Shown piece by piece: positions 1 through 64,000 of a stretch of 64,000 nucleotides of DNA. The position numbers and the translations under genes are program-made. How positions within the stretch are numbered: the stretch's first letter is position 1; each line of letters opens with the position of its first letter. This stretch comes from Cyanidioschyzon merolae (taxonomy: Eukaryota), in the NCBI GenBank assembly GCA_000091205.1, contig AP006486.2. The stretch is one strand, 5' to 3'. The notes beneath the pieces were generated by a model. That model did not search any database. It saw only the letters and a list, made by a program, of their open reading frames with translations, and was not told the DNA's origin.

Positions 1-2049
1 AATGCATTGATGAACATGGCCCGTAACGTACGGGCACACGACACAGGCCGCGTGCGGACGGACGCTGCTCTGCCCCCTGTTTACCACATAGGAGCGGAAG
101 GAGTAGGACTCGGCTGTTCGAACACCAGATCTAAGCATTCGTATGCAGAGTGAGCGAATCGAGGATCTGTTGCTCGATGGACCATGCACGCTGTGCAAAA
201 GCTCGCTGTACTGATTTCAAGCGAATAGGACACATAGCGGTCGTTGTCCATACAACCAACTCGCTTCGGAGAGCAGTTCATGTACATCAGTGCATCGTGC
301 ATCATCTTGCGGGAAGGTTTTGGCGGGTCTGTTCGACACAAAACCTCAGTTGTCTTACAGGACGCTCCTATGCGATTTGCAGCACGAAATCAAAAAGTAT
401 ATACGAGTTATCGGAATCGATACACGAAAGCATTACTTGGGCGACGCACTCGAGCATTCAGGACGGGCATGATTGCAGAAGCTGCGCCCTGCAGTCCACG
501 AATTCCTCTAGGGGCTTCGATTTCCCTCTTTACAAATTAGTCACAAAGATTCGAGCTGAGCTCGCTAACAACGGTCAGGTATCATCCACGTTCGATTTTG
601 AATACCGCCTGTTGCTCATATACAGACCATAATGCCGAACAAGCATCTAGTTATTCTCAGAATGCCGCCGAGCAGACTCATACAGTACCCATCAGCCGTG
701 ACGCGACTTGGTCGCTGTGGGGCACTCTGTCTGAGCAAAGCGCGAGTCCCCTGGCAATAGAGCCTCGCGCCTCGACAGCTCATGGCAGGCGCCAGACGAA
801 CACATGCGAGAGCTGCACAAGTTCAGCGAAGCGCTTCCCCTGTTCCGACCTTACCCCGGTGTCGATACCCGTACACGTTCACGAAAGTAGACTTTGCAGC
901 CAGACCCGAGAGCGATTGCAACCGATTGACACTAAAACAATGGTTTTCGTTCGAGTACCCTGTGACACGTGAGAGCGGCCGGGTCCTCGCCGCTGCCTCG
1001 TTCCAGACCAGCTACTCTGCAGCTGCGTACGCTACGAACAAGAGCCAGCAACCCACGCGCACCGTTTTCAACCGCCCGCGTGTGGAGCAGAGGCATCACA
1101 AGAATCGTCTTTCCACTCGGGCCCCAGTGTTCGTGACTCGTACACAGCAGCTCGAAGCGAAGTATCAATCGCCGAAGCGAGCTGCTCCACGAGACGCAGT
1201 TTCTCGCTGAGTTCTTGAGTTTTCGACTGCAGACTCTCCACGGTGGAGTTCATGTCCCTGACAGCAAGTAAGAGTTCCTCTAAAGCGGCTATAGACGCTT
1301 GTTCCGGTGCTTGCATTACCCCGCTCTCTACACAGGAAAAGCGCACAGTGTTTTGTCCAGCAAACTGAGTGCCAATCTAACAGCGGTGTCCGCGCAGCTG
1401 GGCGGCGCCGCCTCCGCCACGTACGACAGCAGAGCGAACGGGACGGGACACGCAACCCGCCGCGTGCGCGCCTCCGTTATGCTTTTCCATCTCAATTGCG
1501 TTCCATGCCCAGGTGCGTTTCATTGAATGCTCTCTCGTGGTTCATAGCAGAGGCGGTGGAAGTGCGTCCCTTTGATGCGCTAAACATCTGAGGGAAATGG
1601 ATGGGCGTGAAAGTCGGGAGTCCTGGACAGCTTCTATAGCCGGGTGTCCGAAAAAGAAATGAAAATAGTTTTCCCTCGCCGACAATCGAGCGAGGAAGCG
1701 CAAGTAACGGCGAAGAAGACGACGAAGAGGGTAGACCGGCGAGAAAAGTGTTTATCCTGCGGGAGAGTCACGAGACTGTTGCTGGACAGAGGCCAAGAAC
1801 GCTTGGGATCCTCGCACCGGTGCAATCAACCAGAGGCAATGCACGTACGGAGTTCGTGAACCGAAACGTAACATTGCCATCATTACGCGACGATGCTCGT
1901 GGAGCTGACGCGAGCCAACTTTGTTCGTGTAGCTCTAGCTCCAGCAGAATCGGCAAACGCTCAAACACGCAGGGCCTGGTGAAATCCCAAGTTGTCCAAC
2001 TGATGGACGTTGCTAGACGTGAGGGGAACCTCTTCAATCATTCGACAAG

Positions 2050-2640
2050 GTGAATGAAGTTGTCTGCGCCTTCTATTCGCGTTCGATCGTACATAGGACG
2101 GGCGCCCTGCTCGGCGAATACCCATAGACGCTCCGACCGTTTCGTCCAAAGGGAATCTCATGGACTGAGAAAAACAACGTCCCTGTGCTTCATACCGAGC
2201 GCGAAGATCCAGGGACGCTGCCGTTGCGATGATCTCCGCAGAAGATGGTCGTGAAAGAACCAGGACTCTGTTTTTGCGATTATACCCCAGTGTTTTCAGG
2301 ACCACACGAGCAAGCTGCTGAGAACCAGTGACGCCCGTAGCGACTAATATCGTCGCTTTTGCATCCCGCTTGGTGATCAGCGGGTCATTTTTCTACTATA
2401 GAACGCGAGCAGTCTTTAAAAATATCGGTTGCTGGCGCGGAGCGCATATCCTTCTCTCTTTCAGTATTCCACAACCATTTGAGCACTGTGGTATGACTCA
2501 CCTGAGGGAGGAATGCAATCCTGCTTGCACTGCGCAGTAAACAACATATATCCGATAGTCAATTCGTCTAGAATCCATGCGGTACCTGGCATCGTGATGT
2601 TGATCGCCATCTATCCACCGCAGCAGGCGTGGTCCACCAT
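2050..2640. repeat. Dispersed repeat, copy A (about 550 to 600 bp, non-coding)
   Basis: Aligns by eye at roughly 75-80% identity with 14010..14580. Shared blocks include cgaataCCCATAgACGCTCCGACCGT, TTGCGAT..GAAGATGG, CGTCGCTTTTGC, AAAATATCGGT, CAGTAAA and CAATTCGTCTA. Boundaries are approximate. Confidence 0.6.
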
Positions 2641-2835
2641 TCAGTCGAAACACGACCATGGCGGACGATTCGTTGGATTGCACCGCAGCCGCTGCGCGCC
2701 CGCGCATTGTGCATTCATGGTATTCAGCCCTGAGTCTATGGTTCGCGACTAACAAGATATTCGTGAGCCCTGGAGACTTGAGTGCTTCTCTAACTCTGCA
2801 GACGCCTTGGTGAGCGGGCCTTTCGAAGCGTTTTC

Positions 2836-5412
2836 TTGGTGGAAACGTGGCAGAAGGCTCGGCCGTCCGGGGGTGCGTTGGCCGCGAAGCGTGCAGCGAA
2901 CGAAACGCTGACTCAGCAAGGGTGCGGAGCAGCTTTCGTTGCCACTCTGCTTTTCCGCTGGGAAAAGATGAGCGGTGGTCGAATAAGTTCAAGCGATGCG
3001 CTTCGTCTACGAGTGCCGGCAACAGCGCGTTTGTCCACAGCTTCCACGAGTCTGTCGTGGTCCGCGGGAACCCAGCGGAGCCAGCCGCAAGCGTCTCCAG
3101 CGGCAGCTGCCCAGAGCGTACCCGAGCTGGACCGCGGTGCCTTCCTTCGCCGAGACTATGTGAACCGTGAAATAGAACGGAGGGCGGCGGAGTATACACG
3201 CACCCGAGAACTTCGCTTTTTTGTCAGTACTTTTAACGTGAACGCCAAACCGCCGGTGTTTGACCTTTCGCCGCTGTTAAAAGACCACCGAGCAACACCA
3301 GCTTCACGCGACGCGCTCTGGGAGTCATGGGCAGGCGCTCACGGTGCTGCCCTCGGGCCGCCCAGCGCTGGTATGAAAGCTGGAATCCCAGAAGTAGCGG
3401 CGGACGCTGGCGACGTCCTCATCTTTGGCTTCCAGGAGGTGCAGAAGCTCTCCGGGACCGCCGCGGTCATCACTGACGAGTCCCAAGGCCGGCCTTGGCG
3501 TGACTCTATCCAAGCGCTGCTCGACAGCATCGGCTCATACGTCTGCGTGGTGCAAAGGCAACTGGTGGGCATTCTGCTGCTCGTCTTTGTGCGAGCAGAC
3601 CACGCAAACGCCGTGCAGAATGTTCAGATCACGAGCGCTGGCACTGGGATTGCAGGTGTGGGTGGAAACAAAGGCGGCGTGGCTGCCAGATTCCAGCTCT
3701 ATGACACGAACATTTGTTGTGTATGCTGCCACTTGAGCGCGCACGAACAGAATCTGGAAAAACGCAATGCCGAGTATCGTGCGATCATGGAACGGGTCGT
3801 CTTCAACCCGATGAGCGATGACAACGGGAATCCTGCACCGCTGCTGCCGAGCTATCCTGGCTCTTATGCCGTACCACAAACAACTTCGATCCTCGATCAT
3901 GATGTGGTCTTCTTCTTCGGTGACTTGAATTACCGTATCGCGCTGCGCCCCGAAGAAGTTCTCCGATGCATCAAGGCCGGCGATTGGCAGTATATGGCCA
4001 GCCACGATCAGCTGAATTCTTGCCGGTCCATGGGATTCGCATTCGAGCCTTTTTCTGAGGCACCTCTACAATTTGCACCGACCTACAAGTACAAGCCATT
4101 CGAGAACGAATATGATAGTGATCCGGACAAGCCGGGTACATTGAAGCGGACACCCGCCTGGTGCGATCGCATCCTCTTCCGCGGAAACGGGATGCGGATT
4201 CGCTCGTATCGAAGGCATGAGATTTTTGCTTCCGATCATCGACCAGTTTCGGCCATTTTCACAGTCCCTATACAGCAGATCGATCGCGAGCGGCGGCAGG
4301 CCGTATGTGATCGTCTGTGGCGAGAGATTAGTCGACGGGAAAATGAGACCATACCGCGGCTGGCGGTCTCCGAAAACGATATTGTCATCGGAACCGTTCG
4401 CTTTCGATCACCGCTGTATGTACACTTCACCATCACCAACGTGGGCCGCGTCCGAACACGCTGGTACCTTCCGCTGCAGTACATCAAGAAATGGATGCAC
4501 TGCGTTCCGTCGAGTGGAGAGCTGGAACCCAAGCAACAAGTGCGCGTCCAAATCAAAATTCTCGTCGACGAGCATTGTGGATACTCAGCCATGCTCGCCG
4601 AGGCACCGCGAATAGAGTGCACGCTCGTTGCACAGGCGGAAAACGGTGCGGCGTGCTTTGTAGCGCTACACGGCCGCTATGCGCCCACAATTTACGGCTG
4701 TTCGCTCGAGCTGCTGGCCTCGCGGAACGGTGGCAATGGGTTCATGGTGCCGGAACTCTGGCTCATGGGTGATGCGCTCTTGCATCGGCGCATCCTGGGC
4801 ACGAATCGCAACCTTTTCGTAGAAAATTGCCCAGACACGCAAGCAGTCGAATCGTTACGCGATGCCTTGGCAAACACCACCGCAGCTGTTCGCGAAGAGG
4901 CGCTTGAAAAGGCGCCGCCCCTGGCCCTTGGGCAGGTACTCGTAGAGTTTCTGCGCTACCTCGAGACACCAATCGTCCCATTCGACTTATATGATGACTT
5001 TATGCAAGCAGCCGGATCTGGCGACGCACGCGCCGTCCTCCACGTCATGACTAGAGCCCCGCCTATCTATCGTAATACCTTTGTGTATGTGCTTGCCATG
5101 GTAAGAGAGCATCTTCAACGACTTGCGCTGGATTTGCGGTCTGAGCGAGACGCGAATCCAACGGCGTCGCTAACCCTGAGACTTGCGCACGCTTTTGGGA
5201 CTGCACTACTGAGACGTAGGCCATCCGAACAAGCAGCTGGTGGCGATGCTGGCGACGCCCATCTCGACAGGGCGCGCTGTCTGCTGCCGCTGCTTCGGGC
5301 TCTTGAAACAGCCGATGATACGCGCGATAGCGATGCCGCGAGCCAGACTACGGAAGATGCAAGCAATGGATCCGCGTTTCCTCTCTATGAACTATTGTTT
5401 GACTCTGTATAA
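2836..5412 (+). CDS. Inositol polyphosphate 5-phosphatase, OCRL/INPP5B-like (5-phosphatase, ASH and RhoGAP-like domains)
   Basis: 858-aa ORF. EEP/5-phosphatase motifs are present (FQEV, GDLNYRI, WCDRILFRG, SDHRPV). A beta-sandwich ASH-like segment and a RhoGAP-like tail follow (VPELWLMGDALL, LVEFLRYLETPIVPFDLYDDFMQ, NTFVYVLAMVREHL), matching the OCRL layout. The start may be the internal ATG at 2968. Confidence 0.8.
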   Translation: MVETWQKARPSGGALAAKRAANETLTQQGCGAAFVATLLFRWEKMSGGRISSSDALRLRVPATARLSTASTSLSWSAGTQRSQPQASPAAAAQSVPELDRGAFLRRDYVNREIERRAAEYTRTRELRFFVSTFNVNAKPPVFDLSPLLKDHRATPASRDALWESWAGAHGAALGPPSAGMKAGIPEVAADAGDVLIFGFQEVQKLSGTAAVITDESQGRPWRDSIQALLDSIGSYVCVVQRQLVGILLLVFVRADHANAVQNVQITSAGTGIAGVGGNKGGVAARFQLYDTNICCVCCHLSAHEQNLEKRNAEYRAIMERVVFNPMSDDNGNPAPLLPSYPGSYAVPQTTSILDHDVVFFFGDLNYRIALRPEEVLRCIKAGDWQYMASHDQLNSCRSMGFAFEPFSEAPLQFAPTYKYKPFENEYDSDPDKPGTLKRTPAWCDRILFRGNGMRIRSYRRHEIFASDHRPVSAIFTVPIQQIDRERRQAVCDRLWREISRRENETIPRLAVSENDIVIGTVRFRSPLYVHFTITNVGRVRTRWYLPLQYIKKWMHCVPSSGELEPKQQVRVQIKILVDEHCGYSAMLAEAPRIECTLVAQAENGAACFVALHGRYAPTIYGCSLELLASRNGGNGFMVPELWLMGDALLHRRILGTNRNLFVENCPDTQAVESLRDALANTTAAVREEALEKAPPLALGQVLVEFLRYLETPIVPFDLYDDFMQAAGSGDARAVLHVMTRAPPIYRNTFVYVLAMVREHLQRLALDLRSERDANPTASLTLRLAHAFGTALLRRRPSEQAAGGDAGDAHLDRARCLLPLLRALETADDTRDSDAASQTTEDASNGSAFPLYELLFDSV

Positions 5413-6744
5413 AGCCCGCATCAACATGAATGGATTCATTCTGGTGTTCTCGGTACCGAGTTGCGAAAGGGGCGTTCGACGTTCAGTTCAGCTCGCATCA
5501 CCAATTTTGCATCCCAATGGATCGTACCGACAATCATGGCAGCAACATGCAGCGGAAGCGATCCATTGCCGATCTTTCCATCACACGATATCCAGGAATC
5601 GAACTAGAGTCTTCTGTACGCGCTGTGGATATCGGCGCTGTCCAGCGATCGTGCTAACTCGAGCTCTACGTTCATGTTTCGCCACGCACTCGGATACATG
5701 ATGCAGGTCACATGCTTCTACGTTGTGGCCGAAGCCGCAGCATATATGCACCGCTCGCGAGACGTCTCAGATACTGGCGCTGCTCATTATGGGTTTTTCG
5801 GAAGCTTGGACCTGATTCAAGGCTCTGAAGGACCCAGTTGCAAACGGTAGCCCTGAACAGAAACGGCCTATCCGTGCCGATCTATCCAGCACCTAGGCCC
5901 CCGCTGATCCGGGGCATAGACACTGCGCCCGCTTCAAGGACGGAAGCGCGCCACGCGTAGCGCGCTCCTCTCGAGCTGGGGCCCCGAGCGCAGCGCTCTC
6001 GCCTACCGAAGTTTCGCGCGCGGGCGAGTGCGCCTCCACTCAGACAATGCCGCCACTGCATCTGGTCGTAAGGTTTCAAACTTTGACGAATGCTCGGAAA
6101 AACATTTGATGGATATCGGCCACGATATCGAAGACTGTGACAAGGCACCTTTCGGGGAACACACACCAGAGCAAGACATGCATGGCAGCGCTCGAGTGCA
6201 CCGTACCCCCAAGGCGAGGTCTGGATGGTCATAGTTCTTGGAACTCGGACGTCTGGTGCAGTACGGTAGTTGACTACCTTCATGCCGGTAACCAACGTGC
6301 ACTCGGGTATCCCTGATGTGAGTCAACGATCCACCGTGAAACACGAAGCAAGTCATGCACAGCACCCTGTACAGCTGGGGGCGCGTCGCGCGCGACGCCA
6401 GCATCGCTTCGCAAACGAAAGCTTACGTTGTCGTGCGCTTGCGAGCAGCACTCCACTGGGACAAAGGATTGAACACGAACGGATCGAATACATTACTGCG
6501 ACTGGTTACGCATTTTTCCAGGCTGGTCTCGGAAGCGACGAGCTCGTCACGAGGAGAAGGCGTTCACTGCCGCGCTTTTTCCTTCAGGGCTGAGCGTTCG
6601 TCCATTCCAACCAGGTGTGAGCTGTTGGTTTTCGTTTCTAAGAGAACACGAGTGTGAAGAACCGCACTCGAGCACACTGACTCGATACTACAGGTTGGCT
6701 ACAGCAGCTACGAGCACATTCTCACCTCGAAAGCGTGCAAAACT

Positions 6745-7800
6745 ATGCACAGCGGAGAACGTCTTGTTCTCGGTATTGAAGGAAGTGCGAATAAAATCGG
6801 GGTCGGGATTGTGACGAGTGATGGTGCGATCTTAGCAAACGTTAGGCGGACGTTTGTGCCAAAGACAGGCTCGGGCTTTCAACCGCGGGAGACGGCGCGG
6901 CACCACCAAAAACACGTCGCCTCGCTCATAGAAGAGGCGCTTCACACCGCCGGGGTGCGTCCGACTGACCTCTGTGCAGTCGCGTACACAAAAGGCCCGG
7001 GCATGGGAGCCCCACTTCAGAGCTGCGCGATTGCTGCCCGCATGTTTGCGCTCATGCACGATCTTCCGCTGGTGCCGGTCAACCACTGTGTCGCGCACAT
7101 TGAGATGGGACGACTCGTCACCGGTGTCGACAATCCTGCTGTGCTCTATGTCAGCGGCGGCAACACGCAAATCATATCCTATTCCGAGGGACGATATCGC
7201 ATATTTGGGGAGACAATTGATATAGCGGTTGGGAATTGTCTGGATCGTTTTTGTCGACTCGTCGGTCTAAGCAACGACCCATCTCCTGGGTTTCAGGTGG
7301 AGCAGGAAGCCAAAAAAGGGCGACACTACGTTCCTTTACCGTATTCGGTCAAGGGTATGGATGTGAGTTTCTCGGGAATCCTCTCGCGAATCCAAGATCT
7401 TATCGGATCCTACGCTATACCTGACCTTTGCTTTTCGCTTCAGGAGACCGTGTTTGCGATGTTGGTTGAAGTCACTGAGCGCGCGATGGCGCACTGTGGC
7501 CAGCGGGATGTCCTCGTGGTGGGCGGTGTCGGTTGCAATGAGCGCCTCCAGGAGATGCTGACCACCATGTGCACTGATCGAGGTGGAAGGGCCTTCTGTA
7601 CAGACGAGCGCTTTTGTGTGGATAACGGTGCCATGATCGCTTGGACCGGCTGGCTTCAAATCTCGTCAGCTGCGCGTTTGCTTGGTTCCGAAAAACTCGA
7701 ATGGCCCTGGAGCGACTGCACAGTGACTCAGAGATACCGCACCGATGACGTAGCGATCACTTGGCGCGAGGAAGGCGCTCTGCAGCTAGCGATGGATTAG
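6745..7800 (+). CDS. KAE1: tRNA N6-adenosine threonylcarbamoyltransferase Kae1/OSGEP (KEOPS catalytic subunit)
   Basis: 351-aa ORF with the N-terminal [15 protein letters not shown] motif, the HCVAHIEMG metal-binding motif and a VVGGVGCN segment; this is the canonical Kae1/OSGEP signature. Confidence 0.9.
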
Positions 7801-8545
7801 AGCCCGTCGCGCGCTCGTCCAACGCTGCAGTACGTATCTTGATGCGTCTGCCTTTGCAGACCGGAGACGCTGCCTCGACGCTGCACTGATGCCAATGCGC
7901 GTTTGCCGCGGGCATGGAGCCTGAGATGCGCGGGCGACCAGACTGGCGACCTCACTGACAGTGATACCGCGAGCAGGGAACGAAGCGTGTGTAGTTGAAA
8001 GTGCTGGTCTGGATTTCGTTTGGGTTCGTGCAGAGACCCTCTGGACCATCTGTTTTTCTACCACAGCGTTTCACAAGCTCTGAACGAGACTCGACCTTCT
8101 CCGAGACCGAGTAAACGCCTGCGTTGCATCGCCTGTATGCAGTGCACCGAGATAGAGCGGGACGCGCGTCCCATAACGTTCCGCGTACAGGCGCCAAACA
8201 AACTGGCGTGTTTCCTGACTCATGCTGGGCAGTGCTCGGGAAGGAAGGCGCGCGCCTAACCAAAGGCATGAGCGAGCGGGCTAGTCAAGGCGTGGGCGCT
8301 CGCGAACGCCAGGTTTAGCGTGTCAAAGATCTGCCGCTGCAACCAGCGACAGTGCACGAACAGGTGCTGTTCACGCACAGAGGTTTCCTTGGTCACGCAG
8401 ACGGCAGCAGTGCAACCGCTGCGCAGCCGAATACGTCAGCGCGGGCGTGCTACTATTTGGACAGGCCTCGAGGCTGGAACTCGCCCTGAGCGACCGCTGC
8501 AGCGAGGCCCCAGAGAAGCTCGTGTAGAGAACGCTTCTGTATTGC

Positions 8546-8549
8546 AAAA
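8546..8549 (-). terminator. Pol III T-run 3 nt downstream of tRNA-His
   Basis: On the minus strand, TTTT begins 3 nt after the tRNA 3' end (downstream reads AATTTTGCAAT). Confidence 0.5.
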
Positions 8550-8551
8550 TT

Positions 8552-8623
8552 TGCGCAAGCGAGGAATCGAACCTCGATCTTCACGGCCACAACGTGATGT
8601 TCTGACCGTTAAACTACTTGCGC
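8552..8623 (-). tRNA. tRNA-His (anticodon GUG), nuclear type
   Basis: The reverse complement folds by hand into a 72-nt cloverleaf: acceptor GCGCAAG/CTTGCGC, D-stem GTTT/GAAC, anticodon stem TCACG/CGTGA with loop TTGTGGC (anticodon GTG), T-arm CGAGG-TTCGATT-CCTCG, discriminator A. Position -1 is A, so G-1 is not genome-encoded, which is the eukaryotic Thg1-dependent pattern. Confidence 0.8.
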
Positions 8624-9444
8624 TCGACCGTCTAGCATCACAAATGAAAATCATCATAAATTCATATATAAAGCGTGAACGCGGGAATTCGTCGACCGCA
8701 GGTGGCGTGCGGCGCGCACCCGACGCTTGGCGATTTTCGCAGCGCAGTACTGATCGCGGCACGCTCCTCGAGGCTGCTGGCGCAGCAGACGCAACTGCTG
8801 TCCCGATTCGTCGGGTCGCCTCCGCGTGTTTTGCAGCTGTTAGCGGAGAGAGCCGCATTCACCATCCTATTTTCGTTCTATGCTCCGAACGATGCTGAAC
8901 CCAGCTGGGTTTCCGGCCCTGCAGTGCGGGTTCAGAGCAGTGCTCGAGTCTGCTTCGCCATAGCCACGCTGTCAGACGAGCAGCGCATTCGAGACTCGGC
9001 GCCCGTCCGAACATGAACCAAGCCCAACGCACTGAAAATGAAGCAGTCGTGCATTGACCTGCATACAGATCAGCAGTGCAACGCGGGAGAGCGCAGCACG
9101 GCGCCTTGCGGAGTCCTCTTCAGCGCTAACCGCCATGTGCACAGCGCTATACACCATGCGTTCAACCTGAGCAGCGTCTCGAGCTGCGTCTGTCATCATG
9201 GTTGCCTTTGAGGATCCTGAATCACCAGAGCGGTTCCGAACGACTGCGAAACCGCTGATGATATCCAGAAACCAAGGTCGAGGGGGGCTTCGCTGCGAGG
9301 CGTCCACAGCGGCAGGCGCTGCTCTGTGGATGCCCATCGGGTCGCCTTCGCGCCTCCGAGTTCGGCAATGGTGCGGATCTGCTGCTGCTGCTGCTGCTTC
9401 TAGGTCAACGAGCGAAGCTGTCCACGCTTCTCTACGAAAACGTT

Positions 9445-10356
9445 ATGAACCTGGACGCTTGGATTGCTACGTTAAGAACAGGAAACATACTTCCAGAATC
9501 AGACCTAAAAAAGCTGTGCGAATATGTGAAAGAACTGTTGATCGAGGAGAGTAACGTCCAACCAGTCGCAGCACCGGTAACGGTCTGTGGCGACATTCAC
9601 GGCCAGTTCTACGACTTGTTGGAGCTGTTTCGAACAGGCGGTGAGGTCCCCGCAACATCTTACATATTCATGGGCGACTTCGTGGATCGTGGACGAGACT
9701 CAATCGAGACGCTCTCGTTCCTCTTCTGCCTCAAAGCACGATATCCGTCTCGGGTGACGCTTTTGCGCGGAAACCACGAGTCTCGCCAAATCACCCAGGT
9801 TTATGGATTTTATGACGAATGTCTTCGAAAGTACGGTTCAGCAAATGCGTGGAAGTGGTGTACGGACGTTTTTGACTACCTTGCTGTGGCGGCGCTGATC
9901 GACTCTAGGATACTCTGCGTCCATGGCGGGCTCTCACCAGATATCAGCACCCTTGATCAAATCAGACTCATAGACCGTCGACAGGAGATTCCACACGAGG
10001 GCCCGTATTGTGACCTCATGTGGAGCGACCCGGAAAACATTGAAACATGGGCGGTGAGCCCCCGGGGCGCCGGCTGGCTCTTCGGGGCCAAGGTAACGCA
10101 CGAGTTCAATGAGATCAACGATCTGGAGCTCATTTGTCGGGCGCACCAGCTTGTTCAACAGGGCTACAGGTACATGTTCGATGATGAGTCTTTGGTAACG
10201 GTATGGTCGGCTCCGAACTATTGCTATCGCTGTGGAAATGTAGCAGCGATTCTGGCTTTCGACAGTGATCTGAACAGGGAGTTTCGCATCTTCAGAGAAG
10301 TCGAGGAGGAGCACCGACGCGAACAGAACCGAGGCATCATTCCGTATTTTTTATGA
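9445..10356 (+). CDS. PPP6C: Serine/threonine protein phosphatase 6 catalytic subunit (PPP family, Sit4/PP6-like)
   Basis: 303 aa with [46 protein letters not shown] and a C-terminal PYFL. Blocks [23 protein letters not shown] and [23 protein letters not shown] are closest to PP6 among the PP2A/PP4/PP6 group. Confidence 0.9.
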
Positions 10357-10834
10357 AGACTATTTTTCATGGATGCATGCCAAATGAACCCACGGTCCTT
10401 TTACCGGGCGTGATGATCTGGTTGCTGGAGGCAATCCGTTGCCGTACCATGGAAACTGTTTGCTGGGACGAATGCCAGTTCCCCCGAGGCCATACGGGCA
10501 GCACCGCGTGCTGTCCGCTCGATTCCAAAGCGCCGTCGCTGAGGTCGCCAGAAGACCCCGAGAGATCCTGCCCGAAGCACCATCACCGAAACGAGCGCTC
10601 CCCGGACGACATGCTCTTGGAGCGGGCGAGATCGATATCGCCAGGAGCATCGACAACGGCGCCTGAGTGCGCATCCAGCAAACAGTTGACGCGTGGCGTT
10701 TACGGGGGAACTCACCCCTGGTTTCAAGGAACCCTGGCGATCCGGCGCGATGCTTGGCACGATGCGCACCGTGCCCTCTCTGAGATGCTCCACGGGAAAC
10801 CAGATGTGTTTATGGGCATATGTGCGTTTGTGCA

Positions 10835-10935
10835 AGCGTGAATGCGTGTGCGCGTTTGCGTATGCGTACTTTATGCGCGTCTCGGAGGGAAAAGAGCAAC
10901 GGATGTGGGCGTGTGTGTGCGCGAACAAAAACGCC
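10835..10935. repeat. GT/GC-rich simple-sequence tract
   Basis: Runs of gtgtgcgcg / gcgtatgcgt / gtgtgtgtgcgcg fall in an intergenic stretch. Confidence 0.4.
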
Positions 10936-12272
10936 ATAAACTGCCACCACGGTTTCTCGTTGCAGGTGACGGCAGAGGATCCATCTGCCTCGCATATCTG
11001 GAAAATCATCGTGGCCAGAGAGCCGCTTCGACTTTGCAGTCACTGTCACAACCTGCGAAACGCTATAGTATCTAGATTTACTGATCGCGGGCTGATTCCG
11101 GATATCAGCAGACCGTTTGCGTTCGACTGCGACTGAGTTCAACGCATGCATCGAGTAGCTTCCGTATTTTTCCGAATACGACGTGCTTTCCGGCGCGTTC
11201 GCCCGCTGCAGATGATTGAGCCGATGTGTGCGAGTCGGCCGAGCCTCTTCGTCATTCAGTGCATACCATCGGTGAGGATATGCGGGCTATACGGATGTAC
11301 ATACGACCGGTACACGAATCCAGGTGGTGTCTGCATTCCAAACCGCGTCGACCTGCAAGATCCGTAAGCATCCGTTCGAATCGGGACGCTCAGCTTTTCG
11401 GTCAGCCCGATTACTCGGGCCCTGCCTCCCCCGGGCGCGACACTGATGCCTGTTGCCTCGCGCCGAAGGATGTACTCGTACACACAGCGGATTGTGCTTC
11501 TTCCACCTGCATAAAGCCCAGTCTCGACCGTACCATACAGACGATGCGTGGCTTGCTCCCGTACACCTGGGATACTTTCTGATGCACACGGGCAAGGGAG
11601 ATGCTATGCGCTACGCAACGAAGCACATTATCCGGTCACTGTTGGACGCTAATTGCAAGCCGCGACTGTGCGTAATTATCCAGCATCACGGAGATGACAT
11701 TCTTCACAAGCTCCGACATACACAAGTTTTAAAGCACGAGGCACGTCGAGCAAAGGAACGGAGCTCACACAGACACCAGCGGGTATCGCTCACATCATGT
11801 GATCACAAGCGATTGGATCGCATTACGATCCCTTCGCTCCACCATTTTGTCGTTTGCATTCGTCGATTCGCAACAGCCGCGGGGCATCGTCACGGTCGAT
11901 CGTTGCGAAAACGCTGGCGATTCAACGCCGGCAGAGCGCCTTGACAGCATCTCGGGGCAAGCGAGTGACAGCCGCGAGTCGCAAGGTACCATCTCCCAGA
12001 GCCGTTGCAAGTTAATGACGGACTCACGTGCCTACGCAACAATCTTGCGTGCAATGCCAGCAGAGCTATCGCTGCTCTGATAATCCGGGCGCGAGCCAGG
12101 TATCAGAGAGGTCCCGTCACCATGACAGCTGCGTACGCGCGCTACGCGGCTCTGGGCAGCGAGCGCCTGCTTCAGGGGCGCAAAAATGGATTCCCGAGCA
12201 CCGCAACGTCGCAGATCGCTCGGCGCCCTTCGTCTTGTTCAGTTAGAGAGCTACAGTCCCTTGCCGAGGGAT

Positions 12273-12785
12273 TTACTTGAGACGGTACACAATGCGTCCG
12301 CGATACAAGTCGTATGGACTAAGCTCTACGCGAACGCGGTCCCCAACGATACAACGTACAAAGTTTTTCCGAATTTTTCCACTCACATGCGCTAAAACCA
12401 CAACGTCATTGGTCAGTTGCACGCGAAACATTGCGTTTGGAAGAGATTCGACGATAACGCCTTCCATTTCAATCGCACCCTCTTTCTCCGGATCGGTATC
12501 CGTACGTCCATTTTGCGTATCCTTTTCTCTCCGCATCGACTTGGGTGGCGTTCTCTTACTTCCAGGATTCTTCTTCTTGCGGTCCCCAGCAGCGACAAGA
12601 GAGAAACGGCCAGCACGCCAGCACGGGCTCGCTGGCCGGTGCCCCTGCGAGACCTCTCGAACACGCCCGCCCCAGAACGCAGGCGTGCTTTGGACAACAT
12701 TTAATTGAACCCCCGCAAAACTCGAAACAAATGCCTGCAGAGATTGTGTGCCCATGGTTGAGAGTAGTTGAGCCCGCTCAGTCAC
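12273..12785 (-). CDS. infA: Organellar (plastid-type) translation initiation factor IF-1 with an N-terminal presequence, nuclear-encoded
   Basis: The C-terminal 65 aa ([60 protein letters not shown]) matches the bacterial/chloroplast IF-1 S1-fold nearly end to end. A roughly 100-aa Ser/Arg/Ala-rich extension precedes it. Confidence 0.85.
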
Positions 12786-14009
12786 TTGCGTTGCCGAAGA
12801 AGAGCGGGACGCGGCCCTGCGTTGCTAGACTTTCACGCACCTACGCTCAGATTGTGGGCGAGCTTTAGGCGCACGTCAGGCGCAGCGCGCTGCTGGGGCG
12901 CTCTTCTCCGTGGGTACGACGCCGCAGCCGCCGCAGCCGCCGCAGGCACCCTCGCTGTTGGCTCACGGAGGCGGTGGCGATGTGCGCGCGTCGGGCGGCA
13001 GGTCATAATGCGAGTGTCCTGTTTATTCCATAAAGTTCTGTTTCATCAGCGACACGCTGTGGTATGCGAAAGTGTTGGGCTGGCTCTTGTGCATGGACCG
13101 ACAACCGTGTTGGCATGCAATGGAACAGGTACTTTACCAAGACATACCATTGAAACAAAAGATGTCTTCAGGGAATGGAGTATATATACGCACCAGCAGA
13201 CGACTCCCAGCCTTTATTGACCGGCCCACTGTTATAGTTTTTCAGTTTATCTAGGTACAGTTCGGGTGCCAAAGACTGCCCCACGACGTTGGATCGCTTC
13301 AGCTCTTCGAGTATCGTCTTCAGCACCGCATATCGTCTGATACAGATGGAGATGTTGAAGTCTTGCTTGAATATACCATCGCAGGGATTGCTGGCACTTG
13401 TACCCTCTCTGCCGCAACAGGCTCGTCATTGTCCCGTCAAGCAAACTGCCTTACTCGCCTATCTGCCCTTTTCTTGTTAGTCATTTGCTATTCTCTGCTC
13501 GATGGTCGGCGTGAAGAGGGTTCTTCTTTTTTGTGAAATTCGCCTATGAGAGTCCATCAGGATCCCCGACTTGCGTGTCCATAACTTTCCTTCATTTTTT
13601 TAAATCTTCAAATGAACGCACTTGTTTATGCCCAAAGGTGAGGAGTCTCCCCCGACTGCGAAGGACTTGTGGAAGAAAGATGACGCGTGCCCCAATGTCT
13701 ACATGTGCTGAACGCTTCAGCGAGTCGCCCAGTCCAGCGATCATTACGTTTTACCATAGAAAACACTCTAGCCATGGGTTTGAACCAGGCAGCGCGCTAA
13801 GGAATGAAGAGCAGCTCTGCCCGCGGATAGAATCGGCAAATGCACGAGCGCAAAGGGAATGGTGATATGCCACGCTGTCCAATGAGGAAAGTCTCTAGGA
13901 GTCAGGGAGAAAAGTCTTCAATGATTTGAGAAAATGGTTGGTGCTATCGTATGCGCATTCTCTACGAGCGGAACTGAGGCCACTACTGGAATCCACTACA
14001 TCTAGAACA

Positions 14010-14580
14010 GATGATGGATTCCTGGTTCTCTTCGCGTTCGATTCTGCATACCACGGTCTCCTTCAGTGCGAATGCCCATATACGCTCCGACCGTGTCATC
14101 AGAAGCAAGTCTCACCGACTGAACCAAACAGATGTCACTCAGCCGCAAACCAATCGCGAGATTCCACGAATGCTGTCGTTGCGATTTCGGTGGAAGATGG
14201 CCATGCGTGAATTGGTCACTTTTTGCGTCTGTATTCCAGTGTTTCGAGGACCAAACGAACAAACTGTTGGGAAACAGACACGCCTCTGGTGGCTAATGTC
14301 GTCGCTTTTGCTTTCCGTAGAGTGATCAACGTGTCGTTTTCAACCATGGACCGGTTGCATTTTTTGAAAATATCGGTATTGGACGCGTGGCCCATCTACT
14401 TCTTTCTTTTAGTGTTCCTCAGCCATCTGCGAGCTTTTTTATGACTGACCTGGATGAGGCATGCAGTCCTCCTTGTACTGTACAGTAAAGCGTATGCCCT
14501 GCAGGCAATTCGTCTACGATCTGTGCCGAACATGGAGATCGTGATTACGATCTCCAGCGATGCACTGCGCAAAACTATTC
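14010..14580. repeat. Dispersed repeat, copy B
   Basis: See copy A (2050..2640). The shared blocks occur in the same order; boundaries are approximate. Confidence 0.6.
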
Positions 14581-16560
14581 GGCAACACTCGGCGCGGGTG
14601 AAACATAACTGAGTTGAAAGACTATAGCGTGCAGATGCTCAAGCTCGTGTAACCTTTCACTGTCGTCAACATCAGTCCTTACAGGCTTTTTCTGCGTGTG
14701 TTTCCTTTCCGTTTATATTATCTTTGGCTATAAATACAACGGTATCGGGTTTACCGCTAGCTCCATTGGCAACAGCTGAAGACGCTGATGGAAGCGCTCA
14801 GGTCTCGATTTCTGCCGTTCCGGGTATTGTTCATGCATTTTATGTACAGAAGGAATTTGCGATTTCTGTTGGGTTGCACGCGTTCCTGTGCTGTGCAAAC
14901 GGCCTTGGTAGGCACTCTGCAGCGGTGACATTGGAACGTCGCCAGGTGCTCCCATACATTCACTCTATATGGCATTCTCCGGTGATCACCGTATGGAGTT
15001 TGAACGCCCGCAGCATCGCCCGGTACCTGCCCTTGACGGGCAAAGAAGGCTCCCGTCGATGCCGTCCTCCGATTTAGCGTACTGCATCGTACTCTCCCGT
15101 TACGGGCTTGTTCCAGATGCTGGCCCGGGAGAGTACTCTGTCTGCTGCAGATGCATGTACTTGCTGTTCTATTCGATATACAGGCTTTGTCGAGCTTGGT
15201 TTTGTACGTCATGAAAGAATTGCAGGGAGGAAAAGCTAACCTGGTCAACAAGTCGGGAAACTTCGATTCGTCCCGCTTTATCCGTGCAAATCGGTAACGC
15301 ACACTTGACTGGAGGCGATCCCTGGGATCATTACAGTCCGAGTCCAGCACCCTTGTCCATCTGAAGATGAGAGACGACAGCATCTGGCAACGCATCCTGT
15401 AATAGGGATCATGCTGATGTCGAATGCGGTCTTGTCGATAGCCACGAAAGAGGAATGTGTTGGATTTCGGACGGAATTGCTCATTGTACGTGACAATTTC
15501 AGTGAACTTTAGGAATGAGCGTGTGAAGAGGTCATCCAGGGACAACCATTTTGTTTCCTGTTCAATAAAGCTGCGCGAATCGCTGCGTCGACGATTTGCG
15601 ACGAAACAGAAATATCGAATACTTGATGCAAGCGTGATTTGAGCATGGAACTCGGAAGTGAGCGAAACGTGGACGCATGTACTCATGATTTGGGTAATGA
15701 TATCGGTTACTTTAGGAATCCTTATTCGATAGCGTTGCGAATCGCCTCTATTCCGTCAAATTCATGAATTCCAGCGGCTAAGCTTCGGAGCCACATCAGA
15801 TAGACGACCGAGTATCCTGGACCTTCGTATGAATCCGTATGTCGGTATCGCTGTACTTCGGGCGTAGAAATTTGACATTTATGGATAATTTGGGACGAAA
15901 TCGAGTGACGGAGAACAGAGCACGCAGTTCACTTTTCGAATTAATCTTGTACGTATCTCGCACGAGACAACTTAAGTGCCTGCCTGGATATTCTCAATAT
16001 TTCTCGAAGGCTTAAGATTAGCTCCCGCTTGTCGTGACTGAGAAACGGAGGCGTTGCCGGTGGCGCTCAGCGGTCCCAAGGTGTCGTGATGCAACTCGTT
16101 GCGCTCTGAACGGTCGAACAGGGTTTGGGCCCCTGAACCCGTGCCTCTCCGAGCTGATCACTTTCTGGCATCGAAGGCATTGGAACAGGCCCTAGCCGAT
16201 AAGATGCAGCACAGCAACCTCATTGGAATCGTTATCGAACTTGAGGCGCACTTTCCGTCACTGCAGACTGAAGATGCTTCAACTCCATCCAGCTGAGGAA
16301 GCTGCAGTTCGCAGCTGTGCAACAGTGGTTGTGCCCCAGTGAGGCACTCTTCGGATATTTGTTTTCATATCGGATGCTTTACAAGTGCACCGGCCTGTCC
16401 GAACTGAATGAGTCACAGCACAATCTGAGTATCGCCATGCTCTTTACGTTCCCATCTAATACAGGGCAACCTGGCTCCATGACCATCTTCTCTTGTACCA
16501 GATATCCGCACCAGCGACATTCCCTGGTGTCGTTGTATTCGAAACTGCTGCTCGCTCGCC

Positions 16561-17232
16561 TCATTCCATCTTATAGACGCAATGGCCTGGTGGTCCTGCA
16601 CTCCTCACAAACAACGTATAGATGAATGCGCCGTACAGCTGGGTACCGTTCTGGATCGGATCAATTGTGAATGCGGTTTCCCTGTTACCAGGGTAACAAT
16701 TTGACGGCAGGATGCCAAGCGCCGAGTTTGTTGAGTTTTCGAAATCAACGACCCCGCTGCTCAACACGAACGGAAAACCAACGGGCCCTGCTGCGGTCAT
16801 GTTGAACGCAGCGCAGGAGACACCATCAACGAGCACGTTTCCACTCGGAACTGTACCCGGTGCAGAAAACTTGTGGCGAACGACGATTTCCGGCGTACAG
16901 TTCGTCGCGGAGATCGGCGTGGTATAGAGCTTATAAGTTCCGGCCGGGACAGTGATTGACTCCAGCGTCTGCAGCGGCTGCAGCGCAAAAGAGCTATTAT
17001 AGGCAGCAATCGTGCACGTCGACACGCAGAGTGCCGAAGAGGGGCATAAGGCGCCGCAGTAACACTCCGTCTCACAGGCTGTATCGGGGACCACTTTCAG
17101 GCTGAACAGCCCCAGTCGACTGGAACCGCAGTCATAAAGACACCGTGCAGCTCTGGCGGAGCTTGCACTCAATGAAACTACAACAATAGCCCATATGGTG
17201 AGTGCAACTGCAAAATACCGCGAAAAAATCAT
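16561..17232 (-). CDS. Hypothetical secreted cysteine-rich protein
   Basis: 223 aa with an N-terminal hydrophobic signal-like segment (FAVALTIWAIVVVSLSASSARA), many Cys residues and several N-x-S/T sites. No family recognised. Confidence 0.4.
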   Translation of the reverse strand: MIFSRYFAVALTIWAIVVVSLSASSARAARCLYDCGSSRLGLFSLKVVPDTACETECYCGALCPSSALCVSTCTIAAYNSSFALQPLQTLESITVPAGTYKLYTTPISATNCTPEIVVRHKFSAPGTVPSGNVLVDGVSCAAFNMTAAGPVGFPFVLSSGVVDFENSTNSALGILPSNCYPGNRETAFTIDPIQNGTQLYGAFIYTLFVRSAGPPGHCVYKME

Positions 17233-18670
17233 TGGTTGCTACTTTCTAAGTTCCACTCTCCTACACGCAAGTGCTTATACACTCGTAGGCTCAATTCTGG
17301 TTCCAAGAAAAATGACGCATTGATACGAGATTGCACGTCAGTTACGGGCAGCGCACAAAGAGCGCTCAGATCAGCGTAGAAACGATCGAGCGATCGTTGC
17401 TGAGCTCGCGTACGGGATGCACCAACGCACGAGAAACTCCACTCGATACGCCATGCGGTTGCGTCAAGCATGCGAGCACAGCCCAAAATTGTTCATTCGA
17501 TACGCTGGACACGTCACGTGAATGCAATGCGCGCATGCGGGCGCTTGAGGCGTGAATGAATGGCGATCGTCGGGGTATACGATATCTGTGCATTTCTATC
17601 CTCTAAACTCAATTGTGTTCCATCGCCAGGTGCGTGGAATCAAATGCTCTTCCGCGGTTCATTGCAGACGTGCTCGATGTGGGTTCATTTGAAGAAATAA
17701 AAAGTTCTGCGAATGGAATTGGAGACTTCTGGAAGCCTGATTTCGCCGGCTGCCGCAGAAAAACGAAAAGCAGTGTTGAGCGAAGAGGAACAAGACAGCA
17801 TGAAGAGGCAGAGGCAGGAGGCCCTGCGTCAAAAGCTGCTCGAAAGATGAGAGTACGACGAGACGGTCGTGGACGCCTGTCTTCTTGTACATGTCAAGGA
17901 TCCGTATGAGCAAACGATGCAAGCGGACGTCAGAAACCGTGTCGAGTCGTACCGCATAAGTATGATAAAGGCCGCTCCAAGACTGATGTATGTGGTAACG
18001 AAAGTGTATCGCGACATAACGCACGCGGAAACAATCGAGTTTCCAGAGGAAATTTCCAACGTAACCTTCATCGGCCACCTGACGCTTGCCACCGGGGAAA
18101 CGTCGAGGTGAAATGAGCGGGTGCATGGCCTCCATGAAAATTACGCCAAATACCGCCTCAACGGCACTCGATACAGGGATGACTCGGGTGTTTACACCTA
18201 CGGGGCGTTGAATTACCCTACGAACCTGAGAAAGCATATGAACATGAACCTGAAACGCTTCATGGTACGCGCCGTCATTGCGCTGTACCCGGGCCTCTCT
18301 CGCAAAGGGATACGAGTCATCATCCGTGGCATCACGAATGATCGACAGCATGAACAGGAGATCGAATTCTTCCACAAGAAGACATCACGCAAGAGAAAGA
18401 ATGAAGCTTCTGTAATCCGTGCGGCTATTATTGAGCACCGTGCAGTCTTGGGGCTTGTCAACCTACAAGAAAAGATATCAGATAGGAAAAAAGATGAAGA
18501 AAGATGTTATCCCCTAATCCTGCGCAATTTCGTGTTTTTTGACCGAGAACTCGAACGCAAAGCCGACATGGAGCTGAGTAGGGGAAAATGCGCAGTCGGA
18601 GAGACGCAAGGCTGCGGTTCCGGGGAGGCGCCTCAATATCGTTCCGTTATGCTACGTCAAGTCACGCGTT

Positions 18671-19099
18671 GTGACAATCGACTCCACAATCCTTTATACC
18701 ATCATGAAGGAGATCAGTCCCGAGTTCAATGCAAGCAGGGAGAAGTTCACCCGCGGAGACGGGAAAATCTACCGGATGAATATCTTCGATTTCAAGCGCC
18801 TCAACACCAGCAAGAAAAAGTTATTCACTGGGATGATCGAAAGCGATGGAGTAGCCGTGTGTGGAGACTATCGGCGCTTGAAGGCGGATCGCCCAGTTCC
18901 GTCATCGGCTTCGCCCTTGGCGAAGCATGAAGAAAACAAAGAGGCTGGCAGTACGAAACAGGAGGCGCAGGAGGACGACTGTGCCGTTGGCGCGGACCCG
19001 GGAACACGAATATCGTACCCATCGCAGCACCCAAGCGTGCGGAAGACGGTATCGACGGCAACTTACGCCACAATGACATGCGACTTCCAAAGTACTTGA
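18671..19099 (+). CDS. TnpB/Fanzor-like fragment carrying the putative RuvC-I motif (GADPGTR)
   Basis: The frame-2 ORF has protein-like composition; its D-P-G motif resembles the Fanzor1/IS607-type RuvC-I. Confidence 0.45.
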
Positions 19100-19311
19100 G
19101 AGCGAAAAATTGCCGATAATCGGGAATAATGAATGCAAGGAAGGAAAGTGAGACATGGAATGCAGGAGTGAGCGCGCACCTGGAAGCTATGAGCAATTTC
19201 GCGAGTCGTGGATCGAACTTTCATTTCTTTCGTGAATTCATGGAATATCAAGCTGCTCGTGACGAGGAGCTGTGGAAATAGCAAACAGAACCGCGATGGG
19301 CTCGTCTGCGA

Positions 19312-19860
19312 ATGAATCCGCACAGAGGGAAGCAGCGCGCGTTCGCGAAATTTTTCAAACAGTTGATTGCCCTCATGGAGGACAAGAGTCAAAGGCTCAT
19401 ACTAGCATACGGAACTGGGCGCTGGGCACCCGGAAAAGGGTGTGTACCCGCCCCGTCGACGAGAGCGTACAAGGAGTGCGCACGATGTTTTGTCACGATA
19501 CCGGTAGATGAGCTCCGAACATCGTATGTGGATCATGAACTGGGATGTCCACCTCCGAGAGTCGAGATGGAAAAGTGCCCGTGGAGCCCTGAGGATATAA
19601 AAAAGCACGGAGAGCTGACGGAGCATCAAATGGCTCAGAGGGCGCGAGTTGGAGGACTCCTTGCATAGGTGAGCTCTACCAACGGTAACAAACGCACTGA
19701 CTTCGTGAACCCAGACTTTAACGCCGCTATCAATATCAGACGACGTGCTGTATTGGAGAAGAGATATCCCGAGCTAACGAGAGCCAACTTTGTCGGGCAA
19801 CCTCTTAAGGTGGCACTCTACGAGAAGCATTTGAAACCGATCGCAGCGGGCCGGTCGTAA
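19312..19860 (+). pseudogene. TnpB/Fanzor-like C-terminal part (RuvC-II candidate, zinc-finger-like region, RuvC-III) with an in-frame TAG at 19666..19668
   Basis: ORFs 19312..19668 and 19669..19860 are in the same frame, separated only by a TAG. The downstream part carries FNAAINI. A candidate GT..AG intron at 19092..19288 would join frame 2 to this frame. Confidence 0.5.
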
Positions 19861-20209
19861 ACGGCCGGGAGACGCCTGCCGGGTGGATACCTATCTACCC
19901 TATGTGGCCGTGGAACATTTTTCGTTTCACTGACAAATGAGTTTGCGCTGGTAGCGCGTACCGGGTCGTTTTCGAATGAGAGTCTTTCTCAATAGTGCCT
20001 CTCAAGAGTCTTCGATCGATAGCTTGGAACCTTGGGGTAGCGATTCACCGTGCGCAGCGGAGTCTACACATACCTCTACCCTCTCGTCTCGGACAAGCCC
20101 CGCACGGGGTCCAAGCTCCTACGCACGGTAACAAACTCGAGCAAGTCGACCTGGCGGCATCTGCTCTCGCACTGTCTCGGATAGATTAAAGGCAGCGCAA
20201 CTGCGTGAC

Positions 20210-20701
20210 TTGAACCTGATGGATACCGGCGAACTGCATGACCTGACTGTAAAAGGCGCTGTCGTTACCCAACTTGAGCGGTGTGAAGTGGCCTGCCAGA
20301 GACTCTTCCAGAACCTTGCGCTATTGGGTCTTGAACTGCAGAATTCAGAGAGCATCACTGAGGGAGTTTGTGACTCAAAAGCAGCCTCAGACCTAGGAAG
20401 CTCCGTGGAGCTTCTCGAAAACGAAGAGCGGGCGCTGAGACTCTGTGTCGACAGGTTCGTACTGGAGCTCCGGCAAGTAGAAAATCTGGCCAAGACTCTA
20501 GATGGAATCAGGGAGGAGGAGGAAAGGATTCTGTCGCTCGAGCAGCGCTCCATCGAGCAGGCAGAGAGATGCTTTTACTTGTGGAACGATGCCCGAGAAA
20601 TGTTGCGGGGAACGAGGTTGACCTCGATCAAAGAGGTGCTCGAGTCAGCAGCTCGCTATCCGCGCATCCCGTCATGGACACCGTTGCCTACATCGAACTG
20701 A
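20210..20701 (+). CDS. Hypothetical coiled-coil protein
   Basis: 163-aa Glu/Leu-rich ORF with heptad-like character and no recognised family. It sits just downstream of the Fanzor-like island. Confidence 0.3.
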   Translation: MNLMDTGELHDLTVKGAVVTQLERCEVACQRLFQNLALLGLELQNSESITEGVCDSKAASDLGSSVELLENEERALRLCVDRFVLELRQVENLAKTLDGIREEEERILSLEQRSIEQAERCFYLWNDAREMLRGTRLTSIKEVLESAARYPRIPSWTPLPTSN

Positions 20702-21802
20702 GACTGGCAGCGTGCAGCTAAGCGTTTGTCTGGCTAGAACCAGTCCTCTGAGCTTCTTACGGGCAGTCCACAGGGTACGCACGCGCGGCGACTTGACGAT
20801 CTTCAGAATGGTTTTTACAAATTAGCCACGAAAATAGGCTTGTTGGTAAGCGGGTCAGTCTTGTTACGGTGCAGAGGGGATTGATGAATCCGGGATCGAC
20901 GTCCGGCTTCGCTTCGTACATAAGTCTAGCGTTCTGCGTACCGTGAAAAGCGTGCTCCGTGGACCTCTGTTGCGTTCGTGCATGCTGCATTCGCATAAAA
21001 CTGACACGCGATGCAGTCGCTCGCGTTCACACATTCATATACACGTGCACATTTGCACTCTCGAACGCAAACGAGTATACATGAGTATGTGCACACTCGC
21101 GTGCTTGTGCAACATAGATCCGTTGACGACCTCGGATTTTGGGGGAGCGCTCTATCCTCACGGCAGAATGCTTTCGCAAAGGCATGAATAGCAGCGCCCC
21201 CGGTGAATGTCCTTCTTTACGTGCCTCCAGCACCTCTTCATTCGATCGATTATCGGGAGAAAACTTTTTTAAAACATGGGTATTTCCGAAAAGCGATCTG
21301 AAAACAGAAAGTTGTCAAAGAGCCTCGCGGTGAATTCGATGGTTCATCGGTAAGGCAACACCACGGATCCGACAAATGACCCTGAAGCAGGATACCTCAC
21401 TTGTAGCAGAAACGACGCTGCCTCACAAGCTGAAGCTGAAATTCGTGACCAGCACCGTTCTAAGACGAAGACAGTGTAAAGTTTCGCATCCATCATCATG
21501 TTCCAGGCACAGCATATCAGACGCATAGGATGCTCGTGCATGAACCATGAACGGTATGAAGGCGTACGTCCCGCGGTAGCCAAAACTCTCGTACGAACAC
21601 TGCTCGCGCGAAGGCAGTGAAGCGATCCTGCTCGTGCGCGCGGTCGAAGTTTGCAACTGCTGGACGTTCAGCGACGTATCTTTGTTAGGTTGCGCTCTAT
21701 CGTGCCGCGCCGAGCGTTGGGCAGGCAAACTCTGGAAAAGCAAGACCTCGCGGCAGACGAGTATGAACAGCTTGCCCAAACAAGCGCTACCGTGGCACAA
21801 AA

Positions 21803-22873
21803 ATGTTGAGCAGTGCAGTTCAAGGTTTAAGCTTTCTGAATCGACAACGACGACTGTTGCCGCTGCTGCTGCTGCAACGCTGGTCTCGTTGCGAGCTGGC
21901 AACTGCAGTCAAACCGAAAGCAGAGACCGGCGCTGCTGATGATGCCGTTGCAACTGAACATGACTCTTGGAGCCGGGCGACTTGTCAAGAAGCCGAAAGT
22001 CCTCCACAGCGAACCGCTGAGCACGCCAGTTTGCTCGTTTCCGAGATATTTGCGTCGATCCAGGGCGAGGGTCCCTTTTGCGGTTCACCTTCGATTTTTC
22101 TACGCCTCGGTTTATGCAACTTAGAATGCATCTGGTGTGACACGAAATACACTTGGTTATTTAGCGAGCAGCGCCTAGCCCGGCTGCAGTCCCGTAGTCG
22201 CGCCCGTGACGGCAGTGCCACAACACCCGGTTCAAGTCAGCAGCAGGAGCAGCCGCTTGCGTCGCAGAAAGCCAACTTCTGTACAGTTTTTGATAGACAC
22301 AAGGAGCTGCGACGGCTCTCTATAGAGGAAGTTTGCAGATGCATCGAGCTCGCCCGGGAAGGAACGCGAGCAGATGCTGTAGTGGTCACTGGGGGTGAGC
22401 CACTTCTGCATCTAAAACCTCTACGACCGCTCGTGAAGCATCTCGTACAGGATCTCGAGCTGAGAGTCGAATTCGAAACGAACGGCACGATCATGCCGCA
22501 GGTCCTGCTTGATGTCGATCACGAAGCGAAACAGCGAATCCACTTCAATGTTTCACCTAAGCTAGCGAATTCGCTTCAGTCAGCAAAACAGCGATTGCGA
22601 TGGGATATACTCCATTACTACGCGACCCAGCTTCCGCACCAATCAATCTTCAAGTTCGTTGTTGATCGCGAAGAAGACCTCGCTGAAGTGGAAATGATTG
22701 TGAATGAACTGCAGTTACCGAGGACCCGCGTCTGGCTCATGCCGCAAGGCACGACAAGCGAATCGCTCGCACTTGCTGCCAGAGAACGAGTCATCCCTTG
22801 GTGTCTGCGCCTCGGCTTCCGCTACAGCCATCGTGTCCATATCGCGATATGGAATGATCGCAGAGGAGTCTAG
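21803..22873 (+). CDS. queE: 7-carboxy-7-deazaguanine synthase (QueE)-like radical-SAM enzyme with an N-terminal extension
   Basis: Matches E. coli QueE blocks from memory: IFASIQGEGPFCGSPSIFLRLGLCNLECIWCDTKYTW (Cx14Cx2C cluster), VVVTGGEPLLH, ETNGT, NVSPK, and a C-terminal RLGFRYSHRVHIAIWN. A roughly 90-aa N-terminal extension and an internal low-complexity insert are present. Confidence 0.85.
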   Translation: MLSSAVQGLSFLNRQRRLLPLLLLQRWSRCELATAVKPKAETGAADDAVATEHDSWSRATCQEAESPPQRTAEHASLLVSEIFASIQGEGPFCGSPSIFLRLGLCNLECIWCDTKYTWLFSEQRLARLQSRSRARDGSATTPGSSQQQEQPLASQKANFCTVFDRHKELRRLSIEEVCRCIELAREGTRADAVVVTGGEPLLHLKPLRPLVKHLVQDLELRVEFETNGTIMPQVLLDVDHEAKQRIHFNVSPKLANSLQSAKQRLRWDILHYYATQLPHQSIFKFVVDREEDLAEVEMIVNELQLPRTRVWLMPQGTTSESLALAARERVIPWCLRLGFRYSHRVHIAIWNDRRGV

Positions 22874-25800
22874 CTACATTGTCGCCGCTCGGCAATAGAT
22901 TGATCAGTTGCGTCTGGACGCGCAAGGTCAGCTTCTGCATACACACTACCGAGCCCATTTACTCTTGCAAATAGAATGGTATGTAGCTCGCTCGATTCCT
23001 CAGCTTTCATGGAGCGCGTGGCTTTCGTGAAGCGCAGCTACCAGCATAGCGGCGAGTTCCGGAACACCTGCACCAGCATGCGTATTTGCACCTGATTGTC
23101 CTCCTCATCGATATTCAATAGAAGAAATGTATCTCGTAGATCGGAGGAAGGTCGCGGAAAGAGTTTATGCTGTGACTGCTCGCTTGTGAAAAACGGGCCA
23201 ACTTGTACAAGTCAGTCTTTGTATGGTCAGCAAACGGATGAACACCAGTCTCGATGTCTAAGCCTGTGCATCAGAACCCTAAACCCTACTTGTAAAACGC
23301 TGTCAACGCGAATGTCATGTCGTCGGCCCACTCCTCTCCATAGATGCAATGGGGAGTACCACAACAGAAGCCAGGCGGTTTCAGGTTTCCCCAGCATGGA
23401 TTTCAATCGCGGTGAAGAGACACGGATTCACAAAAAGAAAAAAGCACGCCTCTACGGGGGATTGTCTTGCATTGCACAAAAAACTACCGATTTCGCTCCG
23501 AAATGCGACGGTGTGTTACGTCAGGGAAGGATGCTCGTCGCCATCGATGAGAATTTATTCGGACGACATGCTAGACCTCTGAGTGGGTTCTCGAAGAGGG
23601 GCAAACAGTTGTTCATCCGGCACAGACAACAGAGCATAACGACAATATCAGGCATATCAGCGATTCAAACGTGTGGTCGCCTTTAAAGCGCCAGACGGTA
23701 AAGTTTGCTCAACATCTCATTCTTCGTTGAAACACCTCGTGGCTTCCCCTTCCCAAATAACTCTGTCTTGCTGCCGGACAACGTCGCTGTCTATAACTCA
23801 GAAGCGGTCAATGAGCATGCAACTGCGATTGGCCTTGAGCTGCTGTATCGCTAGCCTAAGCTCACGGGTCAGTACACGAGCCGTTCGCAGTGATCAAACC
23901 GAAGTTGTTCGACAACTCGTTCTGTACTCTATTCACGAGCCTTGAACTGCCGTGTTGCTTGCTGGCTCGCAAACGAGAAAGAGCGAGAAAACGCACTCGG
24001 ATCCGGCGGTATGCGCGCGACGGAAAGCTACTTGTGGATTAGAAAATACGTATGCAGAAAGATGAGCTGGATTCGCTCCATCTAACCAGTGCGTACGAAT
24101 CCGGAAGAACAAAACGAATATAGAGTATAACGACAGCATCCATGTGAACACGCTATGACAATTTGAAGCAGCAGAGAGCAACGGAGAAAGAAGAGCGAGA
24201 TCTTCCCGAAAAGATCACCAGAAAGATCAGGAAGCACATTCTCTTGGAGCGGAAACATGAGTTTGATACGCAACTGGAAAATCCTGCTTAGCAGAACGTA
24301 TGAACCGGGTGAAACTTCCGAAAACTGAAGTGCAGGTTGCCGTTCATCGTAGCGTTCCATCTGTCTAGGGTGACAATTGTGACGCATCTTTCGACTTGAT
24401 GCAAGTCGTTGAGCAACGGGTTGTAAAAGTAACGGACGTAGACCTGCCAGCTGTCCATTTTCCTGTGGAAATTTTGATCGAACATTCGAGCGACGACACA
24501 CCTGATGCTTGGGACAGAAGATGCAACCCGACCAGATCGAATGAATCATGGATGTGCGGAAACGCTGCCAAACATACTTTGACACGTCGATGGGCGACGT
24601 TGATGGTCAGAACGTCAACAGCTCAGGTGCCAACGAATATCAAACAACCTAGAAAATCATATGCCGGTCGATCAAGAGCGCTTCATCAAGCACAACCTGT
24701 AGGCGTGACAGCCTCACCTAATTTGCGCAGAAAAATTGGCACTCATGGAAGGGATTCCTGGTGTGCAGATAGATACGAATGACGAGCTGGCGCCTGAAAA
24801 GGTAGAAATGGTGGCGAGCTCGGAACAGAGGTCGCAACGACAGCCAGAGTCGCTGCAGATCACCCAAGCGTATCGTGTTGCTGTCGACCGCGGATTGACG
24901 CACGTCGTGTCCAAAGAAGAGTTGAGAAGCGATGCGGGCGTGTCTTGCATCTTGCGCTGCCAAGTTTCCGCGGATAGAGACCTCTCGAGCAAAGCAGACT
25001 TGCTTCGCAGAGTCCGGGCGCCCGTGTCTCCTTTAGCGTCTATTCGACGCAATCCGAATTCGACACATCAGGGACCATGATATCACCCTAGACGCTCATG
25101 ATATGGAAGGCCCATGTAGTGAGATGTATTTCGTCTCTGCGAGCAAGGATGCAACATTCGAACGAATTCAGATATTTCAGTGGCGGGACTCCTTCAAGAC
25201 TTTCCGTTTACGGTAAGGAAATGGAGATCACTTTACACGAACGATTGAGACGCACGGCGTATCGTTCTGCATGTGCCTGCTCGAAGTCGGCAAGCCCGGT
25301 CTGCATTGCGTATCGGAGGCCATGTTCAACTGCGCAAGACAGATGGAGAGGTAGGCATCGTCAACGGCAAGCATCCAAAGCTGGTCAACGTTTCTATTGT
25401 ATGCTATTGTAAACAGTCGGGCATAAAACACCCCAGGTCGCATACCACCTACTAAAATGATGGTGTCAGGACGCCTGTCGACACCCTTAGCTCCGTCTCA
25501 GGCGGAGGAGATGCGATGCACGCTTCATCCAGACAGAGTACACGAGCGTCCAAATGGCGTACGCAGACGAGCTTCGCCAGGAGTTCATGCGCCCGTGCTA
25601 GGCTGCCGGAGCTCTCTGAGGTCCGCAGTCAAGATGCATGCATTCACCGAATTCCTTGCATCGTTCGAAATGGAAATAATCTATCTTTCGCGTCCTTCAG
25701 TTGTAGTCCATGACGCTGCACCTACTCTGTCACGCAAGGGCGAGCACTTCTGTCCGTCCGATGGGAGCGCACAACGAGTGTATGAGTCAATGCTTCGAGA

Positions 25801-26598
25801 TTTCCAGTGATGCATTCATGACGACTTTCACGCATCACGAGCGCGGGTGCTCGCTGCATGAGGTAAACAAAAAATGAGCGTTAAACAGAGAGTGATGCAC
25901 GCGATGGTGTACAGTTCGCTGACTGAACGTCAGATAACGAGACAGTCGAAGAGGCGTTGCTTGTCATCGCATGATGCCAACCGCGACCATACGCGCAAGC
26001 ACCTTCAGCACCGAGGCTCTGCGCCTCGGTAGGCATCCGAATATATCTCGTGCTTCCAGAGCGTGCAGTAGTTTTGTTTCGAGCATTTTATCGAGTGAAT
26101 TCTTTAGCACTAAATGTGGGCGTTGTGCTTCAATGCTGCAGACTTGCAGTGAAAAACAACTGTAGCCCGGAGAGTGCAGTGGATTCTCACCTCCAGTACG
26201 GCACTGGTGTGGAACGGTTCAGCAATCCAGCTGCACGCCTGGAACGCCGCACACATGCACCGTGAAAGAATCTCCCAGGGGAATTAGCTGATGATACTAA
26301 TGCTCGGTAATTCGATGGTGCTGAGTATACGAGCACGAGCATCCAAAAAACAATACACTCTTCAAGGGCCTGTATATAACGCAGCTTCCAACGCCGGCAC
26401 TTTGTGTGCGTTATGGCGCACTGAGTCACCGGCCGATGAACCGATCCTTTCGCGTGAGAGAGCTCCCACTAACGCTGACCTCTTCGCTGTGCAGAATATG
26501 CGGCATCGGTGCGTTCTGCTTGACGCACAACCTTCCTAAAGACAATGCATTTCTAGCGAGCGAACCTCTGACGCAGCGCGGGTAAACGCAGTTACGTG

Positions 26599-28332
26599 TC
26601 AGTTGCGTGCACGCATCCGTGCGCTGCTTTCCAACATCATATCTTTGAACGCGTCCCGTGCCGCGTTGACGGCCATCGCATCGAGCCACTTTTTCGGAAT
26701 ATATACAACAGGTTGAAAGTCTATCGTCAGAGACATGTAACAAGCCGGCCGTTGCTGCTGCTGTGGAGCAGCAGCAGCAGCAGCAGCAGTAGCAGCAGCG
26801 CCAACCTCGGACACTGGTCGTATTTCCCAGTTGGCAGCATACCGACGCACGCCTTGGCCGCTGATGAACACGAAATTCACAGCTCCGCGGCTGGGGTATT
26901 CCTCTGCTCGCAGCAGCATTTTCGCTTTCACCGTGAAAATCCACAGCGACCGTGACTGCGTGGTGCGAATCAGAGAGATGCGCCCGTGCTCACCCTGGTG
27001 ACTCTCGACGATTCGACATTGCTCGACGCCTCGGCAAAACTTGCCATAATGTTCATAATCTGTAACGGTTTGAAAGGCGACGGATTCGCTGACACCAGGC
27101 ACAGAGGCGGAGGCGCGTACTCTGCGATGCGTCCCTTCGCTGAGCTCAATCACCGTGTCGATCTCCAGCGAATCCAGAGTTTGCAACCTCCGCTCAGACG
27201 CCGCATCCTCGAGCTCCAATTGAGATTGCCACCAATCCGCTAATGATCCCGTGTACATCACGGGAATGATCTGAAAAGTCTCCCATGGGCCAGCCTGCTT
27301 GCGATCACATCGGACGCTGAAAAAGCCGCTTGGTCCCATCCGCGACTGGTCTGCGCAAAGGAAGCCCCATCGGGATTCGAGTTGAATGATATTGCGTGGG
27401 TATGCACGCACCACAAAGTACTCCGCAGCATGTGGTAGATTTGAATGCGCAATCACATGCTTACCGCAATCATGTGTCGCGAGCAAATATCGACCAGAGA
27501 CATCTCGAATCAGTGCGGTTCGGGACATGTCTGCGTATTCAAAGAAGAATGGCGACGGTTGGACACTCTGAGAACTGCGCTTCGCGCGATGTTCATGATG
27601 CCACGGCAGCGCGACAAGTTGTCCAGTGAAGAGCACTCCGCACCATAACCATCCTGTATCCCTTCCATAATAGTTCCTTGTGCGGATAAATGCCGCGAAT
27701 CGGCAGGTAAGCGTCAAGGAACGCTCGATTCCAAACGTTGGAAGGAGCTCCAACTGGAAGCATTCCCAGCGTTTTGCATGCACTTTGTCTGCCACCACGC
27801 TCCCAGACCTAGGATTCGCTGAAAGGTAACGTGCTCCTACACGAATATATACGACCGCTCGCTGCGCGTCCGTCCCGCCAGCCTCAAAAGCGACGGATAG
27901 GTGTTGGGGGCAGGCGGCCTCATCGTCGTTGGCACCCTGCGGCACGGTGCTTTCCACGGCGGCCTCTATGCGAAGGATTCTCCCTTGGAGGTCGGTGAGC
28001 TTCCAAGGCCCTTCGGCAACCTCAGGCAAGTGCAGCAGCAAAACCGTGGAGTTCACCGCACCACGCTGTCTTTTCAGCGCGCGGAGGCAGCGTTCGTCCC
28101 TGCCTAGCTCAGGGCCTGGAACGGCTGCAAGATAGAGGCCGCGGGTGCAGCGCACCCTGACGGCCAGAACCTGCGACGGGTGCAGTCGATCAGCAGGCAC
28201 AGAGCTGGCGGATTTCTCTCTCCTTTCCTGCGAGGCGCTGAACAGCGAGGCACCTTGCCAGCCCAGGCTTTGCAGCGTTCGCCAGGTGTACCCAAAAGTG
28301 CGCGTATAGTTTTGGAGTGTTTGGAGAAGCAT
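26599..28332 (-). CDS. Hypothetical protein with internal repeated W-E-x-F-Q segments and a possible C-terminal SRPBCC/START-like fold
   Basis: 577-aa uninterrupted ORF with protein-like composition. Segments RWECFQLELLP and GPWETFQIIPV suggest a beta-trefoil or fascin-like repeat, but this is a weak call. A poly-Ala/Gln tract is present. Confidence 0.5.
   Translation of the reverse strand: MLLQTLQNYTRTFGYTWRTLQSLGWQGASLFSASQERREKSASSVPADRLHPSQVLAVRVRCTRGLYLAAVPGPELGRDERCLRALKRQRGAVNSTVLLLHLPEVAEGPWKLTDLQGRILRIEAAVESTVPQGANDDEAACPQHLSVAFEAGGTDAQRAVVYIRVGARYLSANPRSGSVVADKVHAKRWECFQLELLPTFGIERSLTLTCRFAAFIRTRNYYGRDTGWLWCGVLFTGQLVALPWHHEHRAKRSSQSVQPSPFFFEYADMSRTALIRDVSGRYLLATHDCGKHVIAHSNLPHAAEYFVVRAYPRNIIQLESRWGFLCADQSRMGPSGFFSVRCDRKQAGPWETFQIIPVMYTGSLADWWQSQLELEDAASERRLQTLDSLEIDTVIELSEGTHRRVRASASVPGVSESVAFQTVTDYEHYGKFCRGVEQCRIVESHQGEHGRISLIRTTQSRSLWIFTVKAKMLLRAEEYPSRGAVNFVFISGQGVRRYAANWEIRPVSEVGAAATAAAAAAAPQQQQRPACYMSLTIDFQPVVYIPKKWLDAMAVNAARDAFKDMMLESSARMRARN
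26755..26812. repeat. Trinucleotide (GCN/CAG)n tract inside a CDS
   Basis: gctgctgctg..cagcagcagcagcagcagcagtagcagcagc encodes AAATAAAAAAAPQQQQ in the minus-strand ORF. Confidence 0.6.
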
Positions 28333-29059
28333 GCAAGCGAAAGTAAACGAGGATCTTCTGAAAAAGTTAAACTCCGTACAAAGACCCTGAAAAGCGACTC
28401 ATTGGTTAGACAGTCTTCCGCTAAAAGACCCAAGAATATTGGCGCAGTTTATGGAGGATTTATGCGCCTCGCCTCATCGCTGTTTACCGTCCGATACGCT
28501 GGTGCACCGGCATGCTGTCCAGCGAATGCCATTTCATGTCATGCCATATGTTTGCCAGGTTGCTATGCGAAAAAGACCAGAAAAGATCCTTTTCCTAACA
28601 CAATTTACGGGCCAATGCTTCAAGTCAAATTGAGGCACTTGGATCATCGCTGGAGTTTGCCGGCACTTTCGCTAACCAAGAACGGAGTCGTCCTGCCTGG
28701 CGGGGTGCGCTCCCGCACTGCTGCTCTCCGCTCCACCAGCGACATGGAGGCAGTCGTCGCTTCAGGCAAGCGATGGCGGCAGAAGATCGCATACCCGCGC
28801 TTCGAGTCAGCGGGCGGACCCTTCTATACATCACCTGAAATGATGGACAAGAAGCGGCGCCCTTGCATCGTGGACCAAACATATGAGCCACAAACTCCGT
28901 CGAGCAGGGGTAAAGGCGCACGCGTCTGCAGTGCTCGATCCATTTGCGCTATACGGAAGCCAGTGGGCGCATTCTGTTCATTTTACAGTATCGGACGCAC
29001 CAGAAATACAAACAGGGTCAGTTCGATCCATCCATATCGAACAGAGCATACAGCGCATT

Positions 29060-31528
29060 CTAGGTGCAAGACGGACGCCCCGGCACCGATGCATACCATC
29101 GATCAATGAAATCCTGTCGCTCGGGATCTCGAAACTGGAGCGTAAAGAGGTAGATCACAAGGGCGGCAAAAATCCACCGAAAGGGCACGACGGCGATCAG
29201 TAGAGCGCTCACCACAAGCCCATAGATGTACTGGCGGGTTCGTGCGGGATCCCGCCACAGATGGATGCTCTCGAACTTTTCCAAGTGTCTGTTCATGTGC
29301 TGCAACCAGACTTGCGTCGCTACTAGCCCGTGATGGATACGCACAAAGAAGCCGCTGAGGTACGAGGCCTTCATTTTCGAAGATTCGGACAACGATTCAT
29401 GTTTTGGATTCTGCACAGCCTTCCTGACCGATAAAAGAAGGCCGCAGTAACCAAGAATCGCCAGCGGTATCAGGTACGTCACAGCGTCCAGCAGCACAAC
29501 GAAAAGCAGAAAGAGGAAGATTGCAGCGGACACCGCCGGTCGGTCCCAGCGAATCACATAGCAAACAGCATCGAGCATGCAGCCTATGGGGGCCACCAGC
29601 TCTATGAAGGTCGAGATCTGGTTGCCCAGTGAAACTATGTCCAGGGTTTCAGTGTCGCGATCGCCTTGCCTCCGCCGATTTGCCTCCATATTCATGTTCA
29701 CCCGTTGCATTGCTCGAACAAACCACCAGGAGCGTTCACCGGCTGTAATGCGATGAGCAGCATCAACGTATTTCCGAAATGCAGCTCGTCTGAGCTCGCG
29801 GCCGCGCAAGTCATCAACAGACATGGGGTGGTGTTCGACGACCACGTCCGCTTCAGATGCAACACTAAAGATGAATAACGAACGCGGTAGACGTCCGCTT
29901 AATACACGTTTCAGTGCCCTGCTACGCAAAATATTCAACCTAGCGATGCGTGCAAATGCCGGAGTTGGACACTGAACGATTGCCTCGAAGCTTGACGCTG
30001 GCACTTTAACGCCTGCGGTCTGCGCTGTAGTCGAAGCCGCGAGTGATGCGTTCGGCGAGCAGTCACGCATCCGCGAGAGGCGCTGGCCCCGCTGCTGCGT
30101 AACTCCAGGGCTTGCCTCCTCTGCGAATCGCGTCGTCTCTGCCAGATCCAGAGCTTGTCGAAGCCGGACACTCGAGCTCGTTTCGTCTACGCTCATCACG
30201 ATGTTTGCATCAAGGTGATCGACGTGATGTTGCTTGCTCGCTACATGGGCGGCGACCATCTCGCGAATGTACATCACCCACGCATCCCGGAGACGTGTTG
30301 AACGAAACTCGTTAAACGAGAGCACCAAACCTTTGTCGATCGCTCCAGTGGGTAGCAGCTTCGAGAATGGACCGTTGACATTCTTCTCAAGGTTCTTCGG
30401 CACGGTGAAACTGATCACGACAGCATCGCGTCGCAAAACCGGCAACTCAGTGGATTTCACTTCTCGGATCATTGAGAGTGGGACCAAGAAGTGCCCCCAG
30501 CCGAGGCTCGCTGCGAAACAGAGGTATCGCTCCGAGAGAAACAATTTTCCGAAGATCGGTATCGTGCCAGAGTGATCAAAAGCGGCTCCGGCCTTGACCA
30601 GTGGTTCGGCGTGGTCGATTCCGAAAAGGCGTTTCGCCTCAGTCCATTCGGGCTTTGTTTTGGAGAAAATCTTGCCCAGTGCGATTAAGAATTCATCCCA
30701 GACTGCGAAGCTTACATGCGCCTCCGAAGGTTCGCCCTCGGTCAACGTACCGGACGTGAAATCCATGTCACGTTGCTCCAAAGAGACGTTTTGCCTTTCT
30801 GTAAACTTTCCCGTCTTGTCTCCACCGTACATAGAATCTGTGGCTGCCTTTGAGCTTGCCTCTGACAGCGTCTGAAAGACGAGCTCCACAACAGCACTAT
30901 CCGCCACCGGGGTCATCAGAGGCGCATACCGAACGAACTCGGCAAGGTACGCTCGACCTTCACCAGAGCGGTCCATCAGGTTGAACGTCCAGGAGCGCGA
31001 GTTCTGCATAGCCAAGGCATCCCGTTCGCGCAGGGTGCGCATAAGAACGTAGTCTACAAAGTCGCGCGGTGCGTTCAAGCCCAGGTCCTCGAGGAGACGA
31101 GCCCTCGACGGTACCGTGTTTCTGGAGCGACCCTGGACTGGCGCCCCGAGATCTCCATGCTGCAAGTATTCAGCATAAGCGTGTCGCAAACTCTCGAGAC
31201 TGGACTCGAGGAGCTCCGCACAGGCCTCAGCAAGCGCCAACCGCCACTGAAGAGCCCGCGAGTCCGCAGGCCCCTTCGAGGACGGCTCGCTTTCAGCGTT
31301 CGCACGCCAACCAGTCTCGTGGGGTTCTTGTTCACCGCTGGCGTGCTGACTGTGCCCAGAAGAAGGCCTCTTGGATAGGGTTTTCGAAGGAGTCCACAAC
31401 GGAGGCAAGTCACTTGCCATAAACAAAAAGCAGAGCGCTTCGCATATCGACTGCACGTTCAACACCGGCAGGTGTTGTCGATGGAGCGGTGGCGGCTCGG
31501 GGCATGTCGTTCGGGGCACTGCAGACAC
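29060..31528 (-). CDS. GRAM domain-containing membrane protein with an EF-hand-like loop and C-terminal transmembrane hairpins
   Basis: 822 aa. GRAM-like block IFGKLFLSERYLCFAAS; 12-residue EF loop DRSGEGRAYLAE; two long hydrophobic C-terminal segments (AAIFLFLLFVVLLDAVTYLIPLAILGY and YIYGLVVSALLIAVVPFRWIFAALVIYLF). Confidence 0.65.
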   Translation of the reverse strand: MSAVPRTTCPEPPPLHRQHLPVLNVQSICEALCFLFMASDLPPLWTPSKTLSKRPSSGHSQHASGEQEPHETGWRANAESEPSSKGPADSRALQWRLALAEACAELLESSLESLRHAYAEYLQHGDLGAPVQGRSRNTVPSRARLLEDLGLNAPRDFVDYVLMRTLRERDALAMQNSRSWTFNLMDRSGEGRAYLAEFVRYAPLMTPVADSAVVELVFQTLSEASSKAATDSMYGGDKTGKFTERQNVSLEQRDMDFTSGTLTEGEPSEAHVSFAVWDEFLIALGKIFSKTKPEWTEAKRLFGIDHAEPLVKAGAAFDHSGTIPIFGKLFLSERYLCFAASLGWGHFLVPLSMIREVKSTELPVLRRDAVVISFTVPKNLEKNVNGPFSKLLPTGAIDKGLVLSFNEFRSTRLRDAWVMYIREMVAAHVASKQHHVDHLDANIVMSVDETSSSVRLRQALDLAETTRFAEEASPGVTQQRGQRLSRMRDCSPNASLAASTTAQTAGVKVPASSFEAIVQCPTPAFARIARLNILRSRALKRVLSGRLPRSLFIFSVASEADVVVEHHPMSVDDLRGRELRRAAFRKYVDAAHRITAGERSWWFVRAMQRVNMNMEANRRRQGDRDTETLDIVSLGNQISTFIELVAPIGCMLDAVCYVIRWDRPAVSAAIFLFLLFVVLLDAVTYLIPLAILGYCGLLLSVRKAVQNPKHESLSESSKMKASYLSGFFVRIHHGLVATQVWLQHMNRHLEKFESIHLWRDPARTRQYIYGLVVSALLIAVVPFRWIFAALVIYLFTLQFRDPERQDFIDRWYASVPGRPSCT

Positions 31529-31613
31529 CGCCGTGTACTGTGGAGCTGCGAAAACGTACCGGTTCGCGAGTCGCCCTCCCTACAGGTGAATTCTGCTATT
31601 GCGCTAGTCTTTT
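31529..31613. promoter_or_regulatory. Candidate bidirectional promoter between divergent GRAM-protein and GLDH genes
   Basis: Only 85 bp separate the two divergent start codons. The call is inferred from gene arrangement alone. Confidence 0.3.
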
Positions 31614-33284
31614 ATGGTGCTGTCTCTCCTACGGAGAGGGGCTCTGCTCTTCGGTACGAGTGCTGCACTAGTCGGAGCAGCGCTTTCGCCCGTACCGGTG
31701 CACAGCGAAGCCCCAGCGGTGCACGGCATCGAGGAAAGCGCAGCAGACGCTGTCACGTTGTTGAACTGGTCGGCAACCCACGCAGTCCATACAAACGCTC
31801 TGTTCGTACCAGAAAGCGTTGATCAAGTTGAACAGCTTGTTGCGGATCGCCACGCAAAGTCGGAGAAACTGAGACCGCTTGGCAGCGCACTGTCGCCAAA
31901 CGCGTTGGCCTTCGAGGCGGGCGGCATGGTAAGCTTGGCTCTTCTGGATAAGATTTTATGGATAGATGAGAAAAAGGCTCAAGTACGCGTGCAATCGGGT
32001 GCGCGAATCGCGCAAGTGACGAATGAGCTTCGCAAGAGAGGCCTCGTCCTACAGAACTTCGCTTCCATTTCAGAACAGCAAGTGGGTGGCTTTTTTCAGG
32101 TGGGTGCACACGGGACGGGGATCCGTATCCCTCCTGTCGATGAACAGGTGGTATCATTCCGGATAGCGACACCTGCCGTAGGCTCGATAGAAATAAGCAG
32201 CGGTCATCCGTTGTTCGGATTGTTGCGTGTTGGCCTCGGTGCCTTCGGCGTTGTGACCGAGGTCACTCTTCAAGCCACCGCAGCACACAAACTCGTCGAA
32301 TACACAAAGGTGATGACGCACGAAGAGCTGCGAGATAGGCATGAAGAGTTACTAAGTCAACACCAGCATGTGCGCTATATGTGGATACCGTACACGGACT
32401 CTGTGGTCGTTGTCTACTCGGACCCGCTAGAACGTGCCTCTGCGCCAAACAGTGCGGATATGCAGCACCTTACGAACGATTACAAACTGGCACCATTGCG
32501 TGAGTTGTTACTCGCGAGCGCTGGAAACAGACTGTCGCCACAAGAAGTACAGAGAATGTCTTTTGCGGAGATGCGGGACTACCTGATTGCGAGAGACCCC
32601 TTGAATACCGAGTGGATTCGGCGAGTGAATCAGGCCGAGGCAGCGTTTTGGAAACGCAGTGAAGGCATACGCATCGATTGGAGCGATAGAATTCTGGGCT
32701 TTGACTGTGGCGGCCACCAATGGGTAAGTGAAGTCGCTTTTCATGCACCGCTTGGCCAGCGTCGTGATCTCGAATACATGACGAAGCTGTTGCGCCTCAT
32801 TCAAGATCACCAAATACCAGCACCGGCACCAATCGAACAGCGCTGGACCTCGGGAAGCGGATCTCTGATGAGTCCTGTCTACCGGGGACCGGATACGCTC
32901 CCGCCGGATCAAGACGTTTACTCGTGGGTTGGGATTATCATGTATTTACCGACAGATGATGAGGCTGCGCGTCAAAGTATAACCAGGGAATTCTGGCGAT
33001 ACCGGCACCTATGTGCAAAGTTATGGGAAGCGTACGATGCCGCCGAGCACTGGGCCAAGATTGAAATCCCCAGTCCATCGTATATGGGATCAGAGGACGC
33101 ACTCCGATACAAAAACTTCATTTTGAAAAGAGTTCGGGAGAAGTATCCATTGGACAACTTTGGACGCGCGCATAGGATGTTGGACCCTAACCGCATCATG
33201 ACGAATGCTTTCATCGATGAGGTATTGCTCGATAATGTGGAACCATCGAAAGAATCGAACGTTTCGCAGGACCGCGTTATCTGA
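31614..33284 (+). CDS. GLDH: L-galactono-1,4-lactone dehydrogenase (plant-type ascorbate biosynthesis; FAD-binding and ALO domains)
   Basis: Long co-linear blocks match plant GLDH: NWSATHAVHT, RPLGSALSPN, GGMVSLALLDKIL, LQNFASISEQQVGGFFQVGAHGTG, PPVDEQVVSF, VTEVTLQ, YMWIPYTDSVVVV, AEHWAKIE. An N-terminal presequence is present. Confidence 0.9.
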   Translation: MVLSLLRRGALLFGTSAALVGAALSPVPVHSEAPAVHGIEESAADAVTLLNWSATHAVHTNALFVPESVDQVEQLVADRHAKSEKLRPLGSALSPNALAFEAGGMVSLALLDKILWIDEKKAQVRVQSGARIAQVTNELRKRGLVLQNFASISEQQVGGFFQVGAHGTGIRIPPVDEQVVSFRIATPAVGSIEISSGHPLFGLLRVGLGAFGVVTEVTLQATAAHKLVEYTKVMTHEELRDRHEELLSQHQHVRYMWIPYTDSVVVVYSDPLERASAPNSADMQHLTNDYKLAPLRELLLASAGNRLSPQEVQRMSFAEMRDYLIARDPLNTEWIRRVNQAEAAFWKRSEGIRIDWSDRILGFDCGGHQWVSEVAFHAPLGQRRDLEYMTKLLRLIQDHQIPAPAPIEQRWTSGSGSLMSPVYRGPDTLPPDQDVYSWVGIIMYLPTDDEAARQSITREFWRYRHLCAKLWEAYDAAEHWAKIEIPSPSYMGSEDALRYKNFILKRVREKYPLDNFGRAHRMLDPNRIMTNAFIDEVLLDNVEPSKESNVSQDRVI

Positions 33285-33465
33285 ACGCGCGCCCGACGCT
33301 TTGACCTCAACGTCACAGAGTGCGGTTCTGCGGCGGCCGCTAACACATATGTTCCGACATGGTGCCTAGCGACATACTCAACGGAAAATACCCGGAGCAT
33401 GCAGGACAGCTTGCGACCATCTTGCACAGCGTGGACGCCTTGGAAACTTCAATCCCAGCATACGA

Positions 33466-34038
33466 CTACGGAGATCGGTGAACGTTCGAACGGGAATATA
33501 TGCGGTCAAGGAAACTGTTAATGTGAGAACGCGCAACTGTGTTCACGTCTACGGACTTTCGACCGACGCGGAACTCACCGTTCCGATAATAGTAATGCAG
33601 CCGCGTTCGCTTAATCACGTAGGCATGATTCTGGAACTCGAGAATATCTCCGTTATGGACACGAGGATCGAGCTTGAACTGCCCGAGGTAGTACGGCGGA
33701 GGCGTCGTGACGTAAACATCAAAAGGCAGTTTGTCGCGATTGTCTCGAGGCCACTTTTTTCGGCTGATGACCGCCATTTCTCCAGAAGAGTCCCCACTGT
33801 TACGCGGACCGTTCTCACCAGGCTCTTTTTCTTCAGGAGACGCTGCCAAGGATGCCACAAGCCGCCTCAACACTCCGTTCAGCGTTCGCGCCGGGGCCAC
33901 GCTGGAGAGCCCCGGCTGCACAGGACGACGAGGGCTTTGGCAGTACACGCGCAGCCGCGGACGCGACAGCAAACTAAATGTTTCTACGAACATGAGCCCC
34001 CAGCTTTCGTGACTTTCACCGGAGTAACAACGCTGCAC
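33466..34038 (-). CDS. Hypothetical protein with a Ser/Ala/Arg-rich N-terminus (possible organelle targeting)
   Basis: 190 aa with a well-composed C-terminal region (VYVTTPPPYYLGQFKLDPRVHNGDILEFQNHAYVIKRTRLHYYYRNGEFRVGRK). The overlapping plus-strand ORF 33478..34086 is Arg-rich and less protein-like. Confidence 0.45.
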   Translation of the reverse strand: MQRCYSGESHESWGLMFVETFSLLSRPRLRVYCQSPRRPVQPGLSSVAPARTLNGVLRRLVASLAASPEEKEPGENGPRNSGDSSGEMAVISRKKWPRDNRDKLPFDVYVTTPPPYYLGQFKLDPRVHNGDILEFQNHAYVIKRTRLHYYYRNGEFRVGRKSVDVNTVARSHINSFLDRIYSRSNVHRSP

Positions 34039-36448
34039 GCGACGTTCGGTACGAGTTTCACCACAGCGCCAGCGAGAGCGTGCTGATACGTGTCGCTCCC
34101 TCTCTTGAACAGAAATAATTCAGCAAGTCTCAGGGACAAACGCCTCTTGAAACCAACAGAGCTTTCAAAAAGAATCCAAACCTCCGGGATACCAGGCGAA
34201 GGAGCAAACGTATGTTTTACGGTGCAGGTAGAATATCTGTCAATCGCTGAAGCAGCCTATGCAGCAGGCGCTGCATGTGAAAGCAGAGCGCGCATTTCAC
34301 GTGCATCAGACACGCGTCGATCAGATCGCACGCGCGCACGCGCGCACGCATACGCATGCGCGGGAGGTCGCGCAGCGGACACGTGTACGCTGAACAACTC
34401 CTACAGTCTACGCGTTGACTATCGGCAGCGATCCGGCATCGATGAGGGAGCCTTGAGGAACGTCGTGTCGAGTGCTTGGATTCCGAAGCATGACGCATGA
34501 AGCGCGTCTTCGCTTCATGTTTTCTCGAAGGACCTACAGGCAGCATGGTGATTCCTGCTTGCTTCTTTCGATGATGATTCCGAACGAAGATAAAGGCATT
34601 GTTTCTGGTGCTTGTATATCTTTGGCCAAGTTACGTGTGCATCGCTTGTCCTATACTGGATTGGTTGGAATGCGCAGCAGTAGCAATTGCCTTCGTCAGG
34701 GACGATAGACTGATATGTCCTTCGTAGGGTGCTATTTGCGTCTAGAGGTCTGGATCGTGCACTGCACGGGCCCCTAGCGTCTAGGCGCTCGGGTAGCGAC
34801 AAGTTCGGTCTGCAGGGACCATGACGGGAGCGTCTGACTTCACGAGTTGTCTGCAGCTGCTGCTGGACCTCGGTCAGGTTGTGTATTCTTTAGAACCGTG
34901 CAGATTGGATGATTCATCGACTGTCTGGAAAAAAATTGGTTTTCAGAAGTTTACAAGGCAATCATTGGCGTCGGGCTGAAAATTCAAAGCGTAGCGGAGC
35001 ACGCTGATGAGTCCGATGTCGCAGTTAAGCTCGGGGGCAGCACATGCGTCTTGGAGCCGGTTAGAACTGCTGATACAGGTGATGCGATTGTCCGCAACGA
35101 TCTCTCTGGTGCTTTGATTTGGTTCAAACCCGTATCGCTCCTTTGAATCGCAGAGCTGTGACTCGTGTTCTCGCTGAGGGACTGTCTTTTGAGGCTCAGC
35201 TCCAAATCCATGGGAAATTCAAGTTGAGGCCTCGCACGAGTTCAGCTACGCAGCGTGCTGTATGCGTCGGCTCAGGCGGACATGCCGTCCAGGTGCTGCT
35301 AAGGATCTTCGCCACATGTAATACAAGTCTCGAAACAGGATCTAAATGATAGACAGATTCAATAACCATGCTCATTGTTCCTCAAAAACCGCCTCTATAC
35401 GCAGATCCACTCTCCAGAACACCGTTCTCCCCAAGATATCGCACAGCATTCCGCAGGTGCCCCGCTTGGAAACGATGACACGCAAAACAACGGCTGCATC
35501 GCTTTGTATGCCAAACGGCGAGACTGTGCTACTGGACTTGTGCTGTGGACAGCCAAAGATTCCTCAGTGCATCGCTTGTGCTTGAGAGCGGTACGGAGTG
35601 CTCAAAGCTGCAACGAACGCAGCGGCTAGTTTGCAGCGTCGCTGCTGCTCAGCGCAAACTGCTGGCACACGCCCATTTGCGTCATTTTGGCATATTCTCT
35701 CGATCTGCGTACCTCTATCCATCACCAGAGTCCCCGAAAACTGAAATGTCACAACACTTGATTGAGGCGTGAGCGCGCAACCAGCTACGCAACGAGACGG
35801 GGCTTCTTGCGTGACCTTTCGCACGCGCCTGCAGCTCCGCTATCTTTGAAGCCGCCCATATGCTGCAGGCCGTGTACTGGTGATGTCGAAGCCCATTTAC
35901 AACGACCTCGCGCCACTGGTAAGACGCGGCCGTCGTTCGGTGCCAGCTCTCGAGGCGACCGCCCTGAGCGCTGCGGTGCCAACGTTACCTCCGCGGCGCA
36001 CCTTGAAATGCACAAACTCTCGATCTGCAAGTTAATGAAGACCACCGCTGTTCACCTACCTTCCTTCGTATCAGCACCTGATATAGCACAACACGGTGTG
36101 TGTAGAACAGTCACCAAACGTCAAAAAACTCACATCTGAGATCCGCTGGGAACTGGTGAGCGCACATCCGAGCGCAGCGCTGCGCTATGGATGGGCAAAC
36201 AGGCCGCCTGTATCGATGCAGAATACTTTTGCCTTTGTACTTGGAACAGTGCGTGTGATACAGAGCATCGGCTTGTGTGTGTTGTTCTTGCGTCTGACAC
36301 TGTGGTTGCTGGGCTCTACCAGCACGTAAACACGTCTAACGCTTGATAGTGTTCTGGGTTCTTGAGGACAAGTCTAGCGCTTTTACGACGCAGATCGGAA
36401 GTGCTCGCGCACACCGCAAGTCTCCGGAAGCCAGTGCTACACGGATAA

Positions 36449-39019
36449 ATGTTTCGTTCTGAGGATATTGTTCTACTCCGCGTCTATTTTCAAAGAACAG
36501 CCGCACATGACTGTGTGGAAGAACTTGGACGCCGGGGTCTTGTAGAGTTTCGGGACCTAAACGCGAACACCTCGGCACTGCAGCGAACGTTCGCCGCTGA
36601 GCTCAAGCTGTGCGATGAACTACAGCGGAAACTTCGGTTTCTTTCCGAACAAGCAAATAAATATTTGCCAAGCGAGAAGACGTTTACAACCTTGGCTGCG
36701 CAATCACAACAGCTGATCGAAGCTGGACCTGGGTACAGCCGCGTACAAGCAACGGACACCGTGACGTTGGAGGATCTTAATGGGCAGCTCCGGAGACTTG
36801 AAGCGGATCTTGAGGAAATGAACCTTCACTGGGACGCGCTGCAGAGTGAGCTGATTACCATTCGTGAGCACGGTTACGTTTTGGAGCTCGGAGAAGCCAT
36901 TTTTTCGGAGGCCAGAACACAACGCATATCAGTGTCACAGTACGGGACACTGCCGCTTTTGGAATCCAACGTTCTAACAGGTGAAGACGTCATCTCGGAA
37001 CGTCGCGGACCCCCGGATGATTCCGAATCCGCAGGACAGCGCGTTGAACGAGGTCAAGGCCAGGGTTACACGCCTGTGAACGCAGTGCTTAATGTGTTCG
37101 CGGGTACCATAGCGGCGAAGCATCTGGAAGCATTCTCCCGAATGGTATTCCGTGTCTCGCGAGGGAACTGCTTTCTGAGATGGGTATCAATACCTGAACC
37201 CATCTTTGATATAGAGCGAAATGAGTCTGTGGCGAAGACGGTATTTGTTCTGTTTTTTCCGGGTCAGCATTTGCGATCGAAGCTCACCCGCATCTGCGAA
37301 GGGTTCGGCGCAACGCGCTATCCATTCCCCGACTCAACTGGTGAACGTGATCGCCTGAAAACGGAATTAGTAATCCGGAGACAGGAGCTAGAGGCTATCA
37401 TTGAGACAACACAAAGACAACGAGCTGATGTACTCGGTGAGGTAGCTACAAACGTAACATTCTGGACCGAGAAAGTTGCCAAAGAGAAAGCAATCTACTT
37501 CACACTCGATAAGCTGAATTACGACGTCTCCGAACGGGTTTTCGTAGGCGAGTGTTGGTGCCCCCGAGCGGAGATCGAAGAGGCCCGCGCAGCTATTCAT
37601 ATCGGCGATATCCGCTCGAATGCCCAGGCGCCTTCCATCATGGAAGAGTGCGCTACGGATGAAGCGCCTCCTACTTTCTTCCGATGCAATCGCTTCACTG
37701 CGGTTTGGCAGGATATCGTCGAGGCGTACGGTATTGCTGCCTACAAGGAAATGAATCCGGCTCCGTGGTCCATCGCGACTTTCCCTTTTCTGTTCGCAAT
37801 CATGTTTGGCGATGTTGGGCACGGCATGCTCATGACGGTCGCGGCGCTCTACGTCGTCTTCCGTGAGCGTCAGTGGCGTTATCGCAAGCTTGGAGATCTC
37901 CTGCAAACCATGTACGATGGCCGATATCTGATCCTTATGATGGGTGTATTCTCGATGTTTACCGGTTTGATTTACAATGAGTGCTTTGGTGTGCCGATCA
38001 ATCTATTCGGCTCCACTTGGAAGTGGGTAGACGGTTCCGCGGTCGCTTGTGGGATCGATCACTGCGAGCAGCCCAAGTTGGGAATGCCGCCCAAGAGAAC
38101 CTATCCGTTTGGCTTTGACCCCGCCTGGAAAATAGCCGAGAATAGTCTGACAATGCTGAACTCCTTCAAAATGAAAATGAGTATCGGCTTCGCGGTCGCG
38201 CAGATGACCCTGGGTATCATCTTATCGTACAGCAATGCGAGATACTTTGCGCAGTCGCTTGATATCTGGCATGTGTTTGTGCCGCAGATTCTGTTCTTTT
38301 TAGCTATTTTTGGCTATCTGCTTCTTCTCATCTTCCTGAAATGGTCAACAGACTGGAATGCGCCGGGAGCTTCGTCACCGCCTGACCTCAAGGCGGTGCT
38401 CATTGCCATGTTTATGTCGCCTGGGTCACTGCCACGAAGCCTGCGTCTTTTCCCAGGCCAACATGTGGTTCAGCTTGTGTTGCTCGCTATCGCCATCGTC
38501 ACGGTCCCGTGGATGCTCCTTGCAAAGCCGCTCGTACTTCGACGTCGGATGCGGACGCAACGACCTCATGCATACACGCCACTACACAATGGGGATCGAC
38601 GTGACGCTCCGGCGAACTTGAATAGTTCAGAGGCGGAGAGCAGGAAGGCAGAGCCTCACGAGTCGGTGGGCAATTTTGCGGAAATCTTTGTGAATAACAT
38701 GATTCATACAATCGAGTTCGTCCTCGGTGCAATTTCAAACACCGCGTCTTACCTGCGTCTCTGGGCGCTATCACTCGCACACGCGGAGCTCACGGACGTC
38801 TTTCTTCAGAAAATTCTGTATACTGCGCTGGCTACCGAAAATGTGATTGCTACCATGATTGGATTCGTGCTGTGGTTCGGTCTCACAGTTGGCGTTCTCA
38901 TGCTCATGGAGTCGCTTTCCGCATTCCTGCACGCGCTTCGACTGCACTGGGTTGAATTCCAGAACAAGTTTTACAATATTCATGGTTCTGGTGTGAAATT
39001 TACACCGCTTCGGCTCTGA
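36449..39019 (+). CDS. VHA-a: V-type proton ATPase subunit a (V0 sector, 116 kDa)
   Basis: 856 aa with the characteristic N-terminus MFRSEDIVLLRVYFQ..VEFRDLN. It is co-linear with subunit a, including multiple transmembrane helices and the C-terminal LRLWALSLAHAEL motif. Confidence 0.95.
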   Translation: MFRSEDIVLLRVYFQRTAAHDCVEELGRRGLVEFRDLNANTSALQRTFAAELKLCDELQRKLRFLSEQANKYLPSEKTFTTLAAQSQQLIEAGPGYSRVQATDTVTLEDLNGQLRRLEADLEEMNLHWDALQSELITIREHGYVLELGEAIFSEARTQRISVSQYGTLPLLESNVLTGEDVISERRGPPDDSESAGQRVERGQGQGYTPVNAVLNVFAGTIAAKHLEAFSRMVFRVSRGNCFLRWVSIPEPIFDIERNESVAKTVFVLFFPGQHLRSKLTRICEGFGATRYPFPDSTGERDRLKTELVIRRQELEAIIETTQRQRADVLGEVATNVTFWTEKVAKEKAIYFTLDKLNYDVSERVFVGECWCPRAEIEEARAAIHIGDIRSNAQAPSIMEECATDEAPPTFFRCNRFTAVWQDIVEAYGIAAYKEMNPAPWSIATFPFLFAIMFGDVGHGMLMTVAALYVVFRERQWRYRKLGDLLQTMYDGRYLILMMGVFSMFTGLIYNECFGVPINLFGSTWKWVDGSAVACGIDHCEQPKLGMPPKRTYPFGFDPAWKIAENSLTMLNSFKMKMSIGFAVAQMTLGIILSYSNARYFAQSLDIWHVFVPQILFFLAIFGYLLLLIFLKWSTDWNAPGASSPPDLKAVLIAMFMSPGSLPRSLRLFPGQHVVQLVLLAIAIVTVPWMLLAKPLVLRRRMRTQRPHAYTPLHNGDRRDAPANLNSSEAESRKAEPHESVGNFAEIFVNNMIHTIEFVLGAISNTASYLRLWALSLAHAELTDVFLQKILYTALATENVIATMIGFVLWFGLTVGVLMLMESLSAFLHALRLHWVEFQNKFYNIHGSGVKFTPLRL

Positions 39020-40320
39020 GAGCGTAAACTGCGGGCCTGTAAACATTCAGAGCGACGAGCGGTGAAAGTCCCAGTCGTGGACGCTGCATACCGGAGTGCT
39101 TGGCGCCAGGTGCTTTCCTGTCTGAACGAAGTCGCTGTGAGAAGAAAACATGGTCAGAACCGCGTCCTTGGTATAACATGGAGAGACCCAACAATAATCG
39201 CTGCCGAGAACTTGTCGATGGACAAGTGTCGGAAGCGAGCACACCCTTTCCGGAAGGAAACACGAGTAGCATGCTTTCAAGCTGGTGCCTTTTCCTTCAT
39301 TACGTCGCTTCCGTTCTGTTCGCGCCCCCAGGACGACCGATAGAAACGTAAGAGCTCGTATCTCGCCCTGGAACAGGAAAACCCATCTTGAGACGCCCGA
39401 GCAGCGCTCGATAAAAGGCATGCTTTGTCTCCGCCAATTGAAACGCATCCTCCCCACACATGTAAGAGTGCAAAGCGTCAACGGTTAGGAAAGAGCCATC
39501 TTTGAGTACACAGACGCTTCCGCATTCCATATACAACACAGTTCGGTTTTGTGTGCAGCTGGAAGCAGTACAGCGGGTTCTTCGAATAGCGCCCACGTCA
39601 GCAAGCGTCCCAGGGGCTTACTGCAGGGCAAAGGTTACCATTATGATCAATAAAATGAAGTACAACATTTCACAATCAGGGCGTATGCATATACCTACTC
39701 ATAGACGCCTCCGAGCGTTCTTTGAACAGCCATCTGCTATCTACTTCAGTTTACCCATGCACACGTCGACCATGAAACGTTGCCGCACGAAGTTAAACGG
39801 CGTCAGCGGCGTTTTTCCAGCATTGGGAGTCGGATGCCTGCCTGTAAGCGTCGCACAGGTCGCGGAGGTCTCCCAGCATGTCCTTGTGCACCCCTTTGGG
39901 ATCAGCTCTCTGGAAGGGGCCTGCTGGGTCCGAAATAGACACAGAGTCTTGCCCCTATTCTGGATGGACGATACCTCAAGCTGACGCCCTCAATGGCATC
40001 GCTACGTACTACGCTCTCCGTGTCGCTTCCATGCATGCGCTAGGGACGAACTTTCGAACGCTTACAGCAGGCTCGGCGCCCCGTGGACCGTAGGAAATAG
40101 CCGCTATCTCCGAGAACAAGTACAGGCAATGTCATTTGAAGGTTGGAAGAGCGATGGGCGCTTTTGCGGATCGCTTATATCAGGCTCCGTCGCACATCAC
40201 AGTGCAGTGCACATATGCCGTCAACGGAATCGTGAGAGGATCCGCGTCATTGATGATCATTGATATCTCGTACATTTTGAGAAGATCTGGTACATACGGT
40301 ACGCTAGGTTCTTCGACCCG

Positions 40321-42060
40321 GTGTATTTGTTTCGATGTCTGCTAAGCTTAACAGTCAACACTGATGTGCGCATGATACTGGCGAGGAACTTGCTCCATGT
40401 ACCAAGACCCAGCTTGTACGTTGTCGCAGCGCTGGGAGCGTTTTCGCTCTTCCAAGTTGGTAGCACAGTCGCGAAGTATGCACTATGGTTCTGGAAACAG
40501 AAGCGCGCTGGCCGCCCTGTAAGTCGCGGGCTCCTTGAAGTCGTCACAGCGCTGGGGCCGGTACCGGTTCCGGGTTTCGGCAACGCTCTCTACTTGAGTC
40601 GCGTCGGTTTCTTCCGTGCCCTTTACGAGTCCTGTTTGGAACGCCAGGTCACGGTCTTTTGGCTTAGCAGCACGCCATTGTTGATCGTTTCGGCTCCTGA
40701 TCTGGTGGAACAGGTACTAACGAGTCGCACGTTCGAGAAGCCGCAGTATTTCGGGTATCGTTCCCGCACTGTAAAGACCGCTCTGGAGCTGCACCAAAGG
40801 GCCGAGCTTCTACGTGAAAAAATCGAGACTGCGGACCCAGATCAGCAGCAACGAGTTCGCGAAGACCCGTCGCGGGCGGCTTTGTTGGACTTGATTGACC
40901 GCTCGCTCACTGAAATCGCCTCGAGTACAGAAAAATTTCTCGCAGAGCTACGCGCTGAAGACAACGTGGGGAAAGACGCATCCAAGCTTATTCAACGATT
41001 CTACGTACAGCTTAACTGCAAGGTGCTATTCGGGCTGGTGGTCGATAATGCTGAAGCAACACGCATTGCGTCCGCTATCGAAAAGGCTGGTGCGGAGTTC
41101 AGCAGACGCATGATTTTGCCACAACGAGCCCTTTATGCATGGTTCGCCAACGTAAGCTACATCTACCATACAAGTGTCCTGCTTATCTTCGGGCAGAAGA
41201 TTCTCCGCCATCTGCGGATATCATCAAATTCGTGGATAAATGGCTGGCTTGGTAAAGCAGGTCGGCTGCGAAGGTTGGCGAAAGTGCTCGGCTTATTGAT
41301 GGCGGCTACGCAGACGGTGCCTATCGCTGCTAGCTGGGCACTGATACTGGTAAGCGTCCACGAAGATGTTCGTGAGAAGTTGGCTTGCGAGGCGCGACGA
41401 TTGCTTTCTGAAGATCTCAGTGTGAACGGGGGCAGAGGTGTCGCCCAACAGGGTTCGCAGACCTCGCAGACTACGCCAGCGCAAAAAGCAAACTTGACTG
41501 CATCGGACATTGCCACTGACGTGAATCGTCTATCCAAGCTGTTGAAGAAACATTCCTACTTTGATGCGGTAATTGCCGAAACGCTGCGGCTCTTTCCACC
41601 GTTTCCTTTGATTCAGCGGCAGGCTCAATGTGACACTCACTTGGGCGACGTATTTGTGCCCGGGGGAACCCTCGTGGCGGCTGTTCCCTGGCTTCAGCAC
41701 CATCACCCGGCGTACTGGAAACAGGCAGAATCTTTCAACCCGGAAAGATGGATCAGCCCAACGGATAATGTTGCTCGCCATGGAGATGCACCATCCGACT
41801 ACTGCTACATTCCGTTCGGAAGGGGTCGAAGAATGTGCGCAGGTAATCCGCTCGCGATGGTTGAGCTCAAGTGCCTCCTGTTGCTTGTTGCTTTACAGGA
41901 GCCGGACCTGCTCTTCGACTTGGAACCACAAGAGACGTCTCCTGAGCCTCAGGCTGGGATGCGGTTCCCGCCCCTGACCATGCGCCCGCCACGATTTGCT
42001 GTTCGACAGGAAGAACCGATTCATCGCAAGTTATGCCAGCAAAACTCGAATGAACTTTGA
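40321..42060 (+). CDS. Cytochrome P450 monooxygenase (family unassigned)
   Basis: Heme-binding loop PFGRGRRMCAGNPLAMVELK (FxxGxRxCxG); ExxR in ETLRLFPP; an N-terminal hydrophobic anchor. The start could instead be the ATG at 40369. Confidence 0.85.
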   Translation: MYLFRCLLSLTVNTDVRMILARNLLHVPRPSLYVVAALGAFSLFQVGSTVAKYALWFWKQKRAGRPVSRGLLEVVTALGPVPVPGFGNALYLSRVGFFRALYESCLERQVTVFWLSSTPLLIVSAPDLVEQVLTSRTFEKPQYFGYRSRTVKTALELHQRAELLREKIETADPDQQQRVREDPSRAALLDLIDRSLTEIASSTEKFLAELRAEDNVGKDASKLIQRFYVQLNCKVLFGLVVDNAEATRIASAIEKAGAEFSRRMILPQRALYAWFANVSYIYHTSVLLIFGQKILRHLRISSNSWINGWLGKAGRLRRLAKVLGLLMAATQTVPIAASWALILVSVHEDVREKLACEARRLLSEDLSVNGGRGVAQQGSQTSQTTPAQKANLTASDIATDVNRLSKLLKKHSYFDAVIAETLRLFPPFPLIQRQAQCDTHLGDVFVPGGTLVAAVPWLQHHHPAYWKQAESFNPERWISPTDNVARHGDAPSDYCYIPFGRGRRMCAGNPLAMVELKCLLLLVALQEPDLLFDLEPQETSPEPQAGMRFPPLTMRPPRFAVRQEEPIHRKLCQQNSNEL

Positions 42061-42306
42061 CGGGGCATCCGTAATTCGTTAGGTATGATTCCAATATCTC
42101 CACATTAGACGTCGATATAATAATGTTCTCATTGCGAGCGACTGGCTTCAAGTCGAGACACAGATTGCCGATATAGATTCCATGCGAACGATCCCAAGCG
42201 ATATCAGGTCGCAAAGACGCCTTTGCCATGAGCAAATGCCATGGTTTGTACACCGAATATTCCCGGCCCTTCTCATATGAATAGTGCCCAATCGTGGTGA
42301 TGTTCA

Positions 42307-43164
42307 TCAGAAGCGCAGCTCTCCGTAAATCCCGTAATGGTCAGATGGAAATACAGCATGCCCGAGTCGCTCTCGACCCAAAAGCCGCATGGCGTTCGCT
42401 TGAAAAGGCCTAGTGAAAAGCACTTGGTCGAAACGAGCCCGCGGCCTGAACCGAGGTGGCAACTCCTTGACTTTGTTCGTGTTTGTGCGTGTGTCCCAGG
42501 TGAAACGCAAATGTGAAGGCTCCCCTACCTCAACAAATAGGTCAAAAAGTCGCATCTCTTCTGAGCCGATCGCTTTAGCGATTTCCTTCTCAAATCCTGC
42601 TTTTTCTTTCTCTCGAAAATTGGTATCTCCTGCAAATATTGCCGGGGTATCACCCTCGAGCATCTCATACGCGATTTGCCTCATCTGCTGAACTCGGACT
42701 TCCGAACAGGCAGTTCCGGATTCGAGGTGTGATGTAAGCACTCGAAACTTGAAATCTCCGCACATATCTCTGGGCTCGAGCTGTATTGCGAGCAGACCTC
42801 TTCCCTGTGAAGAGTTTTCAAATTCAGTGTATTCGTATCCGTGAACTCGATACTTGCTTCGGTCAACGAACGCCATCACGAAGTATGCCTGCTCTGAGGG
42901 TAAGCCGAGATCAACAATTGGCTCATATAGAGCCTCAAGACGACGCAAGAGGACCTTGTAACAAGAATCATGCTGACGAGCGGACGTAATCGTCGACTGC
43001 TCTTTCTCGCCCTGCCAAGAGGAGAACGGTAAATCAGAGACTTCTTGAAAAAGCACCACGCCGGGTTTTGCACCCAGGACCTCTTCGGCAATAGCTGTAA
43101 ACCGCTCGTAGTTAAACGGAGAGTCGAAGTCAACGTTCCATGTTACCAGCCGTATATACGACAT
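42307..43164 (-). CDS. TDP2: Tyrosyl-DNA phosphodiesterase 2 (TDP2)-like EEP nuclease
   Basis: 285 aa carrying the TDP2 catalytic motifs: VTWNVDF, VVLFQEV, LTSHLESG, IFAGDTNFRE, TWDTRTNTN, RFDQVLF, FPSDHYGI. Confidence 0.85.
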   Translation of the reverse strand: MSYIRLVTWNVDFDSPFNYERFTAIAEEVLGAKPGVVLFQEVSDLPFSSWQGEKEQSTITSARQHDSCYKVLLRRLEALYEPIVDLGLPSEQAYFVMAFVDRSKYRVHGYEYTEFENSSQGRGLLAIQLEPRDMCGDFKFRVLTSHLESGTACSEVRVQQMRQIAYEMLEGDTPAIFAGDTNFREKEKAGFEKEIAKAIGSEEMRLFDLFVEVGEPSHLRFTWDTRTNTNKVKELPPRFRPRARFDQVLFTRPFQANAMRLLGRERLGHAVFPSDHYGIYGELRF

Positions 43165-44902
43165 GGAAAGAAGCTGATTATGCTCAAGAGCTGCGTTAAG
43201 CGAGCCCTATCGCCGGTTACCTGCGTGGAATCATAGGTCGTGCCGCGGAATCGTGCGCCCCACCGGTGTGTGTTCAAATCGCTGACGGTGCAACCGGTGG
43301 TATGGATTGGTGAGCTCGACTTCCTTTCCTGTCTGTCAGTCTGTCTGGCAACAGTTTGAAGCTCTTTATTGCTGTACTCAGCAGGTGCACGACCTAAAGT
43401 TGCGGTGGCATCGAGTCGACGAATGGAACCAGATGAGCTCAAGAGCCCGGGTCAGAGGGTACCGAGTAAAGCGATAAGCATACTTCTTTGGTGTATGCGA
43501 TAATCCCAAAGCTTCGGAGCTGTGTTCTCATCGGAAATAGAGGTTGGTATGCAATTCCTGGCACGCATGCTATGCACCATAGATGCTGCTCGTTTCGGAA
43601 AGGCGAATTGGTAGCTCGCGACTCGCAATGTTCGTATTCCGGATCGATCCTCGGAAGCTGAACGTATTGCAAGCGCGAACACAGCCCGCTGGCAGGCTGT
43701 AAGATTCAGCGCGTACGCAGACGCTTCCAGGTTCCTCTTGGATCAGATTATCGTTTCGCTGGTGAAAATATGTTTGAATTATCCGACTACCTGCTGGTGT
43801 GCTCGTCGCGGCGCTGCGTGCGCCACTCCGAGATGCAACCCCCTCGCCGTGCCAGTGCCGGATCCGGGGCAAGATACACCACCCCGGCACCGATGACTTT
43901 CCCGCAGGCGTCGACCGAGAGGATGCATCTGGTTGTTGTCAGGATTTGGTCAACGGATGCCACGGACAGCAGAACAGTGAGCTGTACGCTATCTGCGAGG
44001 GGAGCAATTTTGCTTTCTGTCGTCTTGCTGTGTATTCTCAGCACAAGCTCAAAGTCATTTCGCGATGTCTACTTTGATGGACAGATTCGGCTCTTCAAAA
44101 TTTGAAAAAAAATACCAGTATAATTCCCGAAGAGTCCACGGATCTGCGAGGAAAAAGGTTGCTCTACTGCTTGATGACGTGTCTGTACATGCGAAACCGC
44201 CGCTTGGCTCTCTCTGTCAGTATTAGCTCCGCAGCGCGCACCGCATCTCTGCTTTCGAAGGATGCGTCTCTTCATGGGCATCCAAGCTGAACCCAACAGG
44301 AGCATGCGATCGCGCATCGAAAACCGTCTGCCCGCAGTGCTTAGCGCTCCCCGCTACATCCCGACAATCTTTCACCGATTGAGGACAACAGTGTGAAAGA
44401 GTACGAACGTATCCTTTGCGGCACATACTTCCGCGTTGCGCAGTTCGTTTCCTCGATGCATCTAGAGGTCTACCGATTTTTCGGGCCGTTCGCCGAAGCT
44501 CGACATGTATCGATAAGGAGAGAGGCGCAACGACCGGTATTGTTCCAGCGTGTGAGCATTGCCGAACATTGATGACGTGATCGAGTCCATCACAGCTAGC
44601 ATGACCGGTTCCGCCAGACATCAGGCGTCTCTTTTACAATTGAAACAGGTCACAGCATCCGCGACGTTGAACCACCACCGGGACCGATTCCAATACAGCG
44701 GACTTTGTTTTTCCCGTTTGACTCGTAATTGAGAGTAAGTAGCAGGGCGATTTCTATGCAAAGGCTGTGGTTCAACTTTTGCCAATTGCAGCCATTGTTC
44801 GCAGACCCTTGCAGTCCGCCAATACGCCACAAATTTTGTTGTTATGTTCAAATTCAACTCGTCCTAGTGTGCAAACATTTGCACATGCGCGAAGCATATC
44901 GA

Positions 44903-46018
44903 CTAGGCCCGTTCGATATTACGCTCGGCGAAAAAGGCTGCACAATATCTGCTGAACACGCGGATCCGCTGCAAAACAGTTGAAAGATAATGCACCTCGA
45001 TGTCGTTATGTGAGGCATTTTCCAGCCAGAGGGGCTCAGTTTTCATTTTGCAGCGTTCATAGAGCCCTCTTCCATGGCAAATTGAAACAACATTGTCCTG
45101 CATTCCATGAATAATGAGAACCGGAGCCTTGATGAGATGGATCCGATCAATCGATGGGAACATGTCCAGACAGGGAATCGTACAGCGAATGTCGGGGTAC
45201 ACCACGCGTAAACAGCTCATGAGTGGTGCAATGAGGACGACACCACCGATGGGAAATCTCGAAGCCAGCTCAACTGTTGGTCCTGATCCAACGGAGCGGC
45301 CAATGAGCAGGATTCGCTCGGGAGGCACGCCTAGATTGATAAGGTAACGATAACACGCGTACGTATCCTTATAGAAACGATATTCTGAGGGGCGAACACC
45401 AGCCGGTAACGAAAGACCGTATCCGGTGTAATCATAAGCAATCGCCTTACAGCCCAGAACCGTCGTCAATAGCTGCACATATGCTCCTGCAGAAGCAAGG
45501 TCCTCGGCATTGCCGTGCGAGTAGAGTATCGTGAAAAACTCCTCCGGATATCCCCTTCGTTCCCTCCTGGGTTGCGGCACTTGGTTTAAAATATCAAGAA
45601 CGTGTCCAGCTTCCATTTCATCACGGGAATCTGCAGTCCCCCCGGAGGTACCCTGACCTCTTTCCAACGGGGTGTCTTGTAGCTTCTGCCCATGCGCAGC
45701 CCTGCTCGACAAATCAAGCAAGGCTGCGACCTCACGTGGATCAACTTTTGCCTCTTGACCGACGTGAGTAGACTTTCGAGGCCAGACTTTCCAAAACGGT
45801 CGACTGTAGCGACGCAACTCTTGCACAGGAGACGCCGAGGTTCGCTGCTCCGAGCGGTTGCGTGGGGTCGGCTTTCGAGCCACACCTCCGTCGTAGTAAA
45901 TAACTGGAATGCGCGACCCACTTGCGGTCCATATCCAAAAAAGTTCGTTCTCCGACTCAACGGAATACTGCGGGGGGCGCGGAGGCTGAAAAACCATACG
46001 GGAATAAAGCAGCCCCAT
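44903..46018 (-). CDS. Alpha/beta-hydrolase ABHD17 family protein (putative depalmitoylase-like)
   Basis: 371 aa, ABHD17-like: N-terminal MGLLYS..FQPP, YSHGNAEDL, GRSVGSGP nucleophile elbow (GxSxG), APLMS, and LIIHGMQDNVV with the catalytic His region. A roughly 70-aa internal low-complexity insert is present. Confidence 0.85.
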   Translation of the reverse strand: MGLLYSRMVFQPPRPPQYSVESENELFWIWTASGSRIPVIYYDGGVARKPTPRNRSEQRTSASPVQELRRYSRPFWKVWPRKSTHVGQEAKVDPREVAALLDLSSRAAHGQKLQDTPLERGQGTSGGTADSRDEMEAGHVLDILNQVPQPRRERRGYPEEFFTILYSHGNAEDLASAGAYVQLLTTVLGCKAIAYDYTGYGLSLPAGVRPSEYRFYKDTYACYRYLINLGVPPERILLIGRSVGSGPTVELASRFPIGGVVLIAPLMSCLRVVYPDIRCTIPCLDMFPSIDRIHLIKAPVLIIHGMQDNVVSICHGRGLYERCKMKTEPLWLENASHNDIEVHYLSTVLQRIRVFSRYCAAFFAERNIERA

Positions 46019-48152
46019 TTGTTCTCACGGAAGCAGCGAAACGAGCTGCCATAAGCTCCAAAAAGACGCTTTTCTTCCCAGAAAACGAGACTGTGGATTT
46101 CGCGGAGAGCGATACCTGCCTCGTCCGTTCTGAAGCAAACAGAACCAACTGTCAGTATCCAAGTTAGATTAATTTGCAACAGTTGTAGTATTTCAACTTA
46201 ATTGGGTTCCGCTACCAGGTGCACGCCATCAAATGTTTCTTCGCGATTTTTAGCAGATGTGTCCAAACAGCGTCCACGTTCAGAAGTAAAAATCCAGGGA
46301 AACGTTATGGTGGTGAAAGTTGGGGCATCCCGTAAGCGCAGCGTCGCCGGCAGTCGGAAGAAAGGAAAAAACCTATTGGCCGACCATCGAACGATGAAGA
46401 GCAAATGACGAAGAAGAAAGAGAAGCTGGGAGATAGGCGAGAATATTTGTTTGCCCGACGAGACGATGTCCAGAATATTTTGGTACAGACGGCGCGAGTT
46501 CTAGCAATCCACGCAAAGCTGGGTTCAACCAGCGTCAATTCACGCAAAGGGTTCGTAAATAGAGACCTCAAAACCGCCATCCATGTTAGACGATGTTTGG
46601 TGCTGACGGCGAAACCCGAGGAGCTGAAGCGATCCTGCTTCGTAGGGCAGCCTTTCAGGCTCAACGCGTTCAGTGAGGAGCTGAAGCCGGTAGCTGTCAG
46701 CGGACCGAAAAAGGCTGGAAGGCGTCTGTGCGTGCGTAGATGTATGTACGCTTGTTGGTCGAAGAATGTGCTTCGTTTCGCTCACGATATATGTGCGCGC
46801 CTTGATTCTGCCTTGCGATTTTCCCAAGCTTCTTAGGCGTACAGCCTGCATATTCAAAGTGCAGTAATAAGGACCTACGGATTCAAACGCAAATTAAGTA
46901 TTCTAGGTCGTCTTTTCGGAGTGGATCCGTCGGAGCTTCGCAGCTCGAGTTTGCTTCGTCACCAAGATAAAAATGATTCGCGACGCTCCCGAAAGCGGTT
47001 CCTAAAATGACCGATTCATCATTTAGTTTATTCGTACATTCCTCCACTTGTATCGTTTCCTTACGTGAAGCAAACTCATATTACATATTCGACAAGCTTT
47101 CGAGCTTGTTGTTTAAAGACAGCTCGTAGGCAGAGCACTTCGCGCTGCTGCATTGACGAGGTAAAAGTCAAGCAGTCGTCAATTAACAACATCTTCACGA
47201 GCTCATGCCGCGGGCTCAGCGAACATGTCACTTCAAATCATCGATTCCGTTCGAAAGACAAGTACGTTTCTCTGATTGATCATCGTTGATATAGGTTTAC
47301 GCAGCTACAAGACACCTTTACCGAGCTACGCTCCCAGAGGCTCCTGTGCCCTCGGTTTGCACCCAAAAGGGTATCGGACTCGGAAATTAGTCATTGCTGT
47401 GATCGCTTCATGTCGAAGGTGCGTCTCTGCTTTGTACGACGAGAGCGTATACGGGTCGACATTTCTTGACTGGTTCTCCAGCTTGGTTTTCCTTCTGATC
47501 GTTTTCCGTCATGCACGATATCATGCTCCCCAAATCGTCTATAGAATGGTACTACGTACGCCCGCGTGTGCAGCGGACGGATGACTCACTGAGGCCATCG
47601 CCCACAACAAGCCCCCGATCGTAGGGCATGGCACAGCGCGGGGACGGAAGAGAGCGTTCAGGCGAGCCCTCGGTACCCGTCAAGGAAATATATCGAGCGA
47701 TCCAGCGAACGTTCACGCGCTACAGCCCCGCCTTGGAGTGAGATGTGTTGTGGATACAGCGCAACCCCGGACCATTAAAATGCCTCACCACTGCCAGGGT
47801 CGTACCCAGGCTATATACAAAGAAGACGAAAATGGCATGCGACGCGTCTCTCATAACGTGCACCTGTGCGTCAAACGCAAATGAAAACAAGCAGAATCAG
47901 CGAAATCGCGACTTGAACCTCGGCACCAACATTCATCGACTGCTGACAACGGAACTGGAGGGACACGAGAGGCCGCCGTGCCCCCCGATGAAGGTATGGG
48001 AAAGAATATGGAAATGGTTGGAGGAAAAATCTCCTCAACGCTGGTGTAGATAGCGTCGGGAAGCATCCCAAACTTGATGATGCAAACGCGAGTTCGACAA
48101 GTAGACCTATCCACTTTTATTCAGGCAAGAATGCAAAAGCGCCCCCCGAAAA

Positions 48153-49988
48153 ATGTGTGGTGGATCATGCGCTATCGCACCGCCTGCGCTCCTGATCCGC
48201 GCTGCAAGCCGCATCGCACCGCCGATCATTTCTTTATCAATTTTATGTGAGGCAGCGAGTTCAACTCTTGAATCGTTCACGAGACTCAAGTACCGCGCTG
48301 ATTATAGAGCTGGACTGCTGCGCAGATCGGGATCCAAGGCTGAAACTTTACAGTCGGGCAACTTGAAAAATGCTCAGGGTGGCGCCTCGGTGCAGCCGGG
48401 CCGCGATCCACGCCAGCTTTCGAGCAGCGATCTGCTCAGCCTCGCAAGCAAGGAACAGGCAGCTCGCCAGTCAAAAGTTGGAAAAGGACCTGAGGAGCGC
48501 ATTTATGAGGTGATGCTTCGGCAGGAGCTAGAGTCTTTTGTTCGTTTGACCGCTTCAGCGCTTCGTCTAGAGGATGAGGAGCTGGTTGAGGTTGATTCTG
48601 AGGACTCTTCAGAACAAGAGACGGCTCTGAGCAAAGACGCTGCCGAGCCTGCGCATAGCCGTGTCCTTGTAGGAACGTTGAGCGAGAGCGTGCTGCCCCC
48701 GGTGGCTGGCACGGCTTCTGCACAGAGTGCGGCCTCGGCCTACAATGCCTCGCGGCTGCGAGTCGGGATCATCGGATGTGGGCGTATCGGCCAGGTTCAT
48801 GCGAATAACTTGGCGAACCGCGTGCCGAACGCTGCGCTTGTAGCTGTGAGTGATGCCATTGAGGATGCTGCCCGACGGATTGCGGCGCGTTTCCACGTCC
48901 CCATCTGGTACACGAATGCGGAGGACTTGGTGCATGACCCTAGAGTGGACGCCGTGGTCATCTGTTCGCCGACGGACACCCACGCACCGCTTATGAAGGA
49001 GTGCGCGCGCTATGGGAAGCACGTTTTCTGCGAGAAGCCGATTGCACTCGGCCTTGATGTGATCGATGATGCGCTGGCAACACTGGACGCTGCGAATGCG
49101 GACGTCAAAGAGCTGCGACTTCAAGCAAAACGCCCGAGCCTGTTCGTCAGCGGCGAGACTGGACTTGACAATCTAAGCCTGGCACAATTCGAGCATGATC
49201 GCCGGCTGCGTCGACTGCAACGCTCAGGCATCCAGCTGATGGTTGCCTTTCAGCGCAGATACGATCAAAACTTCCAACGTGCGCGCCTTGCCCATGACTC
49301 CGGGTTTCTCGGGAGGCCACTCAAGCTACACCTTGTGTCGAGGGATCCTGCGCCGCCACCGCTCGCCTATCTCAAAGTCTCTGGCGGCATCTGGCTCGAC
49401 CAGGCGATCCACGACTTCGATATGGCTCGATTTCTGCTTAAGTCAGAGCCCGTCGAAGTGTTTGCCATGGGCCTTTGCTGCGAACCGAGTATAGCGGAAA
49501 TCGGGGACTGCGATCACGTCATGACTCAGGTGCGCTTCGCAAACGACGCAATTTGCGTCATCGACAATTCGCGATCGACTCCGCATCAGGCGTATGACCA
49601 GCGCGCGGAGCTCTTTGGAACCGAGGGCTGCATCACCGTCGGCAACGAGTATCCCAACACTGCTGAGTATATGGATGTGATTGGACAGCACCGGGACAAA
49701 CCGTTGAACTTTTTCATGGAACGTTACGCGGAGGCTTATCTGCAGGAGATGCTTGCCTGGGTGCAGCACCTGGTAGAGATTCGGGCAGGCGGCGCCCGCA
49801 CAGCCGAAGCGGGAACGGATGCGGGTACGCCTGCTTTGCCGTTGCCGTCGGACTTCGACGGCCGCATCGCCGTGGTTATGGCCATGGCCGCTAGACGTTC
49901 CTTCGAACTCAAAAGACCGGTACGCATCACGGAAATTGACCCGAGCCTGGAGCCGATCATCGAAGCAGCTCGCACGCGTGCTGTTTAA
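48153..49988 (+). CDS. Gfo/Idh/MocA-family NAD(P)-dependent oxidoreductase (inositol 2-dehydrogenase-like) with a long N-terminal extension
   Basis: Rossmann motif LRVGIIGCGRIGQVHA, EKP consensus (VFCEKPIAL), and a C-terminal alpha/beta domain. The conserved domain starts near residue 200; the true start may be the ATG at 48513. Confidence 0.8.
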   Translation: MCGGSCAIAPPALLIRAASRIAPPIISLSILCEAASSTLESFTRLKYRADYRAGLLRRSGSKAETLQSGNLKNAQGGASVQPGRDPRQLSSSDLLSLASKEQAARQSKVGKGPEERIYEVMLRQELESFVRLTASALRLEDEELVEVDSEDSSEQETALSKDAAEPAHSRVLVGTLSESVLPPVAGTASAQSAASAYNASRLRVGIIGCGRIGQVHANNLANRVPNAALVAVSDAIEDAARRIAARFHVPIWYTNAEDLVHDPRVDAVVICSPTDTHAPLMKECARYGKHVFCEKPIALGLDVIDDALATLDAANADVKELRLQAKRPSLFVSGETGLDNLSLAQFEHDRRLRRLQRSGIQLMVAFQRRYDQNFQRARLAHDSGFLGRPLKLHLVSRDPAPPPLAYLKVSGGIWLDQAIHDFDMARFLLKSEPVEVFAMGLCCEPSIAEIGDCDHVMTQVRFANDAICVIDNSRSTPHQAYDQRAELFGTEGCITVGNEYPNTAEYMDVIGQHRDKPLNFFMERYAEAYLQEMLAWVQHLVEIRAGGARTAEAGTDAGTPALPLPSDFDGRIAVVMAMAARRSFELKRPVRITEIDPSLEPIIEAARTRAV

Positions 49989-52248
49989 GAATCGCTACCT
50001 TCATGTACGCTGGCATGCGTCGTCGATTGCTTGACAGCGTCGGAGCAGAGCAGCCTCGGGGAGCTGCTCTCTGAAACCGATTCATTGTCGCCGGTTTATC
50101 CATTTTCTCTGCAGCACTGCGTGGTGAAATTTCTCTGTCCGCACAGCAGTCGTTTGCAAGTATCGTTTGGGGAGGGGGCCATTTCAGTGCGAGCGTGCAG
50201 TGCACTGGCCAGGATTTGCCTCTACTGCTCGCACACGAAGGACGACGTGCGTCGGGGTAGATGCTTGGCACCGGTCCACGTAGCGGCCGCGGACGTTGCG
50301 CTCGACTGGGTGTCGTACCAGGGCACCCCGTGTACCACCAAAAGAACTGGTTTGGGGGCTGGGAATAATGATGTATGCTCCTCATAGCTGTAAGTGCCAG
50401 AATCTTTTGATTGATGAAGTGATAGAACGCCAGACGATGGCGATCTGTGGCGAGCAACAGGATTCTTGCCAGAGGCGTGCAATATACCTCAATGGACTTT
50501 GTTCGTTCCGAATGGATAGATTTTCGTCCTAACATCAAGCGGTTAGTAAACGAAAACGAGCGTATGATTATCGTCAAAACGGCAACTCCAATCGTTTGGA
50601 GGAAATGGCTGCATGGTCTTCAGTGAACTCACAAACTCTGTATGTTGGCGGACTGTTTTGGAAGTATGGTACCGCACGGGGACGCCAACAGGCGATCCAC
50701 ACGTGCACCTGCGCTCAGGAATGAAAGGCGATCATCTGGCATCGACGCTGATGGGGTCCTCCTGCCATAAGCGTGTCGAGAAGGAGATGCCAAGCCGATC
50801 GCACGGTATCGGCTGCTGCTGGCTGAAACGCCAGCGTGTCTGCTTAGAGGCGGTTGCTTCAGCGCCATGCATTTGTCGTGGATGCTCACGAACTGGCTAT
50901 TGGATTTTAGTTGTGCATGTCCCATGATTCTGACCGGAATTCTGTGGACATAGGTCTGTTGTCGATAACCAGGAAGAAAGCAGATTCCTTTTTTCTACGG
51001 TGCCGGGTATGAGAATCTGAAGGAAATCCAGTCGACGCACGACCGCTGTCGTCTGCGAGATATATGGGCGATATGCTTTGTGCTATAGAGTCAGATCCGT
51101 CAATCTAACAGGAATCCGCTAAATGCACGACTGCTGTCGGTAACCTGAGGGGTGCATGGTGATCTTTTCCAGAATCGGCTACCTCGACTGACCTTTGGAA
51201 AGGCTGCTCGTCGTGGATGCTGATTAGATCCATCTAGAATCCGCTCATATGTTGGAGCTACAGTGGGCATTTGCTGCGATGCTGGATCCACCTTTGAGGC
51301 AGTCGTCGCATTGAGAGAGAACGGCTTTGCTGTGCCAAATGGACGTCAATTCGAGGCTCGAGGGAGTGGATGATGCCAACCCGCATCCGTGGAGAGTCCC
51401 CTTCGGAAGAGGATTGTGAAAGCTCCACGACGGACATGTATACGCATGCATTCTAAGGCACGCTCCCGTCGGCGAAGAGTAACCCGATGCGCCCACGCGC
51501 AGTCAGTGCGTGGATCGAACGCTCTGGGCCGCAGTGTATGCGGTCACCAGGACGGCTCCGCTGCTAACGTTCCGGCCAGTGAGCGCGGAAAATGGCAGTT
51601 TCTGGCGCACCAAATCCCTAGCTGCACTCCTCGTTTCAGTGAATGCTGCCTCCGAAAATCCTGATAGGGAACAGACTGCAAGTATCAATATAAGAGAACT
51701 CGACAAGGCCAGATATTGAATCCATTCCCGCACAGAGGTCATGCACCTCCAGTGCGTATTTTACCACACGAAAGCGTTATCGTGCAGCCCCACGACAGCG
51801 TTAGCGATGTGACGATCTGCATATCGCAGCCTCAGTTCTAAAACAACGCAGCCCTCGGTCTCGAAGAACGTGGCATACCGCTGCTCATGGTTAAATCATC
51901 TCCGGGGCGTGCGTTTCCGCCCATACTTTTCACGCGTTTCCGCGTTTCGTAGCATATCAATGCGAGTTTTTCACATCGGCCGCTCCCGTCCCACAAACTG
52001 TCAGAGTCCTGCAGAATTCAGAAGTCTAAAGCTTATATCTTGTTCCCAATAATTGCACGAGCAAAAGAAACTGTCCTATCCAGCTCAAGAAAACGCATAT
52101 TTCGGGCGTTTCAGCCGCACTGCCTTCAGCGCTGCTCGCAAGTGCATCATGTGGCGTTTCGGGCGGACGGCGATTTTCGCCGGCGCGGGCATGTGCGCGT
52201 CCGGCTGAACGCGTCCTCAAGAGCGGTACGAAGCAGCGTTCGAGTTCG

Positions 52249-53418
52249 TTGCAACGCAGTGAAACTTCCAGCATGTTCCTTATAGCAAGCTGGAACTGCA
52301 ATTCTGTAACGAATGCTTTCCACCAGAAACTGGTGGTCCGATACAGTTCAGAATTAAGTCGCAGAAACCCACGAAAAGGAGCGTGTGGTGATTTCTGGGG
52401 CACAACTGAGCTTTCGAGGCGGTTGCCACAGGTTGACCGCCCGACCACGAGATTTGCTACCAGCAAGCAAACTCGCCGGAGAAACCGTTCAGAACTTGTA
52501 CGCTCTTCAGCACGTGGAGGCTCCGGCTCTAATGACCCTGAGGAAAAAGACGCAACCCCGGAACCAGGATCTTTCTTTGAAGAGGATTCAACGGCTATTG
52601 AGTACTTCAGCCCAAGTGAAAAGAGGGACACAGAGGTTCCGGTTTCGGGAAAGCTCGCTGAACTGCCTCTGTTTCCACTGCCCCTTGTTCTGAGTCCTGG
52701 ACAGCCCATTCCCCTGCATATTTTCGAAATGAGATATCGTCAGATGTTTCAGCGAATTCGGGAAGGAGATGGCCGTTTCGGTATTGTGATGTATGACAAG
52801 GACCGGAACGCACACGCTGCTGTCGGCACCATGGCCGAAATAAATGTATACGAACCCCTTGCGGACGGTCGAATCATGACAAGCAGTATCGGACGCGAGC
52901 GCTTCAGAGTGCTCAAGTACACGAAGGACTCTCCGTACCTAGTTGCGCTTGTGGAATACTTTGACGACGAAGTGTGCATCGAGAGCGTGGAGCAAATATT
53001 AGCGGCCCTGAAAGAGCCGCTACCGCAGAGCGGCGATCAGGAAACGAGCAGGATTTCCAAGCAAAGCTTGACGCTACTGGAGAGACGCGTTTGGTCGGCG
53101 CTCGGTGACGTGTTGCGGCTGTCAAATAAGCTGTACAACAGGGTGGTGAGTTTGAGTAAGCTCGTGGTGGATAATAGCCCTGAGACGGTGCTGAGCATTC
53201 CCGAGGGGCATTTGGATCCGGAGCAGAATTTCCATCGGCAGAAGCTATTTAGTTTTGCCGTAAGCAGTATACTCGACATGCCTGTGCGGCAGCAGCAGTT
53301 GCTACTGCAAACGCGCAGTACCGCAAAAAGGCTGTTGAAGCAGGCGCAATTACTCGAGGGAGCTCGACAGTACCTTGCTGCTCAAGTCACGATTAAGAAA
53401 GCCCTTGGAGAGTCGTAG
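52249..53418 (+). CDS. Lon protease N-terminal (LON substrate-binding) domain protein with an N-terminal presequence
   Basis: LPLFPLPLVLSPGQPIPLHIFEMRYRQMF, then RFGIV..., a classic Lon N-domain start. There is no AAA+ or protease domain, as in plant 'ATP-dependent protease La domain' proteins. A Ser/Arg-rich N-terminal extension is present. Confidence 0.8.
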   Translation: MQRSETSSMFLIASWNCNSVTNAFHQKLVVRYSSELSRRNPRKGACGDFWGTTELSRRLPQVDRPTTRFATSKQTRRRNRSELVRSSARGGSGSNDPEEKDATPEPGSFFEEDSTAIEYFSPSEKRDTEVPVSGKLAELPLFPLPLVLSPGQPIPLHIFEMRYRQMFQRIREGDGRFGIVMYDKDRNAHAAVGTMAEINVYEPLADGRIMTSSIGRERFRVLKYTKDSPYLVALVEYFDDEVCIESVEQILAALKEPLPQSGDQETSRISKQSLTLLERRVWSALGDVLRLSNKLYNRVVSLSKLVVDNSPETVLSIPEGHLDPEQNFHRQKLFSFAVSSILDMPVRQQQLLLQTRSTAKRLLKQAQLLEGARQYLAAQVTIKKALGES

Positions 53419-53529
53419 TTTCGTTCATTTTGCACCCGCCAACAAGCGCATCCTGTCATCAAGTCCAACATCGTGCGAGCATCGCTCTGTGACGTTCACA
53501 AAAGGCCATTCATTGGCTCATTTTTTCAA

Positions 53530-55569
53530 TCATGATCTCGCTGGTACCGCAGACTCTTTTGTGCCTTGCACCTTCGTTTTCGCGGCTTCTTGCCTAGATT
53601 TCCGTGGAGCTCGAACGTTGTCAGTTTGTGGCCGAATCGAGCCAGCACGGAGGACAGTGGCAACACGAGATACAGTCGGATCGTAGCGGATAGGGTCCGT
53701 TGACGTCAGTCGATCCTGACGGCTGTCTGTTCCAAATGGATTCGGATGCAGGTAATGAAAAGAGAACTGAACCGGTTGCCTTTGAGTGGGCACGTACGCC
53801 CCCTGTAGGCGTGCAAACTGGAGTCGCTCTGTTGCCACTTCGCGCATAGCATCGACAAGTGCTCGACGCTCAATCTCATGACGCCACGGAAGCGCACCGG
53901 CATTGGATGAGGCGTTTCCGCCGCGTGGCGCATCGCGGCATTTGAGTAAGTCAGCCTGTTCGATAAAGTACTTCTCATTCTCCCGAATCTGCCTTTCTAC
54001 GTCCTTCTCTACCCTATTCGTTACCTGGATCCGAGTCAATGCCAGCTTGAACCTATCGAACGCGACCTCCCGGAGCTTCAGCAGCTGTTTCGCATATATG
54101 GTACGTAGGTCATTCAAAATGGAGGAGCGGAGTTCGTTTCGCTTCCTGATGAATGTCTTGGTATGACGGAACGCTGCAGCATCACGATCGTACTCTTCGA
54201 GCGCATTCTGAAGCAGACCATCAGCCTCGGTGCCAAAATTCTCGATTATTCGACCATCTTCTGCACGTGATTTCCAGGAGCGTGCACTATCCAGATACTG
54301 GGAAAATATGAAACTGCAGATCTCATCACACCTATACGAAGCTTCGAGCTCAGAGCTTCCTTCGACTTCAAGTCCACCATCAGTCTCTCCAACGCTGCGA
54401 TCTTTCCGGAATTGGCTCAGTGCCTTGAAGACGTTTTCAATGTGCAATTCCAATTCTGACAGCGGCACCGGACAAGAATACCTTGCAATGCTCTCGCCAG
54501 AACGATTGTCCCTCTGGAAAAAATATCCATCTGCTGTCGGGTCCAGAAAACGACGCTGCAGCTCTCCAACGCGCCGCATGAAATCAATCTTCCGCAGTAA
54601 AGCGCTTGGCAGAAACGCATATTCTGTTTGGTAGAACTCACTGAATCTCGAATTTCCTAAACGAGAGGGTTTCGTCATTCTGGACCACAGCGCGTTGAGA
54701 TCCTCCTGAAAAGCCGCAGCAACTTCGTCCCGGGAAACTTCTTCATCCTCGAAGTCGCGCACGATGACCAAAAGCATGCGCTTTCGTGACGGATGCGGCA
54801 TCGGACCCATCCCATGAAGCATGCCGGACGCGCAAAGACGGAGATAGGTCTCAAGGGCGCTGCCCAGACCACGCAGGCCAGATGCCGTTGACCTGGACAA
54901 GCTGTGATACTGCACGTTGAAAACGAGCACGTCGGCCATGGCTACGCCAAGCTCCACAGCTGTAGCCCCGTCATGTACAGCCCCCGACAGACCCTGCCTA
55001 CGGACTTGCAGGACGGAGCCCGCCCCCAAGGTGCTTGTAGACAAACCGTCCACATCCAAAACCAGTAGCTCTTGAGGTGGCTGGGCGAGAATAAGGGAGC
55101 GTGCGAGCGGCTCCGCTCGGCTCAGGCGCACGGTGCCACCTTTGGACGCACGCACTTCAGGCGCATCTTGCTCACCGCGGCCAACTGGCGGCGATGCACG
55201 AGCGCCTCCTGGGGCTCCGCGGCCGCCTGAAGGTGAAGGCCCATTAAATCGATCGGACACGCCTTTGCTTTCCGGAAAAGTCGTGCCAAAAACTTCGTTC
55301 AGAAACGTGGTCTTGCCTGAGCCCTCGACACCAACAGCCGCCACTGTAGAGTAGGACTCGTCTGAGAGTTCATTCTCCTTGATGAGCGCTTCGATGACAT
55401 TCTTATGTAAGCCGCTGGAGTTGTAAAGCTCCCAAACTCCCATGGTTCTACCTTTCAGAACCAGTGTACTGCGAAGTATGGAGACAAAGTCATCCACTGC
55501 ATTCCGAGTTCGACGGCGGTGCGCCGCTGAGTGGCGGCGCAGGTTTGCTCGAGGAACGCGTACGAGCAC
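53530..55569 (-). CDS. RHD3/Sey1-like dynamin-superfamily GTPase
   Basis: P-loop VGVEGSGKTTFLNEVFGT, LVLDVDGL, VLVFNVQYHSL and MLLVIVRDFEDEE match the RHD3/Sey1 GB1-type G-domain order. A Gly/Arg/Pro-rich insert sits between G1 and G2. No C-terminal transmembrane hairpin is visible. The start may be the ATG at 55443. Confidence 0.7.
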   Translation of the reverse strand: MLVRVPRANLRRHSAAHRRRTRNAVDDFVSILRSTLVLKGRTMGVWELYNSSGLHKNVIEALIKENELSDESYSTVAAVGVEGSGKTTFLNEVFGTTFPESKGVSDRFNGPSPSGGRGAPGGARASPPVGRGEQDAPEVRASKGGTVRLSRAEPLARSLILAQPPQELLVLDVDGLSTSTLGAGSVLQVRRQGLSGAVHDGATAVELGVAMADVLVFNVQYHSLSRSTASGLRGLGSALETYLRLCASGMLHGMGPMPHPSRKRMLLVIVRDFEDEEVSRDEVAAAFQEDLNALWSRMTKPSRLGNSRFSEFYQTEYAFLPSALLRKIDFMRRVGELQRRFLDPTADGYFFQRDNRSGESIARYSCPVPLSELELHIENVFKALSQFRKDRSVGETDGGLEVEGSSELEASYRCDEICSFIFSQYLDSARSWKSRAEDGRIIENFGTEADGLLQNALEEYDRDAAAFRHTKTFIRKRNELRSSILNDLRTIYAKQLLKLREVAFDRFKLALTRIQVTNRVEKDVERQIRENEKYFIEQADLLKCRDAPRGGNASSNAGALPWRHEIERRALVDAMREVATERLQFARLQGAYVPTQRQPVQFSFHYLHPNPFGTDSRQDRLTSTDPIRYDPTVSRVATVLRAGSIRPQTDNVRAPRKSRQEAAKTKVQGTKESAVPARS

Positions 55570-55747
55570 CTATCCATCCTTGTTCTGAATAGTATAGTTT
55601 CGAAATCTCTCGTAGTTTGCCGTGGCCGGAAAGGCTGCGCAACCTGATTCAGAAGCTGGCTCCTGAATACTATCAACAACATATGGACTGTTTCTCAGGG
55701 GCAACCGCAGTTCCAGTCAACTTGTACCGCTTCAGTACGCATGAAAA
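55570..55747. promoter_or_regulatory. Candidate bidirectional promoter between divergent RHD3-like and AP sigma genes
   Basis: A 178-bp spacer lies between the two divergent start codons. The call is inferred from gene arrangement alone. Confidence 0.3.
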
Positions 55748-56401
55748 ATGATTCTCGGAGTGTTGGTGTTTAATAGCCACGGCAAGTCCAGACTGGTTCG
55801 TTGGTACGATACTCGTCTGCAGAACCTCCCATTGAGTCAAAAACGCTTTATCGTTTGGAAGTGCTACCGTGCTGCTAGCACGCGAAATGCGGGCTCCAGC
55901 AACTTTTTGTTCAGCACGGACAGCGAGATCAGTGAGATTTTGGCCTTTCCCCTGAAAAGTGTCGAGCCTGCTGGTTTGGGGCGCACGTCTGGTGGAAACT
56001 CAGACGCGGCAAGTGTCGGACACGATCGCCCACGAAGAGACGCTTCGGACCGGCCTGAAACACGGCTCTATGGACGAGACCTCAGAGTCGTATTTCGCCA
56101 CTATGCCACACTTTTCTTCGTCTTTATCGTGGACGAAAATGAGAACGAGCTCGGGATTCTTGACCTGATCCAGGTATTCGTTGAAACATTGGACAGATAC
56201 TTCGGTAACGTCTGCGAACTCGACATTGTGTTCCATCATGAGAAAGTAAACTACGTCCTTGATGAATTAATCAGCGGTGGACTCGTGCTTGAAACGAACC
56301 AAGCCGATATCCTATCGGCGCTTCATGGAATATCCGAAGCGATAACAGCGGAGAACACGGGACAAGGGCTGACGAGTCTCGCTAGGAAAATGCGTCGATA
56401 G
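55748..56401 (+). CDS. Clathrin adaptor complex small (sigma) subunit, AP-1 sigma-like, with an internal insertion
   Basis: N-terminal MILGVLVFNSHGKSRLVRWY and C-terminal LRVVFRHYATLFFVFIVDENENELGILDLIQVFVETLDRYFGNVCELDIVFHHEKVNYVLDELISGGLVLETNQ match AP sigma. A roughly 45-aa low-complexity insert lies in the loop between them. Confidence 0.8.
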   Translation: MILGVLVFNSHGKSRLVRWYDTRLQNLPLSQKRFIVWKCYRAASTRNAGSSNFLFSTDSEISEILAFPLKSVEPAGLGRTSGGNSDAASVGHDRPRRDASDRPETRLYGRDLRVVFRHYATLFFVFIVDENENELGILDLIQVFVETLDRYFGNVCELDIVFHHEKVNYVLDELISGGLVLETNQADILSALHGISEAITAENTGQGLTSLARKMRR

Positions 56402-56909
56402 CAGGTGAAACACGCTTGAGGCACATGAGCGAACGTAGCGACCAGCATTGCCGAGCACTTTGTAAAGCAATAACTGCTCTTTTTAGGGGTCCTACGGCAA
56501 TTTAATGCATGCTCTCCAGAATACATCCAAATCGACCTCTCGACCAGGCCGGACAGCATATGCCTCGGGACATAAGTTTTGCATAAAACACATGCTCGAT
56601 AGGTTGCTACACATCTAGATGATTCGAAGCGAATCATGTTCCGCTAAAAAAACATGCATGAAGCGTCAGTAAAAGATTTCTCCGAACAACACAAAGCATG
56701 CATTCCACGTGCATGAAGAGGACCAATGGATGCTGAGGATTTCCGAGCTACGCCAAAATCCAGAATCATGTACGGAAAACCTTTGTTCCATATGACAAGC
56801 AGCAACTGAATCGTGTGCTGATGAAAGTGCGCTCTCCCTGCGTCCGTTCGCTGACGCGTTCATTGCAAGGCTGATGCTTCACCAAGAGTGTCGCTCTGGC
56901 AGGGGTTCT

Positions 56910-57452
56910 CTAAAATCCAAGTGCACGCACCCACTCGCGAACAGGGAAGAGAAAGTCGCCCTCGACCACGAGCCTTGGTCCCGGGCGGACGGTCACTTTC
57001 CGACCACCGCATACGCGTTCCATGTCAACAGCTAGGAGATCCACGCGCCCACGTACTCGCTTCAGTACTGTGTACACTTTGTTATGACCACGAAAGTCTC
57101 TATAAACTGGAATATTGTTGCCCTTTTCAGTTCGATAAACTATAAAAGGGAGCTTTGAGGGCCTGCCCAACGACGCTCCTGTATTGATAGGGCGCCCCTC
57201 TGCTGTAGATGCCAGCTCTACAGGAAAGGTTAGTCCCGTCGGTGGTGTCCATCTTATTCGTGCTCTCCCTTTCACTGCTTGCAAGAGATCAAGGCCTTTT
57301 TGTTCTTTTTCTAAAAGCCTTTCTCCAGGAGCCTGACAGAATGCACGAAGCCCGTTGGAAGCGAGAAGGTTCAGCGATTTCGAGCTTCGTTGAAGCAGCT
57401 GCAGTGCTCCCGTTGTGTTTCGTGAGAGCTGTTTGACGCTCTGCATATACAA
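56910..57452 (-). CDS. Mitochondrial ribosomal protein mL49 (L49/Img2 family)
   Basis: The C-terminal block NIPVYRDFRGHNKVYTVLKRVRGRVDLLAVDMERV..KVTVRPGP.RLVVEGDFLFPVREWVRALGF fits the L49/IMG2 signature. An N-terminal presequence is present. Confidence 0.6.
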   Translation of the reverse strand: MYMQSVKQLSRNTTGALQLLQRSSKSLNLLASNGLRAFCQAPGERLLEKEQKGLDLLQAVKGRARIRWTPPTGLTFPVELASTAEGRPINTGASLGRPSKLPFIVYRTEKGNNIPVYRDFRGHNKVYTVLKRVRGRVDLLAVDMERVCGGRKVTVRPGPRLVVEGDFLFPVREWVRALGF

Positions 57453-60400
57453 GACCCAAACGTCCAGGAAATATACTTAGGAAACTCACGGAGGTATACT
57501 GCGTTATCAGCGATGCAACCAGAAGCAAAAACTAGTGGAAAAAGCGAAGACTATAAGTGCTGCGGTCTTAATCAAGCTTACGAACTCGCCGTTATAATCT
57601 CAGGTCTGTAATGGGCAATCGCGATGACCCAAGCGCTGTTGTTTGCCATATCCACTCAAATGTTGGCCTTGGTAGTCCTTGGCCACGAAGAGTGCCCTTT
57701 TCCTTGTGTGGAGAGGGTGCTTAAACTCTAGCCCATCTTCAACCGGTATGGAGCATATATCAGTCCAGTTTAGCTGCTCCCTTTCCAGAACAAAATGGAA
57801 GTGGACCGCATACTCGGGTACAGACAAAAATGGAAACGTTCCTACTATGCTAAAGGGCAGCCTTTGGAACATTGTTCTGCATCTGTTTCTCTACCTCTAT
57901 ATCCTCTCCGCTCATAAATAAGACAAGAAATCTTTTCCCCAAGCTCCTTTTCAGCAGTAAAACGATATTGATAGCAGCGTTCAAGTTCAGATTTCGCCAT
58001 TTCCATCAGATGTCGTTGCATTCCATGCACAGGTGGGAGTTGCGAGCTATGCTTTGCTTGCCATTCGCATCTACATTTTTCGCTGCCTCTGTGTCCACTT
58101 CGCAGCGCTGGGAATATTCCATGTTGAGTGATCTGGTATATCCACCACACTTCCTCCTGCGAGCGCCGCCCTGTGGCGCGTGAATGCTCGCGCCATCGTT
58201 CAGTAGGTCCACCTGATGGTTCCAGAAGACTTCGCTCGATACCATCATCCTTCTGCGAGCTCGCTGCGGCTCTTCGATCATACGTCTATTATCAAGCCTG
58301 GGTGTTCCCTCTGTCTCTGGTACATTCACGGATAACACCGTGTTTCTCAAATGCTCTTCGGTTCGGAAAATAGCATAGAACAGAGAATGGGACATCTCAC
58401 ACAAAACTACTTATTCTGTTTCGATTACACCGATCGATAACGTCTTTTGAGCTTCGAAGAACAGATTCAGTGAAGCAAATACAGGTATCGATGACTCAGA
58501 TCGTCCTCGGCACGAGCCAGTGATCGATGCCCTTGGCGACGCGCCTGAGGCCGACAGGCTCCTCGGAGCTCTTCCCGGAAAAGCCCTTGACACTGGAAAA
58601 TGGCGGCTTTGCGAAGAGGCATATAGAAAAGAGACGAACAAGGTCCAAACAATAAATACATATTGCTTGTTTATCGATGGATACACACACTCAAGCACAG
58701 CAGGTTTGCCGGGCGAACAACAGTATTACTGCAACAAAAGAATCCGGGAACGTTCCGAAAAAATGTGCGTACCGCTCAAAGAGAGCTCGCTCATTCTCCG
58801 GCGGGACGCCTTCCTGCACGGAGCTCGCCGCCTGGGCTTTCTCTCGAACGAAAAGCACCGCACATCGCTAGTCTACGATACAGCGGTCGTTGCGGGATCC
58901 CTTGGAATGCACTTTTTCCCCGCCGGAACACAGAGGCCGCGTACGAGAATACGCGATCCTTCACAATGTGCCCGGCACGGCGCTTAGCTCGTACTTAAGA
59001 CGGTGTACCTCGAGTGCATCGGGGACCTCGAAAAAAGCATTTCGTAGTGGCACAGTCGGCACTGATGGCCATTTCTCTCCCCAGCTCCTCGCGTACACAC
59101 ATACACGACGCGCCACAGCCGATGCCCAGATATGCAGTTTGGCCGATGCCAAGGGCGTCGCTCGCTTCGTGTCTCATATCCGCCAGGCCTCCAAGAAGGA
59201 GCACGTGGGCGAAAAATATGCATGGTCACGCTGGACCTAGCCGGCATTCACCTACAGGGTCGCGTGATGGAATCGATAATGCAGAGACGAACGGGAGAGG
59301 ACACAGTCACTAGGCTGTACCGCACGACAGAGCTCTTCATGACCGGCGCTTCGTCGAAGCCCATCTGCTCAGAGGATAGACAGAAAGAGATCGACCTCTG
59401 AAGAATACTCCTGGAAGGCGGAGAAGCCAGGGAGCAGATCGACCTGCCGCCAATGAGCAGCTTGCCCTCAGAAGCGATGCTACTTCTGCATTCGGCGTGG
59501 GGCTCAGAGCCCCTAGAGGGACCAGACCCTCGGCTTTTCCACGGGCACCGTGCTGACGCTCACATCAGCCCCGCGATGCGCGCCTGTCTCGCTTCGTTGT
59601 GGAGTGGGTGTCTCTGCGACAGATGCGAAAATGCGACTGATGGAGGACTGAAGCACCAACGAAGAGGAGGGGTTGATCGACGACATGGAGTTCATAAAGC
59701 GAAGTAGGCGCCATTCCTCCAAAGATTGAAACAATGCACGAACCGCTGGAGGAAGAAAAGCGAAAGGATTGTAAGAATGCTTCGAAAGAAATGCAAAACA
59801 TGAGGAGCAGAAGTTTCTCACAACGACGAGTGGACCTATTGGCTTCTATCAGGGCCGATGGTATAGGTATTTCGATCGCCATCAACAGCAAGCTTCCGGG
59901 ACGCTTCACGAGCCCCTCTGAGCTCGAACACACCCCATGCACAGAAATGGACTACGCGTAGGAACAAAACGCAACACAGATGCGCGGCCACGCGAAGTTG
60001 CTCCGCAATACGACACCCGTCAGCCCGGACCCAGGAAGAGCAAACCCATACACCTGCGCTCCTATGAGACCTAACGAGAGGTCAGACACGCAGGTGGCAA
60101 CCGACGCTAATTGGAAGGCTTAAGATCCGAAGTATCCGACTCTAACCTGAAGGCGTAGGCTCTAGGCGCACGTACATCATGTTCTTCTCAGCGGAACCGA
60201 GCAAATGAAGGAATGGTCCGATAAGCGAGCCAGCGAAACTGATTCTAGTTACGGAAGCGTTCGCAGCATTGCGTCGAGCTCGTGGGATCTATAGGAACGA
60301 TGGTCACCAGAAGGTAAGGTTCGTCGATGTCCATCACGGTCATTGGCTCGTGTTGTGGAGTATGTTGGCAGCAGACGGGGAGCGTGCCTCGAAGCGGACG

Positions 60401-61426
60401 GTGAGTTATCGAATGGAACGCTTTGCTCTTGCTCCTGCAGCAGTCATGGTGGTTTTCTAGGGAATCGCTTAGCAGAGGTCCGTGATCGTCGGGAGCGTCA
60501 CAGCGTGCGGCAACAGGGCAGAGAGTCGGGGCAGGCCATGTATACCCTCCAAGGCCGTTTGCCGAGCGATGCAACATGAGTTCACGAGCCGCAGCGTGAC
60601 GCTCGAGAAGGACGTGTGGCGGACATAAGGGAACACCTGACCGCAACCTAACATCACTGCCGCGCCGGGAGCACCGACGCTGTACACAAAGAATACGAAT
60701 GCGGCGAGCAAAGCGTGGATTAGAAACTTCAACTATGCTTCGGATGCCAAGAAAGCATCGGGAGGCGGCGAGATCAAGGTGTGAACGCTACCGTGAGCAT
60801 CGTTTGACTGCTGACAAAGGGGCCGGACAAAATGAGACTCCGGCGTTCTCATGGGTAACGTTGGGAGCTGGAAAGCAAGCAGCACTACAAAAGCCCGGAA
60901 AGGCTTGTGTTAATAATAGTTAGGAGAGAGCCAGATTGTAGGTGATATATTCGGTTAGTTAAATAACTCCATTCCATTTTATTCTGACATTGTGCTACTG
61001 AAAAACCGACGTCTTCCATAAGATTAAGAAATGTGTCAACTGGGAACCAGAATCCAGAATTTCGGCGAACAATGTACCAAAATAGATTATATTGTTCTCT
61101 ACGGACATTTCCGTCCGTGCGCATGAAAGCCGCCATCGCGGGCTCCCGATGAGGCCAGCGAGATCTCTGCAGCAGCGTACCAGCGCCAGGAGACAAATCG
61201 CGCTCCAATCGATCATTGTGGTAAGTTGCTCACGACTCTCGGCGGCGTTAGTCATAGACTGTTCTCCGAGAAGGTTGCCGTCGAAACAACTTTTTGGTTT
61301 TAGACCTGTTACAAGCCGCTGTTGGAGACAGCAGCGGACTGTAAAAACGGGGCCAGACAAGTGGCCGACTTGGCAAAAGGACACGCAAGTTTCACTTCAA
61401 GCACTGCTACCTAGTACTCATCCGCT

Positions 61427-62647
61427 GTGTTGGCCAAAATGTTTGTGGCAAAGGTTCCGCTTAGCATTCGAGGACAGCCGAGTTTGAATGCCATAAAGCC
61501 GTCTGCGACCGCGCCCAAGCGCCGGAAGCTTTCGTTGTTTGCAGTTGCGGCTCCTCGTCGCTCGAGCGAACAGGCTTCTACTTCAGCAAACTCGCCTCTG
61601 CTTCCGAGAAACGATAAGGGGGAACCGTGGGTGGTACAGAGATCACGTCCTCGCCGGAATCGCAAGACAAATGCGGTTAGAGAAATGGTGCGTGAGAACG
61701 TCGTATCACCGGGGAACCTTGTGTATCCTGTCTTCATTCATGACGAAGACCACGATGAAGATATCGACGTGATGCCTGGATGCAAGCGCCTGAGCATCCA
61801 GAGTCTGCTGAAACACGCAGCGCAGGCTCTGGATTTAGGAATTGGCCACATCATTCTCTTCCCCAAAATCGAAGAGCATCTGAAAAGCAACACCGCGGAT
61901 GAATGCTACAACCCGAAAGGTCTTGTTCCCAGCGCAATTAAGGCGCTCAAAGAGAAGTTCGGCTCTCGAATCACTGTCTGGACGGACATCGCTCTGGACC
62001 CATACTCTGATCAGGGCCATGATGGCATTGTAAGCAACGATAGTTTAGGAGACGGCGGCTGTGCCAGAATCTTGAACGATGAGACTGTCGAGCAACTCTG
62101 CCGTCAGGCGCTCTGCCACGCACGGGCTGGAGCCGATATCGTTGCACCCTCGGATATGATGGATGGCCGCGTCGGGGCAATTCGTGACGCCCTTGATGAA
62201 GAGGGGTTCACGGATGTCTCGATCGTTTCCTACGCTGCGAAGTACGCCTCCTCATTTTATGGACCTTTCCGAGGTGCGCTTGATTCTGCTCCACGGGAAA
62301 CAAGTCGGGCACCGCGGGATAAAAAGACATACCAAATGGATCCGGGAAACGCGAGGGAAGCGCTTCGTGAAGCAGCGGCTGACCTCGAGGAAGGGGCAGA
62401 CATGCTTCTCGTGAAGCCTGGAGTTCCCTATCTCGATATCATTCACCTTCTTTACGATGCCTTCCCTGTTCCCATCGCCGCCTATCACGTCAGCGGTGAA
62501 TATGCCATGATCAAAGCAGCAGCACAACGGGGATGGATAGACGAGAAGCAGGTCGTTTTGGAAACCTTGTTAAGTTTGAAAAGAGCAGGTGCTACCTCTA
62601 TTCTCACGTACTACGCACTAGAGGCAGCTAAATGGATGCAGGAATAA
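61427..62647 (+). CDS. HEMB: Delta-aminolevulinic acid dehydratase (porphobilinogen synthase) with an N-terminal transit-peptide-like extension
   Basis: RRNRKTNAVREMVRE..LVYPVFIHDED, the metal-binding region ALDPYSDQGHDGIV, YQMDP, LLVKPGVPYLDI and SGEYAM are all ALAD hallmarks. A roughly 70-aa Ser/Ala/Arg/Lys-rich N-terminal extension is present. Confidence 0.95.
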   Translation: MLAKMFVAKVPLSIRGQPSLNAIKPSATAPKRRKLSLFAVAAPRRSSEQASTSANSPLLPRNDKGEPWVVQRSRPRRNRKTNAVREMVRENVVSPGNLVYPVFIHDEDHDEDIDVMPGCKRLSIQSLLKHAAQALDLGIGHIILFPKIEEHLKSNTADECYNPKGLVPSAIKALKEKFGSRITVWTDIALDPYSDQGHDGIVSNDSLGDGGCARILNDETVEQLCRQALCHARAGADIVAPSDMMDGRVGAIRDALDEEGFTDVSIVSYAAKYASSFYGPFRGALDSAPRETSRAPRDKKTYQMDPGNAREALREAAADLEEGADMLLVKPGVPYLDIIHLLYDAFPVPIAAYHVSGEYAMIKAAAQRGWIDEKQVVLETLLSLKRAGATSILTYYALEAAKWMQE

Positions 62648-63433
62648 CAAAACGAGCGCGTGCTGAGAGAGCCCGTCTCTGCGGAGAATTGCAATGGTTG
62701 ATGGATGTCTTTTGCGCTCGGCACTGCCTCAGATCCGTTGCATTATCGAGCTGCTAAATCTTTGTTCACAGCTCCTGCTCTGAATTTGTTGCGAAGACCG
62801 ATATAACAATGCTAGGCCAATTGCTGCGGCGAACAGAAAGAATATGAACATGATCAGCGATCGTAAAGCGATGCGACGCATTTTGCACTTTTTGTTCCAC
62901 GCTTCGCGCCGTCAACATCCAACAGGGCGCTGGCACTTATGTCCGTCTTCGACTGACAGCAGATCTGGCAAAAAAGGGATGCTGGCGTATGAGAATCCGA
63001 AGATAGGAAGACGACAAGGAAGCTGTTGTAGAGAGAACCCTCAAAGCTTTGCGTTTTAATAGTGGAAAGAGTCCCAAACTTCAACCTGGACGCTCGTGTC
63101 GGTGGAACTGCTTCATTTCATAGTGACAGGGTGTAGTGCTGGCGAGCGGCTACGTTGGAAGCGCTCGAGCTTCTCTGCGGAAAGCTGGTTTCACCGTGGA
63201 CAACTCAAAAGGCCAGCTTCCGCAATATGTTGAGACTTTTTGTTTAAAACACCTAAAAGTCAGCGAGTGTTTGACTTTCGCAACGAGGCGCTGGCTTTCC
63301 GAGAGTTACTTACTATTAACGAAAGAGAACATTTAAAGCTCCACGGCAGGAAGCTGTTCGAAAGAAATTTGTGACTCTTTTGCACTCGCTGTGGAAACTT
63401 TGCGAAACCTTCCGTGACTATCAACTCGTTCAT

Positions 63434-64000
63434 ATGGATCAAGAGCGCGTTCTTCTTTCGCTTCAGCGACTCCTGGCCCCGGGCCAGCATCAGTCTGAGA
63501 CACAACTCGTTGCCTGCCTAGACGCGAGGGAGCTTAACGTGGAGGTGTTCTCAACTTTGTGGGAAAGCCTTGCAGCCACAGTCAGTTCAATCAACCCCAG
63601 ACTACTTCAGGTGCTCGAAGCAGAGCTCAGAGCGCTGCTTCGCCTCCTCTATTTTGCATTCAGCGTCGGTGTCGGCAGACCATTTCCTGGCGACGTTTAC
63701 CAGAACCTCACATACAGGGTAGATGTTGGTAATACTGTGTCAGAGGGAGACTCCGTTATCATGACCAGGGGCAGAAGGTTCCTCTACGGTTGTGCCTACG
63801 TCCTGGGGCACTACCTGCTGGAGCGTTACCAGACGATGCGTTACACGGGCTCCCCTTGGGTGCCGTCTGCGTCGAGCGCAGAAATGATCGACAACCTTCT
63901 CAAATCTATGGAATCTCTGAACTTTTTCCTGTTCTTTTTGATGAGAAAGTACCGGAATCCACTGGAGCGCATTTTTAGGCTGCGCTTGCGGCGGGCAGAG
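63434..64000 (+). CDS. Partial ORF running off the window: Pex2/Pex10/Pex12-family peroxin N-terminal domain (tentative)
   Basis: Frame 2 is open from the ATG at 63434 to the window end (about 189 codons). It is absent from the ORF track because no stop is reached. The segment LLRLLYFAFSVGVGRPFPGDVYQNLTYRVDVG..RRFLYGCAYVLGHYLLERY resembles the Pex2_Pex12 N-terminal domain. Confidence 0.4.
   Translation, partial: MDQERVLLSLQRLLAPGQHQSETQLVACLDARELNVEVFSTLWESLAATVSSINPRLLQVLEAELRALLRLLYFAFSVGVGRPFPGDVYQNLTYRVDVGNTVSEGDSVIMTRGRRFLYGCAYVLGHYLLERYQTMRYTGSPWVPSASSAEMIDNLLKSMESLNFFLFFLMRKYRNPLERIFRLRLRRAE

Follow-up and report, generated by a model that had tools for sequence, protein, structure and literature searches.

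A fixed, decayed copy of the published Fanzor1-encoding element family CMe-1A on chromosome 4 of Cyanidioschyzon merolae

The sequence considered here belongs to CMe-1A, a Fanzor1 family of C. merolae whose consensus and Fanzor1 classification were published by Bao and Jurka in 2013 (Mobile DNA 4:12; PMC3627910). Some 150 copies are known, which individually show about 80% identity to a 3169-bp consensus that encodes a 734-residue protein in one exon, and the first 635 bp at its 5' end are, according to those authors, common to TE-N2_CMe (PMC3627910). Solved Fanzor1 proteins are available from Parasitella parasitica (9cf0), Spizellomyces punctatus (8gkh) and Guillardia theta (9cer), and like CMe-1 these belong to multi-copy, transposon-borne genes with a single large ORF. 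A rearranged catalytic site with an alternative conserved Glu is typical of Fanzors (PMC10530073). TnpB, the OrfB of IS200/IS605 and IS607 and the nuclease of OMEGA systems, shares the RuvC fold motifs and the location on the 3' side of a mobile element with CMe-1, and its guide RNA is expected to come from the element's right end (PMC10432273).

Against this background we analysed a Fanzor-like region of the C. merolae nuclear genome. With a probability of about 0.93, we read it as a single, fixed and neutrally decaying copy of CMe-1A, an old, multi-copy family of mobile elements encoding an ancestral Fanzor1 protein of about 734 amino acids, with no intron in the gene.

Location, extent and family of the copy

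The window, meaning the whole stretch of 64,000 nucleotides analysed, derives from chromosome 4 of C. merolae 10D, and eight of its ORFs match BAM79159-79172 exactly. Two host genes flank the CMe-1A copy, which measures about 2.3-2.5 kb and whose ends can be located only approximately. Its alignable core spans 17597..19893 on the plus strand, which corresponds to positions ~800-3084 of the published consensus. A DNA profile built from 29 paralogues gave nhmmer hits at 17597-18979 and 18919-19893, and blastn aligned 17609-19879 with consensus positions 800-3084 at 80.35% identity over 2285 bp, the divergence published for CMe-1A members. The start of the gene had been put at 17613 in an earlier reading of the sequence alone (hereafter the sequence-only reading), but what begins there is an ORF in the wrong frame, at an arbitrary point. 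Across the element region the GC content is 0.515, compared with 0.532 for the window (21st percentile among windows of the same size), and the proposed AT-richer island is weak and not distinctive; a plainer signal is the purine richness of the coding strand (A 28%, G 28%). Apart from a tRNA-His at 8552-8623, an Rfam scan of the window returned nothing.

Upstream of the core, alignment of the paralogue 5' regions with MAFFT revealed patchy likeness of 17453..17596 (plus strand) to consensus positions ~650-790. This weak stretch, which neither BLAST nor nhmmer detected, probably continues the element into a diverged 5' untranslated part, with an uncertain boundary. By nhmmer and blastn, consensus positions 1 to ~650-800 were not recognisable in or upstream of the copy, and the 635 bp shared with TE-N2_CMe were likewise not found upstream of it, where there is no likeness to consensus positions 1 to ~650. 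A separate fragment matching consensus positions 64-265 lies on the minus strand at 39965-40164. At least four different 5' modules occur among the paralogues, and the 5' boundary of the element is both fuzzy and modular.

Repaired for its lesions, the translation of the copy is 68% identical to the published CMe-1 protein over 716 amino acids (residues 4-719, two gaps). The copy and CMe-1A thus share their organism, a nucleotide identity of about 80% and amino acid identity from end to end; terminal inverted repeats are absent from both, and both place the 3' terminus at the same hairpin. The copy departs from the consensus in its unrecognisable 5' part, in five stops and two frameshifts that disable the gene, and in the strong divergence of its terminal ~100 nt at the 3' end. 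It is identical in family to CMe-1A, and the description of an uncharacterised, lineage-specific copy given in the sequence-only reading is superseded by the consensus of 2013 (PMC3627910).

The coding remnant and its relation to Fanzor1

The coding remnant runs along the plus strand in three pieces. The N-terminal piece (17713..18579, frame 1) begins with an ATG at 17713, aligns with CMe-1 residues 4 to ~290 and is interrupted by TGA codons at 17848-17850 and 18109-18111, both common to 10 independent assemblies. A change from frame 1 to frame 2, visible as a shift between tblastn HSPs, follows within 18579..18595 (~18580), where the copy has a net deficit of 2 nt relative to the consensus; the sequence here is the same in nine assemblies, bar one substitution in one of them (L004). 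The middle piece (18581..19003, frame 2) ends with VGADPG and contains the RuvC-I Asp codon at 18995-18997. Frame 1 is then restored by a second frameshift within 18997..19000 (~18998), a 1-nt deletion in a run of C (GACCCCGGG in the consensus, GACCCGGG in the window) that is identical in nine assemblies, and the tblastn HSP in frame 1 accordingly begins at 18997 with PGNTNIV. The C-terminal RuvC half (19003..19860, frame 1) carries a TAA at 19117 and TAGs at 19279 and 19666, and its terminal TAA at 19858 comes 15 codons prematurely with respect to the consensus.

In total there are five in-frame stops (17848, 18109, 19117, 19279 and 19666) and two frameshifts (~18580 and ~18998), one of them within the RuvC-I motif, and with the premature terminal stop the copy is unable to make the protein; no ORF at this copy could give a nuclease. 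The suspicion in the sequence-only reading that the copy was decaying is thereby borne out, although the single residual TAG counted there (19666) is one of five stops. All nine independent assemblies that cover this TAG, which was to be resequenced, have it. Because the lesions are identical in 9-10 independent environmental metagenome assemblies, whose orthologous loci are 99% identical, they are real and not sequencing errors. Additional indels are polymorphic among the assemblies. Variable sites in the element number 6-13 per 500 bp, as in intergenic sequence, compared with 0-5 in the neighbouring conserved genes; polymorphism in the element is at the neutral level.

Every peptide cited in the sequence-only reading was found in its place: VGADPG in frame 2 at 18986-19003, IALMEDKSQ at 19366-19392, LILAYGTGRW at 19396-19425, CARC at 19477-19488 and NPDFNAAINIRRRA at 19708-19749. 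The nucleotide features named there were likewise confirmed, namely GT (19092), AG (19287-19288), TGA (19097) and TAG (19279 and 19666). The reading frame was misjudged in one stretch, where frame 2 was kept beyond GADPG: the text at 19004-19096 (...DFQST) is out-of-frame noise with no homologue, whereas frame 1 is homologous from ~18998 onwards. The conceptual translation has 48 relatives, with E-values down to 1e-205 that are far beyond chance.

The family to which this translation belongs is a member of Fanzor1. A profile of 68 diverse relatives (A3), searched against the PDB, matched the Fanzor1 proteins of Parasitella (9cf0, E 7e-21), Spizellomyces (8gkh, E 1.3e-12) and Guillardia (9cer, E 1.2e-6), and aligned the three RuvC catalytic motifs with those of the solved structures. 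A clade profile from which CMe-1 members had been left out still matched the translation from the window, in pieces that were colinear and with a score of 375 bits. The homology extends at profile level over the WED/REC and RuvC regions, and the shared motifs are D-P-G (RuvC-I), D-E-F/Y-R/K-T-S (relocated Glu) and N-R-D-x-x-A-x-x-N (RuvC-III). The likeness is distant, however, and single sequences and narrow profiles fail where the family profile succeeds: a profile of 29 close paralogues (A1) gave a spurious angiogenin match alone in the PDB, and the Fanzor link appeared after the family had been widened by an all-protein profile search. Since the narrow profile finds nothing relevant in the PDB, the link to TnpB and Fanzor is a transitive one, made by way of more distant relatives. 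For P0001, a near-intact paralogue, an AlphaFold2 model built on a shallow alignment has a pLDDT of 33.6, too low for the model to lend structural support.

In the alignment of 68 members, D484 and E656 do not vary and D725 hardly does (P0001 numbering). The first of these columns corresponds to the RuvC-I Asp (GAC, 18995-18997), directly after which the copy is frameshifted. The invariant Glu column falls at 19510-19512 within VDELRTS (family motif VDE(F/L)RTS), which aligns with DEFRT and DEYKT of 9cf0 and 8gkh, and not at the MED to which RuvC-II had been assigned; the canonical RuvC-II position reads LILAYGTG, without a Glu. The RuvC-III Asp (19714-19716) lies in NPDFNAAINI, where the preceding Arg has become Pro in this copy. 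The only gene of the CMe-1A element once encoded a Fanzor1 protein of about 734 amino acids that, going by homology with solved and tested Fanzor1 proteins, would have been an RNA-guided DNA endonuclease, with a RuvC site formed by the Asp of GADPG, the relocated Glu of VDEFRTS and the Asp of RDFNAAINI.

Pfam and NCBIfam scans gave no significant model on the window translation or on six close paralogues. The search with OrfB_IS605 and OrfB_Zn_ribbon models, suggested in the sequence-only reading, left the full translation without a Pfam family at E<=1, and the sole NCBIfam match was to Cas12b (E 0.088 over 26 residues at RuvC-III). PF07282 (Cas12f1-like TNB, formerly OrfB_Zn_ribbon) matches 12 of the 68 clade members weakly, but gave no hit in the window or in the close paralogues. 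The Cys-rich stretch around CARC is present, yet its second Cys is private to this copy (CARR in the consensus) and the zinc-ribbon Cys are not conserved. SpuFz1 and GtFz1 have CxxC...CxxC zinc-ribbon cysteines that the CMe-1 clade does not conserve; the CMe-1 consensus reads YTHHELGC...KC...LLALVSTT between the Glu and RuvC-III, with two Cys and no such ribbon.

The 3' end, related copies and short derivatives

Family homology delimits a diverged 3' terminal region at 19861..19990 (plus strand), which we consider a candidate source of guide RNA (omega/fRNA). Conservation among 41 non-redundant copies falls to noise after ~19996. The right boundaries of the paralogues are sharp, at 143-183 nt past residue 752, and a recurrent family hairpin (CGTCGTTCGA-CTT-TCGAACGGCG) stands at the 3' end of the consensus, which is also where the published consensus stops. 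In the copy studied here, the 3' region is the most diverged part and is without this hairpin. RNAalifold returned an almost empty consensus structure (-1.55 kcal/mol), paired cells (82.9% vs 82.2%) and the covariation score (0.118 vs 0.111) resembled those of shuffles, and two hand-built structure models brought no gain over shuffles. An exhaustive helix scan yielded mostly conservation-driven noise, and single-sequence folds of the region had z-scores of -0.3 to -2.0. Covariation has low power here because the copies decay neutrally after insertion. The ancestral protein would have used a guide RNA for which the 3' end of the element is the candidate template.

As the sequence-only reading had proposed should be checked, further copies exist, and the family is multi-copy. 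A search with a six-sequence alignment recovered 324 related stretches in hot-spring metagenomes, and profile searches found at least four further relics within the 64-kb window. These copies needed profiles to be seen, given that self-BLAST of the element against the window returned nothing at E<1e-3. One stretch that had seemed to be an intact copy (L035) was rejected, as it is out of frame over the N-terminal 87 residues. For the CMe-1 family, no transposase was found to go with the element.

The window also contains short, internally deleted derivatives of ~450-640 bp, at 1478-1925, 13196-13623 and 46182-46739. These retain ~280 nt of the 5' end and ~260-330 nt of the 3' end, have one deletion junction in common and are found at no fewer than nine independent loci. 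In keeping only the two ends they resemble the MITE-like and PATE-like deletion derivatives of DNA transposons and IS200/IS605 elements, but the CMe-1 derivatives are without terminal inverted repeats and no target-site duplications were identified for them.

Alternative explanations and implications

Three other explanations of the region were weighed. The first, in line with the sequence-only reading, is that splicing of a 197-nt intron at 19092..19288 would join frames 2 and 1 and restore an intact, functional or nearly functional Fanzor nuclease gene. A GT and an AG do stand at the ends of this segment, its removal joins the two frames in phase, and introns occur in other Fanzor genes (PMC10530073). 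Such ends alone are expected by chance, however, and the segment is decayed coding sequence (plus strand, ...ELWK*QTE), which in frame 1 is colinear with residues ~455-525 of CMe-1 and with every intact paralogue; its amino acid identity to the consensus and to paralogues (P0001, P0007) is 62-68%. The frame change that the intron was meant to explain is the 1-nt deletion ~95 nt upstream, and the frame-2 text just before the segment (19004-19096) is the stretch that has no homologue. Splicing would moreover leave four other stops and another frameshift. The C. merolae genome has few introns, only a few dozen in total. The ORF of the published CMe-1 consensus is a single exon ("734 (1)"), and we reject the intron, considering an intact spliced gene exceedingly improbable. 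Equally little credence is due to the idea that the gene is a prokaryotic IS605 or IS607 TnpB, brought in by recent horizontal transfer or contamination, and not a eukaryotic Fanzor1. The D-x-NAAxNI motif of RuvC-III is common to TnpB, and the weak Cas12b match falls on this motif. With the profile of 68 relatives, however, the closest proteins of solved structure were without exception eukaryotic Fanzor1 and no TnpB or Cas12 chain appeared at E<10; the catalytic Glu is at the rearranged, Fanzor-type position; and the protein of ~734 amino acids has a long N-terminal extension and is about twice the size of TnpB. No TnpA partner was found, and the copy occupies a syntenic nuclear locus across many independent assemblies.

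More consideration is owed to exaptation, in which a host function has preserved the copy, or the RNA region at its 3' end, for example as a regulatory RNA or as a guide RNA acting in trans for an intact Fanzor elsewhere, but this too we regard as very unlikely. All 10 environmental genomes sampled have the locus in the same place, a distribution that is nevertheless expected of any old insertion among genomes only ~1% diverged. At the family level, the sharp boundary and recurrent hairpin of the 3' end and the amplification of derivatives with only the two ends would suit a retained RNA. Against this, the element shows intergenic-level polymorphism with segregating indels, covariation in the 3' region does not exceed controls, and it is this region that has diverged most in the present copy, with loss of likeness to the family hairpin.

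The sequence-only reading recognised a Fanzor/TnpB-like sequence correctly, as a Fanzor1 remnant, yet the paper of 2013 had already described the family, with its consensus and its assignment to Fanzor1, and the copy itself is defunct. What the analysis corrects is the intron, which does not exist, the frame misread past DPG, the lesions, which are not assembly errors, and the position of the catalytic Glu, which is relocated. As a tentative suggestion that we think rather unlikely, CMe-1 may once have been an RNA-guided Fanzor1 system that lost its zinc ribbon, or may still be one in rare near-intact copies such as P0001 (locus L013) of hot-spring Cyanidioschyzon, and its short derivatives, which combine the 5' end with the last ~260-330 nt containing the RuvC-III codons and the terminal hairpin, could be satellites that supply only a guide RNA and depend on proteins acting in trans for their mobility or upkeep, much as PATEs or omegaRNA-only elements do in bacteria. 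If so, such satellites would exist in a moderately thermophilic, acidophilic alga whose genome is otherwise extremely compact. The additions to the published record are minor, consisting of a sharp right end with a hairpin, a modular 5' region and an amplified derivative that joins the 5' and 3' ends; these are the features that would be needed to rebuild a consensus CMe-1 nuclease together with its guide RNA from a thermoacidophilic host.

A copy of the CMe-1A family on chromosome 4

The element at ~17597-19893 (+) is a dead copy of CMe-1A, the one Fanzor1 family that Bao & Jurka listed for Cyanidioschyzon merolae in 2013 (PMC3627910). That family comprises ~150 copies, each ~80% identical to a consensus of 3169 bp with a single-exon, 734-aa protein; it is without terminal inverted repeats, its target-site duplications are listed as undetermined and its transposon class as unknown (PMC3627910). 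Using the consensus DNA and protein from the supplementary files of that study, we found that the window matches consensus positions 800-3084 with 80.35% identity over 2285 bp, and that the repaired translation (715 aa) aligns with the CMe-1 protein over 716 positions at 68% identity, with just two gaps. By this similarity the element is an ordinary member of CMe-1A, and not the uncharacterised lineage-specific copy proposed in an earlier sequence-only reading.

Seven of the eight ATG-initiated window ORFs that we looked up are identical to annotated proteins of C. merolae strain 10D (BAM79159-BAM79172), all from a single record, which places the window on chromosome 4 of the red alga's nuclear genome. 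The element lies in an interval without annotation, flanked by a 223-aa ORF (16561-17232, -) and an ORF of ~160 aa (20210-20701, +). An antisense ORF of 238 codons (17659-18375, -) that overlaps the pseudogene is annotated as a gene by prokaryotic callers in metagenome contigs; it is without a Pfam match and is probably spurious. Elsewhere in the window, an intronless ORF at 21803-22873 (+) encodes a 356-aa radical-SAM protein whose annotation in metagenomes is 7-carboxy-7-deazaguanine synthase (QueE), a bacterial-type queuosine-pathway enzyme with its gene in a red-algal nucleus, and a tRNA-His (GTG) at 8552-8623 (-) is the sole Rfam/ARAGORN match.

Reading frames and lesions

The coding signal in the region is not due to chance, as its conceptual translation matched 48 proteins, the strongest at E 1e-205. 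The sequence-only reading was thus of something real, partly misread. Its peptide strings were all recovered where it had placed them, as were the GT at 19092, the AG at 19287-19288 and three stop codons, while its description of an AT-richer island is weak, with a GC content of 0.515 vs 0.532 window-wide (21st percentile among equal-sized windows).

The reading path, set by tblastn with intact relatives and by alignment to the published consensus, runs in frame 1 from the ATG at 17713 to ~18579 and in frame 2 over 18581-19003, with VGADPG at the end of this segment, before returning to frame 1 at 18997/19003 and continuing to 19857 (all +). The first frameshift (~18580-18595) is a net 2-nt deficit, and the second, within the RuvC-I motif, reflects the loss of 1 nt from a run of C (consensus GACCCCGGGAAC vs window GACCCGGGAAC). 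Five in-frame stops interrupt this path (TGA 17848, TGA 18109, TAA 19117, TAG 19279 and TAG 19666), and it ends with a TAA at 19858, 15 codons before the end of the consensus ORF. The frame previously followed beyond the DPG motif was wrong, the frame-2 text at 19004-19096 having no homologue. We also reject the intron proposed at 19092-19288: this segment is coding sequence, matching ..RFSRARYYRESGIMNARKKIETWNAGMKEHLEAMSEVTSRGADFQAFREFMEVRVAHWEALWEEYTKPRW.. of the consensus and all paralogues residue by residue.

We then compared the window with ten orthologous loci in environmental assemblies (L002-L011), which are 99.0-99.4% identical to it across the element; the neighbouring phosphatase gene has exact sequence matches on 23 metagenome contigs. 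Each of the five stops and two frameshift sites is unchanged in all of the 9-10 assemblies spanning it, so the resequencing of TAG 19666 that had been advised is unnecessary. Three further single-base indels are polymorphic among the orthologues. The element carries 6-13 variable sites per 500 bp, the same as intergenic DNA, vs 0-5 in conserved neighbour genes, a pattern of neutral decay.

Relationship to characterized Fanzor1 proteins

A Pfam scan of the window translation and six paralogues gave no match, an NCBIfam scan of the window translation returned only Cas12b (26 residues, E 0.088), and a profile of 29 close paralogues had no match in the PDB. When 1.84 billion representative proteins were searched with a profile, 1,531 relatives were identified (846 with E<=1e-10), and a family alignment was built from 68 full-length diverse members sharing 28-40% identity with the C. 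merolae protein. In this alignment D484 (numbered as in the paralogue protein P0001) in G-x-D-P-G and E656 in V-D-E-F-R-T are invariant, and D725 in R-D-x-N-A-A-x-N-I is nearly so. The 68-member profile matches the solved Fanzor1 proteins of Parasitella parasitica (9cf0, E 7e-21), Spizellomyces punctatus (8gkh, E 1.3e-12) and Guillardia theta (9cer, E 1.2e-6), with all three catalytic motifs aligned to those of the CMe-1 clade, and the window translation scores 375 bits, in colinear pieces, against a profile lacking any C. merolae member. The original Fanzor/TnpB assignment was therefore right.

Two of its details were not. The Glu of the 'MED' proposed as RuvC-II is not conserved; the canonical RuvC-II position is occupied by A-Y-G, and the conserved Glu, E656, lies further downstream. 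A 'rearranged catalytic site' is a defining trait of Fanzors (PMC10530073), and the CMe-1 clade shares this relocated Glu. In the Cys-rich 'CARC' motif, the second Cys is private to this copy (consensus CARR). The clade lacks a conserved CxxC...CxxC zinc ribbon, a defining feature of TnpB-type proteins, and PF07282 gives weak matches in only 12/68 of its members.

Element anatomy, short derivatives and the candidate guide RNA

Eighty paralogous loci were taken from hot-spring metagenomes that also hold C. merolae-like chromosomes. Their right boundary is sharp, 143-183 nt beyond residue 752, and is marked by a terminal hairpin, CGTCGTTCGA-CTT-TCGAACGGCG or the variant CGTTTTTC-TTTT-GAAAGGCG, at which the published consensus also terminates; several copies carry short (TGG/TTG)n-like tails beyond it. 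The left side is modular: sequence from ~consensus 646 is common to all copies, and at least four unrelated modules lie upstream (for example, those of L016/L044/L090, L030/L046, L017/L022 and L039/L051/L076), resembling the 'variable 5' regions' of Mucor MCi-2 Fanzor elements (PMC3627910). In the window copy, similarity begins at 17597 by BLAST and nhmmer and is patchy back to ~17453, and the last ~100 nt (19894-19990) are strongly diverged.

In the RuvC half, conservation across paralogues is ~0.90 at codon positions 1+2 vs ~0.75 at position 3, so the protein was under selection during the family's spread. Only one of ~70 loci is near-intact: L013 (3183-5516 of contig Ga0078972_1000527; protein P0001) has a 778-codon open frame with the three catalytic residues and a stop 37 codons early. 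In a different hot-spring metagenome, the orthologous locus L012 (Ga0080006_1147940) is interrupted, with a longest frame of 538 codons. A ~25-aa tandem repeat, ..KHEE(N/K)KEA.P.TQEVQDNDF(V/I)V(D/G)A.., directly precedes the RuvC-I GADPG in P0001, P0007 and P0012 (loci L013, L053/L051) and at window 18905-18985; the window copy and the consensus have one unit, P0001 four and P0012 ~5-6.

Profile searches located other copies in the window. Three short elements of ~450-640 bp (1478-1925, +; 13196-13623, -; 46182-46739, +) join a 5' portion of ~280 nt, comprising the untranslated leader and the first ~50 codons, to the final ~260-330 nt, comprising the RuvC-III codons and the 3' end, and align mutually across a single common deletion junction. 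The same architecture recurs at at least six further independent loci, at least nine in all (including L036:6251-6882, L044:7407-7922, L046:7415-7940, L055:8694-9255 and L076:8925-9313). The common junction and this recurrence mark these elements as an amplified non-autonomous deletion derivative of the Fanzor1 element. A fragment lies at 14553-14632 (-), and a match to consensus 64-265 (39965-40164, -), within the part equated with TE-N2_CMe (PMC3627910), adjoins a 3'-end fragment (39702-39794, -); the two may together form a further composite short element. At ~24430-26005 (+) lies a colinear, full-length-like relic in a very decayed state, detected by the clade profile (pieces at E 2e-4 to 0.01) and by that of CMe-1 (E 9e-5); it is either older or of another subfamily, and its position coincides with a kilobase of lower GC and purine skew.

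Analogy with Fanzors that have been tested predicts that the guide RNA is encoded by the element's 3' end. RNAalifold gave an almost empty consensus for the family's 3' region, folding z-scores were -0.3 to -2.0, and two explicit structure models had 83% of cells paired vs 82% when shuffled and a covariation of 0.118 vs 0.111, in a test of low power because copies decay neutrally once inserted. The openings offered by this element lie at the level of the CMe-1A family rather than at this locus: its guide RNA, the loss of the zinc ribbon, the mechanism of transposition and the short derivatives.

Follow-up and report, generated by a model that had tools for sequence, protein, structure and literature searches.

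A nuclear QueE homologue of Cyanidioschyzon merolae with a presumed organelle-targeting leader, a Heimdallarchaeia-type insert and a possible role in de novo queuosine synthesis

All eukaryotes studied are stated to depend on queuosine salvage (PMC12301720), and the lack of de novo synthesis in eukaryotes, from which the preliminary description of this locus had set out, is indeed the position taken by the reviews and by a 2025 algal genomics paper. The ORF analysed here raises the question of why the nuclear genome of a red alga should nevertheless encode an apparent homologue of QueE, and what such a protein may do there. The ORF lies in a window of 64,000 nucleotides, i.e. the whole stretch of C. 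merolae contig AP006486.2 that was analysed. Our literature search found no paper on a eukaryotic QueE or on an Asgard link of such a protein, and no queuine, deazaguanine or ExsB entry was found in the accessible parts of the annotation tables from the C. merolae and Galdieria transcriptome papers.

According to the ORF list, the frame has exactly the extent given in the preliminary description and starts with ATG (Table 1). In NCBI/UniRef the product is matched along its whole length, at 100% identity, by the 'hypothetical protein, conserved' of C. merolae 10D. The eukaryotic neighbours and the tRNA-His reported earlier were all recovered in the window. We identified no second que gene in the 64-kb window by tblastn with E. 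coli QueA, Tgt, QueC, QueD and QueF.

Table 1. Features of the QueE ORF, of its product and of the surrounding genes in the window.
Feature	Position	Strand	Basis or remark
Nuclear QueE homologue CDS, complete, intron-less	21803..22873	+	ORF list; 356 aa + stop
N-terminal leader, aa 1-76	21803..22030	+	presumed organelle-targeting presequence
QueE N-terminal signature LLVSEIFASIQGEG, aa 77-90	22031..22072	+	alignment to solved QueEs
Radical-SAM [4Fe-4S] motif C105-x3-C109-x2-C112, then D113, T114	22115..22144	+	Pfam, alignment
Insert behind the cluster loop, aa ~119-173	22157..22321	+	common to eukaryotic and Heimdallarchaeial QueE
Low-complexity stretch SRSRARDGSATTPGSSQQQEQPLASQ, aa 130-155	22190..22267	+	extra expansion, Cyanidioschyzon and Cyanidiococcus
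VVVTGGEPLLH, aa 193-203	22379..22411	+	GGE-type S-adenosylmethionine-binding motif
ETNGT, aa 225-229	22475..22489	+	conserved active-site strand
NVSPK, aa 249-253	22547..22561	+	conserved QueE block; aligned to VSPK of solved QueEs
C-terminal block RLGFRYSHRVHIAIWNDRRGV, aa 336-356	22808..22870	+	alignment to B. subtilis QueE C-terminus
PP1-like Metallophos gene	9445-10356		flank of QueE ORF
eIF-1A gene	12273-12785	-	flank of QueE ORF
DUF639/GRAM gene	29060-31528	-	flank of QueE ORF
Arabinonolactone-oxidase-like gene	31614-33284		flank of QueE ORF
tRNA-His(GTG)	8552-8623	-	same contig as QueE ORF

The product shares the motifs ExFxSxQGEG, CX3CX2C-DT, TGGEP, ETNGT and VSPK with bacterial QueE (EC 4.3.99.3; B. 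subtilis 5TGS/5TH5, E. coli 6NHL, B. multivorans 4NJG), and we scored residue conservation over 71 aligned homologues. In the N-terminal signature, F83, Q87, G88, E89, G90, F99 and R101 are invariant, and the two remaining positions of ExFxSxQGEG...F.R, E81 and S85, are present here and kept in at least 90% of the homologues. The signature matches 6NHL, 5TGS and 4NJG residue for residue; in the solved QueEs this region is the substrate-binding strand and loop, as reported for the B. multivorans structure. Invariance extends over the cluster motif, which reads CNLECIWC at aa 105-112 (C105, N106, L107, C109, C112, D113, T114), and over the three following blocks (G197, G198, E199 and P200, with T196 in at least 90%; E225, T226, G228 and T229; S251, K253 and L254). 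The C-terminal block aligns with the C-terminus of B. subtilis QueE (...LHTLLWGNKRGV), with which it has the ending ...LWG..RGV in common, and R344, R354 and G355 are kept in at least 90% of the aligned sequences. The Pfam models Radical_SAM (31.1 bits, cutoff 29.5) and Fer4_12 both matched.

Profile and fold comparisons point in the same direction. A profile of the clade found three solved QueE structures with E = 5.6e-33, 3.4e-26 and 5.5e-19, while the best radical-SAM protein other than QueE among the PDB sequences reached 4e-6. The AlphaFold model of the product (mean pLDDT 83.3, pTM 0.79) retrieved only QueE chains at Foldseek ranks 1-6 (E = 4.5e-14 to 3.9e-8, TM 0.70-0.79), followed by the PFL-activating enzyme with 1.4e-7. 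The fold predicted for the alga is thus that of bacterial QueE, although only 22-25% of residues are identical in the structural alignments. By profile, invariant residues and predicted fold the product groups with QueE, well ahead of other radical-SAM families, and its earlier designation as a QueE homologue holds.

Regarding subfamilies, the situation was less clear-cut. All five QueE models of NCBIfam were the top matches, but every curated cutoff was missed (score/cutoff in bits: TIGR03963 94.7/260.1, TIGR04322 76.8/200, TIGR04349 70.3/300, TIGR03365 67.1/206.1, TIGR04508 36.3/240), and the protein belongs to none of the five subfamilies. Operon-encoded QueEs of the Heimdall group, planctomycetes and sphingomonads likewise score just 75-115 bits, below the cutoffs, as do the other red-algal and glaucophyte homologues. 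On these profile scores we consider the clade a QueE subtype outside the coverage of the five models. The preliminary description had listed the TGGEP, ETNGT, NVSPK and C-terminal blocks, all of which are present, but it read the cluster motif as Cx14Cx2C; the motif is the canonical CX3CX2C formed by C105, C109 and C112. The earlier reading must have rested on C93, which stands 15 residues ahead of C109, is missing from most aligned homologues and recurs only in P0003 and P0027. We rejected the Cx14Cx2C (Burkholderia-type) subtype on this poor conservation and on the TIGR04508 score.

We examined the genomic context in the window and at the Cyanidiococcus and Galdieria loci. The homologues are chiefly prokaryotic and the gene is intron-less, as could be expected of bacterial contamination or of an assembly chimera. 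However, the independently assembled genus Cyanidiococcus keeps the order Metallophos, eIF1A, QueE, a 576-aa ORF, DUF639 and ALO. Nearly all C. merolae genes are without introns, and the Galdieria orthologue, located among RPL32e, cornichon and PGK, contains three spliceosomal introns (GTAAG...AG). Another clade member sits among BUB1, SET and WD40 genes, and ten taxa carry a leader that is confined to eukaryotes. The comparison of codon usage and GC3 proposed in the preliminary description as a check against contamination shows an ORF like its neighbours (GC3 of 0.54 against 0.51-0.62, codon-use correlation within their range). With microsynteny, codon use and the Galdieria introns in agreement, we rejected contamination and chimerism, whose probability is close to nil; the ORF is a true nuclear gene, as had been proposed. 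In relatives the gene is expressed, as MMETSP transcripts show.

The N-terminal extension noted earlier is real, but it comprises about 76 aa and not 90, as judged from the model, in which pLDDT stays below 50 across residues 1-62 and the core begins near residue 76. The leader is obligatory, because no alternative Met occurs before aa 231, hence none ahead of the catalytic core, and because a stop codon closes the frame 13 codons upstream. Its first 30 aa contain five R+K and no D+E. All 10 named eukaryotic homologues have a leader of 18-76 aa, basic and poor in acidic residues, which is not present in the archaeal and bacterial homologues examined; three named Heimdall homologues have just 2-5 aa ahead of the core. 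Compared with Cyanidiococcus, the leader is 18% identical and the core 63-88%. We presume the leader to be an organelle-targeting presequence. A Phe near the N-terminus is typical of the plastid transit peptides of red algae and glaucophytes, and the leader lacks one there. Judged on composition alone, the target would more likely be the mitochondrion than the plastid, and the roughly 76 aa would be removed after import.

The second peculiarity of the protein is the insert behind the cluster loop. The preliminary description had noticed only its low-complexity part, which is present and proves to be a lineage-specific expansion of about 15-20 aa within a longer insert kept in all eukaryotic homologues. 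In the AlphaFold model, the insert contains helices at 122-135 and 152-168, and pLDDT falls to about 59-61 at residues 141-160 of the low-complexity part. The region is 32% identical to Cyanidiococcus, and its low-complexity stretch is gapped in most other homologues. Measured from CDT to TGGEP, the gap is 81 aa in C. merolae. The other eukaryotic homologues have 59-100 aa between the two motifs, the Heimdall group has 54-66 aa (mostly 59), and the remaining prokaryotes have 29-54 aa. The homologous insert of about 59 aa sits behind a CDTxYTW motif in the archaeal sequences (TWLFxExxLxxI+xx+P...G..VYxK..E), and C. merolae has this Heimdallarchaeia-type feature. Among the named prokaryotes, the eukaryote-type insert was found only in Heimdallarchaeia (Asgard; Kariarchaeum or Heimdallarchaeota in NCBI). 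An HMM built from 17 Heimdall inserts alone recognised the C. merolae insert with 1.6e-5 and other eukaryotic inserts down to E = 4e-17. Few other prokaryotic inserts reached comparable scores (P0091 1.3e-6, P0098 2.3e-6, Nitrosopelagicus 4.8e-5), and these matches fall mainly in the C-terminal part, which is common to all QueEs. The E. coli enzyme carries an insert here too, but the algal one is longer and unrelated.

Where did the gene come from? The gene has orthologues throughout the red algae and in Cyanophora, a glaucophyte, a distribution with which a recent or C. merolae-specific transfer does not agree. When 1.84 billion cluster representatives were searched exhaustively, the Heimdall group provided the first matches outside the eukaryotes. 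One Heimdall QueE is encoded on a 2.85 Mb contig together with an Arf-family GTPase, PolB and a folE-queC-queD-queE operon. Among the prokaryotic relatives, about 20 of 80 species representatives, and each of the four contigs inspected, have queC or queD adjoining QueE; a fusion of QueD with QueE is also known, and these linkages speak for the identity as QueE. The signal of the catalytic core is weaker. An NJ tree of the core places eukaryotes as sister to Heimdallarchaeia with bootstrap values of 0.13-0.5 at the key nodes, support for the Heimdall link being about 40-50%. Core identity is 47.6% to Heimdall and 45.3% to other prokaryotes, and of 47 eukaryote-clade cores 32 fit the Heimdall HMM best; the core of C. 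merolae, however, reaches 260.8 bits with it and 274.6 with the HMM of a minimal-insert group.

Our results suggest an old gene of the archaeal, Heimdallarchaeia-like QueE type, and not one from a cyanobacterial or proteobacterial endosymbiont (endosymbiotic transfer had been one of the two routes first proposed); its closest prokaryotic relatives, mostly on the insert, are Heimdallarchaeia. Given the weak signal of the core sequence, we regard this link as no more than suggestive, and with bootstrap support so low we claim no resolved origin. Instead, the donor might have been the cyanobacterial ancestor of the plastid, the ancestor of the mitochondrion or, more recently, a bacterium, with the Heimdall likeness due to convergence or to transfer from eukaryotes to archaea. 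In favour of such an origin speak the faint core signal, the repeated gain of inserts at this QueE site (variants of 44-54 aa in several bacterial phyla) and the chlamydial or cyanobacterial nature of other algal queuosine-pathway genes. However, no cyanobacterium occurs among the 80 best species representatives of a non-exhaustive scan with two peptide patterns (30-38% identity, many phyla), which also gave no clear single-phylum donor. The insert is moreover homologous by sequence and not merely by position, the archaeal genes lie in conserved folE/queC/queD/queE operons, which argues against transfer from eukaryotes, and the presence in both red algae and Cyanophora, together with the Galdieria introns, excludes a recent transfer. 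We therefore regard a bacterial or endosymbiont origin as distinctly unlikely.

As to function, the product would be a radical-SAM enzyme that, with a [4Fe-4S] cluster held by C105, C109 and C112, S-adenosylmethionine and Mg2+, contracts the ring of 6-carboxy-5,6,7,8-tetrahydropterin to 7-carboxy-7-deazaguanine, the committed step to all 7-deazaguanines. The genes for a possible continuation are partly known. In a supplementary tree of Moustafa et al. 2008, who described the chlamydial-type TGT (PMC2376095), the TGT of C. merolae (CMM013C) falls together with those of Ostreococcus, diatoms and chlamydiae. [quoted passage not shown] Because of this bacterial-type TGT and the reported red-algal QueA and QueG, we consider an organellar de novo supply the likeliest role. 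We put at roughly 60% the probability that the locus encodes an organelle-targeted QueE supplying de novo queuosine precursors to organellar tRNA; the activity, the compartment, the QueC, QueD and QueF partners and the end product we infer. The 7-deazapurine pathway postulated in the preliminary description is thus plausible for C. merolae. In such a pathway QueC would convert the QueE product to preQ0 and probably QueF would convert this to preQ1, CMM013C would place preQ1 at position 34 of the organelle-encoded tRNA-Asp, -Asn, -His and -Tyr, and QueA and QueG would complete queuosine. The alga, in its inorganic acid medium, would thereby make queuosine without bacterial queuine.

Compared with known systems, the locus combines traits of several. 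It departs from bacterial QueE in its 76-aa leader, in its scores below all five NCBIfam cutoffs and as a stand-alone nuclear gene outside any que operon. Heimdallarchaeial QueE has the homologous insert but no leader, is encoded in a folE-queC-queD-queE operon and is about 40-47% identical to the algal protein; it presumably feeds preQ0 to archaeosine at tRNA position 15, whereas the downstream enzymes of the alga are bacterial-type. The Chloropicon-type pathway, to which CMM013C belongs, likewise rests on prokaryote-type genes in the nucleus whose products carry organelle leaders, and it leads to the same modification. It was read as salvage of imported preQ1 or queuine, with QueC, QueD, QueE and QueF outside its scope (PMC12301720), and QueE would give it an upstream de novo branch of a different, archaeal-like ancestry. 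The ToyC-type QueE homologues of the toyocamycin, sangivamycin and tubercidin clusters belong to the same family and catalyse the same reaction, but their genes lie in bacterial biosynthetic clusters with tailoring enzymes, and no such cluster is found at the algal locus. A tubercidin derivative has been sourced from a red alga.

Two other functions have to be weighed against the organellar supply of queuosine precursors. The protein may be a real QueE whose product is used elsewhere, in a tubercidin-like 7-deazapurine nucleoside, in a 7-deazaguanine modification of DNA, or as preQ0 inserted into tRNA without QueF. Archaeal genes for the synthesis of preQ0, and not of preQ1, are the closest relatives, and no QueF turned up in the 64-kb window searched; both would suit this idea. 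[quoted passage not shown] We judge such a use unlikely. Quite improbable, in our view, is a QueE-derived radical-SAM enzyme that acts on another substrate or has a non-catalytic role in an alga lacking QueC and making no 7-deazaguanine. It would be in line with the scores under all curated QueE cutoffs and with the large insert at the site of the E. coli QueE insert, to which a moonlighting function in cell division has been assigned. Nevertheless, prokaryotic QueEs that share this insert and are encoded in operons miss the cutoffs as well, the substrate-, SAM- and cluster-binding positions common to QueEs are invariant in all 71 sequences, this one included, and the core is strongly kept while the leader drifts. 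The search for QueC bears on the same alternative. No red-algal QueC was among the best 120 matches to a Heimdall QueC or the best 120 to the Diphylleia rotans QueC, as a change of function would predict, but both lists were filled by archaeal QueCs (46-61% identity). They rule out a QueC closely related to the Heimdall type, whereas bacterial-type QueC was beyond their reach.

Diphylleia rotans provided the sole eukaryotic QueC among the matches listed. We considered several long QueC matches (P0283, P0230 and others) as leader-bearing and rejected them, as their N-termini are acidic, unlike presequences. Eukaryotes may even have possessed de novo 7-deazaguanine synthesis from the start, by vertical descent from their Heimdallarchaeial host. 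The archaeal-type QueE of red algae and glaucophytes and the leader-bearing, archaeal-type QueC of Diphylleia rotans would then be remnants of the archaeal preQ0 pathway, which would have been diverted to organelles and linked up with TGT, QueA and QueG of bacterial type. We regard this scenario as speculative and, on the whole, unlikely.

Queuosine is treated in the reviews and in the 2025 algal genomics paper as a micronutrient that every eukaryote must get from bacteria. A QueE that is conserved in red algae and a glaucophyte, nuclear-encoded and presumably organelle-targeted would be the missing upstream piece, and it could extend the algal 'salvage' pathway of BL-TGT, QueA and QueG to full de novo synthesis. 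A red alga has yielded a 7-deazapurine nucleoside, and this compound too could be explained by an endogenous pathway. As C. merolae is axenic, needs only inorganic medium and is open to genetic modification, eukaryotic queuosine synthesis is directly testable in this alga. Few archaeal metabolic genes are counted as retained in eukaryotes, and the possible Asgard ancestry would make this gene a further candidate. Should de novo synthesis indeed be an ancestral trait of eukaryotes, C. merolae would truly make its own queuosine, and the rule of bacterial dependence would be overturned.

The 356-aa ORF that the preliminary description assigned to 7-carboxy-7-deazaguanine synthase (QueE) is indeed present, and its product is 100 % identical over the full length to a 'hypothetical protein, conserved' of C. 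merolae strain 10D (513,455-bp record). Thirteen codons before the start there is an in-frame stop, and the next methionine, residue 231, already lies well within the catalytic domain; a functional enzyme must therefore contain the entire N-terminal extension. Pfam recognised only the generic Radical_SAM domain. The five best NCBIfam matches were all QueE models, every one under its curated cutoff (at best 94.7 bits versus 260.1), and the match was broken in two by an insert. The same cutoffs are missed by prokaryotic relatives from queC-queD-queE operons and by other algal homologues (75-115 bits); as judged from these scores, they leave the QueE subtype of C. merolae uncovered.

A profile of 71 clade members matched the solved QueE structures of E. 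coli (6NHL, 5.6e-33), B. subtilis (5TGS, 3.4e-26) and B. multivorans (4NJG, 5.5e-19), with the next radical-SAM protein at 4e-6. The six best PDB matches of the AlphaFold model (mean pLDDT 83.3, pTM 0.79) were all QueE chains (target-normalised TM-scores 0.70-0.79), and PFL-activating enzyme and viperin ranked behind them. The residues invariant in 71/71 homologues (F83, Q87, G88, E89, G90, F99, R101, C105, N106, L107, C109, C112, D113, T114 and W118, followed by G197-P200, E225, T226, G228, T229, S251, K253, L254, K284 and V286) fall in the alignment within the QueE-defining blocks. Among the best 80 prokaryotic species representatives, the homologue is adjoined by queC in 13 and by queD in 11, and the cluster representatives include a QueD-QueE fusion (P0414, 362 aa). 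Profile, fold, invariant residues and que neighbours thus agree with the proposed homology, and we conclude with high confidence, at a probability of roughly 85-90 %, that the protein is a true QueE orthologue. The cluster motif itself had been misread: it is CX3CX2C, and the Cx14Cx2C reading was rejected because C93 is missing from most aligned homologues. In three of the best cluster representatives (P0404, P0423 and P0440, 386-568 aa) the cysteine motif is interrupted by a large insertion of intein-like appearance, and another one (P0410) is an insert-bearing QueE with a 177-aa Ala/Gly/Ser-rich N-terminal region.

The GC content of the window is even (0.48-0.57). The order of the six protein-coding genes in the table, spanning 9445-33284, is found also in Cyanidiococcus yangmingshanensis (contig L086, 1812-18259). 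At the C-terminus of the 576-aa ORF there are only weak START/Polyketide_cyc2-like matches, slightly under the Pfam gathering scores, and its positional counterpart in Cyanidiococcus (571 aa) has no Pfam match. Codon usage, suggested earlier as a check for contamination, lies inside the range of the neighbourhood, with GC3 of 0.54 (neighbours 0.51-0.62) and an RSCU correlation of 0.46 (control range 0.30-0.73). The orthologue of Galdieria sulphuraria contains three GTAAG...AG introns (57, 49 and 51 nt) and is surrounded by genes for RPL32e, cornichon, PGK and topoisomerase II, and one further clade member has BUB1, SET and WD40 genes as neighbours. Contamination or a chimeric assembly is excluded by the conserved gene order, codon use, introns and eukaryotic neighbours.

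Features of the QueE neighbourhood (positions in the window)
Feature	Position	Strand
tRNA-His, GTG anticodon (ARAGORN)	8552-8623	-
Metallophos gene	9445-10356	
eIF-1A gene	12273-12785	-
QueE gene	21803-22873	+
AACCCTAAACCCT, intergenic	23275-23287	+
576-aa ORF adjoining QueE	26599-28332	-
DUF639/GRAM gene	29060-31528	-
ALO-like oxidase gene	31614-33284	

Two further features lie nearby. Four tRNA classes, tRNA-His(GUN) among them, are given queuosine (Q) at position 34, and the closeness of the tRNA-His gene, 13 kb from QueE, is probably a coincidence. Some 400 bp past the QueE stop codon, AACCCTAAACCCT amounts to nearly two tandem units of the telomere repeat of plant type, or 'telo-box'; it occurs once in the window, versus 0.02 matches expected by chance.

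Homologues with 41-61 % identity were recovered from Cyanidiococcus, two species of Galdieria, Porphyridium, Rhodosorus, Gracilaria, two MMETSP transcriptomes and the glaucophyte Cyanophora paradoxa; they and about 35 further assembly sequences form a single NJ clade of 47. Each of the ten named eukaryotic proteins begins with an extension of 18-76 aa that contains 2-8 R+K and 0-2 D+E in its first 30 residues. The AlphaFold model predicts disorder for the 76-aa leader of C. merolae, which shares only 18 % identity with that of Cyanidiococcus, versus 63-88 % in the core. Such length, disorder and fast divergence are the behaviour expected of a targeting peptide. Phenylalanine near the N-terminus is typical of red-algal and glaucophyte plastid transit peptides; an N-terminal Phe is missing from the leaders of most taxa and, given also their composition, the leaders seem to resemble mitochondrial presequences more than the transit peptides of red-algal plastids. 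All eukaryotic proteins share the insert after CDTxYTW (CDT-TGGEP spacing 59-100 aa); in C. merolae and Cyanidiococcus it is lengthened by about 15-20 aa of low complexity (aa 130-155 in C. merolae).

Among bacterial and archaeal species representatives, identity is no higher than 30-38 % even for the best, which come from many phyla: Bacteroidota, Verrucomicrobiota, Sphingomonadales, Dehalococcoidia, Thaumarchaeota, Myxococcota and Actinomycetota. An endosymbiotic transfer, raised in the preliminary description, is unsupported, as two peptide patterns revealed no cyanobacterium among the best 80 representatives and the named insert-bearing prokaryotes are of Heimdall type. This prokaryotic group, with the same insert and no leader (2-5 residues before the core in three named homologues), bears the NCBI names 'Candidatus Kariarchaeum pelagius', 'Asgard group archaeon' and 'Candidatus Heimdallarchaeota archaeon'. 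On a 2.85-Mb contig, one of its queE genes is part of a folE-queC-queD-queE operon next to genes for an Arf/Ras-family GTPase, PolB and cytochrome oxidase, and the adjoining QueC shares 55-61 % identity with its counterparts in Kariarchaeaceae and Heimdall LC_2. Two more contigs of the group carry queC-queD-queE. An HMM of the archaeal inserts alone matched the eukaryotic inserts, with an E-value of 1.6e-5 for C. merolae and values down to 4e-17, for Rhodosorus. When 1.84 billion cluster representatives were scanned exhaustively with HMMER, the Heimdall group came first among the non-eukaryotic matches, the insert being present in 20 of the 150 best matches, and in the NJ tree this group and the eukaryotic clade are sisters. 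The archaeal affinity is graded as suggestive because the signal is weak once the insert is masked: core identity is 47.6 % to Heimdall versus 45.3 % to other prokaryotes, bootstrap support at the key nodes is 13-50 %, and the Heimdall HMM scores best for 32/47 cores of the clade, that of C. merolae not among them. A prokaryotic queE-queC contig (L087, 8001-9491) encodes a QueE with a 61-aa TWLF-type insert (P0098), so the insert is not strictly confined to sequences that now bear the name Heimdallarchaeia. Contig L084 has a DUF6884 (PF21818) gene (8194-8805) 73 bp upstream of its queC; on L089 such a gene (7225-7761) is about 900 bp from queC, on the opposite strand, and a third contig has folE in this position. 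DUF6884 may thus belong, so far unnoticed, to the 7-deazaguanine cluster of archaea.

According to reviews, eukaryotes salvage queuine and do not synthesise Q de novo. The C. merolae genome encodes a TGT of bacterial type, CMM013C, described as putatively mitochondrial, which clusters with the enzymes of Ostreococcus, diatoms and chlamydiae (Moustafa et al. 2008, PMC2376095). The bacterial-type TGT, QueA and QueG of algae, the latter two reported from red algae as well, have been read as a preQ1 salvage route, and BlastP with the Chloropicon preQ0/preQ1 transporter YhhQ returned bacterial proteins only (PMC12301720). On that evidence red algae possess the tRNA-side enzymes and have no reported YhhQ. 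A presumably organelle-targeted QueE provides the logic for a de novo route. C. merolae is cultured at pH 3 in inorganic MA2 medium, which offers no queuine. In the proposed route, candidate FolE and QueD would convert GTP to CPH4, the presumably organelle-targeted QueE would produce CDG, candidate QueC and QueF would lead to preQ0 and preQ1, and preQ1 would yield Q34 on organellar tRNAs. We regard this whole organellar pathway, candidate QueC, QueD and QueF included, as moderately likely.

[quoted passage not shown] The only eukaryotic QueC among the matches listed, which are otherwise archaeal, is that of Diphylleia rotans (P0158, EukProt EP00002; 287 aa with a 43-aa basic leader). It is of archaeal type, sharing 55-60 % identity with QueC of Heimdallarchaeia and other archaea, and suggests that a eukaryote distant from Archaeplastida has preQ0 genes of archaeal type, though it may be contamination from eukaryotic prey.

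The C. merolae gene model is already public and the Galdieria and Porphyridium orthologues are auto-annotated as QueE, so the protein is a member of a known family and not a new kind of system. Our literature search found no paper on a eukaryotic QueE, a eukaryotic de novo 7-deazaguanine pathway or the Asgard link. The implication at the level of the system contradicts the widely repeated statement on eukaryotic Q synthesis, and it is cleanly testable in C. merolae, an axenic and genetically tractable alga.
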